A DNA stretch of 64,000 nt, taken from assembly GCA_964016885.1 (NCBI GenBank), contig OZ024743.1, positions 306,900,001-306,964,000 on the forward strand. Reading direction: 5' to 3'. Positions 1-64,000 of the stretch are shown here, piece after piece (position 1 is the first letter of the stretch; the number at the start of each line of letters is the position of its first letter). Source of the stretch: Eledone cirrhosa (Eukaryota). A model generated the notes under the pieces. It was not told the DNA's origin. It saw nothing but the letters and a program-made list of their open reading frames with translations, and did not search any database. Both the position numbers and the translations under genes were made by a program.

Positions 1-105
1 AGCTTGCCGATTCTGGTGGAGTCCTCATCGAACCAGTCTTGGTACTTTTTCGACTTGACTCCGATGTTTTCAAGGGCGCAGGTACTTGTATCTCTTGCAC
101 ACGCG
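1..105 (-). mobile_element. RTE-like LINE fragment
   Basis: Minus strand translates LENIGVKSKKYQDWFDEDSTRIGK; QDWFDE is typical of the RTE EN-RT linker. Short and truncated by the window edge. Confidence 0.45.
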
Positions 106-788
106 TCTGTGTTTTTGTGACACTCAGTGTCGTGGCTGTGGATCCGTCGGTGTTGAATGTTTCCTAACATTTACTCCACACACACCCCCCACACCCCCCA
201 CCACTTCCCGGCTATGTTCACCTCCATGCACGTAGTGACTTCATATTTTATAGATTAGCCGTTTGCGATTGCACCACCATATCGTACCCGAAGCTAATCA
301 GCTTCTCTTATGACCATAAGACGATATGAAATATAAAGGCAACGATCATATTCGCTACCACCTCCTTTTCTACACAGACCCTCATGACTGCTACTATGTA
401 TGTATGGATGTATGAATGCGTAGAAAACCATACACATCCCTCTACGGTGTTCAGTTCATGCTCGCACGCTCACCCACGAACCCACACCCACAGCAACCAA
501 CCTGTTATATATCAACAGCAATCCTTCCAATATCCGAACACCACACCTACACGCGCGCGTGCACACACACACACACACACACGCAAGCACGCATACACAC
601 GTCAACCCCAATTAGATTATGATTACCTCCCTTCCTTAACCTCTCCAACGCGTAAGATACAACTTGACCAGCAGACCTCTAAAATGACTGACTGAATACT
701 CACCTCTGTTTTTTTTCCGCACTTTTTTCCGTCCCTTTCTCTTCTCACTCTCTCTCTTTCTATATTTCATCTTCTATTTCTAATTCTA

Positions 789-824
789 TCTTCTGATGAA
801 GGACGAGTGGCCGATACGTTAAGA
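789..824 (+). ncRNA. Degenerate minimal hammerhead ribozyme in a PLE pLTR remnant
   Basis: tctt-CTGATGA-aggacgagtggcc-GATA-cgtt-aaga; same family as 39947-39982, with GAAA changed to GATA. Confidence 0.5.
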
Positions 825-1038
825 CTCTTTTCCTGTTATTCAAGCGTCAAAAACTAATAAATGTATGTATATATATCTGAAAGTCTAAAGTCTGTTTAGC
901 GACTTAGTACAACCCCCCCCCCCCTACATATTGCTGTTACTTAATTTCAGCTGACTATACTGGAGCAACGTGAAATGAAGTGTTTTGTTCAAGGACACAA
1001 CACGCAAGCCAGCCAAGGAATCATCGAACCCACGACAT

Positions 1039-1070
<32 letters not shown>

Positions 1071-1096
1071 CGTGCGTGTGTCTATGTATGTGTGTG

Positions 1097-1288
<192 letters not shown>

Positions 1289-1390
1289 GACACATTCATA
1301 CCGACTTTGTGCAAGTTTCGAAACCGTATGTATATATTCGAACCGTGTATATATATATATATATATATATACATATATACATATATATAT

Positions 1391-1495
<105 letters not shown>

Positions 1496-1536
1496 TGTAT
1501 GTATATATATATATATCATCCTTATATATAAGTGAG

Positions 1537-1643
<107 letters not shown>

Positions 1644-1727
1644 CCCACCACCACCACTCTCAAGAGCGTGTGAACCTAATAAACTTCTATTTGTACTGCC
1701 TCTCTGTTTTTGTTCCCGTCCAAGTGT

Positions 1728-1790
<63 letters not shown>

Positions 1791-1797
1791 CTACGCA

Positions 1798-1952
1798 TTC
1801 ATTATTTCTGAAGACGGCATATATATGTGTTGGGTATGTATATTTAATTTTGATAGTTTGTATAATTTTGTATAATTTTGTACATAGATCTGTTGAATAT
1901 GCATGCCAATTCTAACACATATATATCCTAGAAACGATCGTTAAATAATGAA
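1798..1952 (+). ncRNA. Type I hammerhead ribozyme with a very long stem II
   Basis: Stem I ttcattattt/aaataatgaa, core CTGAAGA, stem II atatatatgtgttgg/ctaacacatatatat, GAAA, palindromic stem III ACGATCGT, GUU site. Confidence 0.8.
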
Positions 1953-2033
1953 CTTTTTTTGTTTAATATAAGGAACTGTTTCATTGTTTTATTCATTATT
2001 TTTTTAATATTTTATATATATATATATATATAT

Positions 2034-2266
2034 AACGAAGGAAATGTGGTAAGGAACCAGGTGGACCATAACGCATCAAAGTACTCAATACTTAGGGTAG
2101 TAGAGTGGGTAATAGGAACAAGTAAGACCCCGACGGCTGAGCTCGAGCCGTTTCGACGGCTAATTCTGTACTAATTCTGTACTAATTCTGTACTAATTCT
2201 GTACTAATTCAGTACAGAATTAGCCGTCGAAACGGCTTGAGCTCAGCCGTCGGGGTCTTACTTGTT

Positions 2267-2268
<2 letters not shown>
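2034..2268. mobile_element. Short fold-back PLE-type insertion in (TA)n, copy 1 of 5, carrying the 3' half of an HHR
   Basis: Starts AACGAAGGAAATGTGGTAAGG; inverted arms contain GAAACGGC..GCCGTC-GGGG; flanked by (TA)n. Confidence 0.75.
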
Positions 2269-2349
<81 letters not shown>

Positions 2350-2619
2350 ATGTATATACGTATGTATGTGTGTATGCATGTGTGTGTATATACTGTACAT
2401 ACATACCTATATATTTATAGCACCGACTCTGTGCGGTCTTGTTATATATACCTGCACGTTCTGTTGTATATTTTCTATACATCATCCTTACATATATGTG
2501 AGTATGTATATATATATGTGAGTATGTATATATATATATGCACGCAGACATGCGCACACATATATATATATGTGTGTGAGTGTGTGTGTGCATGTATGTA
2601 TGTATGTATGCATATATAT

Positions 2620-2726
<107 letters not shown>

Positions 2727-3081
2727 ATGGGGGACCAAGAAACCTGTTGTCGTCTAACAATCTATGAAGGTTCAATGGTCAAACTGTCTAAAAGTCTCTA
2801 AAATGACTACTTAGTTCGATTAACTTGAGAAGTCATCAGGTTTCGCACCCGTGAGAGTGAGAGGTCAATCCCAGACGTCGTCAACCAATCGCTTCTCTAG
2901 AAAATATAGAGAAAATGTATATTTCTTGTTTATTTTACCTGCAGTTTCACTTTCACTTTTCGTTTTTCAGCTTCTGTTATCAACTTTCCTTAATATCTTT
3001 TGCCATTTTTCTTTATATCTACATACGTGTGTATGCCAGAGTTTATACGTATATGTACACACATGTGTATACATAAATAAC

Positions 3082-3142
<61 letters not shown>

Positions 3143-3243
3143 GTTTTCCTCCATTTACTTTTTTCCTCATTTATCTCTTTTCTTCATCACTCCTTCTCCT
3201 TCTCCTCTATATCCTCCTTCTCTCATTCCATAACCCACCACAG

Positions 3244-3288
<45 letters not shown>

Positions 3289-3405
3289 TTACTACTACTA
3301 CTATCTCTTTTGCATCTTCCTATTATTTCCTTCGTTCTTATTGTTCTTCTTCATCTTTTGTTTACCTCCTCCTCCACCTCTCATTTTTCCGTTCATCACT
3401 TAGAG

Positions 3406-3672
3406 TAGGCATGGGCAACCTTTTTCGAGAAACGGGCCGCATGAGATATGGCTCATCACCAGTCGGGCCGCAAGCGCTTATTTACATTCGTGCCCACATT
3501 AAAAAAAAGGGTAGTAACTCAGGTTGTTTTGATTTGTCGCTTCAGAATTCGTAAAAATGATAGAAAGATAAGTTACGACTAAAGTTGGGGTAAAAAAATC
3601 AGAAAGATTTCACTTAGGTGACTTAGGCAAGCCATTCGGAAAGTTTCGCGGCCCGCAGGTTGCCCATGACTG
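3406..3672. mobile_element. hAT (Charlie-like) non-autonomous DNA transposon (MITE)
   Basis: TIRs taggcatgggcaacc / ggttgcccatgactg; 8-bp TSD ACTTAGAG at 3398-3405 and 3673-3680. Confidence 0.85.
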
Positions 3673-3707
3673 ACTTAGAGTCTTGTTTATTTTTGTACTT
3701 ATCGTTG

Positions 3708-3737
<30 letters not shown>

Positions 3738-3738
<1 letters not shown>

Positions 3739-4437
3739 CTAGCGGCCTCCCGGCCTTCGCCCCGGTCTGTACTGTGCTCAAATTTATTCATAAGGCAGCT
3801 ATTGTCATCTGGTGCAATGTCCATTTTTTCCTAAAAAGTATTTTTCCTAAAGGTATTTAAAGATTACATAATATAATTTAAAAATTATTTAGAATATATT
3901 TAGAATATATATTCTACAGAAAATAATAAAGAAAAGAATAGATGTATTCTACGAAAATTATAAAGCATTTATAGAACTTCAGTATATACAATGATTTTAG
4001 CGTTGATAGATTTATAGGTCTGACTACATCCAGGGATCATTTGTGAGAGATTTTGTTGATGGCATTCACTGTGATATTTTGGGGTGCAAGGATTGCTCTT
4101 TCACACAGTCACTCCTCATTGGAATAGTGGATTTGGAAGTTAGGGAACACTTAATACTGAAGTTCTGTAAATGTTTTATAATTTTTGTAGAATACATATA
4201 TTTCTAATATTTTTCTTCTTTATTATATATCACCTTCTTTTCTGAAAATGGAATGGTGGGAGCCGGCTGGGAGAAAACCTCGGATTTTCCCAGCCTCCGA
4301 GATTTCTTTAGTACAAATAACAGATGCGGGAAGGGGACACTCGAAGTTACAGATAAGCACCTCTCAGCCGTTTAAATTCAAAGAAAAGCAATCCCTTGAT
4401 CCTGAAGGATGGTTTGATCCTTCGACATATTATAATG
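3738..4437 (+). mobile_element. Possible non-autonomous Helitron2/Helentron-like element
   Basis: Begins ACTAG followed by the GC hairpin ccggccttcgccccgg, next to (TA)n; the right end is uncertain. Confidence 0.35.
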
Positions 4438-4572
4438 GGAGCTAAAGCGTTGTAAGCTTAATTAATTAAACTCTATAAATATCCAGCTGACAACGCCGGT
4501 CCTCACACACGCATACCATCACACGCATGCGCACACATGTATAAATACCACAATTAAAAAGAAAGGTACAAG

Positions 4573-4668
<96 letters not shown>

Positions 4669-4829
4669 CACATACGAATAAACATGGACACATAGACACA
4701 TACGCTCAATAAAATATGTATATATACTCACACGAGTGACCTGCCTATGAACCTAAACACTTTCATACGTCCACATACACGAAAAGAAATAGGAGTGAAG
4801 TTTATATATACCCATCATCTCACGAATCA

Positions 4830-5192
4830 CCAGAAACACTGTATTTTTGTTGGATCACCAGTCTGAAGAATTAAAAGCAGATTAGTGAACAAGCACACCA
4901 ACAACCTGATTTGAGTATCCCAGTTGAAACTCTTAAAGGGCAGGCCAAAAATCTAACTAACTGGAAATCACCAGGCCCAGATGGTGTGTATTGGATTAAA
5001 AATATAACATCCCTCCATCCAAAACTAACAACCATGTTCAATGACTGCTTGATGTCGGGTGTAGTACCAGAGTGGTTGACAAAAGGTACCACAGTTCTGG
5101 TAATGAAAGACCGAATCAAGGGTAACCGTACGTTGGAAACCGTCCAAAATACCACGAACTGGATTACAATAAGCAATTTTCTGCTTTCCTAA
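4830..5192 (+). mobile_element. R4/Dong-like RLE LINE RT fragment
   Basis: ORF 4911-5192 has NWKSPGPDGV..W.K and VPEWLTKGTTVLVMK, the start of a non-LTR RT. Confidence 0.7.
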
Positions 5193-5226
<34 letters not shown>

Positions 5227-5326
5227 CGTTTCTGAATTTGTTTAGCAAGATTCTTTATCTGAAATCGTGTGGTGAAAGCAACTGGTGCGTGTGTTTCTTA
5301 TTGGCAACATGACCCTCCCAAAGTAT

Positions 5327-5408
<82 letters not shown>

Positions 5409-5410
<2 letters not shown>

Positions 5411-5585
5411 CAAAGGAATTGTGGTAAGGAACCAAATGGACCCCATAAGGCACCAGAGTACTCAATACTTAGGGTAGTAGAGTGGGAAATAGGAAAAAGT
5501 ATGACACCGACGGCAGAGCTCAAGCCGTTTCGACAGCTACTTCTGAAACGGTTTGAGCTCTGCCGTCGGGATCATACTTTTTCCC
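5409..5585. mobile_element. Short fold-back PLE-type insertion, copy 2
   Basis: Same sequence family as 2034-2268; in (TA)n. Confidence 0.75.
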
Positions 5586-5925
5586 TATATATATATATAT
5601 ATAAATATATATACTATAAAGTATGTCCATAGAATCATTTGATAATATATATACACCATTTCCTCTCCCAATTAGCATAATTAACCACACAAAAAATCAG
5701 TTAGACCAGGCTATAAGATTAAAAGGCACCTATGAAGAAATAGTAGATAAATAAACGACAGCAATCTCTTCGCGACCAACAGCCATGGAATATTTACCCA
5801 ACATTTCAACAATAGTATATTGCTCTGATTATTTAATTTATTAATTCATCATTGAGCCACATCGTGAATGGTTGCCAAAACATATATATCTGTGACTTTG
5901 TCTAGTTTGTGTATATGTAAATCTT

Positions 5926-5957
<32 letters not shown>

Positions 5958-5989
5958 AGAACAAAAGATGGTTAAAAGAGTTCCATGTA

Positions 5990-6056
5990 TTTTATTATGC
6001 GCATTTCAAAAACAAATATCACCATGCAATAATATTTGTGTTTTCATCAGATAAAA
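5990..6056 (-). ncRNA. Minimal type I hammerhead ribozyme (PLE pLTR)
   Basis: ttttat-CTGATGA-aaacacaaatatt..atatttgttttt-GAAA-TGCGCAT-A-ataaaa. Confidence 0.8.
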
Positions 6057-7040
6057 CAGGAGGACATGATATGAAGGTTAAAAAACACTTGTGGATAGTT
6101 CAGTTTTAAATCAACATATGAGAAGTAGTTTTAGATTGATGTGTGATATTGGGAAAAATATTTTATTTAGAGGGGGGGGTGGAAAGGATGAAAAAAAAGA
6201 AGGAGATGAGAGTGAAGGTGGAGAGGGAGGAGTATAATGAGGAAGGATGAGATAGGAGGAGAGATGGGTGATAGAGAGAGAGAGATAGCTTTTATAACTG
6301 AGAAAGATATATTGTTTTACATAGAGAGGTTGAAAACCGTTGGAAGATAATGTATAAATTAAAAGAATTTGAAAATTAACGAAGAGAAAAATAATGTAAG
6401 GTTAAGGTTTGTATATTGAGGGGTTTGATAATATGTGCGAAGAAAAAGAAAGAGTTAATATGTATTGAGAATAATGAGTTAGATGATAGGGAGAAAAGAA
6501 TAATGAATTGAGGATGAATAATCTGACGTCAAAAAAAATGTATATGTTTACGAAAGATTTTTACAAGGTGATATAGAGTAAGAATGTGTTGTATTATGTA
6601 ATAATTGATTCTATGTTAGGCAAGAGTGAGAAAAGGTACAGATTAGGGGTTAGATATTAGAAGAGAAGAAAAGGAAGTGATAAATATGGGTGATGTAGAA
6701 AGAGTAAACAAGTATTATAGAATTTGAAAATTAACGAAGAGAAAAATAATGTAAAGTTAAGGTTTGTATATTGAAGGATTTGATAATATGTGCGAAGAAA
6801 AAGAAAATGTTAATATGTATTGAGAATAATGAGTTAGATGATAGGGAGAAAAGAATAATGAATTGAGGATGAATAATCTAGCGTCAAAAAAAATGTATAT
6901 GTTTACGAAGGATTTTTACAAGGTGATATAGAGTAAGAGTAATGAGTAAACAATTATTATAGAATGTATAATAACCTTTGAAATAAGGTAGAAAGATGTG
7001 CCTTTGAGAAAAAGATTCTAAATTGATAAAGAATTGAATA

Positions 7041-7690
7041 TTAGCTGTATACTTTGTGAAATGTTTTATGGAATTTATGCAAGCAGATAGAAAACAAGTC
7101 AGTGCGTCTATTTATTATAGAATCTAGATTAGAGATAATGGTAAATTTTTCATTTAGACAGAGATTGCAGATTTTAGATAGAGAACTGTTCAAGTATGTA
7201 TTTAAAAGACGAATGATGGTTATAAAGACGAGCTTTAAAAGAGGTGGAAGTGGAGCCAAAATAGGTGAAGGAATTGGTGTCAGTTATAACTTTACATTCG
7301 TAAATTAAGTTTTTATCAAGACAGTGGTTGTTGAGAGGACATTTATTTTTAATAGGGCAATTGCAATTGCAATTAGAGAGATTATTAATGAGTGACCTAG
7401 TGTTATCTATAGAAGGAATTGGATTGGAGAAGTTGTTTGCGATAGGAATAATAGTTTCTTGATTTAGAATGGGATTATGAACATTTAGCGAAGTTGTGTT
7501 TGACGTTGTATTTGGGTTTGTAGAAATTAGCCTAGGGTTTACAATGACGTCGGGAGTACTATTATTATGAAATTCAGTGTTGGAAGGAAGAGATTTAGTA
7601 TTTAGTATTTTATTGTTGTGTTTAGAGATAATGTTGGAAATGTTGGAGGATGTAGAATAAGAAAATTTTATGGTGTGTTTGTTAAATCTC
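7041..7690 (-). pseudogene. PLE GIY-YIG endonuclease C-terminus with an internal deletion/frameshift
   Basis: ORFs 7174-7713 and 7041-7259: CNC..CPLNNHCL, YFGSTSTSFKARLYNH, CNLCLNEK. Confidence 0.8.
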
Positions 7691-8352
7691 TTCCTTCCAA
7701 TATCGAACTTCATAATAACAGTAATAGTACTCCTGACGTCATTGTAAACCCTAGGCTAACTTCTGTAAACCCAAATACAACGTCAAACACAACTTCGCTA
7801 AATGTTCATAATCCAACTCTAAATCAAGAAACTATTATTCCTATTATTCCTATCGCAAACAACTTCTCCAATCCAATTCCTTCTATAGATAACACTAGAT
7901 CACTCATTAATAATCTCTCTAATTGCAACTGCCGCATCAAAAATAAATGTCCTCTCAACAACCATTGCCTCGATAAAAACTTAATTGATGAATGTAAAAT
8001 TATAACTAGCACCAATTCCTTCACCTATTTTGGCTCCACTTCCACCTCTTTTAAAGCTCGTCTCTATAATCATCATTCATCTTTCAAATACAAACTTAAA
8101 AGAACTAACACTGCTCTCTCAGAACTCATATGGTCCTTAAAAGACAAAAACATTAATTATAACATCTTTTGGAAAAAGATTTCTTCTGCATCCTCATACT
8201 TGAACAGCTCTCTATCTAAAATCTGTAATCTCTGCCTAAATGAAAAATTTACCATTATCTCTAACCTAGATTCTATAATAAACAGACGCTCAGATTTGTT
8301 TTCTATCTGCCTGCATAAATTCCATAGAACTTTTCACAAAGTATACAGTTAA
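7690..8352 (+). CDS. PLE (Naiad-type) GIY-YIG endonuclease domain, 5'-truncated
   Basis: CNCRIKNKCPLNNHCL, FTYFGSTSTSFKARLYNHHSSF, TALSELIWSLKD, CNLCLNEK, CLH. The first ~24 aa of track ORF 7618 come from the inverted arm. Confidence 0.85.
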   Translation, partial: LPSNIELHNNSNSTPDVIVNPRLTSVNPNTTSNTTSLNVHNPTLNQETIIPIIPIANNFSNPIPSIDNTRSLINNLSNCNCRIKNKCPLNNHCLDKNLIDECKIITSTNSFTYFGSTSTSFKARLYNHHSSFKYKLKRTNTALSELIWSLKDKNINYNIFWKKISSASSYLNSSLSKICNLCLNEKFTIISNLDSIINRRSDLFSICLHKFHRTFHKVYS

Positions 8353-9343
8353 TATTCAATTCTTTATCAATTTAGAATCTTTTCTCAAAGGCACATATAT
8401 ATACACCTCTTTAAAATATACCCATCTACCTTACCTTACTTTAAAGGGCATTATACACTCTATAATACTCGTTTACTCATTACCCTCATTCTATCTTCTC
8501 GTAAAATAATAACATTTGTTTTTGACTTTTTGAATATTCATCCGCAATCATTATTATTTTTTCTCTCTATCATAAATCTTTTTAATCTCAATTTCATCCT
8601 TAATTTATTATTATTATTATTATTTTTTTTTTCTCCCCATCAACGAACTCATTATTAATACATATCAATTCAATATACAAACTTTAACTTCACATTATTT
8701 TTCTCAAATCCTTCTACACACAAACCATAACAACTTTTCTCTTCGCTAATTTTGAAATTGCCACAATACATACATTTCTTCTTTTGACGTTAGAATATTC
8801 ACCCACAATTATTATTTTTTTCTCTCTATCTTCATACATAATTTCCCTTCGTTAATTTTCAAATTCCTTTAATTTAATTTATACATTATCTTCCAACGGT
8901 TCCCAACCTCTCTATATTAAAACAATATATCTTTTTCTCAGTTATAAAAACTATCTCTTTCTCTCTATCACCCATCTCTCCCTCTCCACCTTCACTCTCA
9001 TCTCCTCCCCCCTTTTTTTCATCCTTTCCATCCCCCCCTCCCCCTAAATAAAATATTTTTCCTCGCACATATCCTCCCTTCGTTAATTTTCAAAATTTTT
9101 AATTTATACAGTATCTTCCAACGATTTTCAACCCCTCTATGTAAAAAATATATCTCCTCTCAGTTATAAAAACTATCTCTTTCTCTCTATCACCCATCTC
9201 TCCCTCTCATCTCCTTCCCCCCCCCCTCTCTAAATAAAATATTTTTCCCAATATCACACATCAATCTAAAACCACTTTTCATATGTTGATTTAAAACTGC
9301 ACTATCAACAAGTGTTTTTTAGCCTTCATATCATGTTCTCCTG

Positions 9344-9410
9344 TTTTATCTGATGAAAACACAAATATTATTGCTTGATGATGTTTGTTTTTGAAATGCG
9401 CATAATAAAA
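9344..9410 (+). ncRNA. Minimal type I hammerhead ribozyme (PLE pLTR)
   Basis: ttttat-CTGATGA-stem II-GAAA-TGCGCAT-A-ataaaa; palindromic stem III, AUA site. Confidence 0.8.
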
Positions 9411-9536
9411 TATATGGAACTCCTTTAACCATCTTTTGATCTTATATTATGCATACTCCAGTCGCACAAACTGTAGAGTGCTTCTTATCCGATATCTGCA
9501 TTGCTTTATTGTACTACAATAAAACTCACCTCCTAC

Positions 9537-9588
<52 letters not shown>

Positions 9589-9978
9589 GAAGTATATGGA
9601 GAATAGAAATGGCTGTGTAGTTGCTATTTAAGGTAACTTAAAATGCAGTGGGAATACGAAGAAAGCAAGAACAGGGGGGGGGGGGGTCCTCATCAGTTGT
9701 CTACTGGGGGTCTAGGATATTTCTACGCTTTATAGACAAGATACCACTTCACCCCAGGGCGTCAATAACTGGATAAGTTATTGGGAAAACGAAGGAAGGA
9801 GGGAAGGAAAGCAAAGGCGAAGAAAAGAGACACAGTAACAAAACAGGGAAAAAAAACAGAAACCGAGCAAACAATTGTTCTCGGTATGGTGAACTAACTG
9901 TTGTGTTACCACTTCTACCTAACTCGTCCCATGGACTGAGTGCTCTACCACTAAGGATATTAACTTCCAGTGTTCTAC

Positions 9979-10041
<63 letters not shown>

Positions 10042-10043
<2 letters not shown>

Positions 10044-10250
10044 TTCAAAATATTAACAAAATAGATATTCTTGTGGTCAATTATATTTTATTATACATAT
10101 TTCAATATAATTGATCACAAGAATATCTATTTTGTTAATATTTTGAATTAATATTAATAACGCTGGAAAACCTTTTTTACTGTTGAGTGCTTCGATCTAT
10201 TGTAAAACTCATTCTTTGATGTATTCATTGAACCTTGTTTAACTTTTAAA
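10042..10250. mobile_element. Short fold-back PLE pLTR insertion (family shared with 32430-32642)
   Basis: Inverted arms taattcaaaatattaacaaaatagatattcttgtg / cacaagaatatctattttgttaatattttgaatta plus a ~100-nt tail; (TA)n flanks. Confidence 0.7.
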
Positions 10251-10316
10251 TATATATATATATATATATATATACACGCAGGCATACTCACACCCCACAC
10301 CTGTTTCTCTTTCTCA

Positions 10317-10347
<31 letters not shown>

Positions 10348-10355
10348 CATACATT

Positions 10356-10433
<78 letters not shown>

Positions 10434-10454
10434 TATATAAATATATATATATAT

Positions 10455-10634
10455 AACGAAGGAATTGTGGTAAGGAACCAGATGGACCATAACGCACCAG
10501 AGTACTCAATACTTAGGGTAGTAGAGTGGGAAATAGGAAAAGGTATGACCCCGACGGCAGAGCTCAAGCCCTTTCGACGGCTATTTCAGCCGTCGAAAGG
10601 GCTTGAGCTCTGCCGTCGGGGTCATACTTTTTCC
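10455..10634. mobile_element. Short fold-back PLE-type insertion, copy 3
   Basis: Same family as 2034-2268. Confidence 0.75.
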
Positions 10635-10647
10635 TATATATATATAT

Positions 10648-10830
10648 AATATAGAAATGCCTTTTTAAGGACTAGAACCGTTTCATTCGGGAGAAATCAT
10701 CAGGAAGCCCTGGAATGAAACAGTTATACTCCTGTAGAAGCCATTTCTATATTAAATATTTTACTCTGCTATGTATTGAGTACCTTACTTACTGTGGTTA
10801 CTCCCGATTGAACCCGGGATATAAATATAT
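10648..10830. mobile_element. Fold-back pLTR insertion with an HHR (minus 10661-10707; 3' half on plus 10713-10740)
   Basis: Minus strand cttc-CTGATGA-tttctcccgaat-GAAA; plus arm gaat-GAAA-cag..ctg-TA-gaag completes the fold. Confidence 0.6.
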
Positions 10831-10996
10831 AACGAGAGAGAGAGCGAAAGTAAGATGTGCATATATGAATACAATCATTCATACAAACATCATCCAACTA
10901 TACATACATACGTATATACATACATACATACATACACACATACACGCATACACACATACATACACACATACACACATACATACATATTCACAATAT

Positions 10997-11881
10997 GTGA
11001 ATACCTGATTCACAAAAGAGATAGGGATGCAGGCACAACACCTATATGTGATAACAAGTGCAGACTCTGCAGAATTAACATCGAGGATATCACCCATGTT
11101 ATCAGCAGCTGCCCAAAGATGTCATCGCGGTACTATCTACCTATGAGGCATGATGTAGTGGCCAAAACACTGTACAATGCAGTTCGTAAAAAAGATAGCC
11201 CCGATAATAAACACATTAAAAGCTACAGCAATGTGGAAGACATCCATGTACATAATATGAAAGAGTACTGGTGGAATGTTCCAGTAAAAACCCCAATAAA
11301 ATGCAGGCATAACAGACCAGATATTATGATATGGGACAGGGAGAAGAAAACATGCACAGTAGTGGAAATTAGCTGCCCAGCAGATGCCAATATAATATCA
11401 AAGATTAGCGAAAAGGAGAATATTTATGCAGAACTGATGAGAAATCTGCAAATACTCCACCCTGATTACACCTTCAGATTTATGCCTGTGATTATTGGAG
11501 CACTGGGGTATGTTAGTAACTGCCTTAATACAAATCTTGAGAAGCTAGGCTTCACAGGAACAGAGAGAACACAATTAGTTAGGAAATTACAAATATAATC
11601 CATTAATGGAACAGTAAAAATATGTAAAAAATTCCAAATATTTTGCATCTAATAACTGCATATACACATGTACAGATATAAAGCATATACACATGCACAC
11701 ATACAACTCAAAACATACACATCCACACATACAATAACATCCATATCTACACATGCATGCAGACATACATAATCTACCTAGTTGATGTTGTGTAAACTCC
11801 AATGAGAGAATCTTGTGTCTATGTTAGAAACCGACCCTCTCTCTATTGGGAAAAAATTTGTGAAATTATAAAACCAGAAGA
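10997..11881 (+). mobile_element. 5'-truncated R4/Dong-type LINE, family A (zinc knuckle, RLE, 3'UTR)
   Basis: CRLC..H....C, HNRPDIMIWD, VVEISCP; near-identical to 44880-45771; (TACA)-like flanks. Confidence 0.85.
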
Positions 11882-11947
11882 ATATACATATACATGCATA
11901 CATACACACATACACGCATACATACACACATACATACATGCATACAT

Positions 11948-12147
11948 GATGATGACTGCCCCCTCGTTATCGAGTATGGCCATTGCACGATATACCACTG
12001 TTAATATTTATTAATTAATTCTATCGTGCAATGCCTGTGCGTGAAGATTCTTTTTAAGTGAGGAAAGACTGTGCTCTGAGCCAATCCCACTCTCTGAGCG
12101 ACAGTAGCTATAACCCGAAAAGAAGAAAAGATCAACATCATCGGTAA
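11948..12147 (-). mobile_element. RTE-related SINE-like element, 3' part
   Basis: Matches 21788-21990 and 47256-47457; (TGTA)n tail. Confidence 0.6.
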
Positions 12148-12382
12148 CTACATACATACATACATACATACGTACATACATACATACATACATACATACA
12201 TACATACATACATACATACATACATACATACATACATACATCTCATACGGCTGTTTACAGAAACCATTAAAGGCACACAAGAACAGCCCAGATGGTTATC
12301 AACTGCCACTACTCTCCTCATTCCCCAAAATAGCCAAACCACCCTTGCTAAAAATTACTTCCCAATAGCCTGCCAAAACATC

Positions 12383-13525
12383 ATGTATAAATTATATAGT
12401 GGGTGCCTTAACCTGTTCTTACAGGATCACTGTGCTACCAACAACATCATAACACCTGAACAAGCTGGTGGAAAGAGGGAGGTGTGGGGTTGCATTGATC
12501 ACCTACTAACTATTAAAATGATTCTGGAAAAAACAACAAAGAATCGCAGAAACATGACTGTGGTGTGGCTGGACTATCAAAAAGTATTTGATAGTGTACC
12601 TCATGGGTGGATTATTAAGGCTTTACAGTTAGAAAAAGTCCCACAACCATTGGTAGCTGCTGTTGAACGCCTGACCAAGAACTTGTACACCAATTGGATC
12701 CTTAGAGGTGAGAAGGAGCAAGTTAAGACTGATAAGATACATTACCAGAAGGGCATCTTTCAGGGTGATAGTTTGTCAGTGCTACTCTTCGTTCTCTCAC
12801 TAAATCCACTATCTTACCTACTCAGGAAACAAGGTGGACAAAGAAGTGGGTCCAGAAGTATCTCCCAACTTTTCTTTGTTGATGACCTGAAGTTGTATGG
12901 GCCAAATATCAATGAGATCAAGAAACAATTGGACCTCATTACACAATTTTCAACAGACATCAAAATGAAATTTGGTCAGTCCAAGTGTGCATATTTGGCA
13001 GTAAAACGTGGAAGAGCTGTGCCCTCCACTAGAAATCTAGAGATGAACGGCCTGACAATACAACCTCTACAGTCAGGTGACAACTACAGATATCTTGGAC
13101 AGGATGAGAATGTCAGATATGATGGACCCATAAATAAGGAGAGAACCAGAACTGAATATCTCAGAAGAGTAAAGAAAATATGGTCATCAGAACTGTCAGC
13201 GTACAACAAATACATTGCCCACAATACTTATGCTGTGCCAATTATAACGCCAACATTTGGCCTGCTGAACTGGTCATTGCAAGAACTAAGTGAGATAGAT
13301 GTTAGAACTCACAAACTTCTCAGTGTTACTGGGAACTTTAACATCAATGGTGATGTGGATAGGCTATACTTCTCACGCAAGGAAGGTGGCCGGGGTCTAA
13401 AATCCATATTAACAACATATGGGACCCGGATAGTAACACTGAGGCAACACCTTCAACAGAGGAAAAAGGTTGGCAACCATCTTGCCCAGGTTTATGAGCA
13501 TGAAAAAAAAATATCATTAGAATAG
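12383..13525 (+). pseudogene. Non-LTR reverse transcriptase (R4/Dong-like), broken
   Basis: WLDYQKVFDSVPH, GIFQGDSLS, FFVDDLKLY, YRYLG, EGGRGL. Confidence 0.88.
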
Positions 13526-13602
13526 CGACTGATCTGGAGGAGAGATATGGAATAAAGCCTGATATAAATCTCTCACCCAGAGAAATCGGAAGATCCTATT
13601 CA

Positions 13603-14322
13603 ATGTTCAAACAAGATGAAAAAATTGACCAATTTACAGAAAAAGTTGTGCATGGATACTTGAGACGTAAAACACAGACCATAGAGGGGATAAACCACTC
13701 AAAAAGCCTGGCATGGAGTTCCGACAAGTTTATGACATCATACCTTGAGGGATATCTCTATGCAATACAGGAACAAGAACTCCCTACCAAATATCTGCTG
13801 CACAAAAGGGGAGGGCCAACAGCTGACAATAAATGTAGGCTATGTAAAACAAAGATCGAGGATGTAAGCCACATTGTTGCCAGCTGCGAAAGAATGTCAT
13901 CTCACTACTACCTCCCCATGAGACACGATGGGATAGCTAGAACCATCTGGAACGCACTTCGGAAAACAAAATTAACAACAAACGAGGAAGAATATATTGA
14001 GACAGATGGCACTAAGGAATACTGGTGGAACCTGAAAATAAAAACTGCCACCAAATTAAAGCACAACCGGCCTGATATTGTTGTTTGGGGCCACACATTG
14101 AAAACGTGTTCTGTTGTGGAGGTCAGCTGCCCATTTGATGTAAACGTTGTCAGAAAAATACAGGAGAAGGAGGACATCTACGGACCATTTATGAGGAGTT
14201 TACAAATCCAGTATCCAAGATACACCTTTAGCTTCATACCCATCATTATTGGAGCTACGGGTTATATACCAACCCGCTTGGACCAAAGTATGACTGAACT
14301 AGTCTACAAATCGCTGCGATAA
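13603..14322 (+). pseudogene. CCHC zinc knuckle plus restriction-like endonuclease of the LINE
   Basis: CRLCKTKIEDVSHIVASC, RHD, HNRPDIVVW, VVEVSCPFD. Confidence 0.85.
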
Positions 14323-14462
14323 CTGGCACCTTCAAAATTTGCAAAACATTCTTGCGATTCAAGGGATGACAATTTCTTTTCTTTTACAACCTTGCCACCA
14401 GGAAGGTGGCCGGTCAAAAAAAATATACTCGAAATTAAGAGAAAGAGATAACATACATACAT

Positions 14463-15019
14463 ACTGCCACCAAATTAAAGCACAACCGGCCTGATATTGT
14501 TGTTTGGGGCCACACATTGAAAACGTGTTCTGTTGTGGAGATCAGCTGCCAACTTGATGTAAACGTTGTCAGAAAAATACAGGAGAAGGAGGACATCTAC
14601 GGACCATTGATGAGGAGTTTACAAATCCAGTATCCAAGATACAGCTTTAGCTTCAGACCCATCATTATTGGAGCTACGATCTGAGTTCAAATCCCGCCGA
14701 GGTTGACTTTGCCTTTCATCCTTACGGGGTCGATAAAATAAAGTACCAGTAATGCCTTGTGCCTAAAGTAAAAGCAATTATTGGAGCTACGGGTTATATA
14801 CCAACCCGCTTGGACCAAAGTATGACTGAACTTGGATTTGCGGACAAAGAGTGCAGCTCCCTAATTCATAGTCTACAAATGGCTGCGATAGCTGGCATCT
14901 TCACAATTTGCAAAACATTCTGGCGATTCAAGGGATGATAATTTCTTTTCTTTTACAACCTTGCCACCAGGTAGGTGGCCGGTCAAAAAAAAATACTCGA
15001 AATTAAGAGAAAGAGATAA
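14463..15019 (+). mobile_element. Second, tandem 3'-end copy of LINE family B, interrupted by a SINE
   Basis: Repeats 14044-14451; followed by (TACA)n. Confidence 0.8.
14679..14776 (+). mobile_element. 5'-truncated tRNA-derived SINE (MetaSINE-like core)
   Basis: B-box gagttcaaatcc, core gcctttcatccttacggggtcgataaaataaagtaccag; 15-bp TSD attattggagctacg. Confidence 0.8.
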
Positions 15020-15240
15020 CATACATACATACATACATACATAGGCACACGCACAAACTACCTGAAAAATAACTAATTTAAAATCGATAGCAAATGCTTT
15101 GATAATATTAGATGTTAATCGAATCTCAACAGGTGTTTAATCAATTACCTCTATATCTTTACAAACTACATCTTACACAACTCAAAATGCATACGCAAAT
15201 ACATATATATACATATATATATATATGTGTGTGTGTATAC

Positions 15241-15443
<203 letters not shown>

Positions 15444-15538
15444 TAAATATAAATTCCGCGAGAAGCGCATTTCGGCGGGTAAAAAAAAGCGAAACGTAAC
15501 GCAAATTCCGAGTCATATATATACATATATATATACAT

Positions 15539-15632
<94 letters not shown>

Positions 15633-15656
15633 ATAATAAATTTGAAGACTAAAATC

Positions 15657-15705
<49 letters not shown>

Positions 15706-16481
15706 GTTTGGAGCTAGAAGGCCAGAACAATGCAGGTATGGATATAGAATATAAATACAAATGCAAAATATATTGCTGACAATTAGTCTTTTACCTTAAA
15801 TTTATTTGAATATCCTTAATTTTCGAGATATCTCTTCTTCGGAGAGAAGTAAAGGGCTTAATCCAGTGTTCTAATTAGCTTGCAAGCTTATTGCTTCATC
15901 TGTAAATTAGTGTTATTTAATCCATATTTATGGATTAGAGTTGTTTAACTGTGGGAATTTTCAACGGTTTAATATCCGGAAGTGGATATGGAATTAAGGG
16001 GAGTTAATGCGTAAGGGGAGGTAACTAGCTCATTATAATAATTAAATTCCTTGCTCTAATAGACATTATATAGTGCCCCAATTGTATCCCTTATATAAAA
16101 AGTTATATATTTATATTTAATTTTAAATACAGTCTACTCTCTCATAATATATTAAAGGTTTCATTAAATTGTTGTCTACTCAATATTATATAGTGCCATA
16201 ATTGAATTCCTTATACAAAATGTTATATATTTATATTTAATTTTAAATACAGTCTTCTCTCTCATAATATATTAAAGGTTTCATTAGATTGTTGTCTACC
16301 CAATATTTGGTAAGATATGGAATAACGTATAGCTGTTTGCATGATAAACTAGATACATCTCTAGAGTAAATAAATTAATCCTTTATATACAATGTTATTA
16401 ATTTATACATCTAATTATAAATGTATATATCATTCATTGTTCCATATTACATTTAAGTTAGATAAATCCCTTAGAAATCCC

Positions 16482-17061
16482 TAGAAAAAATGAAACGAAA
16501 TTTCATTTCCCAATCTTAGTACGGCTGTTACTTAAATATAAGTATGTACACGTACATACATATATGTATACAGACGTACAGTAGTATGTATATATATATA
16601 CATACATCCACACATATATATATGTACGTATGGATTCACCGAACATTTATTATAATGCTCGGTGTGTTTGTAAACAAACATCCCGTATTAAGCCGTAGTG
16701 TCTAGCAACCATCGTTGCTCGTTTGTTCAACACTGACAAAAGAACGCTGTACTAGTTTCAAGCTTATTAGCTATCGTCAGCAACGTATACCTTTCTGCCA
16801 GATTGTTGAACGTATAGTTGACGATAGCTAATAAGCATGAAACTAGTACAGCGTTCCTTTGTCAGTGTTGAACAAACGAGCAACGATGGTTGCTAGACAC
16901 TACGGCTTAATACGGGATGTTTGTTTACAAACACACCGAGCATTATAATAAATGTTCGGTGAATCCATACGTACATATATATATGTGTGGATGTATGTAT
17001 ATACATATACATACTACTGTACGTCTGTATACATATATGTATGTACGTGTACATACTTATA
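16482..17061. mobile_element. Fold-back non-coding HHR element (retrozyme-like), related to the 59-62 kb array
   Basis: Arms ~16536-16779 and ~16820-17061; the left arm has an extra tail with the hairpin aaatgaaacgaaatttcattt. Confidence 0.75.
16745..16785 (-). ncRNA. Minimal type I hammerhead ribozyme
   Basis: cgttg-CTGACGA-t-agct-aata-agct-t-GAAA-CTAGT-A-cagcg. Confidence 0.85.
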
Positions 17062-17074
17062 TATATACAGTATG

Positions 17075-17203
<129 letters not shown>

Positions 17204-17239
17204 GTGTGTGTATGTTTGTATGCATGCATGTATGTATAT

Positions 17240-17761
17240 GTCAGGTCACTCTCGAGTACTACTGGTAACATGTAACCCAGAACAACCTGTCTCATTGTCG
17301 GATCGTCGGTGACTAATCCGGCAACTCCACCAAGCTTGCTTGGTGTGGAGGGTGATATTTGGACACCCTGCGGGATGAAATACAAGACCCCGCAAAGGGC
17401 AGAGGAACTCGTCAGAGTCAACAGACATCCAAATAGTACCTTTCTTTTTTTTACCTGGGAGTGAAAGGCCCCTAGTTGTTGTCACAACACCTTCCTAAAG
17501 AGGGGAAACTCTGAAAAAAACCTGCGGCTTCGGAAGCATCCGATGATGTTGACTGGTCTTCATTTTCGGGTAGTGTTTTCGATGCTGAGAGAGTGGGATT
17601 GGTCGAGTGCAAGGCCTTTCCCCACTAAAAAAAACCTTCAAAGCACAGGCATTGCTTGTTCAGGATCTGTTACAGGTTCGTGCGGCTGGCCGTAGCCTAA
17701 AAGTGCACCAAACTCTCTATAATCTGACAAGCGATTGCAGAACTTTTAGCAGAGTTTGCAG
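17240..17761 (+). mobile_element. RTE-related SINE-like element
   Basis: 5' gtcaggtcactctcgagtactactggtaacatgtaacccag; reverse complement of 46710-47240 and 57257-57770. Confidence 0.65.
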
Positions 17762-18474
17762 AGTTTGTGTATATTTCTGTGCGTGTGTGTGTTTGTGAGT
17801 GAGTGTGTGTGTATATATGTATATATGAATGCGTGTTTTTACGTATGTATGTATGTACGCATGTATGTATGTATATAAGTATGTCTGTCAACATGTTTCT
17901 TTTTCTTAATTTCGTGTTTATTTTGGCCGATTGCCTTTTCTCAAACTAAGTTCAATTTTAAGAACGTTTTATAGACTTGGAAAATTCCAGATATCGCGGA
18001 TATTTGCAGTTGACCTCGGTAGGATTTGAACTCGGAATGTAAATAACCGTAAATAAATACTACCAATTAGTTCTCTATTTCTATTTATATATTTGTCTTG
18101 TTCAATCTGCTAGAAGGAATACAGAAAATGTGATAATATACATGGAAATATAAATGTATAATATACATCGAAATAAGGGAAGAAAAAATTAATTAAGACA
18201 GATTCTACACTACGACCTGAGTGGTCATTCGGCCGAGCCCATTGGAAAGATTAGCAAACGTATTGCCACGGAGAACGGCCAGCGAAACCTGCTGCGACGG
18301 CCACCCCAACTTACAGGGCTCCTTCCTCAAGCGGGTTGCTGTCTTTCCAATTTTAAGAAAGAAATCAGCAGTACAGGGACCAAGGTTTCGACGGTCACTG
18401 GTCCGACAAGGAAGCGATTGGTCAAGCCAAATCAGTTGTCTAGCGTTCTAACGATTCTGCCCTAAATAATTATT

Positions 18475-18690
18475 GCTAATTTAGGCACAAGGCCGGCATT
18501 TAATGCCAAGGGAAAAGTCAGCTATATCGATCGACCCTTGATATTTACTGGTATTTTATCTTATCGACCCCGGAAGGACGAAAAGCAAAGTTGACCTCAG
18601 CACGATTCGAAGTCAAGCTTAAACAGCAAGAACACAGGTTACAAAGACTTTTGTCCGGCGCTCAACTTTTTCTGCTAATCTACCGGTCTG
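18475..18690 (-). mobile_element. Diverged tRNA-derived SINE
   Basis: aggcacaaggcc, tactggta..tatcgacccc..aaagttgacctc core on the minus strand. Confidence 0.55.
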
Positions 18691-19553
18691 GTTTCGAATT
18701 TTGGCAGGAGTTGGGAAGAAAATCAATTAAATTGACCCCTATACAGGACGGGACTGGACAGGTACTTACTTTATCGACCCCGAAAGGATGAAAAGAAAAG
18801 TTGACCATCACAGATTAAAAGTCAGATCTTAAAGAGCCGTAAATACATACCTCAAATGATTTTCTCTTGTCCAATGCTTGAACAATTTGTTTTGATGGTT
18901 GGGTGATATTGTTTGGAGCGGGTGGGCAGGAGGGTAGTATTGTTTCTGGTATTGTTTAAAGTGGGTAGGTGGTGGGTGGTATTGTTTCTCGTATAGTTTC
19001 AAACGGGTGGGTGGTATTGATTCGAGCGGGACTATACATATGACTGTATGTATGTGCGTGTGTATTTGTATGTGCGTGTTTGTGTGCACGTATGGGATTG
19101 TGTGTGTGCATGTTTGAGTGTGCGCGCGCGTGTGTATGTGTGTGTGTGTGTGTTTGTGCGTGTCTTTATACATTTTCCTGTGCGTATTATGTATATATTT
19201 TGTATGTGTATCTGTATATGTTTATTTGAGTGTGTATTTGTGTGTATTTGTATGTAGGTGTATATATAAGTGTGTGTATATTTGTTTACGTATATACTTT
19301 TGTGTGCATGTCAGGTGATCATTTACACAAAACCAATACATTGCTATTTAGAAGACCACACAATCCCCCAATCAAGATGAAAGCCACACACACCTATGTT
19401 CTCTACCTATTGTTTCACCACTGTGATTGCCCCCACCTCACCATTTACTGTCAGTTTTAAAGGGTTTTAGGAGCTGAATAGAGACCTGCGTCAGCACAAA
19501 CAATAATATAATAGTTTACAAAACTAACACACGCGTAGTGTATGTGTAATCTT

Positions 19554-19636
<83 letters not shown>

Positions 19637-19807
19637 GTTTATATACATATATATATATATGTATATATATATATGTATATATATATGTATATATACGTGT
19701 GTGTGTACATATATATTTATGTATATATATACATATATGTATATATATATATATATATACATATGTATACATATATATATATATATTTATATATATATAT
19801 ATGTATG

Positions 19808-19862
<55 letters not shown>

Positions 19863-20274
19863 GTATATATATATATATACATATATATATACATAATATA
19901 TATATGTATATATATATATATACATATATATATACATAAATATATATATATATATATGTACACACACACGTATATATACGCACGCACACAGACACACAGA
20001 CAGACGCACACACACACACACTCATCTATAGCAACATGTGCACGTGTACGTGTGTGTGTATGTTTGATTTGAACACGCGTTGCAAGTGAATTTAAATAGC
20101 TTCGTTTTATGCTTAAATGCACATTCCGCTCACAAATATATAAAAATCTGCGTTTCATACCCTTTCCTCAGTACCTGCTAATCTTTCTGTCTTTTCCCAA
20201 TTTACACACACTATCTCTCTATCTCTCCCGTTCTCCCTCTCTCTCTACCTCTCCCTTTCTCACTCTCTCTCTTT

Positions 20275-20312
<38 letters not shown>

Positions 20313-20373
20313 TTATATATATATTTTTATATATATATTTTTATATATATGTTTTTATATATATGTTTGTCTG

Positions 20374-20413
<40 letters not shown>

Positions 20414-20426
20414 TGTGTGTGTGTGC

Positions 20427-20458
<32 letters not shown>

Positions 20459-20493
20459 GTTTGTGTGTGTGTGTGTGCATATATATATATATA

Positions 20494-20551
<58 letters not shown>

Positions 20552-20564
20552 TAATATATATATG

Positions 20565-20609
<45 letters not shown>

Positions 20610-20611
<2 letters not shown>

Positions 20612-20785
20612 CAAATGAATTGTGGTAAGGAACCAAATGGACCATAACGCACCAGAGTACTCAATACTTAGAGTAGTAGAGTGGGTAATAGGAAAAAGTA
20701 TAACGCCGACGGCAGAGCTCAGGCCGTTTCGACGGCTATTTCTGGACGTCGAAACGGCTTGAGCTCTGCCGTCGGGGTCATACTT

Positions 20786-20789
<4 letters not shown>
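20610..20789. mobile_element. Short fold-back PLE-type insertion, copy 4
   Basis: Same family as 2034-2268. Confidence 0.75.
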
Positions 20790-20833
<44 letters not shown>

Positions 20834-20843
20834 GTATATATAA

Positions 20844-20910
<67 letters not shown>

Positions 20911-20960
20911 CGTATATATATACACGTGTGTGTATGGCGGGGTGTATATATTATATATAC

Positions 20961-21026
<66 letters not shown>

Positions 21027-21544
21027 AAGACATGTTTGGGTGCGTGTATATATCTGTGCGTGTGTGTTTCTCTGTGTACGTGCGCATGTGTGAGTATAGA
21101 AACGTGTGTGTGTCCATCATATCCCGAGGCAATTTCCCACTTCCAACGACCTGACGTCAGCAATATTGAAGAGATGGACAGATCTGTACGTGACTCAGCC
21201 TCGTTTACCGAAGCCTCTTATTCTGTTAGGACTGTTAACGTAGGCAATGCTGGACGTTACAGTCTAATAGTAATGGGCATCAAACATAAAACTATGCACA
21301 CACAAACACAAACACGTATATATATATATGTGTGTGTATATATGTATATATATATATATGTGTGTGTGTGTATATATGTATATACACACACAGACACACA
21401 CATACACATACATATATATATATATATATACATACACATACACACACACGCACACACAGACATACATATAGATATATATATATATATATATACACACACA
21501 TGTATAATATACCTGTAAAAAGAAAACAAAGCATGTAATGAATA

Positions 21545-21590
<46 letters not shown>

Positions 21591-21787
21591 AGAGTGTGTG
21601 TGAATGTGTGTGTATGCGCGCATGTGTGTGTGTGTGTGTGAGTGTGTGTGTGTTTGTATATATATATACAAATATACATACATTACATTCATACACATAT
21701 ACATACATACTTACACGCATGCATCCATACATATATTACATCATATATATAAACAGACATATATTACATATATACATACATACATGC

Positions 21788-22318
21788 ATGATGGCTGCCC
21801 CCTCGTTATCGAATATGGCCATTGCACGATATACCATTATTAATAATTATTAATTAATTCTATCGTGCAATGCCTGTGCGTGAAGATATTTTTTTAAGTG
21901 AGGAAAGACTGTGCACTGAACCAATCCCACTCTCTGAGCGACACTAGCTATAACCCGAAAAGAAGAAAATATCAACATCATCGGTAACTACTGAGCCGCA
22001 GGTTTTATATCGGAGTTATACCAGTTTCCTGAGTTGCCTTCTCCTAGAAGAATGCCCTGACAAAGGCTAGGGGTCCTTCACTCCCAGTGGTTTAACCTCG
22101 CGGTACATGTGTATATACATATTTACACACTTTCGGATGGCCGTTGACTCTTATGAGTTCTTCCTCCCTTTGTCAGGTTTTGTTTTTTGTCCTGCAGGGT
22201 GTCCAAAATCACCCCCCTCACCAAGTAACTTGGTGGGGTTGCCGGGTTAGTCGCCGACGACCCGACATGCGACAGGTTGTACTGGGTTACATGTTACCAG
22301 TAGCACTCAAGAGTGACC
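21788..22318 (-). mobile_element. RTE-related SINE-like element
   Basis: Full-length family copy between (TACA)-type repeats. Confidence 0.65.
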
Positions 22319-22787
22319 ATGTATACATATATACATACATAGATACATACATAAATACATACATACACACAGACATATATACATACATACATACATATAC
22401 ATACAAACATTCATAGATACATACATATACATATATATATATATATATATACTTTTATACATATACAAATATAGTCATTTGTATAGGAATATACATTTTT
22501 TTCTCATACATATATACCACTATATGCAAATGAGGCTAATCACCAAATGTACATAGGTGTCAAAACTATATGTTTTCGCCTATATTAAGTTCCAGCAGAG
22601 AGCAGGGTAAGGCAGCACTGTCTTGATAACGATCAGAGTCAGAAACGATGTCGTCGACAGTTACCTACCCTTTGCTTCTAGTGGAATCTGCTAGAGGGCT
22701 ATACGTCGTCAGTTTCCAAATTCATAGCTGAAGGCTTTCAAAATATTTATTTGTAAACATACCGTATATCACGAGATATACAAAATA

Positions 22788-22837
<50 letters not shown>

Positions 22838-23164
22838 TATATGTATATATATATATATATATATATTTATGCACGTACAGAGACAGACTAACAAACAGGT
22901 GAAGTCATTCATGCGCATGTAACGTAACATGCAAGAATCAATAACTCAAAAATGATTGATTGAACGGTTTCGTAGGATAGCTATCGAACCCTATCGGATA
23001 ACTATTGATCCCATCAAGAGGTAGTGGCTGGTGATGATGATATTGATGGTAGTGATGAAGATGATGATGATGTTCTTAATGATGAGGATGAGGGTGTTAT
23101 TGATGATGATGATGATAATGGTGAAGATGATGATGGAGATAGCGATGGTGTTTGGTAATGATAA

Positions 23165-23352
23165 TAATTGGTTCTACTTTTGGCACAAGGCCAGCAATTG
23201 CCCAGTGTATTACTGGTACTTTATTTTATCGACCCCGTAAGGATGAAAGGCAAAGTTAACCTCGGCGGGATTTGAACTGAGTCCGTAAAGGGACGTAACT
23301 GTACTGCAAAGTATGGCGTCCGACCCTCTACCGATACTGCCAAATCACCAAT
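23165..23352 (-). mobile_element. tRNA-derived SINE (MetaSINE-like core)
   Basis: Reverse complement of 34140-34322. Confidence 0.8.
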
Positions 23353-23360
23353 AATGAGTT

Positions 23361-24080
23361 TCAGAAGATCCCATTAATTCTTTCCATTGTGTTTTTCTCT
23401 AATTCCTGACTGTTCTCTAGTGGGGGTGTTTTAACTACGATCTTTATATCATCAACGTAGCGGGAGTACATTATCAGGGTTATGGGGTCTTCTAATTGTT
23501 CTTTAAGTTTAAGTTTAAGTCTACTGTCCCACCATACCATGAATAAGTTAGCTATGTCGCCTGCAATGCTAACACCAATGGCTGCTCCCTCCTCTTGGGC
23601 ATATGTTTTTCCATTAAATTTGAACATATGTTTCTTAAGGGTTAATTTTATGCTGGCCCCCACCGCATGTGCAATCATTTTCTTTAGTTCATCGTGGTTT
23701 TCGGGGGTCCGTATGGCTCTGGTCCACCCGTTCCATCTAGCTGTGTGGGTTTTCTTGGCCATTGAAGTAATGGTAGGTGGTCTGCCTCTTGCTGGTCTTG
23801 TAGGGCACAGGTTGCTAAGGTCATATGTGTCTAGATAATTATTACTATAAGTAAGTTTAAGTAGGAGTCCCAGCTCACTGGTTACAATCCCACGGAACTC
23901 AACATTGTTCTCACTGATGATTTCTACGCATTTCTCCACAGCAAAATCCACATCAATAGATGGATACAGGGACACAACATCCATACTACCTATTATGCAG
24001 TTTGTTAGGTCCCTAGATCGGTTACTCTCGGTGATTCTGCTGAGGAGGTCCTCCGTGCTGTGACATACATCTGGGGACAT
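23361..24080 (-). pseudogene. Penelope-like reverse transcriptase fragment
   Basis: IGSMDVVSLYPSI, FKFNGKTYAQEEGAAIG, ANLFM, YSRYVDD; next to an oppositely oriented HHR-bearing pLTR (24160-24375). Confidence 0.8.
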
Positions 24081-24246
24081 TTCAATGATGGGGCGTATGA
24101 TCAGGGAGAGGAAGTAGGACAGTCTGTAGTTACTGGCAATGTTAGCTCCATGAATGGCACCATGAATGGACCTGTTATTTTTCTCTCAAAACATTTTTCG
24201 GATTCCACCCTGCTCGTCCCTTTGATCTTTCTAATTACTCATTCTT

Positions 24247-24288
24247 TTTTCTGGTGAAGGTGAAGGACTAGAGTCCGAAACGTTAAGA
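24247..24288 (+). ncRNA. Degenerate minimal HHR (family of 39947)
   Basis: CTGGTGA..ggac-taga-gtcc-GAAA-cgtt-aaga, with a small duplication. Confidence 0.45.
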
Positions 24289-24369
24289 CCCTCTTCCGAC
24301 TATTTCAAGCGTTAAACTAATATATGCCTTCCATATATTGTACCGATTGCGTTGTTATTTCTGTTTACC

Positions 24370-24458
<89 letters not shown>

Positions 24459-24732
24459 ACAAAAAGTTATCGCTCTACATGGCTGAATACAATAAATGTA
24501 ATCTGAGTTTTTCGAATATTAATAATAATATTCGATTTGTTTGCAATTTTGCAAACAACCCTCTTTTAAGCCATGTCAGTAGAATGAGCCCCTCATTCTT
24601 GCTCTTGTGTTGGCATGACACTAATGTTTCTGGGTGATTACCCTTCATCAGTGCAGTTCACTGTTCACCTCCCAACTGTCAGAGCTAGTGAAAATATATG
24701 ATATTTTCTAAAATATACAGTGACTGATCGCC

Positions 24733-24786
<54 letters not shown>

Positions 24787-25295
24787 ACAAATTTATGATG
24801 TATATAATCTATTTCCTTGTACATTGATCTATATTTCTAACAGATATATGTGTAGCTGAATCAAACATACAACGCTATCATCAAAGAGTAGAAGGTTTTA
24901 TTCCTGCTGGTGTTGACCGGCCAAAATGTAGTATCCAAATATTTTCTCTCTAAGTGTAGTTCAGTATATATTTTCGTCCTCCACCATCACGAAATTCCCA
25001 CCATTCCCCTATTTAGGACTTCTTCAATCCTTTCATTGCCATATTTCTTATCAGAAATACTGTATATTGTTTTTAAATCATTTTCAAAATTATCAAGAAT
25101 TTTAAAGTATTTAGTGATGTATTTTACGTTGTCGTCATTAAGATGTTTGGAAGATATTTTGATAAAGATTCTTACATAAAATACTTATGTAATTAGATTT
25201 TTGGGGGTCAGTTTTAGACGGTTGCTGCTGGCATGACCCGCTGGAAGGAGTGCTTGAGGACTCTGCCCCAACAACCCTCTCAGGAATAAGTGGTC

Positions 25296-25365
25296 GAAGA
25301 AGAAGAAGAAGAAGAAGAAGAAGAAGAAGAAGAAGAAGAAGAAGAAGAAGAAGAAGAAGAAGAAG

Positions 25366-25441
<76 letters not shown>
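25296..25441. repeat. (GAA)n(CAA)n compound microsatellite
   Basis: Read directly. Confidence 0.95.
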
Positions 25442-28328
25442 TAAGCATTTTAAAAAGAGTTCAGAAGTGTTCTTGTTTTGCATAGACTCTTAAATATTAC
25501 ATTCTCACCTTAGATAAAATGAGATCCCTATATTACATCCGGTGTCAAGGTGACGAGCGAAATGGTGGGAGTCGTTCTAATTTCCAATAAAGTTGAAATG
25601 AAATGAAATGAAATTTATAGACTTAGGTGTCCTCCTGCGAGGCAGGAGTTTCCTGTGGTGTTTTAACGAGACCTAAAATCAATCTGAATTGAAGATTCTT
25701 GCTCAAGAATGCAACGCACTGCCCGTCCACAATTCTAACCCACAACCTTTTAATTAAGATTCCAACCCCCTAATCATTAGACCATGCACCTTCACTGTTC
25801 CAACACCTGAAGCGCTGTTGAACCTCTACATGAACCAGATCCACTAAAAACAATTCCAGCGATTTTCTTCTTCAAATAACTGCTCTCTAGAATGCTCTAG
25901 AATGCAGAATCGAATGCGATGTCGAGTGATTAATTGTCTTGGTCACTCCAACTCTCCTATCAATGATGGAATGTTACAAGGCCGGCCCTTTTCTATGATT
26001 AATTCCATGAAAACTGCTCAGATAAGCTTCATTTCTTGATCCAGCTAGTTCGGGAAATTCCTATCAGAATTCGTACTCAGTTTGCTAAATTTAGTCAATC
26101 ACCATTCATACTCTAAGGACACGCTGTATGTTCCACTGACAAGGTGGTGTATACTCCACAAACACATTGTATGTTCCACAGACAAGCTATATGTTCCACG
26201 GACATGCTGTATGATCCACAAACACCCTGTATATTCAACAAATAAAACGATTATTTCTAGACTAACGGAATTGTGAAATAAACACTCTCCTTTTTAATGT
26301 TCTTAACAGAATATTACTTTGAGTTTGTTTTTTATATATATTGTACTAACAAGTAGCCTGCCTAATGTTGGATATACTATTATATGTTTAAATATCACTT
26401 GCCTTGCTTGAAATGACGGCCAAATTTCCCTCAAACAACACCTTACTGCTTTAAAAAATATGGAAACATATTAGATAATGTGGTCTTAAATATGCTATCT
26501 GTATAAAAGAAAAGGGTGTCACGGCTGGAACGATTTTCGTCATAGATTCTCTTGATCTGATTGAGAAGGGTGACCCTAGAAAATGTTAAGCCACGAGAAC
26601 AACAAGAATTGGAATAAATGTCACAGTTTAAGATTTCCAATGACAATATTGTTGTATGTTTGTATTGTTTGGGTAGTGGGAAGAAAAACCAACACCAGTA
26701 TCCAAAATCCAAAATGCAAAATCCAGGGCCTTCTCACTCCTGTTGGAGGAGTCCCTCCCTGGTTGACCTCCACCGCTCATCGCTTCGTAACTCTGGCCAT
26801 ATTTGGCCATATTGGACCATATTGGTCCATATAACGCCGAGGTATCGGGTCAACTCAGGCGTCTGTCTGCTACTGGTACCATGTAACCCAGCATGACCTG
26901 CTTCATGTGTGTCAGCGACTGAACCGGTGCCCCTAACAGACTCTAGTCTGGTGAGGAGAGTAAGTGGTACCCCAGCAGCAAACAAAAAACAAGAGTTACC
27001 AAACAGGTGACTAAACTCTTCAGTGTCAACGGCCATCCACCCAAACTATGGATTAAATAGCCTCACCAATCCGCAATTGGCTAAGTGTGATGAATACGGT
27101 TACAACCCTGAAGACATGACGAAAACCAGTATACCGCTGATTAATTAAGTCTTTAATAACAAACCACGCGAAACCATCCACGATTCTATGAAACCAGGCA
27201 GTTTGCATTAAGGCATTTATATTTATTTAAACCCCTTCCATCATAATTTTATGTAGGAATTTTTATGTTATACGCCAAACAACAGCTTAACTCTTTTGAT
27301 ATAAAATCGCTTGAAATCGACAATGGTTTTATAATATAAAACTGATCAATTCAAAGTGCTTGTAAGTATCTGAAAAACCTTCCCTCATAATTTTATATAA
27401 GAGCCTTTGCTATGTTACACTCTAAACACCTTAATCCCTCAAAATGTTTGATTATTTTCAAAAGTATTTGGAAATAATATGAAGTGTCTTTCTTCAGAAC
27501 AAAGTAATGAAACGGTTATAGAGTTTAAGTATCTAAAAGCCTTCCATCATAATTCAATTAGATAACCTTAATTAAGTTATATTCCATATACCATCTTAAT
27601 AATGCAGTGTCTTTTATTATAAATGTAGTACTGAATGGATTAAGACACTTACATTTATCTAAAAACCTTCCATCCTAATTTCATATGATAACCTTTGTTA
27701 AGTTATGTTCCAAATATCAGCTTAACAACGAACAATTTAGTTAAATCACTGAATCTTTTCGAATTTGGGATTTTGTTTTAATATTCGAAAATCATGAAGA
27801 CTTTTATTATAACAAAAGTTATTGTGTCTCAGGTGTGAAGATGAAAGGAAATGCTTAACCATCTGATGCTTACCTGTATAGGTCCTGCACCGAATTACCT
27901 GGAAATCTGATTTCTGCTTATCACCGACGATGTGGGTTATTTATTTTTTTCCTTTGCTTATATCAATTTTATTTTTAATAAATGTGTATGTATGTGTATA
28001 CATACATACAAACATACAAACATACATACATACATACATTCATACATACATACATACATATTCAAACATACATACATATATACTTATATATATAAATACA
28101 TATATGCATACTCACATACATACATACATATATACATACATATGTGTCAGTGCATGTGAATGAATGTGTGTGTGCATATGCGTGTGTGTAGAAGTGAATC
28201 TCAAAGAATGCTCCACTTCACTGAGCACATAACCATTGAAGCGTGCACTTCCTTTATTTCACTTGCTACATAGAGCTACAAGACACACTACATACATACT
28301 TACAAGCATGCATGCATACATAAATGCG

Positions 28329-28433
<105 letters not shown>

Positions 28434-28454
28434 ATATATATGTATATATATATG

Positions 28455-28589
<135 letters not shown>

Positions 28590-28679
28590 GTAAATGTATA
28601 TATATATATGTATATATATATATACATATACACACACAAACATTAGCACATGCACACATACAACATACAAATACACACG

Positions 28680-28721
<42 letters not shown>

Positions 28722-28742
28722 ACATACAAATACACACACACG

Positions 28743-28801
<59 letters not shown>

Positions 28802-29198
28802 GTATGTTTATACATGTACAATGATTGATTATTTTCCGTTTGCTTTTGTTTGTTTGTAATATCTTTCTCAATATATTTAGCCGCTGGTTGTGACGGTTTC
28901 ATAGCCAATATTCTATTGGTTCTATTGACCCGGCAGCTGTCCTGTCTTTATATACAGCCTGCACTAGACAACCACAATATATAATAGAAATCTTTCCACC
29001 AGCATAGTATGACGAAGACGATTACCACCAGCGATAACGACGGCGATCAGATAGTTGTGGTTGATGATGATGGTGGTGGTGGTGATGGTGGTGGTAGTGA
29101 TGGTGGTGATGATGACGATGACAACGACGGTGACCATAACACCACCATCATCGTGATGACAGCGACGAAGACGGCGACGCTATAAGATTGCTGTTGCT

Positions 29199-29247
<49 letters not shown>

Positions 29248-29366
29248 GTGATGATGGTGATGAAGAAGATGATGATGGTAATGCTGATGGCGATGGCGGT
29301 AGCGGTGGCAGTGGGTGTAGCAGCGGGGTGTGGGGATGACAATGATAAGAATGAAAATACTATATA

Positions 29367-29516
29367 GAAGAAGAAGAAGAAGAAGAAGAAGAAGAAGAAG
29401 AAGAAGAAGAAGAAGAAGAAGAAGAAGAAGAAGAAGAAGAAGAAGAAGAAGAAGAAGAAGAAGAAGAAGAAGAAGAAGAAGAAGAAGAAGAAGAAGAAGA
29501 AGAAGAAGAAGAAGAA
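29367..29516. repeat. (GAA)n microsatellite
   Basis: Read directly. Confidence 0.95.
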
Positions 29517-30008
29517 ACGAAAGAACGAAAGAACGAAAGAAAGAAAGATAGAAAGAAAGAACGACAACAACAGCAACAACGGGACAGAAATAAAGAAGAG
29601 AAAAATAGTGGGAGGAGAAGATGGAGAAATACTAGAAAAATGGCGTCGTCGCGTGCTGGTCTAGCCGCCTTAAAGCGTTTCAGTGTTGTTTGGTGTTTAT
29701 ATTTATTCAATTACGTTATTGATACTATTTATTTGAGCTTTTCATTGGGACTTTGCCACCACCTGATGCTTCTTTATTATCCAGTTGAATACAAATAAAA
29801 GAAAAGAAGGAAGGGAAAGAAGGGAGGGAAACATATTATAAAGCCGTCGACGTCAAGCAAACAAATCGCCATTTTGCTTTCTCGATTTAGCGTTTGACAC
29901 CGACACTATTTAGCTGAATTTAGCTGACAATATATTTTTCTATACACTGTCAGCCTATCTTTCTGTCTGCCTGCCTGTATCACGTTCTCTCTCAATATAT
30001 AACCAGTT

Positions 30009-30081
<73 letters not shown>

Positions 30082-30086
<5 letters not shown>

Positions 30087-32374
30087 AATAATGATGGCTG
30101 CGCGTTGCAAATGGTGGTGCATATGAAAAAGTAAGTCCTTCATCAGTGACCCTCCAACCGTCCCACGCATTTCATCGCTTTAAGGGCCATATGCCTCAGG
30201 TTGGTGCGAACAACGGCTAAAAAGAGTCGTTGGGACACGTAAATAAAGGGGACGTTAGGGTAACAAACAAAATGGTTTAAGCAACGGAAAGTGAGAAGAA
30301 ATAGACAAGTCCCAGATCTCTATGAATATAAACTCGGTGAAATCGTGAACAAGAGACAAAAGACCATCAAACCTGGTTGAAATGTGAGCAAGGAAGGAAT
30401 TTCGCACAGGTCTAACGGGAGAAGAAGAAGAAGAAGAAGAAGAAGAAGAAGAAGAAGAAGAAGAAGAAGAAGAAGAAGAAGAAGAAGAAGAAGAAGAAGA
30501 AGAAGAAGAAGAAGAAGAAGAAGAAGAAGAAGAAGAAGAAGAAGAAGAAGGGGTCTGGTCTACGAATTCGGTAAACATAAGTTTTGTGAAGTCGCAGACG
30601 AGAGAGAGAGAAAAAAATGCCATACCAGCTTGACCAAGACCGCGCGAGAAAAGAATTACACACAGGTCAAACTTGAAGGAGGAGGAGGAAAGAGGAGGAG
30701 GAGAGGTAGTTACAGAGAATGAGTGAGTGAAAGTTGAGGAGGAGGCTAACAGAGAGAGAGACTGCTAGAAAGGGTAAAAGGTACAAAGAACGAGAAAGGG
30801 TAAAAGGTACAAAGAACGAAACAGACGGGTGGCAGCAGAAGAAAGATTATGTGTAAATATGATAATAATGATGGCTGCGCGTTGCAAATGGTGGTACATA
30901 TGAAAAAGTAAGTCCTTCATCAGTGACCCTCCAACCGTCCCACGCATTTCATCGCTTTAAGGGCCATATGCCTCAGGTTGGTGCGAACAACGGCTAAAAA
31001 AAGTCGTTGGGACACGTAAATAAAGGGGACGTTAGGGTAACAAACAAAATGGTTTAAGCAACGGAAAGTGAGAAGAAATAGACAAGTCCCAGATCTCTAT
31101 GAATATAAACTCGGTGAAATCGTGAACAAGAGACAAAAGACCATCAAACCTGGTTGAAATGTGAGCAAGGAAGGAATTTCGCACAGGTCTAACGGGAGAA
31201 GAAGAAGAAGAAGAAGAAGAAGAAGAAGAAGAAGAAGAAGAAGAAGAAGAAGAAGAAGAAGAAGAAGAAGAAGAAGAAGAAGAAGAAGAAGAAGAAGAAG
31301 AAGAAGAAGAAGAAGAAGAAGAAGAAGAAGGGGTCTGGTCTACGAATTCGGTAAACATAAGTTTTGTGAAGTCGCAGACGAAAGAGAGAGAGAGAAAAAA
31401 TTCCATACCAGCTTGACCAAGACCGCGCGAGAAAAGAATTACACACAGGTCAAACTTGAAGGAGGAGGAGGAAAGAGGAGGAGGAGAGGTAGTGACAGAG
31501 AATGAGTGAGTGAAATACGTGTCCCAACGACTTTTTTTAGCCGTTGTTCGCACCAACCTGAGGCATATGGCCCTTAAAGCGATGAAATGCCTGGGACGGT
31601 TGGAGGGTCACTGATGAAGGACTTACTTTTTCATATGCACCACCATTTGCAACGCGCAGCCATCATTATTATCATATTTACACATAATCTTTCTTCTGCT
31701 GCCACCCGTCTGTTTCGTTCTTTGTACCTTTTACCCGTTCTCGTTCTTTGTACCTTTTACCCTTTCTAGCAGTCTCTCTCTCTGTTAGCCTCCTCCTCAA
31801 CTTTCACTCACTCATTCTCTGTAACTACCTCTCCTCCTCCTCTTTCCTCCTCCTCCTTCAAGTTTGACCTGTGTGTAATTCTTTTCTCGCGCGGTCTTGG
31901 TCAAGCTGGTATGGCATTTTTTTCTCTCTCTCTCGTCTGCGACTTCACAAAACTTATGTTTACCGAATTCGTAGACCAGACCCCTTCTTCTTCTTCTTCT
32001 TCTTCTTCTTCTTCTTCTTCTTCTTCTTCTTCTTCTTCTTCTTCTTCTTCTTCTTCTTCTTCTTCTTCTTCTTCTTCTTCTTCTCCCGTTAGACCTGTGC
32101 GAAATTCCTTCCTTGCTCACATTTCAACCAGGTTTGATGGTCTTTTGTCTCTTGTTCACGATTTCACCGAGTTTATATTCATAGAGATCTGGGACTTGTC
32201 TATTTCTTCTCACTTTCCGTTGCTTAAACCATTTTGTTTGTTACCCTAACGTCCCCTTTATTTACGTGTCCCAACGACTTTTTTTAGCCGTTGTTCGCAC
32301 CACCTGAGGCATATAGCCCTTAAAGCGATGAAATGCCTGGGACGGTTGGAGGGTCACTGATGAAGGACTTACTT

Positions 32375-32380
<6 letters not shown>
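30082..32380. mobile_element. ~777-bp tandem array (~1.85 units) plus inverted ~1.15 units; retrozyme-like; each unit holds a (GAA)n tract
   Basis: Units start at 30082 and 30859; inversion at ~31515; (TA)n flanks; the right arm lacks the ~40-nt tail. Confidence 0.8.
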
Positions 32381-32429
<49 letters not shown>

Positions 32430-32477
32430 TATTAATTCAAAATATTAACAAAATAGATATTCTTGTGATCAAGTATA

Positions 32478-32540
32478 TTTTATTATACATATTTCAGAGG
32501 TACTGAGTTAAGTTCAACAGTACGTCCTCATCAGATAAAA
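32478..32540 (-). ncRNA. Minimal type I hammerhead ribozyme in pLTR fragment 32430-32642
   Basis: ttttat-CTGATGA-ggacgtactg..cagtacctct-GAAA-TATGTAT-A-ataaaa. Confidence 0.75.
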
Positions 32541-32638
32541 TAAGATGATACACGACATACCTTGACATAGTAGATGGTTAAGATTCAGGCATTGTAAAAC
32601 TCATTCTTTGATGTATTCATTGAACCTTGTTTAACTTT

Positions 32639-32740
<102 letters not shown>

Positions 32741-32891
32741 GAATAGCTTTCACCGTACTTTTCAACTAAAGAAATTTTAGTCTGATAATGGGGTTTAGAA
32801 CCCTCAGATAAATGGAAAAAGATGAGTATTGACGTACATTGACATACTTACTTGTCATATATATATTTATATATATATATATATATATATA

Positions 32892-33660
<769 letters not shown>

Positions 33661-33796
33661 GTATATATATGTCTTTAATGCGTTGAAATGTCCAAGACCC
33701 CCAGCAGACAACTGATGAAGGAAAATTTTCTCCCGTTCTTGTTTTATCTTTTTATAAGTACACCTTATCCACCAACTACACAGCTCTCTGTTTATT

Positions 33797-33854
<58 letters not shown>

Positions 33855-34139
33855 GTTCAAGAGTAACCAATCTTAAAGAGAGAGATAGAGATAGGAGAGG
33901 AGGGATTGGTGAATTAGTTAGACGCCAAAGCGTAAAGAGCAATATATGGAACATTGCATTTATGTAACATTCTTTCCTTATTTTAATTTATATTCCTTTT
34001 GAAGTGCCGATGAGCTGATCTATTTTTACCTATGTTAATTATTTTCAACTGAACCAGATCAATAATGATCTAGAATCATTTGATCCAGAAACATTATATG
34101 GAGTATCGAAACAATTGTAAACGGACATTATTATTATTA

Positions 34140-34712
34140 GTGAATTGGCAGTATCGGTAGAGGGTCGGACGCCATGCTTTCCAGCATAGTTACGTCCCTT
34201 TACAGTCTGAGTTCAAATCCCGCCGAGGTTAACTTTGCCTTTCATCCTTACCGGGTCGATAAAATAAAGTACCAGTAATGCACTGGATTAATTGCTGGCC
34301 TTGTGCCAAAAGTTGAAACAATTATTATTATTAATATTAAAAGGGCGGTAGATTGGCAGTATCAGTAGAGGGTCGGATGCAATGCTCTCCAGCATAGTTA
34401 CGTCCCTTTACGATCTGAGTTCAAATCCCGCCGAGGTTGACTTTGCCTTTCATCCTTACGGGGTCAATAAAATAAAGTACCAGTAATACACTGGGTAATT
34501 GCTGGCCTTGTGCCTAAAGTAGAAACAATTATTATTATTAATATTACGGCCCTTTTTATTATTAATATTACGTAACATAGAGTTACGGCCCTTGCCATTC
34601 TGAGTTCAAATCCCGCAAGGTTAACTTTGCCTTTCATCCTTACGAGGTCGATAAAATAAAGTACCAGTAATGTACTGGGTAATTGCTAGCCTTGTGCCAA
34701 TAGTAGAAACAA
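34140..34712 (+). mobile_element. Three tandem tRNA-derived SINE copies (MetaSINE-like core, (ATT)n tails)
   Basis: A-box tggcagtatcggtag, B-box gagttcaaatcc, and the core repeated three times. Confidence 0.85.
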
Positions 34713-34866
34713 TTATTATTATTAATATTATTATTATTATTCTCTACATTGCTTACATCAAACTAAAATATGTTGACAATCTTTTAATAATGTCTTCCTT
34801 GTGAAATTTGTGGTCTTGTTTTGCTTAACTAATGAATATATATATATATATATATATGTCTCGTAA

Positions 34867-34918
<52 letters not shown>

Positions 34919-34923
<5 letters not shown>

Positions 34924-35695
34924 GCTTTTGCCAATATTGACTTATATCGAGACAGACAAATTGTATTCATTTTAATTAGTTTATTTCATTCTAGCTAACC
35001 TTGTCTGTTACAATACAAACACGTATGTGTTTATCATATATTAATATATATTAACTTGTATTTCACTGCTCGGAAATGCTTCTTTCTTTGAGCTGATTAA
35101 TTGTAAATGACTTTGAGTTTAAACTCTAAATATAATATAATATTATTGCTCCTTAACTGTAGAGCTAATTTTTAATCCCATAAAAACGGCTGTTATTTCT
35201 AGCACCGGGAGTATGGAATGGCTAGTATAGCTGATTATACCACGTGTGAATCAGTCCTGCAAAATTTTTGAGGTGAAATGTACTAATTTTACTGGATTCC
35301 TATTGATAAGCACAGAAGATTTGAATATTTCACTTTGTATATTTCAATTTTTTTATATTTCAATTTTTATACCATCGTTGCGAAACATATTTAGGTTTCG
35401 AAGTTCAAATTCATCTACGGAGCAGGTTTGGATTTTGAAATTTAAATTTTTCCAGGAATCACGGCTTTTGCCAATATAAACTTGTCTTTATTGACTTATA
35501 TCGAGACAGATAAATTGTATTCATTTTAATTAGTTTATTTCATTCTAGCTAACTTTGTCTCTTACAATACAAACACGTATGTGTTTATCATATATTAATA
35601 TATATTAACTTGTATTTCACTGCTCGGAAATGCTTCTTTCTTTGAGCTGATTAATTGTAAATGACTTTGAGTTTAAACTCTAAATATAATATAAT
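34919..35695. repeat. ~550-bp-period partial tandem (~1.4 units) between (TA)n tracts
   Basis: 34919-35140 is repeated at 35459-35695. Confidence 0.75.
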
Positions 35696-35747
35696 ATATA
35701 TATATATATTTGTTTTGCGAGACATACAGTACAGGAGGAACATAATA

Positions 35748-35792
35748 GTACCACTGATGATGTTGTAGATGTGCAACGAAAGAACTTTGTTA
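35748..35792 (+). ncRNA. Candidate minimal HHR
   Basis: tacca-CTGATGA-t-gttgta-gatg-tgcaac-GAAA-gaact-t-tgtta. Confidence 0.55.
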
Positions 35793-36003
35793 GACTATAT
35801 ATGTGTTTATACCTGTATTTTTTATCGTTGGTCAATCAATGATAAACAAATGAATTAACTGTGGAGATATAAAAGATACAGAAGCGAAAACCAACCAAAC
35901 AGTGAGTGTGTTCTGTTATTATTTCTGGCTATATTATTACAACAATATGAACCTCCCCAAGTATAACAATATATATATATATTTATTAAAATAACAGATT
36001 AAA

Positions 36004-36052
36004 GTTTAAGCAAAGAATTGCTGCTTTCACCCTTAACGGGATCTTCTGAAAC
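36004..36052 (-). ncRNA. HHR with variant core (CAGAAGA), 3' pLTR
   Basis: gttt-CAGAAGA-tccc-gttaa-gggt-GAAA-gca..tgc-TT-aaac. Confidence 0.65.
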
Positions 36053-37008
36053 TAACAAAGTCAATCTGTGAACGCAGAAGTGAATATTTCAAAAAAACGT
36101 TGCAACCGGAGGAAGACAGGAAGACGATACTTTGGTTCGTGGAAACGTTCGCTGGCAAAAGAACAGGAAAAAAAAACGAATATAATACGTCATTATTTGG
36201 ATTGGTGAAAAACAATTACGCGCAAAGACAGAACCACGTTTATGGTATAAAAGAGGTCGTAGACTAATGTTCTCTTAGGTGGTTCATAGAGACGTTCTCT
36301 GACAATGAACGAAAAAACGAAGATAATACGTCATATGTGGAGCGTGGAGAACAATTGCACGCAAAGACAAAACCACGTAAATGGTATAGCAGAAGTCGTA
36401 GACTAAAATTCTAACTAGGAGATCGAATGAATCTCCGCTTCAGAGTTAAGAACAAAGTAAATAAATACAATACAGAGGTAATAGAAATTAAATAAATACA
36501 TACACGCATACAAATACGTACATACACAAGCATACGCGAAAACACTTACCATAGGTATACAAAACCACGCACATATAAATATGTGTGTGTGTGTATGCGT
36601 GTATACAAATAAATAAATAATTAAATAAACGTATATAAATAAACAAATACGTATATAACAAGCGCACACACATACCTACATGTAAATACACAAATGTTCG
36701 GAGACGTAAGTCAACCAAATCATGAAGTACACATATACACACACCCTACATACGTACGAACCTGCATACTCACACAGACGCAAAACATCCGTATACACAT
36801 AACCAAAAGGATATGTACCAGAATATATAAAATATACGCCATAACATATACAATTAAATATACGTACGAGAAAGTATACGTACCTTCACAAAACATACAT
36901 GTAATATATACTTACCTATACAAATAAGTAATGGTATAAACATAACATATACTTAGCTACCACATCAAGACGTAAAATATCCACGTATAGATCGTACAAT
37001 CCGTTAGG

Positions 37009-39122
37009 CTATAATGTGGGGCTGTAATACAGGAAAGTTTTGTGCAATTTATGTTTACAAGCCGAAATTGCCTGCGATTTTTTGTTTAATAAGTGGTCTG
37101 TGGCGTAGAGTATTTCCAGGGCCTTAGCGGCGCAGAGGTCACATGGTCTTTTATTGCCGTTATACTATCTAGCCCTAGCTAGGATCTTCCAGTGTAACTT
37201 ATATTGGGTGTGGTTGTCTTTTAGACGCCAGATATAAGCTGAAAGTGACGTCATATTCCTTCTTAGAGGGTAACGAAAAGAATGGGTATGCATGTAAAGA
37301 CGCTGCTTGAATCTATTGGCGGTTAACCCTATGTAGGACATACGGGACGTGGGTGTTTCAACCTTACATTTGTAGACAATGTTACTAGAGAGGCATTTCC
37401 CGGATAGGGGCAGTCAACCCGATTCCTACAATTACAGTTAGTACTAATTACAGGGTTGCACGTGTTCCTACGGCTAGGTAGTTTAGCTAAATTTGAAGCT
37501 GTGATGTTATGTGCAAGGTCAGGAGTCGTAGAGTAAGAAATTTTAATAGTATTTCTATTAAAAATGTTACTATATTTATGTGTAGGGGGGGGGGGGAATG
37601 CTTCGTAATAAGGGAGAGAAAGATCTTAACTAATGGTGTGGCCACCTCCATATTATATGGTGGGTTATACCATATAATGCGTCGGGATCTATTTCTTCTA
37701 GGTCTATTCTCGTACTCTGTATATGCTACCTTATCGACAAATCCACTCCGAGCAAGAGCTTCATTGTAATATGTGGAATGGTCGTTGAAAATAAGCTCGT
37801 TAGTAGAAAGACGGGAAAGCCTCAAAGAAACGTTTCTTACCAGGTTCTTGGTTATGCTGGCAGGATGGTTAGAATGCTTACTTATGTAATTAAGCGTATC
37901 ATTCGGCTTTCTATACGGGTAATACAAGCTATTCGATAAATTGAGGGTAACGTCGAGGTAATTAACGACCGAGAGGTTGGCCTCAACCTTTATAGAGAGG
38001 TTGAAGCCCTTAAAGAAGGCTGTGAGTTCTTTTCTGAACCTGTCGCAAGCACGTGGGCCGCACTTAGTCATGGTCAAAAGACCATCATCACGGTACAAAC
38101 CACAGCCCACGTTGGGGAATTCGTCCTTGATAAAAAAAAGAAGGAAAAGGCCGATAAGATCAGTAACCTCCGCAGAATCGCTGGCGCCCATACTCACATC
38201 GAATGGGGTACTATTAGATTTGTTAATCCAAATAGAGTCGTCGAAATTAATCTGACTTACGGGCATTGAGGATGACATCAACTTCGAAATCCTTAACCAC
38301 TGTGAGTGTTTTAGCGAAATTGATAGCTCTAAGAAGTGGTAAAGTGATGAAGGAGTAGTAATTATTGATGTCGAATTAGATAAAACGGCAATGTTCCTTG
38401 TTGCATATGCCGTTGAACCAATCAATCACCGCGAAAGAATTGTTCCACGGTGCAAGAGGGGCCAAACTTCTAATTTCAGGTATAATTCTATCAAGAATCC
38501 TTTTACTAAGTCTACCTAAATCGGACTTCGTAGGGTTAATAAGCCGAATAGAGGGGTTGTTCGGAAAATTGGATTTGTGATCCTTCAGGGTAAAGTGGGG
38601 AGAGATAGGGTCCAGAGGTTCGATCCGGTCCAGGATGTTGAGATCAGAGGTGATTTTAAACCCAGCATCGTTGATTTCATTAATGACGCACCGATTAGTT
38701 TTACGGTAATCCTTAGTTACAGCATTATGTAGCAGTTGAAGGTAAGTACTGCGCTCCACTTGATATAGGTTGCCAGTTTTGTCGGAATGGACGTGCACAG
38801 CATTAGAATCCTTAATAGAACGAATTCTATTCTTCAGGTCCTGCTGGAAGGAATTGCTCCTATTCCGAAATTTGATACTCCGTATGAGTTCCAAGACATC
38901 ATTTTCGAAGGGTAGCAATGCTGGGTTACACGGGGGGTTATTATAGGTTTCAAACCGAAATTTATCCTGTTTGTTGTCAGCTTGTCGCTGATTATCGAAA
39001 TAAAAGGCACGCCAACGCAACCTTTTAATGAACGCGTCCGTTTTCTGTATCAGGAGTTTTAGGAATGTTTTCCTGCTTGGTACGGGTATGTTCTTTGTAG
39101 AAATATTCAGATGTTTCTGCAT
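37009..39122 (-). pseudogene. PLE ORF: RT plus GIY-YIG endonuclease, frameshifted
   Basis: Track ORFs 38376-39122 (DKTGNLY, RLINPTKSDLG) and 37487-38425 (MGASDSAEV, GLYRDDGL, YLDVTLNL, YPYRKPN, IIWYNPPY). Manual translation of 37440-37009 gives CNC..CP, IVYKC, YIGLT..FKQR, CDLC, CKH. Confidence 0.88.
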
Positions 39123-39277
39123 GATGGATATAAGTCAATAGAGTGCTCAATCGAGGGAGCCAAATAGTAATAATAATAAATTTGAAGACTAAAATCCAAA
39201 GAGGGCTCGATAGGGATAAATATATATCAAATATATAAGAACCGTAGAGCAAATATTTATTAAAATAACAGATTAAA

Positions 39278-39326
39278 GTTTAAGCAAAGAATCGCTGCTT
39301 TCACCCTTAACGGGATCTTCTGAAAC
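39278..39326 (-). ncRNA. HHR with variant core (CAGAAGA), 5' pLTR
   Basis: Same fold as 36004-36052, about 155 nt upstream of the ORF ATG. Confidence 0.65.
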
Positions 39327-39344
39327 TAACAAAGTCAATCTGTA

Positions 39345-39644
39345 AGTCTGATTCACCATCTTGGGTCCTATTCCCCTCTTGGACTCAACCCATCTCCCCA
39401 ATTTCTCTACTACCCCATCCATTATCACACCCCTAGATTCCTATTTCTTGATGATTAACATCTACTCTTACAACTAATACATGCCGACTATTTATGCTCA
39501 CTCCACTTTTCCCCTCACTGCTCTATATACACACATCCATACCCTTCTATTAACATACTTTTTCACATAGCTTCGTACTTACATGCACACACTCTTTTAC
39601 TCACATATACACACACATTTCTTCTTAGCTTCGTACGGACGTAT

Positions 39645-39719
<75 letters not shown>

Positions 39720-40070
39720 CTTACGCACGTGCATAAGTATAGCGCTTTTTACAAAATGTTTTTTTTTCCATTTCAGGTCGACGCGCTCCATCATCCACTT
39801 TTCTAAAAAATAAATCATACACAAAACGCCAGCACCAACAGTTTTGCAAGAGATGTCAACATATATGGACCTGTTATTTTTATCTAAGGACATTTTTTCC
39901 AATTCCATCCCTCCCGTCCCCTCAATCTATCTTATTTCTCATTCTTTCTTCTGATGAAGGACTAACGTCCGAAATGTTAAGACCCTCTTCCTGCTATATC
40001 AAATGTTAACCTAATATATCCCTTCCATATACTGTACCGATTGTGTTATTATTTCTGTTTACTTTTTACA
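39345..40070 (+). mobile_element. PLE 3'UTR/pLTR remnant
   Basis: Family repeated at 24160-24375, 47812-48193 (inverted) and ~57080-57255; contains an HHR. Confidence 0.65.
39947..39982 (+). ncRNA. Ultra-minimal type I HHR (36 nt)
   Basis: tctt-CTGATGA-a-ggac-taac-gtcc-GAAA-tg-T-T-aaga. Confidence 0.7.
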
Positions 40071-40071
40071 T

Positions 40072-40182
<111 letters not shown>

Positions 40183-40289
40183 GAGGGGGGATAGCAAAGT
40201 GTATATATTAAGAACCAAACGAGGTTTCACATTAAGGTTTTATTGATTATGCTGTTAAGACCGTTCCACAGATGGGTGGCTCAGCATCG

Positions 40290-41045
40290 ATGTTAATTTG
40301 CCGAGACTGGTGAGACCACAAATCCGGGTAGTACTGTATACATTGGAAAGAGAAGAACGGATATATCGAAAGTTTAACCCTGCCCGTCTGTACACCCTTG
40401 GGAAGGCTATTGGACATTATGGTCCTGCCTGTCCGCGTGCCGAACCGCAGGCCCACCGACGCACTTGCTTAATTCTTGCTCCTGTCACCGCCTCGTATTC
40501 TCTTAGAGTAGTGCCGATCGCGTCGAAGTGTTTAGCGCTAGACATCACTACAGTGATGTCGTCGGCATAAGATGATACGGTTCTCCCGCATCCTAGTTCA
40601 CGTGGGATGCCCCTCAACGTCTCCAGTGTGTAAAATAATGGCTCTAGAGACAATACATACATGAGCGCATGATGTTGAAAGGTTCCGAAAGTGACCTTTC
40701 TATCTCACCACAGAGCAGATGTCACGGTGCATTGCAGTGATCCACTCTCTGAAAACGGCCCCCAAACCTGTTTCGCTGTGGACTACCGCTAGGTATGGTC
40801 GACCCTATTGAATGATTTTGACTGATCCAAGTTGATCAGGGCCTAATCCGTGCCAAGTTTCTTAGTTACCCTCTCTCTGATGTTAGCTACCCTCTCTATG
40901 ATGTATGGCATGCGGTGGAGATTGTCGGGGATTGTCTGCGCCTCTCCCACCAGACACCAGACGACAAGAGCCAACCTTGGCCAAAATTTTTATCCCTGTG
41001 TTAGCAAAGTTATGGGCCTGAAATTTTCTATGTAGTCCCCCTTAA
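40290..41045 (-). mobile_element. Tx1/L1-like LINE RT fragment, degraded
   Basis: YVLSLEPL, SSYADDITVV, YEAVTGARI; upstream INLDQSKSFNRVDH. Confidence 0.65.
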
Positions 41046-41195
41046 TGTCTATTGAATAGAAATAGGACAGGATACAGTGTATGGAAGTATTGCTTGAAGG
41101 TTGACAGTTAATATTTTAATGCATTTAGAATTTCATCATCCATTTTATACACATACAAACATACATACATACATACATACATACATACATACATA

Positions 41196-41394
41196 GTATG
41201 ACTGAACTTGGATTTGCGGACAAAAAGCGCAGCTCCCTAATTCATAGTCTACAAATGGCTGCGATAGCTGGCACCTTCAAAATTTGCAAAACATTCTTGC
41301 GATTCAAGGGATGACAATTTCTTTTCTTTTACAACCTTGCCACCAGGAAGGTGGCCGGTCAAAAAATATACTCAAAATTAAGAGAAAGAGAAAA
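41196..41394 (+). mobile_element. 3' end of R4/Dong LINE family B
   Basis: Matches 14820-15019; (TACA)n on both sides. Confidence 0.8.
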
Positions 41395-41464
41395 CATACA
41401 TACATACATACATACATACATACATACATACATACATACATACATACATACATACATACATACA

Positions 41465-41497
<33 letters not shown>

Positions 41498-41709
41498 CAG
41501 TCAACGCGATCAGTCGCATATTTTGGCGTGGGAGACTATTTATTAAATTTAAGATGAATACTATCTCCGACAGTAATGCCACAACTACAGCCAGGTTGAA
41601 TAACTGGTTATTCTTCTAACTATCCCTTCTGAAGACACCTTTTATTCGAATTCGTAGAGATATCCGACTAAATACATAATTCATTTTACAAGGATTTGCT
41701 ACAAACAGC

Positions 41710-44700
41710 ATGGCTGAACACAACATCAACAAGAAAATTAAGGAAGTATCGAAGACAAATAACAAAGAAGGTAATCAAACTTTATTCAGTTGTAGCTACA
41801 GAAGAAACCGAAATTATAAATCGCATTTCTCTTGGAGTTGCGAACTTAATAATGATTTATTTAGTTGTTATAAAATGGCAAAAAACAATCCCTCCATTGG
41901 CTATATGAATAGAATGAAGCTACACTGGGACGAAATGCACCCAGAGCTAAATTATTTCACAGTGAAACAATTACGCCAACAAGCGACGTTTGTTGAACGT
42001 AAAAATAAAATAAATATTATTAATTGTAAGTCCCCCACAACAAACATGGAATCAACAACACGTGCTACAGATCGCCATGCTACTAGACTTCCTAGCAGCC
42101 AGGTCGAACAGCGCCTTGAAACAACTATGCCTGTACCATCTAAGTCTACCTCGAATGCTGGGGAATACACTATCGATAATAATAATAATCGAAGAAATAA
42201 TAATAATAATCGAATAAATGCGACACCACGTATACCATCTGAGTCTACCTCGACTGTTGTGGAAAATACTATCGATAATGATAATCAAAAGTATAAACAA
42301 TTGAAAATTTCCCTCAACGAAATCTTCAAGAGAGAAATTAACTCATGTATAAATATCTCTGTGGCTGAACGTGTTAAAATGACAATGGTGAATAAAAAAC
42401 CAAATAATGAAATACTACGTGTTATTGACGAAATAGGGGATGAATATTTATGACGGATAAAAACCCCAACATTTTGGCAAATCAACGCCTGTTTATATGC
42501 CTTAGCAATGACAGTGAAGCATTATCTTGGTGATAGCAGAGATATTAACAAGAACAAAACGCCACCAAAAATACCATCATATATAACTAAAATAGAAAAA
42601 AAGAGTGCTGACCTACGAAAAAACATAGGATATGTGACAATGCTCCTTACATGCAAACAAACACAAAAAAACTCACTCCTCACCAACAAAGAGTGAAAAA
42701 TAAAATAGAGACGATGTTTGGTAACAGTAGAACCAGAACTCTCCAATATAAGCTGATCACCCTCAAACAAGAATTGAGAGCTGTTAGCGAAAAACGCCGA
42801 TACCTGAAGAAGGTAGATGAGAGAAAAATGCTTAATAAAAGATTCAGACGAAACCAAACATCAGTCTATAGAGATATGAAGGGCAAAATAATTGTTTCTA
42901 CGTTTGGCACAAGGCCAGCAATTACCCAGTGCATTACTGGTACTTTATTTTATCGACCCCGTAAGGATGAAAGGCAAAGTTAACCTCGGCGGAATTTGAA
43001 CTCAGAATGGCAAGGGTCGTAACTCTATACGTCAAATATGGCGTCCGACCCTCTACCAATACTGCCAACACTAGGCCCCATCCCAGAAATACATAGATTC
43101 CTTTTGGAGAAAAATATGGGGTGAAAAGAAGAATTTCAACCAAGATGCAGTGTGGCTAAGAGAAATCCGAAAGAACTATTGCTCCTACACTACAACAAAA
43201 ACATACGAAATAAGTGAGTGTACCCTTGAGACTGTGATAGGAAAACTCCAAGATAAGAAAACACCAGGAAGAGACATGATTGTCGGCTACTGGTACAAAA
43301 AACTAATATTCTATCGGTGGTATCTTACTGACCTCTACCAACAAGTTCTTAAGGGAGATACACTTATACCAGGTTGACATTAGCACAAACGTTACTGGTC
43401 CCCAAGAACAAAGACACCCACTTGGCAAAAAACTACCGACCCATTGCATGCCAGAACCTGATGTATAAGATGTATACAGCCTGCCTGAACCTATTCCTCC
43501 AAGATCACTGTGAAAATAATAACATCATCACAGATGAACAAGCAGCTGGAAAGAAAAGGGTTTGGGGATGTGCTGAACAACTCCTAATCAACAAAACTGC
43601 GATGTCGGAGGTGCGAGAACTTAGGAGGAATATGACTACAGTCTGGCTGGACTACAAGAAAGCTTTCGATTCTGTTCCCCACTCTTGGATGATAGAGGCC
43701 CTCCAACTTGCTAAAGTCCCAGACATTATTGTCAGAGCCATAGAGAGGCTGTCTTCTTCTTGGGCTACTATCCTAAGGTTAAAGACAGAGAGGGAGGACT
43801 CTATTTTCACTGATAAAATAAAATATTGCAGGGGTATATTTCAGGGGGACAGTCTCTCTGTGATATTGTTCATCTTGTCATTAAACCCCTTGTCCTTTCT
43901 GCTCAAGAAATGTGAGGGATACATCATTGGCTCACAGGAAGACAGAAATACGAACCTAACCCATAACTTCTTTGTGGACGATCTGAAACTCTATGCCAAG
44001 AACATGGATGGGATGAAGAAAAATCTTGACCTGGTTACAACGTTCTCAAAGGATATAGGAATGGAGTTTGGCCAAGATAAATGCTCATACATGACTGTAA
44101 AGCGGGGAAAAACAACAACCCAATCTAGCAACATTGTCATCAATAGTCTAACTGTTTCACCGATATCTGATGAGGACTGCTACAGATACCTGGGGATAGA
44201 TGAGAACATATCCTATAATGGTATCTGTAATAAAGAACGCGTAACCAGGGAATACTACAGCCAATTAAGAAAGATCTGGTCATCGGAACTCTCTGCGCAA
44301 AACAAAACAGTGGCTCACAATGTGTTTGCTGTGCCTGTCCTAACACCAACGTTTGGAATACTCAATTGGACGATAGACGAAATCCGAGCAGTTGATGTTG
44401 GAACTCGAAAAATACTGAACAACACCGGAAACTTCCACATCAACAGTGACATAGACCGCCTTTACTTGAAACGTAGGCAGGGAGGCAGAGGCCTAACATC
44501 AGTCCAGACATTTGAATGTCGCATCATATCTCTCCGACAACATCTACGAACCTCGAAGCATAGGAGCCCGTCTCTCGAGAAAGTATATCTGCATGAAACA
44601 GATAAGATCATGAGAGTTGGGAAGGAACTCCTTGTGAGATATTCTCTGTGTGATAATCAAAAACTCACACCCAGGGATGTCGCTCAGCAGTATCGCAGTG

Positions 44701-45534
44701 AATCCATGGATGAAATACTGTATGCCTATCAGCAAAAAATCATGCATGGATATGTTGCCAGGAAGCTCCAAAGTGAGAGTAATATAGATAAGGAAAGTAG
44801 TCTATCTTGGACCAACAACCGCTATATTGGCTCCCACTTTGAAGGATACGCTTTTGCAATCCAAGAACAGGAGATTAGCACGAAATACCTGATTCACAAA
44901 AGAGATAGGGATGCAGGCAAAACACCTAGATGTGATAACAAGTGCAGACTGCCGAACTAACATCGAGGATATCACGCATGTCATCAGCAGCTGTCCAAAG
45001 ATGTCATCGCGGTACTATCTACCTATGAGGCATGATGTAGTGGCCAAAACACTGTACAATGCAGTTCGTAAAAAAGATAGCCCCGATGATAAACACATTA
45101 AAAGATACAACAATGTGGAAGACATCCATGTACATAATATGAAAGAGTACTGGTGGAATGTTCCAGTAAAAACCCCAATAAAATGCAGGCATAACATGCC
45201 AGATATTGTGGTATGGGACAGGGAGAGGAAAACATGCACAGTAGTGGAAATTAGCTGCCCAGCAGATGCCAATATAATATCAAAGATTAGTGAAAAGGAG
45301 AATATTTATGTAGAACTGATGAGAAATCTGCAGATACTCCACCCTGATTACACCTTCAGATTTTTGCCTGTGATTATTGGGGCACTGGGATATGTTAGTA
45401 ACTGCCTCAATACAAATCTTGAGAAGCTAGGCTTCATAGGAACAGAAAGAACACAACTAGTTAGGAAATTACAAGTACAATCCATTAATGGAACAGTAAA
45501 AATATGTAAAACATTCAAAACATTTTGCATCTAA
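41710..45534 (+). pseudogene. LINE single ORF (Myb-like, RT, CCHC, RLE) with stops, frameshifts and a SINE insertion
   Basis: WSCELNNDLFSCY..GYMNRMKLHW; NYRPIAC, WLDYKKAFDSVPH, GIFQGDSLS, FFVDDLKLY; HNMPDIVVWD, VEISCP. Confidence 0.9.
42889..43070 (-). mobile_element. tRNA-derived SINE inserted in the LINE
   Basis: Reverse complement of the 34140 family. Confidence 0.8.
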
Positions 45535-45796
45535 TAACTGCATATACACATGTACAGATACAAAGCATATACACATGCACACATACAACTCAAAACATCC
45601 ACATTCACACATACAATAACATCCATATCTACACATGCATGCATGCAGACATACATACATATCTACCTAGTTGATGTTGTGTAAATTCCAATGAGAGAGT
45701 CTTGTGTCTATGTTAGAAACCGACTCTCTCTCTATTGGGAAAAAATTTGTGAATTTATAAAACCAGAAGAACATACATATATACATACATACATAC

Positions 45797-46397
45797 ATGG
45801 TGGCTGCCAACTCGTTTTCGAGTACGGCCACTACTTTATATCCATGTAGGAGAACCCCTACTGATGCGCTGAACGAGTGACTTTTTAGTCCAGCCAGCGA
45901 CTTGAAAACTCTGGTACAAAGACTACACTTGTGACAATTATTGACACATAGTGTTGGGCCCATGGTACCATGTGACGACAAGTGCAGAGAGATCTCCAGA
46001 TATAAAGCAATGCCTGTGCCGTGAAGCTTTTATAGTGAGCAAAGGCACTGCACAAAGCCAGTCCCACTCTCTTAACCAAGATGATATTTACCAAAAAGAA
46101 GAACAAGTCAACATCATTGGATACCATCAGGGTTGCAGGTGTTATATCAGAGTTTTCCTTCTCTTAGAATTCTGCCTTGACAAAGGCTAAGGGGTCATCT
46201 CTCCCGGTGATTTTGGATGGCCATTGACTCTTAAGAGCTCCTTTGCCAGGTTTTGTTTTTAGTCCTGCAGGATGTCCAAAGTCACCCTCCTCACCAAGAA
46301 ACCTTGGTGGGGTTGCCAGTTTAGTCGCCAACGACCCGACCATGAGACAGGTTGTACTGGGATACATGTTACCAGTAGCACCAACTGGTGACCTGAC
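45797..46397 (-). mobile_element. RTE-derived non-autonomous element retaining an RTE 3' zinc-finger remnant
   Basis: Family 5' leader plus CSLCTRVFKSLAGLKSH before the (TGTA)n tail. Confidence 0.65.
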
Positions 46398-46446
46398 ATA
46401 ACATACATACATACATACATACATACATACATACATACATACATAC

Positions 46447-46692
46447 AGTAAAAAATATGTAAAACATTCCAAAAATTCTGTATCTAATAACTGTATGTTC
46501 ACATGTACAGATACAAAGCATATGCGCATGTACACATATAACTCAAAACATACACATCTGCACATACAATAACCTCTATACCTACACATACATACATGCA
46601 TGCAGACATATCTACCTAGTTGATGTTGTATAAATTTCAATGAGAGAGTCTTGTATCTATTGGTAAAAATGTATTAAATTATAAAAACAGAA
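46447..46692 (+). mobile_element. 3' end of R4/Dong LINE family A, diverged
   Basis: Matches 45494-45771. Confidence 0.75.
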
Positions 46693-46709
46693 CATACATA
46701 CATATATAC

Positions 46710-47240
46710 ATGATGGCTGCAAACTCTGCTAAGAGTATTACAATCGCTTGTCAGATTATAGAGTTTGGTGCACTTTTATGTTATGACCAGTCACACAAAA
46801 TTGTAACATATCCTGAACACGCAATGCCTCTGCTTTGAATGTTTTTTAAGTGGAGAAAGGCCTTGCACTTGACCAACGCCACTCGCTGAGCATCGAAAAT
46901 ACTACCCGAAAAGCGGAACGGGTCAACATCATCGGATGTTTCCGAAGCCGCAGGTTTTTTTGTTTTTGTTTTCAGAGATTCCCTCTCTTAGAAATGTGCT
47001 GTGACAACAACTGGGGCCTTTCACTCTCGGGTGAAAAAACAAAACAAAAAAAAACTAATATTTTGATGGTCGTTGAATCTGCTGAGTTCCTCCGCCCTTT
47101 GCCGGGTCTTGTATTTCATCCCGCAGGGTGTCCAAATATCACTCTCCTCACCAAGCTTGCCGGTTTAGTCACCGACGACCCGACCAAGAGACAAGTAGTA
47201 CTGGGTTACATGTTACCAGTAGCACTTAGAGCGACCTGAG
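46710..47240 (-). mobile_element. RTE-related SINE-like element
   Basis: Family match. Confidence 0.65.
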
Positions 47241-47255
47241 ATACATACATACATT

Positions 47256-48127
47256 GATGGCTGCCCCCTCGTTATCGAGTATGGCCATTGCACGGTATAC
47301 CATTATTAATAATTATTAATTAATTCTATCGTACAATGCCTGTTCGTGAAGATTTTTTTTAAAGTGAGGAAAGACAGTGCACTGAGCCAATCCCACTCTC
47401 TGAGCGACAGTGGCTATAACCTGAAAAGAAGAAAAGATCAACATCATCGGTAACTACTGAGCTGCAGGTTTTATATCGGAGTTAACCCAGTTTCCTGAGT
47501 TGCCTTCTAGAAGAATGCCCTGACAAAGGCTAGGGCTTTAACCACGCGATCGGGTGTCCAGCCCGACTATTTCTATGTCCCCGCGCATATACATACACAT
47601 GCACCCATGCATATATACATATACATGTACATACATATGTACATGTGTATATACATATTTACACAGTTTTGGATGGCCGTTGATTTTTACGAGTTCTTCC
47701 GCCTTTTGTCAGGTTTTGTTTTTTGTCCTGCCGGGTGTCCAAAATCACCCCCTCACCAAGTAAACTTGGTGGGGTTGCCGGTTTAGTCGCCGACGACCCG
47801 ACCATGCGACATACAGTATATGGAAGGGATATATTAGGTTAACATTTGATATAGCAGGAAGAGGGTCTTAACATTTCGGACGTTAGTCCTTCATCAGAAG
47901 AAAGAATGAGAAATAAGATAGATTGAGGGGACGAGTGGGTTGGAATTGGAAAAAATGTCTTTAGATAAAAATAACAGGTCCATATATGTTGACATCTCTT
48001 GCAAAACTGTTGGTGCTGGCGTTTTGTGTATGATTTATTTTTTAGAAAAGTGGATGATGGAGCATGTCTACCTGAAATGGAAAAAAACCGTTTTGTAAAA
48101 AGAGCTATACTCATGCACGTGAGTAAG

Positions 48128-48176
<49 letters not shown>

Positions 48177-48238
48177 TGTGTTATTATACGTCCGTACTGG
48201 GTTACATGTTACCAGTAGCACTCAAGAGTGACCTGACA
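47256..48238 (-). mobile_element. RTE-related SINE-like element split by a PLE pLTR insertion (47812-48193)
   Basis: The SINE breaks at ccatgcgaca and resumes at gtactgggttacatg; the insert is the reverse complement of ~39637-40035. Confidence 0.7.
47866..47901 (-). ncRNA. Ultra-minimal type I HHR
   Basis: Identical to 39947-39982. Confidence 0.7.
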
Positions 48239-48677
48239 TACATACATACATACATACATACATACATACATACATACATACATACATACATACATACAGG
48301 TGCATACGAAACCAGATGAAAATACTTTAGTAACATAAAAAAAATGTAATTATATGGAATATAATGAGACAAAATAGGATGGTAACTAAATCCCTTCTCG
48401 TCGATTTTAATTTCTTCACTTTTATTAAATTATTTCTTTTATTTTAATCACATTTATCACTGAGAAGTCACGTGACTTTGTGATTACCATAATGTCGTTG
48501 GTTTGATTCCTGGCTCTGATTTTGTTTTTTAGTAAAATAGTTTATTTCATATTGCTTCTTCTAGTCGGAGTTGTGGCCAGCAGATAGCATAAACAATGGA
48601 AAGACCAACAGCAACATGGCTTCCTGGGTCCGATTTAAAAATCAGCAGTTTCCTTTCCCCTTTTTATTCATCTTTTT

Positions 48678-48942
48678 TATGATTGTTTTGTTAGGAATTA
48701 TGTTATTGTTGTTATTGATGATAATGTTATTGTTGTTATTGATAATATTATTGTTGTTGATGATAATATTATTGTTGTTATTGATAATGCTATAGTTGTT
48801 GTTATTGACGATAATGCTATTGTTGTTGTTATTATTGATGATAATGTTATTGTTGTTCTTGTTGATGATGATGATAATGTTATTGTTGTTGTTGTTATTG
48901 ATAATAGTGCTATTGTTATCATTGTTATTGTTATTGTTGTTG
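48678..48942. repeat. Degenerate (TTG/TGA)n low-complexity repeat
   Basis: Read directly. Confidence 0.85.
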
Positions 48943-49317
48943 TCGTCAGCATCGTTTTCACCCACAACAACAAAATCTTACACTCAATAAACAAAATACT
49001 AATCAGTACAGAGAACTGATAAACCAGCCGCCATAGTTCAATAAATCCATGTTGACATACATACGTGAAAGCCACAATACATAAAACGTCCAATTAATAT
49101 TAATAGGAAGAAGAAAACAAAATATTAATTAATTAAATAAATAATTACTATAGTTAATTAAAATTAATTAGCTCCGACTGATTAATAGGTAGAAATAATA
49201 AAGGCGCATACAGACCCATATACAATATATTAATGCATAATAAACATATACAGAGTCTCACCGTGGTATTTTAAACTAAGATCATAAATGTACTCTAAAC
49301 TGTTTTCGGATCCATAA

Positions 49318-49470
49318 GATGGCGAATTGGCAGAGTCGTTAGAACGTCAGATAAGCTTTGCAGTATTTGTTCCGGTTTTCTACTCTTGGGATTTAAATCC
49401 CGCCGAGGTCAACTTCGCCTTTCATCAATTCAAGGTCGATAGAAAAAAGTACCAGTCAAGTACTGGAGGC
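49318..49470 (+). mobile_element. tRNA-derived SINE, diverged subfamily
   Basis: ggcgaattggcagagtcgttag..aaatcccgccgaggtcaacttcgcctttcatc. Confidence 0.7.
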
Positions 49471-50369
49471 CATTTTCTTCCTGTATATCTCTTTCTCATT
49501 TCCATTCCCTCATTCTCTACCCTTCTCTAGAAGAAACTGGCTGTATTCAGACCTAGAGAGAAGTTTGGATCCGCCAGGTTTAAAAATATATACACGGAAA
49601 AGAAGTTGAAAAGGCAATTTGAGTTTTTAAGAAGCTTTATTTAGAATAACTTTACCGGTTTCTCAGTTTGATGATTTTAGGTGGTTGTTTAAAATAACAT
49701 TGTACTTAAAACATTATCTGATGTCCTGTAAGTTAGTGGTTTAACAAAAAGAGATAGATAAAAAAAAGTATTAAGCTTTAGAATATAAGTGTTAGGGTCG
49801 ATGGTGGTTGCGAACGAACTCCTTAATTATACAGATATGGTGGTGCCTATATCCGGATAAACTAGATACAGATGCCGGAAAATGGATGCTGTACTTGCGA
49901 AGTGAAGTAGAATATGATATCGGAAGAATGTGAACCCCAAAACACGAGGCACTAAAATAAATAGATTTACATATGTAATCTAGTGGAAGGAGTTTAAAGT
50001 CGTAAATCTGAGATAATTTTATGTCTTAAGTTTTATTAGATGTTTATTACATCATCACCAACAACAGCGCCATCAATGTTACGGCCATTACAAACATCAC
50101 CAACAACAGCGCCACCATCAATCTTACGGCTATTACCAACATCACCAACAACAGCACCACCATCAATGTTGTTACGGTCATCACCAACGACAGCGCCAGC
50201 ATCAATGATACGGCCATTACAAACCACCAACAACAGCGCCACCATCAGTGCTACGGCCATTACAAACATCACCATAACTATCACTGTTGTTGTCCCGTTG
50301 GTTACCATCAAACACCGTGTGCACATTCCATATCATCATCATCATCGTCGTCATCGTCATCGTCATCAT

Positions 50370-50410
<41 letters not shown>

Positions 50411-50441
50411 GCAGCAATAACATATACCAACATCATTATCA

Positions 50442-50618
50442 TGGCAGTATTAGTAGAGCGTCAGACACCATGCTTTGCAGCATAGAGTTATGGCCCTTTG
50501 CGTGCTGAGTTCAAAACCCGCCGAGGTTAACTTTGCCTTTCATCCTTACGGGGTCGATAAAATAAAGTACCAGTAATGCACTGGATAATTGCTGGCCTTG
50601 TGCCTAAAGTAGAAACAT
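50442..50618 (+). mobile_element. tRNA-derived SINE
   Basis: Family match to 34140. Confidence 0.8.
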
Positions 50619-50674
50619 TATCACTGTTGTCTTAATGGTCTCCATCGACATAGTTAGCACGCTCGATGACATCA

Positions 50675-51392
50675 TCACCACCACTATTATCATCACAGTC
50701 ACTATACCACCACCACCACCACAACCACTTGCCCACCACCAGCACCAGCACCACTACCACCACCACTATTATCATCACAGTCACTATACCACCACCACCA
50801 CTGCCCACCACCAGCACCACCACCACCACCACCACTATTATCATCACAGTCACTATACCACCACCACCACCACAACCACTTGCCCACCACCAGCACCAGC
50901 ACCACTACCACCACCACTATTATCATCACAGTCACTATACCACCACCACCACTGCCCACCACCAGCACCACCACCACCACCACCACTATTATCATCACAG
51001 TCACTATACCACCACCACCACTGCCCACCACCAGCACCAGCACCACCACCACCACCACTATTATCATCACAGTCACTATACCACCACCACCACTGCCCAC
51101 CACCAGCACCAGCACCACCACCACCACCACTATTATCATCACAGTCACTATACCACCACCACCACTGCCCACCACCAGCACCACCACCACCACCATCACT
51201 ATTATCATCACAGTCACTATACCACCACCACCACTGCCCACCACCAGCACCACCACCACCACCACCACTATTATCATCACAGTCACTATACCACCACCAC
51301 CACTGCCCACCACCAGCACCACCACCACCACCACTATTATCATCACAGTCACTATACCACCACCACCACCACCACCAGTGCCCACCACCAGC

Positions 51393-51423
<31 letters not shown>

Positions 51424-52240
51424 CCACCACCACCACTTCCCACCACCAGCACCACCACCACTAATCCGCCCCAACTACCACTACAACACCACCAGCACCA
51501 CCACCACCACCACCACCACTAATCCTCCCCAACTACCACTACAACACCACCACCACCACCACCACTGCCCACCACCAGCACCACCACCACCACCACTATT
51601 ATCATCACAGTCACTATACCACCACCACCACCACCACCAGTGCCCACCACCACCACCAGCACCACCACCACCACCACTAATCCTCCCCAACTAGCACTAC
51701 AACACCACCACCACCACTGCCCACCACCAGCACCAGCACCACCACCACCACCACTAATCCTCCCCAACTACCACTACAACACCACCACTGCCCACCACCA
51801 GCACCAGCACCACCACCTCCACCACTAATCCTCCCCAACTACCACTACAACACCACCACCACCACCACTGCCCACCACCAGCACCACCACCACCACCACT
51901 AATCCTCCCCAACTACCACTACAACACCACCACCACCACCACCACCACTGCCCACCACCAGCACCACCACCACCACTGCCCACCACCAGCACCACCACCA
52001 CCACCACTAATCCTCCCCAACTACCACTACAACACCACCACTGCCCACCACTAGCACCAGCACCACCACCACCACTAATCCTCCCCAACTACCACTACAA
52101 CACCACCACCACCACTGTCCACCACCACCACCACCACCACCACCACCACCACCACCACTGCCCACCACCACCACCACCACCACTAATCCTCCCCAACTAC
52201 CACTACAACACCACCACCACTACCACCACCACTGCCCACC

Positions 52241-52271
<31 letters not shown>

Positions 52272-52476
52272 CTAATCCTCCCCAACTACCACTACAACAC
52301 CACCACCACTACCACCACCACTGCCCACCACCAGCACCAGCACCACCACCACCACCACCACTAATCCGCCCCAACTACCACTACAACACCACAAGCACCA
52401 CCACCACCACCACCACCACTAATCCTCCCCAACTACCACTACAACACCACCACCACCACCACCACCACTGCCCACC

Positions 52477-52507
<31 letters not shown>

Positions 52508-52688
52508 CTAATCCTCCCCAACTACCACTACAACACCACCACCACCACCACCAGCACCACCACCACCACTAATCCTCTCCAACTACCACTACAACACCAC
52601 CACTGCCCACCACCACCACCACCACCACCACTAATCCTCCCCAACTACCACTACAACACCACCACCACCACCACCACCACTGCCCACC

Positions 52689-52719
<31 letters not shown>

Positions 52720-54125
52720 CCACTAATCCTCCCCAACTACCACTACAACACCACCACTGCCCACCACCACCACCACCACCACCACTAATCCTCCCCAACT
52801 ACCACTACAACACCACCACCACCACTGCCCACCACCAGCACCACCACCACCACCACTAATCCTCCCCAACTACCACTACAACACCACCACTGCCCACCAC
52901 CAGCACCACCACCACCACCACTAATCCTCCCCAACTACCACTACAACACCACCACTGCCCACCACCAGCACCACCACCACCACCACTAATCCTCCCCAAC
53001 TACCACTACAACACCACCACCACTACCACCACCACTGCCCACCACCAGCACCACCACCACCACCACTAATCCTCCCCAACTACCACTACAACACCACCAC
53101 TGCCCACCACCAGCACCACCACCACTAATCCTCCCCAACTACCACTACAACACCACCACCACCACTGCCCACCACCACCACCACCACCACCACCACCACC
53201 ACTGCCCACCACCACCACCACCACCACCACCACTAATCCTCCCCAACTACCACTACAACACCACCACCACTACCACCACCACTGCCCACCACCAGCACCA
53301 CCACCACCACCACTAATCCTCCCCAACTACCACCACCACTGCCCACCACCAGCACCACCACCACCACCACTAATCCTCCCCAACTACCACCACCACTGCC
53401 CACCACCAGCACCACCACCACCACCACTAATCCTCCCCAACTACCACTACAACACCACCACCACCACTGCCCACCACCACCACCACCACCACCACCACCA
53501 CCACCACCACTGCCCACCACCACCACCACCACCACCACCACTAATCCTCCCCAACTACCACTACAACACCACCACCACTACCACCACCACTGCCCACCAC
53601 CAGCACCACCACCACCACCACTAATCCTCCCCAACTACCACCACCACTGCCCACCACCAGCACCACCACCACCACCACTAATCCTCCCCAACTACCACCA
53701 CCACTGCCCACCACCAGCACCACCACCACCACCACTAATCCTCCCCAACTACCACTACAACACCACCACTGCCCACCACCAGCACCACCACCACCACCAC
53801 TAATCCTCCCCAACTACCACTACAACACCACCACCACCACTGCCCACCACCACCACCACCACCACCACCACCACCACCACTGCCCACCACCACCACCAGC
53901 ACCACCACCACCACCACTAATCCTCCCCAACTACCACTACAACACCACCACCACTACCACCACCACTGCCCACCACCAGCACCACCACCACCACCACTAC
54001 CACCACTAATCCGCCCCAACTACCACTACAACACCACCACTGCCCACCACCACCACCACCACCACCACTAATCCTCCCCAACTACCACTACAACACCACC
54101 ACCACTACCACCACCACTGCCCACC

Positions 54126-54156
<31 letters not shown>

Positions 54157-54450
54157 CTAATCCTCCCCAACTACCACTACAACACCACCACCACCACTAA
54201 TCCTCTCCAACTACCACTACAACACCACCACTGCCCACCACCACCACCACCACCACCACTAATCCTCCCCAACTACCACTACAACACCACCACCACCACC
54301 ACCACCACTGCCCACCACCAGCACCACCACCACTAATCCGCCCCAACTACCACTACAACACCACCACTGCCCACCACCAGCACCACCACCACCACCACTA
54401 ATCCTCCCAAACTACCACTACAACACCACCACCACCATCACCACAACTGT
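50675..54450. repeat. (CAC)n-based minisatellite with two ~55-65-bp unit types
   Basis: Marker ctattatcatcacagtcactata (50680-51620), then ctaatcctccccaactaccactacaa (51460-54425). Confidence 0.9.
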
Positions 54451-55446
54451 CACCACCTTCAAAGTCAACACCGCCACCACCACCACCACCCTACGACTAC
54501 CATCACCACTACTCCACATCCAACACCGCTACCACTAACACCACCACCACCACTAAACACCACCACCACCAACACCGCTACCACTAACACCACCACCACC
54601 ACTAACACCACCACCACCAACGCCAGCACCACTAACTCAACAACCACCATCACCCCCGACAAAATCAACCATAATCATCAGCAGCAGCAGCAGCATCGCC
54701 GCCGCCGCCACCACTATACCGTCACCATCATCACTACCACTACCACACGTCCATCCCCACAACCACTGTCAACATCAACATCACCACCACCACCACCAAT
54801 GTCATCGCCATCCCTGCTACCACCACCACCAGCAATTAACTGGTAATGAAAATGAAAAGAAGAAGAAGAAGAAAAGAAGAAGAAGAAGAAGAAGAAGAAG
54901 AAGAAGAAGAAGAAGAAGAAGAGAATGACTGCGGTTTCAGAAGAAATTGGTTAGTTTTAATTAATTGGTTCACTGGCTTAATGCCATGAGTTCATCACAC
55001 ACATATATACACATATATTCATACACATACACATCATATATACATGCACATATACACAAACACATATACACATACACATATACACATACATATATACACA
55101 TACATATATACAGATACACATACATTTATGCATGTATATAAATATATACATATATATATACACTTACATATATATATATATATACATACACATGCATATA
55201 TATACATATATGTACACACATACACATATATATACATACTTATATACACATACATATATACATATATACACATACACATATATATATACATACATATATA
55301 CACATATAAATACATATATACCTACATATATACACATATAAATACATATATACCTACATATATACACATATAAATACATATATACTTACATATATACATG
55401 CATATATACATACATATATACATATTTATATACACATACACATATA

Positions 55447-55529
55447 TTGGTATATTGGGTCGTCAAGTATGAAGTTTGTAGAAATTTGTAGACAAACAAC
55501 AGGTTTCTACAAATTTCATACTTAACGAG

Positions 55530-55534
<5 letters not shown>
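55447..55534. repeat. Small fold-back in (TA)-rich DNA
   Basis: tcgtcaagtatgaagtttgtaga / tctacaaatttcatacttaacga. Confidence 0.55.
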
Positions 55535-55591
<57 letters not shown>

Positions 55592-56021
55592 CACATGCAT
55601 ATATACATATATATCTACATGCATACATACATACACGTATGCATGCATTCATACATACACATATACACACATACATACACATACACTCACACACAGAAAC
55701 ACCTGTACATACTTATACACACATATGCATGCACACATACACACGTGCGCACACACATTTACACGTACACATATGCACATGTAAACACACATAGAAACAC
55801 AGACTTACACAGACAGGTTTCACAAACACATCACACACATTCTCACACTCGAACACATACATTCACACGCTTGCACATATGGATTCACGAACACACACTC
55901 ATACATTATCAACGTATCTACCTATTATTGTAACAGTGACATAAGGGTCGCGCCCTTGCCCCTTTGCAAAGACACCGAGACTAGTGCGAGTCGCGAGAAG
56001 TTATTTATCTATCCATAGCTT

Positions 56022-56108
<87 letters not shown>

Positions 56109-56772
56109 TTGGTGTGGGATGCTTAAAGCGTCCGTAAGTGGTAGGCTGTTTGAACACTCGATGCCCTTACAGAGCAGAGTATAATATCACATAAGAAACG
56201 GAGAATCAGTGTTGCGACGAATAAAATTTATTAGACATATTACAATCGTTTCTCTGGCGACCAGCTCGAGGTACGATCGATGTAATGATCGAACCTGACT
56301 CTGAAATCGCAAGGTCCTCAGATACGTCGCGATTCTACGAAGCAGAGTTTCCAAATGTCCAGTTACACACGCGGCCTTCACTCGGCAGCTTAGATCCTGT
56401 TGTTGTCATTCTATGAGTATTTTTGGCCACTCATGGCCGTCCTATATTTGGTTCCTTTCATTTGCCACCTGTCAACCAAAGTTGTTTCTTAAATCGGAAT
56501 TACTACTGTAGGAGGTAAGGGGTTGTATGATTGAACCGCTCGCGCCCTGTCGTCGCCTTCTCAGCCTGTAGGCGCCCACACCCATGTCCATGTTTCGCGC
56601 AGGCGTGATACATATGGGCACTTATACACCATCAGCGATCACGTACACCCGTAACTGTATTATATGCGACAATCACAGTAAATATTGAATGTGCAGCGAA
56701 TACTTAGAAAGAATTTTGCACAGGTTGTACTGGGTTACATGTTACATATAGCGCTGAAGAACGACTGACATA

Positions 56773-56885
<113 letters not shown>

Positions 56886-57155
56886 ATGCGAGACAAACCA
56901 CAACAGAAACACAAACCCTCCATCTCAATTTTACTTTTGAAAAGAATAAGAACTGTGAAACCGGTAAAGTAAATAAATATATATTCTTAAAAGGCTCCAG
57001 TTGCATTTTCGATTTCTTTTCCTTGACTCATTTTTTTATTTTGTTTTGTTTTTTAAACTCTTTTTCTTTTATATATATACCTGTTATTTTTCTTTAAAAA
57101 CTTTTTTCCAATACCACCCCGCCCGTCCTTTCAATCTTTCTAATTTCTCATTCTT

Positions 57156-57191
57156 TCTTCTTGTGAAGGAGTAGCGTCCGAAATGTTAAGA
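57156..57191 (+). ncRNA. Degenerate HHR of the 39947 family
   Basis: tctt-CTTGTGA-aggagtagcgtcc-GAAA-tgtt-aaga. Confidence 0.4.
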
Positions 57192-57256
57192 CCCTCTTAC
57201 TATATTCCTTCCATATACTGTACCAATTGTGTTGTTATTTATGTTTACCTTTTACA

Positions 57257-57770
57257 TGATGGCTGCAAACTCTGCTAAGAGAATTGCAATCACGTGTCAG
57301 ATTATAGAGTTTGGTGCACTTTTAGGCTACGGCAAGCCACACGAACCTGTAACATATCCTGAACAAACAATGCCTGTGCTTTGAACATTTTTTTAAGTGG
57401 GGAAAGGCGTTGCACTCGACCAAACCCACTCTCTGAACATCGAAAACACTACCCGAAAAGCGGAATTGGTCAACATCATCGGATGCTTCCGAAATCGCAA
57501 GTTTATTTTCAGAGTTCCCCTCTCTTAGAAGGCTGTTGTGACAACAACTGGGGGCCTTTCACTCCCAGGTTAAAAAAACAAAATTCCTATTTGGATGGCC
57601 GTTGACTCTGCCAAGTTCCTCCGCCCTTTACTGGGTTTTGTATTTCATCCCGCAGGGTATCCAAATATGACCGTCCCCACCAAGCTTGCCGGTTTAGTCA
57701 CCGACGACCCGACCATGAGACAGGTTGTACTGGGTTACATGTTATCAGTAGCCCTCGAGAGCGACCTGAT
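57257..57770 (-). mobile_element. RTE-related SINE-like element
   Basis: Family match. Confidence 0.65.
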
Positions 57771-58004
57771 ACAGTCACTTTTACATACATACACATATAT
57801 ATATATATAAATATATTGATATATATGTGTGTATGTGTGTGTGTGTGTGTGTTTCAAATAATGAAAATAAAACAAATGGCGAAGATAGGTACTTGTTTTA
57901 TGATTCTTTCAGCAGGTTGATTGATAAATTGATATATTGACAGTGGTTATGCCACCAGATATTACTAGTCTCAATATTTCAGACACACCTCATCCTATTC
58001 CCAA

Positions 58005-58349
<345 letters not shown>

Positions 58350-58962
58350 CAGTCAGTCGATTGACTTTCGTCAAATCGGACCGAGGAAACAATGTTTCCA
58401 TTGGTCTTTCCAATTGCTAATACTATCGGTCGCAACTCCAGGTAGAAGGAGCAATGTGAAATAAAGTGTCTGAAATAACGTATCCCCTGGTCTGGGAATC
58501 GAACTCTCTACCTCACGATAGCTAATCAAATTATTTAAGCACTGAGCCACGCACCTGATTATATATAATCAAAATTTAGCTTTGATATAGCTGTATACAT
58601 ACATGTATGTGACTTTCATATATCTAAAGATATACGGTATGTTTGTGAAATAAACATGTTGAATGCCCAGCTATGAATAGAAGGCTGGTGGCCAGCGCTC
58701 TCTAGCGGATTCCAGCAGAAGCAGCGGAGTATAATTTTCTATGCATTTCGAACTTAATGGTTCTCATAAGGACAATGCTTTCCCTTATTTTTAAACTAAT
58801 TTCCAAATTACCTGCCTTTATTTAAACTCTCAAGTTATATTTCTGAAAGGAAATCACATTCAACCTCCGGCAGCCATCTTTATTTTTACTCTTCTTATGA
58901 CAGGCTGAATGAGTTGGGTCCAGTACCCAACGAATCTTAATTACCTATTTATGTCACTTTTG

Positions 58963-59004
<42 letters not shown>

Positions 59005-59292
59005 CAAATAACGAAACGAAATTAAATTTCGTTTCGTTTGTAACTCACTTTTGTATGACTGACGCTTAAACAATTAAGTTAAAAATGTACATCCACATAT
59101 GTATACTGAAATACTAGTATGCATATGAATACACACACGTATACATATGTAGATGTACCGAGTTTTTCACTGGTCACTTCACTGTGAGTGTCCAGCTATT
59201 CTGTATGCAAACACACAGACAAACCGGTTTTTAGAGTCATACTGGTTTTTGAGGAAACACCTTTCCTCTATTCTCCAGAAAGCCAGACAAGG

Positions 59293-59337
59293 AATATTGA
59301 ACTAGTTTCGATGTTGTTACATCTCATCAGCAATATT
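59293..59337 (-). ncRNA. Minimal type I HHR (also 59759-59803, 60225-60269, 60691-60735, 61157-61201)
   Basis: aatattg-CTGATGA-gatgt-aaca-acatc-GAAA-CTAGT-T-caatatt. Confidence 0.9.
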
Positions 59338-61754
59338 TACCTATCTTCCGGCCTCTCTAGAGAAACGTAAAAGCACATATCGTTATATGCTTTTTCTATG
59401 AAAATTAGTAGTGGGCAGACTAATTTGCATAGAGCATGAGTACGTACCGGTTCAACGGAGACGATAAAAACAAATAACGAAACGAAATTAAATTTCGTTT
59501 CGTTTGTAACTCACTTTTGTATGACTGACGCTTAAACAATTAAGTTAAAAATGTACATCCACATATGTATACTGAAATACTAGTATGCATATGAATACAC
59601 ACACGTATACATATGTAGATGTACCGAGTTTTTCACTGGTCACTTCACTGTGAGTGTCCAGCTATTCTGTATGCAAACACACAGACAAACCGGTTTTTAG
59701 AGTCATACTGGTTTTTGAGGAAACACCTTTCCTCTATTCTCCAGAAAGCCAGACAAGGAATATTGAACTAGTTTCGATGTTGTTACATCTCATCAGCAAT
59801 ATTTACCTATCTTCCGGCCTCTCTAGAGAAACGTAAAAGCACATATCGTTATATGCTTTTTCTATGAAAATTAGTAGTGGGCAGACTAATTTGCATAGAG
59901 CATGAGTACGTACCGGTTCAACGGAGACGATAAAAACAAATAACGAAACGAAATTAAATTTCGTTTCGTTTGTAACTCACTTTTGTATGACTGACGCTTA
60001 AACAATTAAGTTAAAAATGTACATCCACATATGTATACTGAAATACTAGTATGCATATGAATACACACACGTATACATATGTAGATGTACCGAGTTTTTC
60101 ACTGGTCACTTCACTGTGAGTGTCCAGCTATTCTGTATGCAAACACACAGACAAACCGGTTTTTAGAGTCATACTGGTTTTTGAGGAAACACCTTTCCTC
60201 TATTCTCCAGAAAGCCAGACAAGGAATATTGAACTAGTTTCGATGTTGTTACATCTCATCAGCAATATTTACCTATCTTCCGGCCTCTCTAGAGAAACGT
60301 AAAAGCACATATCGTTATATGCTTTTTCTATGAAAATTAGTAGTGGGCAGACTAATTTGCATAGAGCATGAGTACGTACCGGTTCAACGGAGACGATAAA
60401 AACAAATAACGAAACGAAATTAAATTTCGTTTCGTTTGTAACTCACTTTTGTATGACTGACGCTTAAACAATTAAGTTAAAAATGTACATCCACATATGT
60501 ATACTGAAATACTAGTATGCATATGAATACACACACGTATACATATGTAGATGTACCGAGTTTTTCACTGGTCACTTCACTGTGAGTGTCCAGCTATTCT
60601 GTATGCAAACACACAGACAAACCGGTTTTTAGAGTCATACTGGTTTTTGAGGAAACACCTTTCCTCTATTCTCCAGAAAGCCAGACAAGGAATATTGAAC
60701 TAGTTTCGATGTTGTTACATCTCATCAGCAATATTTACCTATCTTCCGGCCTCTCTAGAGAAACGTAAAAGCACATATCGTTATATGCTTTTTCTATGAA
60801 AATTAGTAGTGGGCAGACTAATTTGCATAGAGCATGAGTACGTACCGGTTCAACGGAGACGATAAAAACAAATAACGAAACGAAATTAAATTTCGTTTCG
60901 TTTGTAACTCACTTTTGTATGACTGACGCTTAAACAATTAAGTTAAAAATGTACATCCACATATGTATACTGAAATACTAGTATGCATATGAATACACAC
61001 ACGTATACATATGTAGATGTACCGAGTTTTTCACTGGTCACTTCACTGTGAGTGTCCAGCTATTCTGTATGCAAACACACAGACAAACCGGTTTTTAGAG
61101 TCATACTGGTTTTTGAGGAAACACCTTTCCTCTATTCTCCAGAAAGCCAGACAAGGAATATTGAACTAGTTTCGATGTTGTTACATCTCATCAGCAATAT
61201 TTACCTATCTTCCGGCCTCTCTAGAGAAACGTAAAAGCACATATCGTTATATGCTTTTTCTATGAAAATTAGTAGTGGGCAGACTAATTTGCATAGAGCA
61301 TGAGTACGTACCGGTTCAACGGAGACGATAAAAACAAATAACGAAACGAAATTAAATTTCGTTTCGTTTGTAACTCACTTTTGTATGACTGACGCTTAAA
61401 CAATTAAGTTAAAAATGTACATCCACATATGTATACTGAAATACTAGTATGCATATGAATACACTCGGTACATCTACATATGTATACGTGTGTGTATTCA
61501 TATGCATACTAGTATTTCAGTATACATATGTGGATGTACATTTTTAACTTAATTGTTTAAGCGTCAGTCATACAAAAGTGAGTTACAAACGAAACGAAAT
61601 TTAATTTCGTTTCGTTATTTGTTTTTATCGTCTCCGTTGAACCGGTACGTACTCATGCTCTATGCAAATTAGTCTGCCCACTACTAATTTTCATAGAAAA
61701 AGCATATAACGATATGTGCTTTTACGTTTCTCTAGAGAGGCCGGAAGATAGGTA

Positions 61755-61799
61755 AATATTGCTGATGAGATGTAACAACATCGAAACTAGTTCAATATT
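61755..61799 (+). ncRNA. Minimal type I HHR in the inverted arm
   Basis: Same fold; predicted cleavage after 61792 (GUU). Confidence 0.9.
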
Positions 61800-62480
61800 C
61801 CTTGTCTGGCTTTCTGGAGAATAGAGGAAAGGTGTTTCCTCAAAAACCAGTATGACTCTAAAAACCGGTTTGTCTGTGTGTTTGCATACAGAATAGCTGG
61901 ACACTCACAGTGAAGTGACCAGTGAAAAACTCGGTACATCTACATATGTATACGTGTGTGTATTCATATGCATACTAGTATTTCAGTATACATATGTGGA
62001 TGTACATTTTTAACTTAATTATATATATATACATAATAGAAAAAACGAACAAGTTTCGTTTACATATGAAAAATATTTATTGCGTATCGACCTGTTACGC
62101 GCGTTTCGCATAGGGTTGGCTCAAGGTGGCCCATAGGTGTTATGAACCCGACTCCAGTATCGATCTGTCCTCAGTATTTCACCGTACTAGCTAGACTTTA
62201 TATATATATATATATATATTTATCACTTATTTTTTATCATTTATTTTGTTTTGACCTGTTTAGCTTGATTTAGTTTTTGGCTTGGGTGGTTAATGCTTTC
62301 TTGACCACCTTTTCAGTTTTGTATGGCTTCTTAACACATTGTTTAGCTCTGGTTTTTAACTATTGAGCACTTTGCCAGTATCATTTCTGATTTTTGCGTT
62401 TCGCTTCGCTTTTCCTGCCCGCCGAAAATGCGATTCTCGCTGAATCTTTATTTGTATATATATATATATATATATATATA

Positions 62481-64000
62481 ATAAATAATAATAATAATGA
62501 AATTATTGTGTAGAATGCTCAGGTGCACTACAACTCATCAAAGATGCATGTATAGTACATAGAATAATGTACAAATGTCAGGAAAATGAACAGTGTATGA
62601 GTCATGATATAATAACAATAACAATAATGAAATATTGTGTACAGTGCCCAGGTGCACCACAACTCATCAAAAAAGTGCATGTACAGTACATAGGGCAATG
62701 CGCAAACATCAGTAAAATGAACAGTGCACGAGTCATGATACACACATGTGTGCATGTGTATGGAAGGGGTACATCAGGTGTAGTTTTGGCGTATTTCGGG
62801 AAGCATGAGTGTCTTAAAGGATGCAGTGTCTCGGCAGCTAACAATTGACGCAGGCAGTTTGTTCCATGCTTCAGCAACTCTGAGCGTGAAAAAATGTCTG
62901 CGAAAGTCATGGGAGCTGTGCTGTTTTCTTATCTTGTAGGCATGTCCACGTGTGTTAGACACATGGAGATCAAAGAGGCGCTCAGGGTTGCAGTTGGCGA
63001 GATGGTTAAAAACTTTGTGGGTATTCACCAAGTCCATTGCCAGACGTCGGAGCTTCAATGAATCCATGCCCAGGGAAGCAAGGCGTTCAGAGTATGGTAG
63101 GTGTCTGGTGGAGGGTATGCGCTTGGTTGCACGTCTCTGAACAGTTTCCAGGAGGTCAATGTTCCGAGCAAGATAGGGGTTCCAGACTGATGATGCGAAT
63201 TCCAAGTGTGGTCGCACCATAGCTGTATACAGTTTTAAATAGATGGCTGGAGAGCGGCTAACAAAGGTCTTGCTGAGTGATGCCAAGACACCCTCGGCCT
63301 TCTTGACAATCTTAGAGACATGCTTTGTCCAACGCAAATCGTTGCTGACAGTAATGCCCAGGTCACGTTCACAAGAGGACTTTTTGATGTCAGTGTTGTG
63401 GAGGGAGTATGTGGATGCTGGATTTTTCCTTCCAAAATGCATGGTGGTACACTTGTCCACAGCCAGCTTCAGTTGCCAGTCTGTGATCCATTGCTGCATT
63501 GTGTCCAGGTCTGATTGTAGGAAAGAGTTGTAAATTTCAGGATCAGTCCTTTTGATTTCAAGGTACAGCTTGATGTCATCTGCATATTTTAGTACCGTGG
63601 CATTCTGTAAGTTGGCATCTATGTCATTAATATATGCCACAAACAAAAGAGGACCAAGAATAGATCCCTGTGGTACACCAGATGACATCTCATATGGTGA
63701 AGAATGCTGTCCTAGAACCGTGACTACTTCCTTTCGGCTGAGAATGAAGGATTTCAGCCAGTCGAAAAGATCATCCCTCACACCCATTGCAGAGAGTTTT
63801 GCCAAAAGTCTTTTGTGTGGCACAGAATTAAAAGCCTTAGCAAAGTCAAGGTAAACAACATCCACCCATGAGCCGCTGTCAGTGATCCGGGTGATGTCCT
63901 CAAGGAACTCGATAAGCTGATCACAGCAGCTGGAGTTAGGGATAAATCCAAACTGTGAGGGCCGGATGAGGCTGTGAGAGCTCCAGAAGTTCCAAAGTGT
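62481..64000 (-). mobile_element. CR1-clade LINE, 3' portion with (ATT)n tail
   Basis: RT ORF, 3'UTR and tail; continues beyond the window. Confidence 0.85.
62774..64000 (-). CDS. CR1-type reverse transcriptase, C-terminal part (open at the window edge)
   Basis: YLDFAKAFNSVPH, SGVPQGSILGPLLF, YADDIK, ERDLGI, VRPHLEF, LETVQRRATK, TRGH. Confidence 0.88.
   Translation of the reverse strand, partial: TLWNFWSSHSLIRPSQFGFIPNSSCCDQLIEFLEDITRITDSGSWVDVVYLDFAKAFNSVPHKRLLAKLSAMGVRDDLFDWLKSFILSRKEVVTVLGQHSSPYEMSSGVPQGSILGPLLFVAYINDIDANLQNATVLKYADDIKLYLEIKRTDPEIYNSFLQSDLDTMQQWITDWQLKLAVDKCTTMHFGRKNPASTYSLHNTDIKKSSCERDLGITVSNDLRWTKHVSKIVKKAEGVLASLSKTFVSRSPAIYLKLYTAMVRPHLEFASSVWNPYLARNIDLLETVQRRATKRIPSTRHLPYSERLASLGMDSLKLRRLAMDLVNTHKVFNHLANCNPERLFDLHVSNTRGHAYKIRKQHSSHDFRRHFFTLRVAEAWNKLPASIVSCRDTASFKTLMLPEIRQNYT

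Follow-up and report, generated by a model that had tools for sequence, protein, structure and literature searches.

Paired insertion ends and shared A>G variants in a dispersed retrozyme family of Eledone cirrhosa suggest copying of circular RNA into the chromosome

How does a retrozyme return to the genome? Circular RNAs of retrozymes are known; reverse transcription on these circles has been proposed, as has a PLE as mobilizing partner, and a preprint of 2026 prefers local amplification. The question is raised by an array in the Eledone cirrhosa genome, at positions 58998–62020 of the 64,000-nt stretch that we analyzed (contig OZ024743.1, positions 306,900,001 to 306,964,000; hereafter the window), in which identical hammerhead-bearing units are joined to an inverted copy inside a (TA)n tract. 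Our data suggest that such arrays arise by the repeated copying of a single circular RNA into the chromosome, a step that has mostly been proposed so far. What is new here is the retrozyme family itself; its kind, the non-LTR retrozyme, is already known.

The direct arm of the array (arm A, 58998–61464) consists of 5.29 units of 466 nt with the RNA sense on the minus strand, and identity at a period of 466 was without mismatch across its 2,467 nt. The inverted arm (arm B, 61463–62020, plus strand) has 558 nt, or 1.20 units, and is 100% identical to the units of arm A, which it overlaps by 2 bases at 61463–61464. A (TA)n tract adjoins each end, at 58967–58997 on the left and 62021–62031 on the right. 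The initial annotation had described this arrangement, as about 5.3 identical units plus an inverted 1.2-mer inside (TA)n, and had placed the right end correctly at 62020; its left end, 59001, is really 58998, where the assignment of the last bases is ambiguous with TA. We numbered the 466-nt monomer so that M1 is the base directly 3' of the predicted GUU cut. Arm A then has its outer (RNA 3') end at M302 and its inner end at M166, and arm B runs from M137 to M228, its outer end being a second fixed site. The inner junction has 2 nt of microhomology and joins ends that are separated by 29 nt on the circle. A 74-nt tail (M229–302; 58998–59071, minus strand), which lies between the two end sites and contains a 13-bp hairpin, terminates arm A, and the end of arm B has no such tail.

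Minimal type I hammerheads recur at 466-nt intervals from copy 1 at 59293–59337 (minus strand), with U17 at 59300, 59766, 60232, 60698, and 61164 in arm A. The arm B copy is at 61755–61799 (plus strand), and its U17 is 61792, the base after which cleavage is predicted and the same position that had been proposed before. All six motifs have a 7-bp stem I, CUGAUGA, a 5-bp stem II with a 4-nt loop, GAAA, a palindromic ACUAGU, and the cleavage triplet GUU. Their earlier description as perfect holds for stem I, CUGAUGA, stem II, GAAA, and ACUAGU, and needs a qualifier for stem III, which is merely 2 bp closing a 2-nt loop. Each of the six matched the Rfam model Hammerhead_HH9 (E 2e-6, 36.5 bits), below its gathering score of 52. 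In folding predictions, the MFE structure of a lone motif lacked the hammerhead fold, and the natural two-motif stretch was predicted to form a double hammerhead through ACUAGU (pairing probability ~0.4), in which stem I closes off the monomer that lies between both motifs. The circular monomer had a predicted fold of -155.3 kcal/mol, compared to -96.4 ± 5.5 for 60 dinucleotide shuffles, or ~11 SD lower. The unit has a GC content of 36%, and its longest stop-free frame is 60 aa, in agreement with the absence of coding capacity noted at the outset. An autonomous PLE would need an ORF for an RT plus GIY-YIG and the unit has no ORF, so this identity was rejected. Rfam matches to miRNA and sraA models in the window were below cut-off and caused by hairpins and simple repeats, and were set aside.

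The array belongs to a non-LTR retrozyme family that is dispersed in the genome, and represents a single young insertion. A candidate search of the 3.0-Gb genome with the unit gave 120 matches, from the 40 of 71 candidates that were scored. A 31-nt core of the unit has 967 exact genomic copies, and M302 directly abuts (TA)n at 1,792 exact junctions genome-wide, compared to 0 for reversed-pattern controls, bearing out the dispersed copies that the initial annotation had anticipated. For closer analysis we fetched 34 loci from the candidate search, 9 that were the first places of the core search, and 40 among the first 100 junction places. The 1,792 junctions had been considered as ends of an autonomous element, and this was discarded, as 40 of 40 sampled junctions were those of the retrozyme itself (88–99% identity). 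Units of the relatives measure 465–469 nt, and two-sided compensatory changes in stem II were found in 6 of 18 aligned monomers. Two arrays of the family are very long, one with >60 units (C1:81848274-81878117) and one with 31 (C1:5738326-5752444); both retain a short inverted arm, and they are candidates for source loci and for cases of later expansion. A sister 466-nt hammerhead repeat with ~65% identity and a GUA triplet was seen at L076:4502-5954, and also at L077, L103, the L043 flank, L127, and L145. It has kept the core and ACUAGU, its stems are altered, and it ends at the position equivalent to M302. A third tandem hammerhead family, with an unrelated sequence and a 485-nt unit, is located in (TA)n at L046:4970-6160.

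End sites were counted in 80 insertions, after the segmental duplicates L034, L035, L060, and L165 had been removed. Two arms were present in 58 of these, all tail-out with none head-out, and several of the apparently single arms have a partner arm of 7–20 nt. The 58 comprised 49 insertions with one end at site A and one at site B (A+B), 7 with site A and another site, 2 A+A, and 0 B+B, where site A is M302 exactly in 46 of the 49 A+B loci and site B is M225–233. Pairing was also evident in loci selected independently of any end, with 26 A+B versus 2 A+A (p 3e-6 against random pairing). The array in the window, with its A end at 58998 and its B end at 62020, is typical of the family. Of 115 outer ends in the two-arm insertions, 105 adjoined at least (TA)3, in a sample partly picked by a TA-containing pattern. 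Inner ends were variable, mostly with 0–6 shared or extra bases at the join; the longer arm can be either one (32 versus 17), and in 21 of the 49 A+B loci each arm is longer than one unit. Shared flanks of 13–14 nt, representing target duplications, were found in L033 and L037 (two non-TA targets) and in none of 5 other loci tested, and at 58998–62020 the (TA)n masks any duplication. Judged from sequence, the one-sided tail of ~74 nt together with the inverted arm is the two-start tail signature of PLEs. The suspicion of a PLE inversion signature, raised for this one array, thus extends to 58 of 80 insertions as two arms and to 49 of those 58 as A+B with the tail at one end, and a recent, single-event insertion is likewise supported. 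L061 and L062 are single arms that both halt at M329 against (TA)n, one having an A end and the other a B end; they may be the two parts of one insertion, separated by a subsequent event or in the assembly.

Elements of other families were observed in the same window. At 62031–62200, there is a tiny two-armed insertion of an older hammerhead-bearing family (2,107 candidates, ~91% identity), with end sites ~70 nt apart and a tail on one arm only. At 58111–58290, a short near-perfect fold-back in (TA)n has a left arm with a ~79-nt tail and a right arm without one. This element recurs beside L050, L063, L089, L110, L135, and L146, and three of its copies have an identical inner stop base in both arms and differing spacers (5–7 nt), which suggests a defined RNA 5' end. 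A unit of ~780 nt with (AGA)n is present at 30084–32382 as 1.8 direct and 1.1 inverted units in (TA)n, with a tail of ~40 nt and CUGAUGA near the end without an obvious GAAA; its arms differ at a site where the copies within each arm agree, which may mean two templates. The like geometry in these three families suggests that the route proposed here might be a general origin of PLE inversions and tails. Hammerhead-like motifs of other families were seen at 6050, 9350, 32534, 39951, and 47897, and dozens more families were present in the fetched flanks. Broken remnants of PLE-like RT ORFs, with RVT_1 weak or absent, are at 37490–39134 and 23364–24185 (minus strand), a LINE-like RT is at 62777–64000 (minus strand; RVT_1 E 2e-30), and ~4 kb of degenerate ACC-rich repeat with periods of 40 and 65 nt occupies 50706–54654.

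Which RNA served as the template can be approached through the variants of the family. All unit copies were aligned, and each locus was compared with its nearest loci, using a distance that ignores A/G differences. The variant set of 79 loci included the duplicate L165, which adds no A>G, and variants were not scored in L104 and L100, which are too short. With ancestral states based on a ~4% sample of insertions, variants present in every copy of a locus were 97 A>G versus 28 T>C on the ribozyme strand (p 3e-11). The excess recurred in a replication set of 20 loci fetched later (22 versus 6, p 0.002) and without the three most edited loci (65 versus 28). By locus, the sign test was weak in the first set (19 versus 10, p 0.14) and stronger with all loci (26 versus 10, p 0.011). 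Variants in single copies were symmetric, with 39 A>G and 46 T>C, and the excess of ~360 single-copy A>G that separate editing of each unit would predict was absent. ADAR avoids a 5' G neighbor. The 5' neighbors of 94 A>G events were U in 41, A in 41, C in 9, and G in 3, compared to a background of U 47, A 48, C 27, and G 25 (n = 147). The events were clustered (per-locus mean 1.4, variance 4.2), with A>G making up 16 of 17 variants in L063, and A_deamin genes are found at four places in the genome. This strand-biased, clustered, 5'-G-poor pattern is what we take to be the mark of ADAR editing.

Fixed A>G were present in 30 of the 79 loci, as 29 distinct sets, with recurrent sites at M92, 120, 136, 259–278, and 340–345. 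The bias was also seen in A>G repeated inside one arm (84 versus 28) and in arms of <2 units (21 versus 6, in 7 of 37 loci); between arms, 74 A>G were concordant and 4 discordant. Since editing varies per molecule, a linear multimer should have units that differ from each other, and there is no unit-specific A>G excess. An edited array therefore most likely derives from one edited monomer, as shared A>G are biased and single-copy variants are symmetric. The array at 58998–62020 carries just two A>G by itself, and these together with A401U are its only differences from its two nearest relatives. A92G (61884, plus strand; 59208, 59674, 60140, 60606, and 61072 in arm A) and A120G (61912, plus strand; 59180, 59646, 60112, 60578, and 61044) each occur in all 6 copies after a 5' U and are probable A-to-I edits of the template. 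A401U (61727, plus strand) is in 6 of 6 copies and both arms and is private among the sampled loci. In contigs (of unrecorded kind) from four public runs of three studies, both M92 and M120 are A. The edits shared by all units of a locus provide genomic support for the rolling-circle reverse transcription that the array had first brought to mind.

Several observations count against a simple picture of editing. Fixed G>A also exceeded C>T (29 versus 9), perhaps due to mis-polarized older edits, and edited sites were no more paired in the predicted fold than other adenosines (0.63 versus 0.61). By arm length, 65 A>G were found in 30 loci with the longer arm A versus 1 in 14 (p 0.009, post hoc). 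Among 8 scored loci whose arms cannot be fold-back copies of each other, no A>G was common to both arms and 2 were discordant, so a single-RNA origin of both arms is supported solely at loci where copying of arm A as DNA also fits. Edits in the tail hairpin (M259–278) were seen in 3 of 7 loci with site A and another site, 1 of 2 A+A, 3 of 16 single-arm, and just 3 of 44 A+B loci. The hairpin may position the second start, on small numbers and post hoc.

We hypothesize that the family is a non-autonomous non-LTR retrozyme that is mobilized in trans by a PLE, through an edited circle and paired priming at two sites, and we give this reading a probability of roughly 0.6. The proposal starts from the architecture, the fixed paired ends, the target tract, the strand- and context-biased shared A>G, and the exact junctions that are seen in the DNA. 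An array would be transcribed, and adjacent minimal hammerheads would pair via ACUAGU and cut after GUU. Stem I would hold the ends of the 466-nt monomer together for ligation into a circle, which would persist because it has one half-ribozyme only. ADAR would edit part of the adenosines within the helices of the circle. A PLE protein would then nick a (TA)n tract on each strand, and reverse transcription would be primed from each nick, at M302 and at M225–233 of one circle. Each enzyme would make its own, variable number of turns on the circle (5.29 and 1.20 at 58998–62020) before the two cDNA 3' ends join through microhomology to give two tail-out arms. That the template was a circular monomer RNA is, as a separate part, very likely, and one RNA may have served both arms. 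The fully specified version, in which a PLE protein performs paired target-primed reverse transcription on one closed ADAR-edited circle from starts ~74 nt apart, one per target strand, with the edits serving as single-molecule germ-line barcodes, stands in our view at even odds.

An unlikely but serious alternative retains the circle as template and has arm A alone reverse transcribed, after which the cDNA would fold back and the resulting DNA copy, once cleaved at site B, which is AT-rich, would be linked to the target DNA. The initial annotation had spoken of such folding back, and the arm lengths at 58998–62020 (2,467 versus 558 nt) and at 40 of 49 A+B loci do permit it, as does the position of the array's inner ends, 29 nt apart within a long hairpin. 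It would also account for shared edits lying chiefly in loci with the longer arm A, for near-perfect palindromes at 3 of 49 loci (1.2 expected), and for the tail, which the available part of PMC8557442 ascribes to endonuclease resolution of an intermediate. Against this, both outer ends are fixed RNA-3' ends, and the two start sites correspond to in vitro RT start sites of another PLE (PMC11167929). In addition, neither arm can be a copy of the other at 9 of 49 loci, where 0 would be expected under pure fold-back and 12.6 ± 2.7 under independent arms, and inner ends were mutually unrelated, lying within 30 nt of each other in 7 of 49 loci compared to 6.4 by chance. Two separately primed cDNAs suit the family better than fold-back.

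It is still less probable that no circle was involved, and that the template was a linear read-through multimer from a long source array, or that unequal crossing-over later enlarged a short insertion, as in the local-amplification model of bioRxiv 10.64898/2026.07.22.740005. Arrays of 12 to >30 units do have partly shared variants typical of DNA-level expansion; arm A could likewise have been expanded from fewer units, so 5.29 is perhaps not the number of turns made by the RT. Loci with the longer arm B have no editing signal. Some arms end at the cut site (7 of 90 inner ends at M1–12, p 0.009), which counts against purely circular templates and implies that some were linear or reopened. Crossings of the cut site with intact flanks were exact in 252 of 252 cases, however, without a raised error rate around it, and the symmetry of single-copy variants and the distinctness of the edit sets also oppose this alternative, as does the same edit occurring twice in arms of <2 units, which expansion cannot produce. 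Linear twin priming was rejected in particular, as the stop that it predicts was absent: inner ends of arm A were at the B site in 2 of 40 cases (1.3 expected). Least probable, and in our view very improbable, is that identical units or the inversion are artefacts of assembly or polishing. There are 0 differences across 3,025 nt and public contigs stop short of the right junction, and the exact unit number at 58998–62020 could be wrong. Nevertheless, 58 loci have equal geometry with differing inner junctions, and in most of them individual units differ; the three variants by which the array departs from its nearest relatives occur in both arms, and run X1 has 12 loose ends that pass from M302 into (TA)n.

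An autonomous partner was sought in the genome. An intact young RT family has 58 copies of 98–100% identity with an ORF of ~777 aa, and a second intact family has an ORF of 808 aa. Both have a GIY-YIG-like C-terminal motif by eye, and both have two alternative end sites, each of them against (TA)n. Pfam searches of the candidate ORFs returned RVT_1 alone or nothing, and the intact ORFs might be Hydra-like and Neptune-like. As partners, these two families and two more distant subfamilies were set aside, since simple repeats were all that they had in common with the unit, and no PLE with unit or pLTR homology was found among 38 loci from two protein searches.

The family makes both proposals on the return of retrozymes testable from genome sequence, as paired ends bear on PLE machinery and shared edits on a circle versus a linear multimer. 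If true, heritable A-to-I edits are fixed through a circRNA, and ADAR edits may drive the sequence evolution of the family. The retrozyme also offers a small natural RNA on which two start sites are mapped, useful for in vitro work on PLE integration, and the counting of fixed versus single-copy A>G is transferable to coral, mussel, and amphibian retrozymes.

In LINE-1 twin priming, two target-primed cDNAs are joined by microhomology to create an inversion, from non-overlapping parts of one linear RNA. The retrozyme arms differ in that they can share any part of the unit and each of them begins at a fixed internal site. A closer likeness is to PLEs (PMC11167929 and the accessible part of PMC8557442), which share the inverted arm on the 5' side, a tail at one end, two internal starts, an AT-rich or (TA)n target, and a minimal hammerhead. 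In PMC11167929, the PLE tail is delimited by two internal sites at which the RT starts, and AT-rich DNA is nicked and extended on both strands. In that in vitro study of an anole PLE, the start site was without strand difference and hammerhead cleavage was not needed, which counts against our preferred reading. The family differs from PLEs in having no ORF, a tail of ~74 nt compared to 30–40 nt (PMC11167929 and, as far as its accessible text goes, PMC8557442), more than one unit in both arms at many loci, and start sites that are almost strictly one per arm. The Chlamys non-autonomous PLEs such as MRC1, in the same portion of PMC8557442, are likewise non-coding PLE dependants with multicopy head-to-tail insertions; they resemble the 3' ends of autonomous families, are mostly without hammerheads, and a circular template is not claimed for them there.

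Xenopus pLTR-derived retrozymes have also been regarded as non-autonomous PLE derivatives, in the accessible text of a preprint (bioRxiv 10.64898/2026.07.22.740005) that draws on co-occurrence and pLTR homology and favors local tandem amplification. Its main text is without the words "tail" or "target site", and it reports that 8 of 9 Xenopus dimers failed to cleave, which counts against our preferred reading. Those elements have pLTR homology, whereas for the Eledone family no pLTR homologue turned up among the 38 loci from two protein searches, and the clues to the mechanism come from where its insertions end and from its edits. Searches of the main texts of open-licence PMC and bioRxiv articles turned up no description of retrozyme insertions with paired tail ends or ADAR imprints. 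In the available portion of PMC7229834, reverse transcription on circles and PLE mobilization of retrozymes are proposals, editing is mentioned as a possibility, and the minimal, dimer-dependent hammerhead is linked to PLEs and amphibians. The two-armed insertion, the tail, and the ADAR imprint are not described for retrozymes in that portion, and 466 nt is slightly over its descriptive unit length of 150–450 bp. The metazoan non-LTR retrozymes presented there are otherwise alike, with tandem low-GC non-coding units of one type I hammerhead each, a stable predicted fold, dimers to large multimers, TSDs of >4 bp where visible, and co-occurring PLEs. By all features tested against that text, the Eledone family is a non-LTR retrozyme of this kind, and from its insertions it appears to work like a non-autonomous PLE.

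Follow-up and report, generated by a model that had tools for sequence, protein, structure and literature searches.

The segment 59001–62020 of the window (the whole 64-kb stretch of DNA that was analysed) is very probably a non-autonomous Penelope-like element (PLE), of the kind called non-LTR retrozymes, recently inserted by a PLE RT/GIY-YIG endonuclease acting in trans. Its signature combines a hammerhead ribozyme in each unit, the lack of an ORF, tandem units joined to a head-to-head arm, a 71-nt tail, two fixed 3′ ends and (TA)n on both sides. The cDNAs cross intact cut sites, five times in the long arm and once in the short arm. The insertion is a young copy, and both of its ends lie well away from the ribozyme cleavage site, which indicates that reverse transcription began at internal sites of the RNA.

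Structure of the insertion

An exact 466-nt period spans 58998–61464, corresponding to 5.29 units of which the five full ones are identical. On the left, the (TA)n target tract occupies 58967–59000, and its last 3 nt (58998–59000) also match the element. The long arm follows at 59001–61464, with the ribozyme (sense) strand being the minus strand, and runs from a 5′ end at monomer nt 166 to a 3′ end at 59001 (58998). At the head-to-head junction (61463–61464), 2 nt are common to both arms; the inverted arm then occupies 61463–62020 on the plus strand (558 nt, 1.2 units) as an exact reverse complement that is 100% identical to the array, and is followed by the right target tract, (TA)6, at 62021–62032. 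Because (TA)n stands on both flanks, a target-site duplication is not discernible. The 5′ ends of both arms (nt 166 for the long and nt 137 for the short arm) lie in or beside a 20-bp stem predicted in the fold of the monomer (nt 142–213; 59087–59158, minus strand). The whole-monomer fold has a z-score of −8.5 (60 shuffles), which we do not take as support for a circle because hairpins are uninformative on topology.

The unit has a GC content of about 0.36, and its length of 466 bp is slightly over the 150–450 bp retrozyme range and within the 51–972 range. In 59001–62020 there is neither an ORF of at least 120 aa nor a stop-free sense stretch of more than 60 codons, and an RT plus GIY-YIG ORF, looked for in the same interval, was not found; the element is not autonomous. 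Its surroundings in the 64-kb window are microsatellite-rich, animal-type DNA, perhaps of a cephalopod, with several RT remnants.

The ribozyme is a type I hammerhead with a GUU triplet, described here with the hammerhead numbering and the NUH rule. Its first copy lies at 59293–59337 on the minus strand, with the cut between 59300 and 59299, and it recurs every 466 bp, so that five copies stand in the array and one in the inverted arm. Helix I has 7 bp, helix II has 5 bp and helix III is palindromic. The Rfam model HH9 matches 59277–59348 (E = 1.2e-7) with 36.5 bits, under its gathering score of 52, and no Rfam match was obtained at gathering level; miRNA-like Rfam matches, far under threshold, were dismissed as plain hairpins. 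Among variants from two sequencing runs, X1 (another sample) and X4, a helix II A-U pair is exchanged for U-A, with both changes present on one X4 contig, and the cleavage triplet varies only from GUU to GUC. From the compensatory helix II pair and the GUU/GUC triplet, the ribozyme of the 466-bp family looks to be under selection. Palindromic helix III of such a type is said to act in dimers (PMC4209133).

Fixed 3′ ends away from the cleavage site

The original prediction put the 3′ end of the array about 290 nt past the hammerhead, at a hairpin, and the end of the inverted arm 70 nt short of it. Our measurements agree closely: the long end lies 299 nt from the cut (302 nt counting the 3 nt common to the TA tract), with a 13-bp hairpin 9 nt before the terminus, and the inverted arm crosses one cut site (61792/61793) and stops at cut + 228, 71 nt before the long end. 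The intervening tail, exclusive to the long arm (59001–59071, minus strand), would be bounded by two RT start sites.

To see the same ends elsewhere, four of the 24 listed sequencing runs were compared against one permuted unit; part of the 466-bp unit is present in 20 of the 24 run rows listed, none of them an RNA run, which has no bearing on expression. In X1, 1095 contigs were placed on the permuted unit, and among the loose-end rows listed 12 contigs pass from the unit to TA repeats before 59464 (equivalent to 58998) and 2 before 59538 (equivalent to 59072), with no loose end at the hammerhead cut among the 6 of 42 rows listed. In the 64-kb window, we examined 27 hammerhead-linked arms and dropped eight (two with an internal TA run, three without a TA tract and three without a cut marker); none of the 19 mappable arms ends within 15 nt of a cut. 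The expectation that the ends are neither random nor at the cleavage site is thus supported, for the X1 rows listed and for the window, by the same two points in X1 contigs and by the window arms, and fixed, off-cut, paired ends are the rule in this window.

Summed X1 depth has no step at the short end and roughly halves past the long end (344k versus 645k in adjacent bins), which is a weak and unreliable measure. No reads of the raw-read runs X23 and X24 were placed on the unit, and pattern scans gave no matches in metagenome contigs or in viral contigs. Conservation of the tail was considered and set aside, as the lack of X1 variable sites in it (0 of 13, P about 0.10) is not significant.

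Related elements in the window

Other asymmetric palindromes that lie between (TA)n tracts and carry parts of a hammerhead occur in the window; they are sorted below by family letters (A–H), which are labels of the present analysis. Family B has five short palindromic copies in (TA)n with a tail of ∼80 nt (2035–2268, 5409–5584, 10455–10634, 20611–20789 and 58108–58307), and in all five the long end lies at cut + 97–101 and the short end at cut + 16–18. The second hammerhead half is kept in all copies (5-bp helix III, GUC) and CUGANGA is missing in all; in the copy at 2035, an 11-nt motif stands five times at the centre, resembling repeated re-priming. Family C (30083–32378) has a 777-bp unit present in 1.84 units, an 863-nt inverted arm, a 42-nt tail and an internal (AAG)n tract; it holds half a hammerhead core, with no GAAA within 513 nt after CUGANGA. 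At a single site, one variant is common within each arm and differs between the arms, a hint that each arm had its own template molecule. A heterogeneous multimer as the source of family C was rejected, as the events unique to unit 2 (five), unit 1 (one) and the first inverted pass (three) are compatible with later mutation.

Family D comprises five scattered minimal hammerhead elements (39718–40071, 47812–48129, 24154–24373, 57071–57257 and 765–863), three of which have a common 3′ end about 90 nt past the cut. The two copies of family E (10040–10249 and 32432–32641) have common ends; in the former, the start of the long arm lies about 4 nt past the cut, and this is the one 5′ end noted that could derive from a cut template. 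Family F (5957–9535) consists of hammerhead-bearing inverted arms with a tail of about 96 nt around a 900-bp palindrome, and this palindrome encodes a PLE endonuclease end with CxCX5C (7618–8352). Palindromes that adjoin TA or TC repeats, with no hammerhead detected, occur at 32933–33477 and 55456–55532, and about 4 kb of a degenerate (ACC)n higher-order repeat with extreme GC skew lies at 50706–54654.

Coding remnants were found as well. A broken PLE with an RT and GIY-YIG-type ORF occupies 35983–39343 on the minus strand and carries RWR, DKT and CxCX5C, motifs that are listed for the (TA)n-targeting Hydra clade (PMC8557442); both of its 87-nt direct pLTRs hold a hammerhead-like core with CAGAAGA, not CUGANGA. 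The divergent PLE ORFs escaped the Pfam and motif scans and were recognised from their translations. A divergent RT remnant with PLE-like motifs (23361–24080, minus strand; weak Pfam RVT_1, E = 1e-4) lies about 550 nt downstream of a hammerhead-like core at 24627–24651, and LINE-type RT remnants are found at 12383–14322, 43374–45534 and 62774–63865 (Pfam RVT_1, E from 8e-18 to 1e-25). PLE ORF remnants with Hydra-clade motifs are hence present in the window, and the mobiliser of the 466-bp element probably belonged to a (TA)n-targeting clade such as Hydra. A low-sensitivity comparison found no link of the 466-bp family to the PLE ORFs at 35983–39343 or 7618–8352, and neither an autonomous partner nor pLTR homology for the family was found in the 64-kb window by self-comparison, an insensitive method that also missed the older homologue at 16486.

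Terminal hairpins

The hairpin of the long end (monomer nt 262–290; 59010–59038, minus strand) has a z-score of −3.4 to −3.5, and the short end of the 466-bp element is without one. Similar terminal hairpins had been claimed at 16486 and 62040, and this stood for the first site only. The copy at 16486 is truly homologous to the 466-bp unit, with a local score of 157 against a mean of 32 and a maximum of 53 in 300 shuffles. This older homologue, of the same family as the array (16488–17065), has a long arm on the minus strand, a hairpin at 16488–16508, a degenerate hammerhead with its cut at 16750 and an inverted short arm up to 17065; its hairpin and short-arm end are at positions homologous to those of the 466-bp unit, although the hairpin is weak (z of −0.5 and −1.75), and its long end is not sharply mappable because no (TA)n bounds it. 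The site at 62040 is at chance level (one motif match outside the array versus 0.27 expected). It belongs to a separate older element between (TA)n tracts (62033–62200, minus strand), in which a complete hammerhead was not found by descriptor, only the second half of the core being present; its weak hairpin (62043–62061, 7 bp) lies about 10 nt from the (TA)n-bounded end, with z from −0.3 to −0.8.

Across the window, 11 ends were assessed, of which ten were long or single ends and one was a family F short end; a terminal hairpin with z below −2 stands at one of them. The short ends of families A and B score +1.0 and −1.3. We therefore reject the terminal hairpin as a general signal; it is family-specific. 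As the RT recognition site that had been proposed, the hairpin remains plausible within the 466-bp family, where by analogy with the PAc stem-loop it may be a binding element, and the proposal does not extend to the other ends or to the short end of the element itself.

Overlap of the ends with (TA)n

At 10 of the 13 ends whose element continuation is known, the element overlaps the flanking (TA)n by at least 3 nt. When each family end enters the count a single time, the overlap amounts to 3–5 nt at 7 of 8 independent ends, against a background of 0.04–0.14 per position (P about 2e-7, with the threshold picked post hoc). The exceptions are the short end of the 466-bp element itself (1 nt) and two of the five family-B short ends (0 nt). 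This overlap suggests that a nicked TA primer pairs with UAU/AUAU of the RNA at the start sites. Alternatively, a TA-cutting nuclease acting on the element would leave the overlap with no primer pairing. A U-rich or pyrimidine tract as a common end signal was rejected as weak, as 6 of 14 ends reach 14 of 20 positions versus a background of 26%.

A search by title and abstract start found no published TA overlap at PLE starts, most subscription journals being outside that search, and the word ‘microhomology’ is absent from PMC8557442. We regard the overlap as a new lead, for whose novelty the literature gives weak support.

A wider scheme, which we consider rather unlikely, is that (TA)n-targeting PLE enzymes prime like telomerase by 3–5 nt of pairing to a fixed internal UAU/AUAU, and that a protein dimer copies two separate RNA molecules, in the 466-bp family ribozyme-made circles, round and round, with the cDNAs then joined head-to-head. 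Were this scheme to operate, a retrozyme array would be built by a single insertion, with a tail equal to the distance between two primer-pairing sites.

Form of the template

From the off-cut ends, the original prediction had inferred a circular template, on the ground that a hammerhead-cut linear monomer would end at the cut. The initiation of RT at internal sites is upheld by ends that are fixed and away from the cut in X1 and in the window arms; the step from there to a circle fails. Since the RT start is what the 3′ end of an insert records, the ends speak for internal initiation and not for a circle, and the hairpin is internal in a cut monomer, an uncut multimer and a circle alike. Moreover, PAc is reported to start internally on linear RNA (PMC11167929). 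A single cut monomer is excluded because the cDNAs run over cut sites, and an uncut multimer would be crossed likewise.

For the 466-bp family, we marginally favour a re-ligated circle, at a confidence just short of even. The preference comes from unit homogeneity and the selected ribozyme, not from end positions. The units do not differ from one another or from the inverted arm, and three alleles found in all of them are at variance with essentially all X1 depth. Identical units with such private alleles fit a one-monomer bottleneck, as a circle gives; this argument is void if X1 is from another population or species. One cyclic contig of 496 nt (depth 4.5) was found in run X4, and neither a cyclic contig nor a back-joint is diagnostic of circular RNA because a tandem array gives the same. 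Circular templates were proposed for PLEs in 2014 (PMC4209133) and for retrozymes in 2020 (PMC7229834), and both the circle and the internal start are already published ideas.

That the template was instead a linear transcript reading through an existing tandem locus, left uncut and with the hammerhead idle at the insertion step, is a substantial though not an even possibility. Insertion of PAc is reported to be unchanged in hammerhead mutants, with uncut RNA as the main substrate (PMC11167929), PLE hammerheads are described as poor cutters in vitro (PMC4209133), and 8 of 9 Xenopus retrozyme dimers are without cleavage (bioRxiv 10.64898/2026.07.22.740005). In the window, each of the 10 family-B arms runs over the cut and none of the five copies reaches CUGANGA, as a fixed 5′ end would give, and the layout of family C points the same way. 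However, such a template needs a source array of at least six identical units with private alleles, which moves the homogeneity problem back one step, and it leaves the selection on the ribozyme unexplained.

The stronger form of the circular reading, which requires a circle made by the hammerhead as the template for rolling-circle RT and treats the terminal hairpin as a general recognition signal, is somewhat doubtful. Besides the 5.29 perfectly identical units with alleles unseen in X1 and the intact ribozyme with its compensatory change, it can draw on the hairpin at the homologous place of the 16486 copy, on the single-site family C variant that is common to both passes of one arm and absent from the other (as expected if each arm was copied from one monomer), and on retrozyme RNAs of coral, mussel and salamander, which accumulate as circles and are proposed RT templates (PMC7229834, PMC4209133). 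Against it, the end position cannot separate a circular from a linear template, PAc initiates internally on linear uncut RNA (PMC11167929), and family C shows tandem, inverted arm and tail, yet its next GAAA lies 513 nt past CUGANGA. Non-autonomous Chlamys also insert as multicopy head-to-tail arrays, most Chlamys being without canonical hammerheads (PMC8557442). The X1 depth halving past the long end, a weak measure, hints that most copies have only 1–2 units, and as a general signal the hairpin is significant at only 1 of 11 ends.

Other routes, in which only 1.2–1.3 units were reverse-transcribed and the long arm grew later by unequal crossover (a model for retrozyme arrays; bioRxiv 10.64898/2026.07.22.740005), was lengthened or made uniform in the assembly, or grew by RT jumping between cut monomers, or in which the ends were made by endonuclease at AT-rich element sites, are improbable. 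In their favour, 100% identity fits a very recent expansion, a tail has been attributed to endonuclease resolution (PMC8557442) and a TA-cutting nuclease would likewise give TA-like ends, but the inverted arm is already longer than one unit and crosses a cut without a scar, and in PAc the tail ends coincide with RT start sites (PMC11167929).

Discussion

In the mechanism that we propose for the 466-bp element, the enzyme would nick both (TA)n strands, and each DNA 3′ end would prime at an internal RNA site, one at cut + 299–302 just past the hairpin and the other at cut + 228, usually aided by 3–5 nt of pairing to UAU/AUAU. Both cDNAs would run 5′-ward along a more-than-unit template and then be joined head-to-head at the 20-bp stem. 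Several points weigh against this explanation, among them the tail of 71 nt compared with a usual 30–40 nt, the TA overlap of just 1 nt at the element's own short end, and the PAc start, which is reported to be non-homologous to the cut DNA (PMC11167929).

The element was compared with known systems as these are described in the covered sections of the cited papers. ORF-less hammerhead tandems are classed as non-LTR retrozymes (PMC7229834), which have been argued to be non-autonomous PLE derivatives (bioRxiv 10.64898/2026.07.22.740005). Like our array, those of animals have short, low-GC, ORF-less tandem units and a type I hammerhead whose palindromic helix III is tiny, and both circular RNA as RT template and PLEs as mobilisers have been proposed for them (PMC7229834; bioRxiv 10.64898/2026.07.22.740005). 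The 466-bp array differs in having the full PLE end signature, its cleavage and any circular form being putative; the words ‘inverted’ and ‘microsatellite’ are absent from PMC7229834, and array ends are undescribed in its covered sections.

Endonuclease-bearing PLEs provide that end signature, with a partial tandem, a head-to-head inverted arm, a tail at one end, a hammerhead and a bias to (TA)n targets, as in Hydra and Naiad (PMC8557442, PMC3846280), whereas the 466-bp element is without an RT or GIY-YIG ORF and has a longer tail and 5.29 units. PAc (Poseidon of Anolis) is alike in its two fixed internal starts downstream of the hammerhead, a stem-loop at the start, an AT-rich target and the extension of both strands; in vitro, its two internal start sites on linear RNA match the tail boundaries and hammerhead cleavage is dispensable (PMC11167929). 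The word ‘circular’ is absent from that paper. PAc starts inside an AC-rich stem-loop without target homology, whereas here the long start lies 9–12 nt 3′ of the stem and most ends overlap the (TA)n primer by 3–5 nt. Non-autonomous Chlamys such as MRC1 are likewise PLE derivatives, with pLTRs and multicopy head-to-tail insertions, but they belong to green algae, have other microsatellite targets and are mostly without canonical hammerheads (PMC8557442).

The layout and both mechanistic ideas are published, and the locus is not a discovery in kind. The tie between retrozymes and PLEs has so far been based on co-occurrence and pLTR homology; the present array, which is very young and 100% identical and has its PLE ends intact, adds an anatomical tie of retrozymes to the PLE machinery. 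As the locus gives the exact RNA, two start sites and the target, it offers a clean test case for a circular versus a linear template in the PLE cycle, and the value of the 466-bp insertion lies mostly in its use as a test substrate and in the TA-overlap lead. If the TA overlap holds genome-wide, primer–template pairing would become part of PLE initiation, and the likeness to telomerase would be closer.
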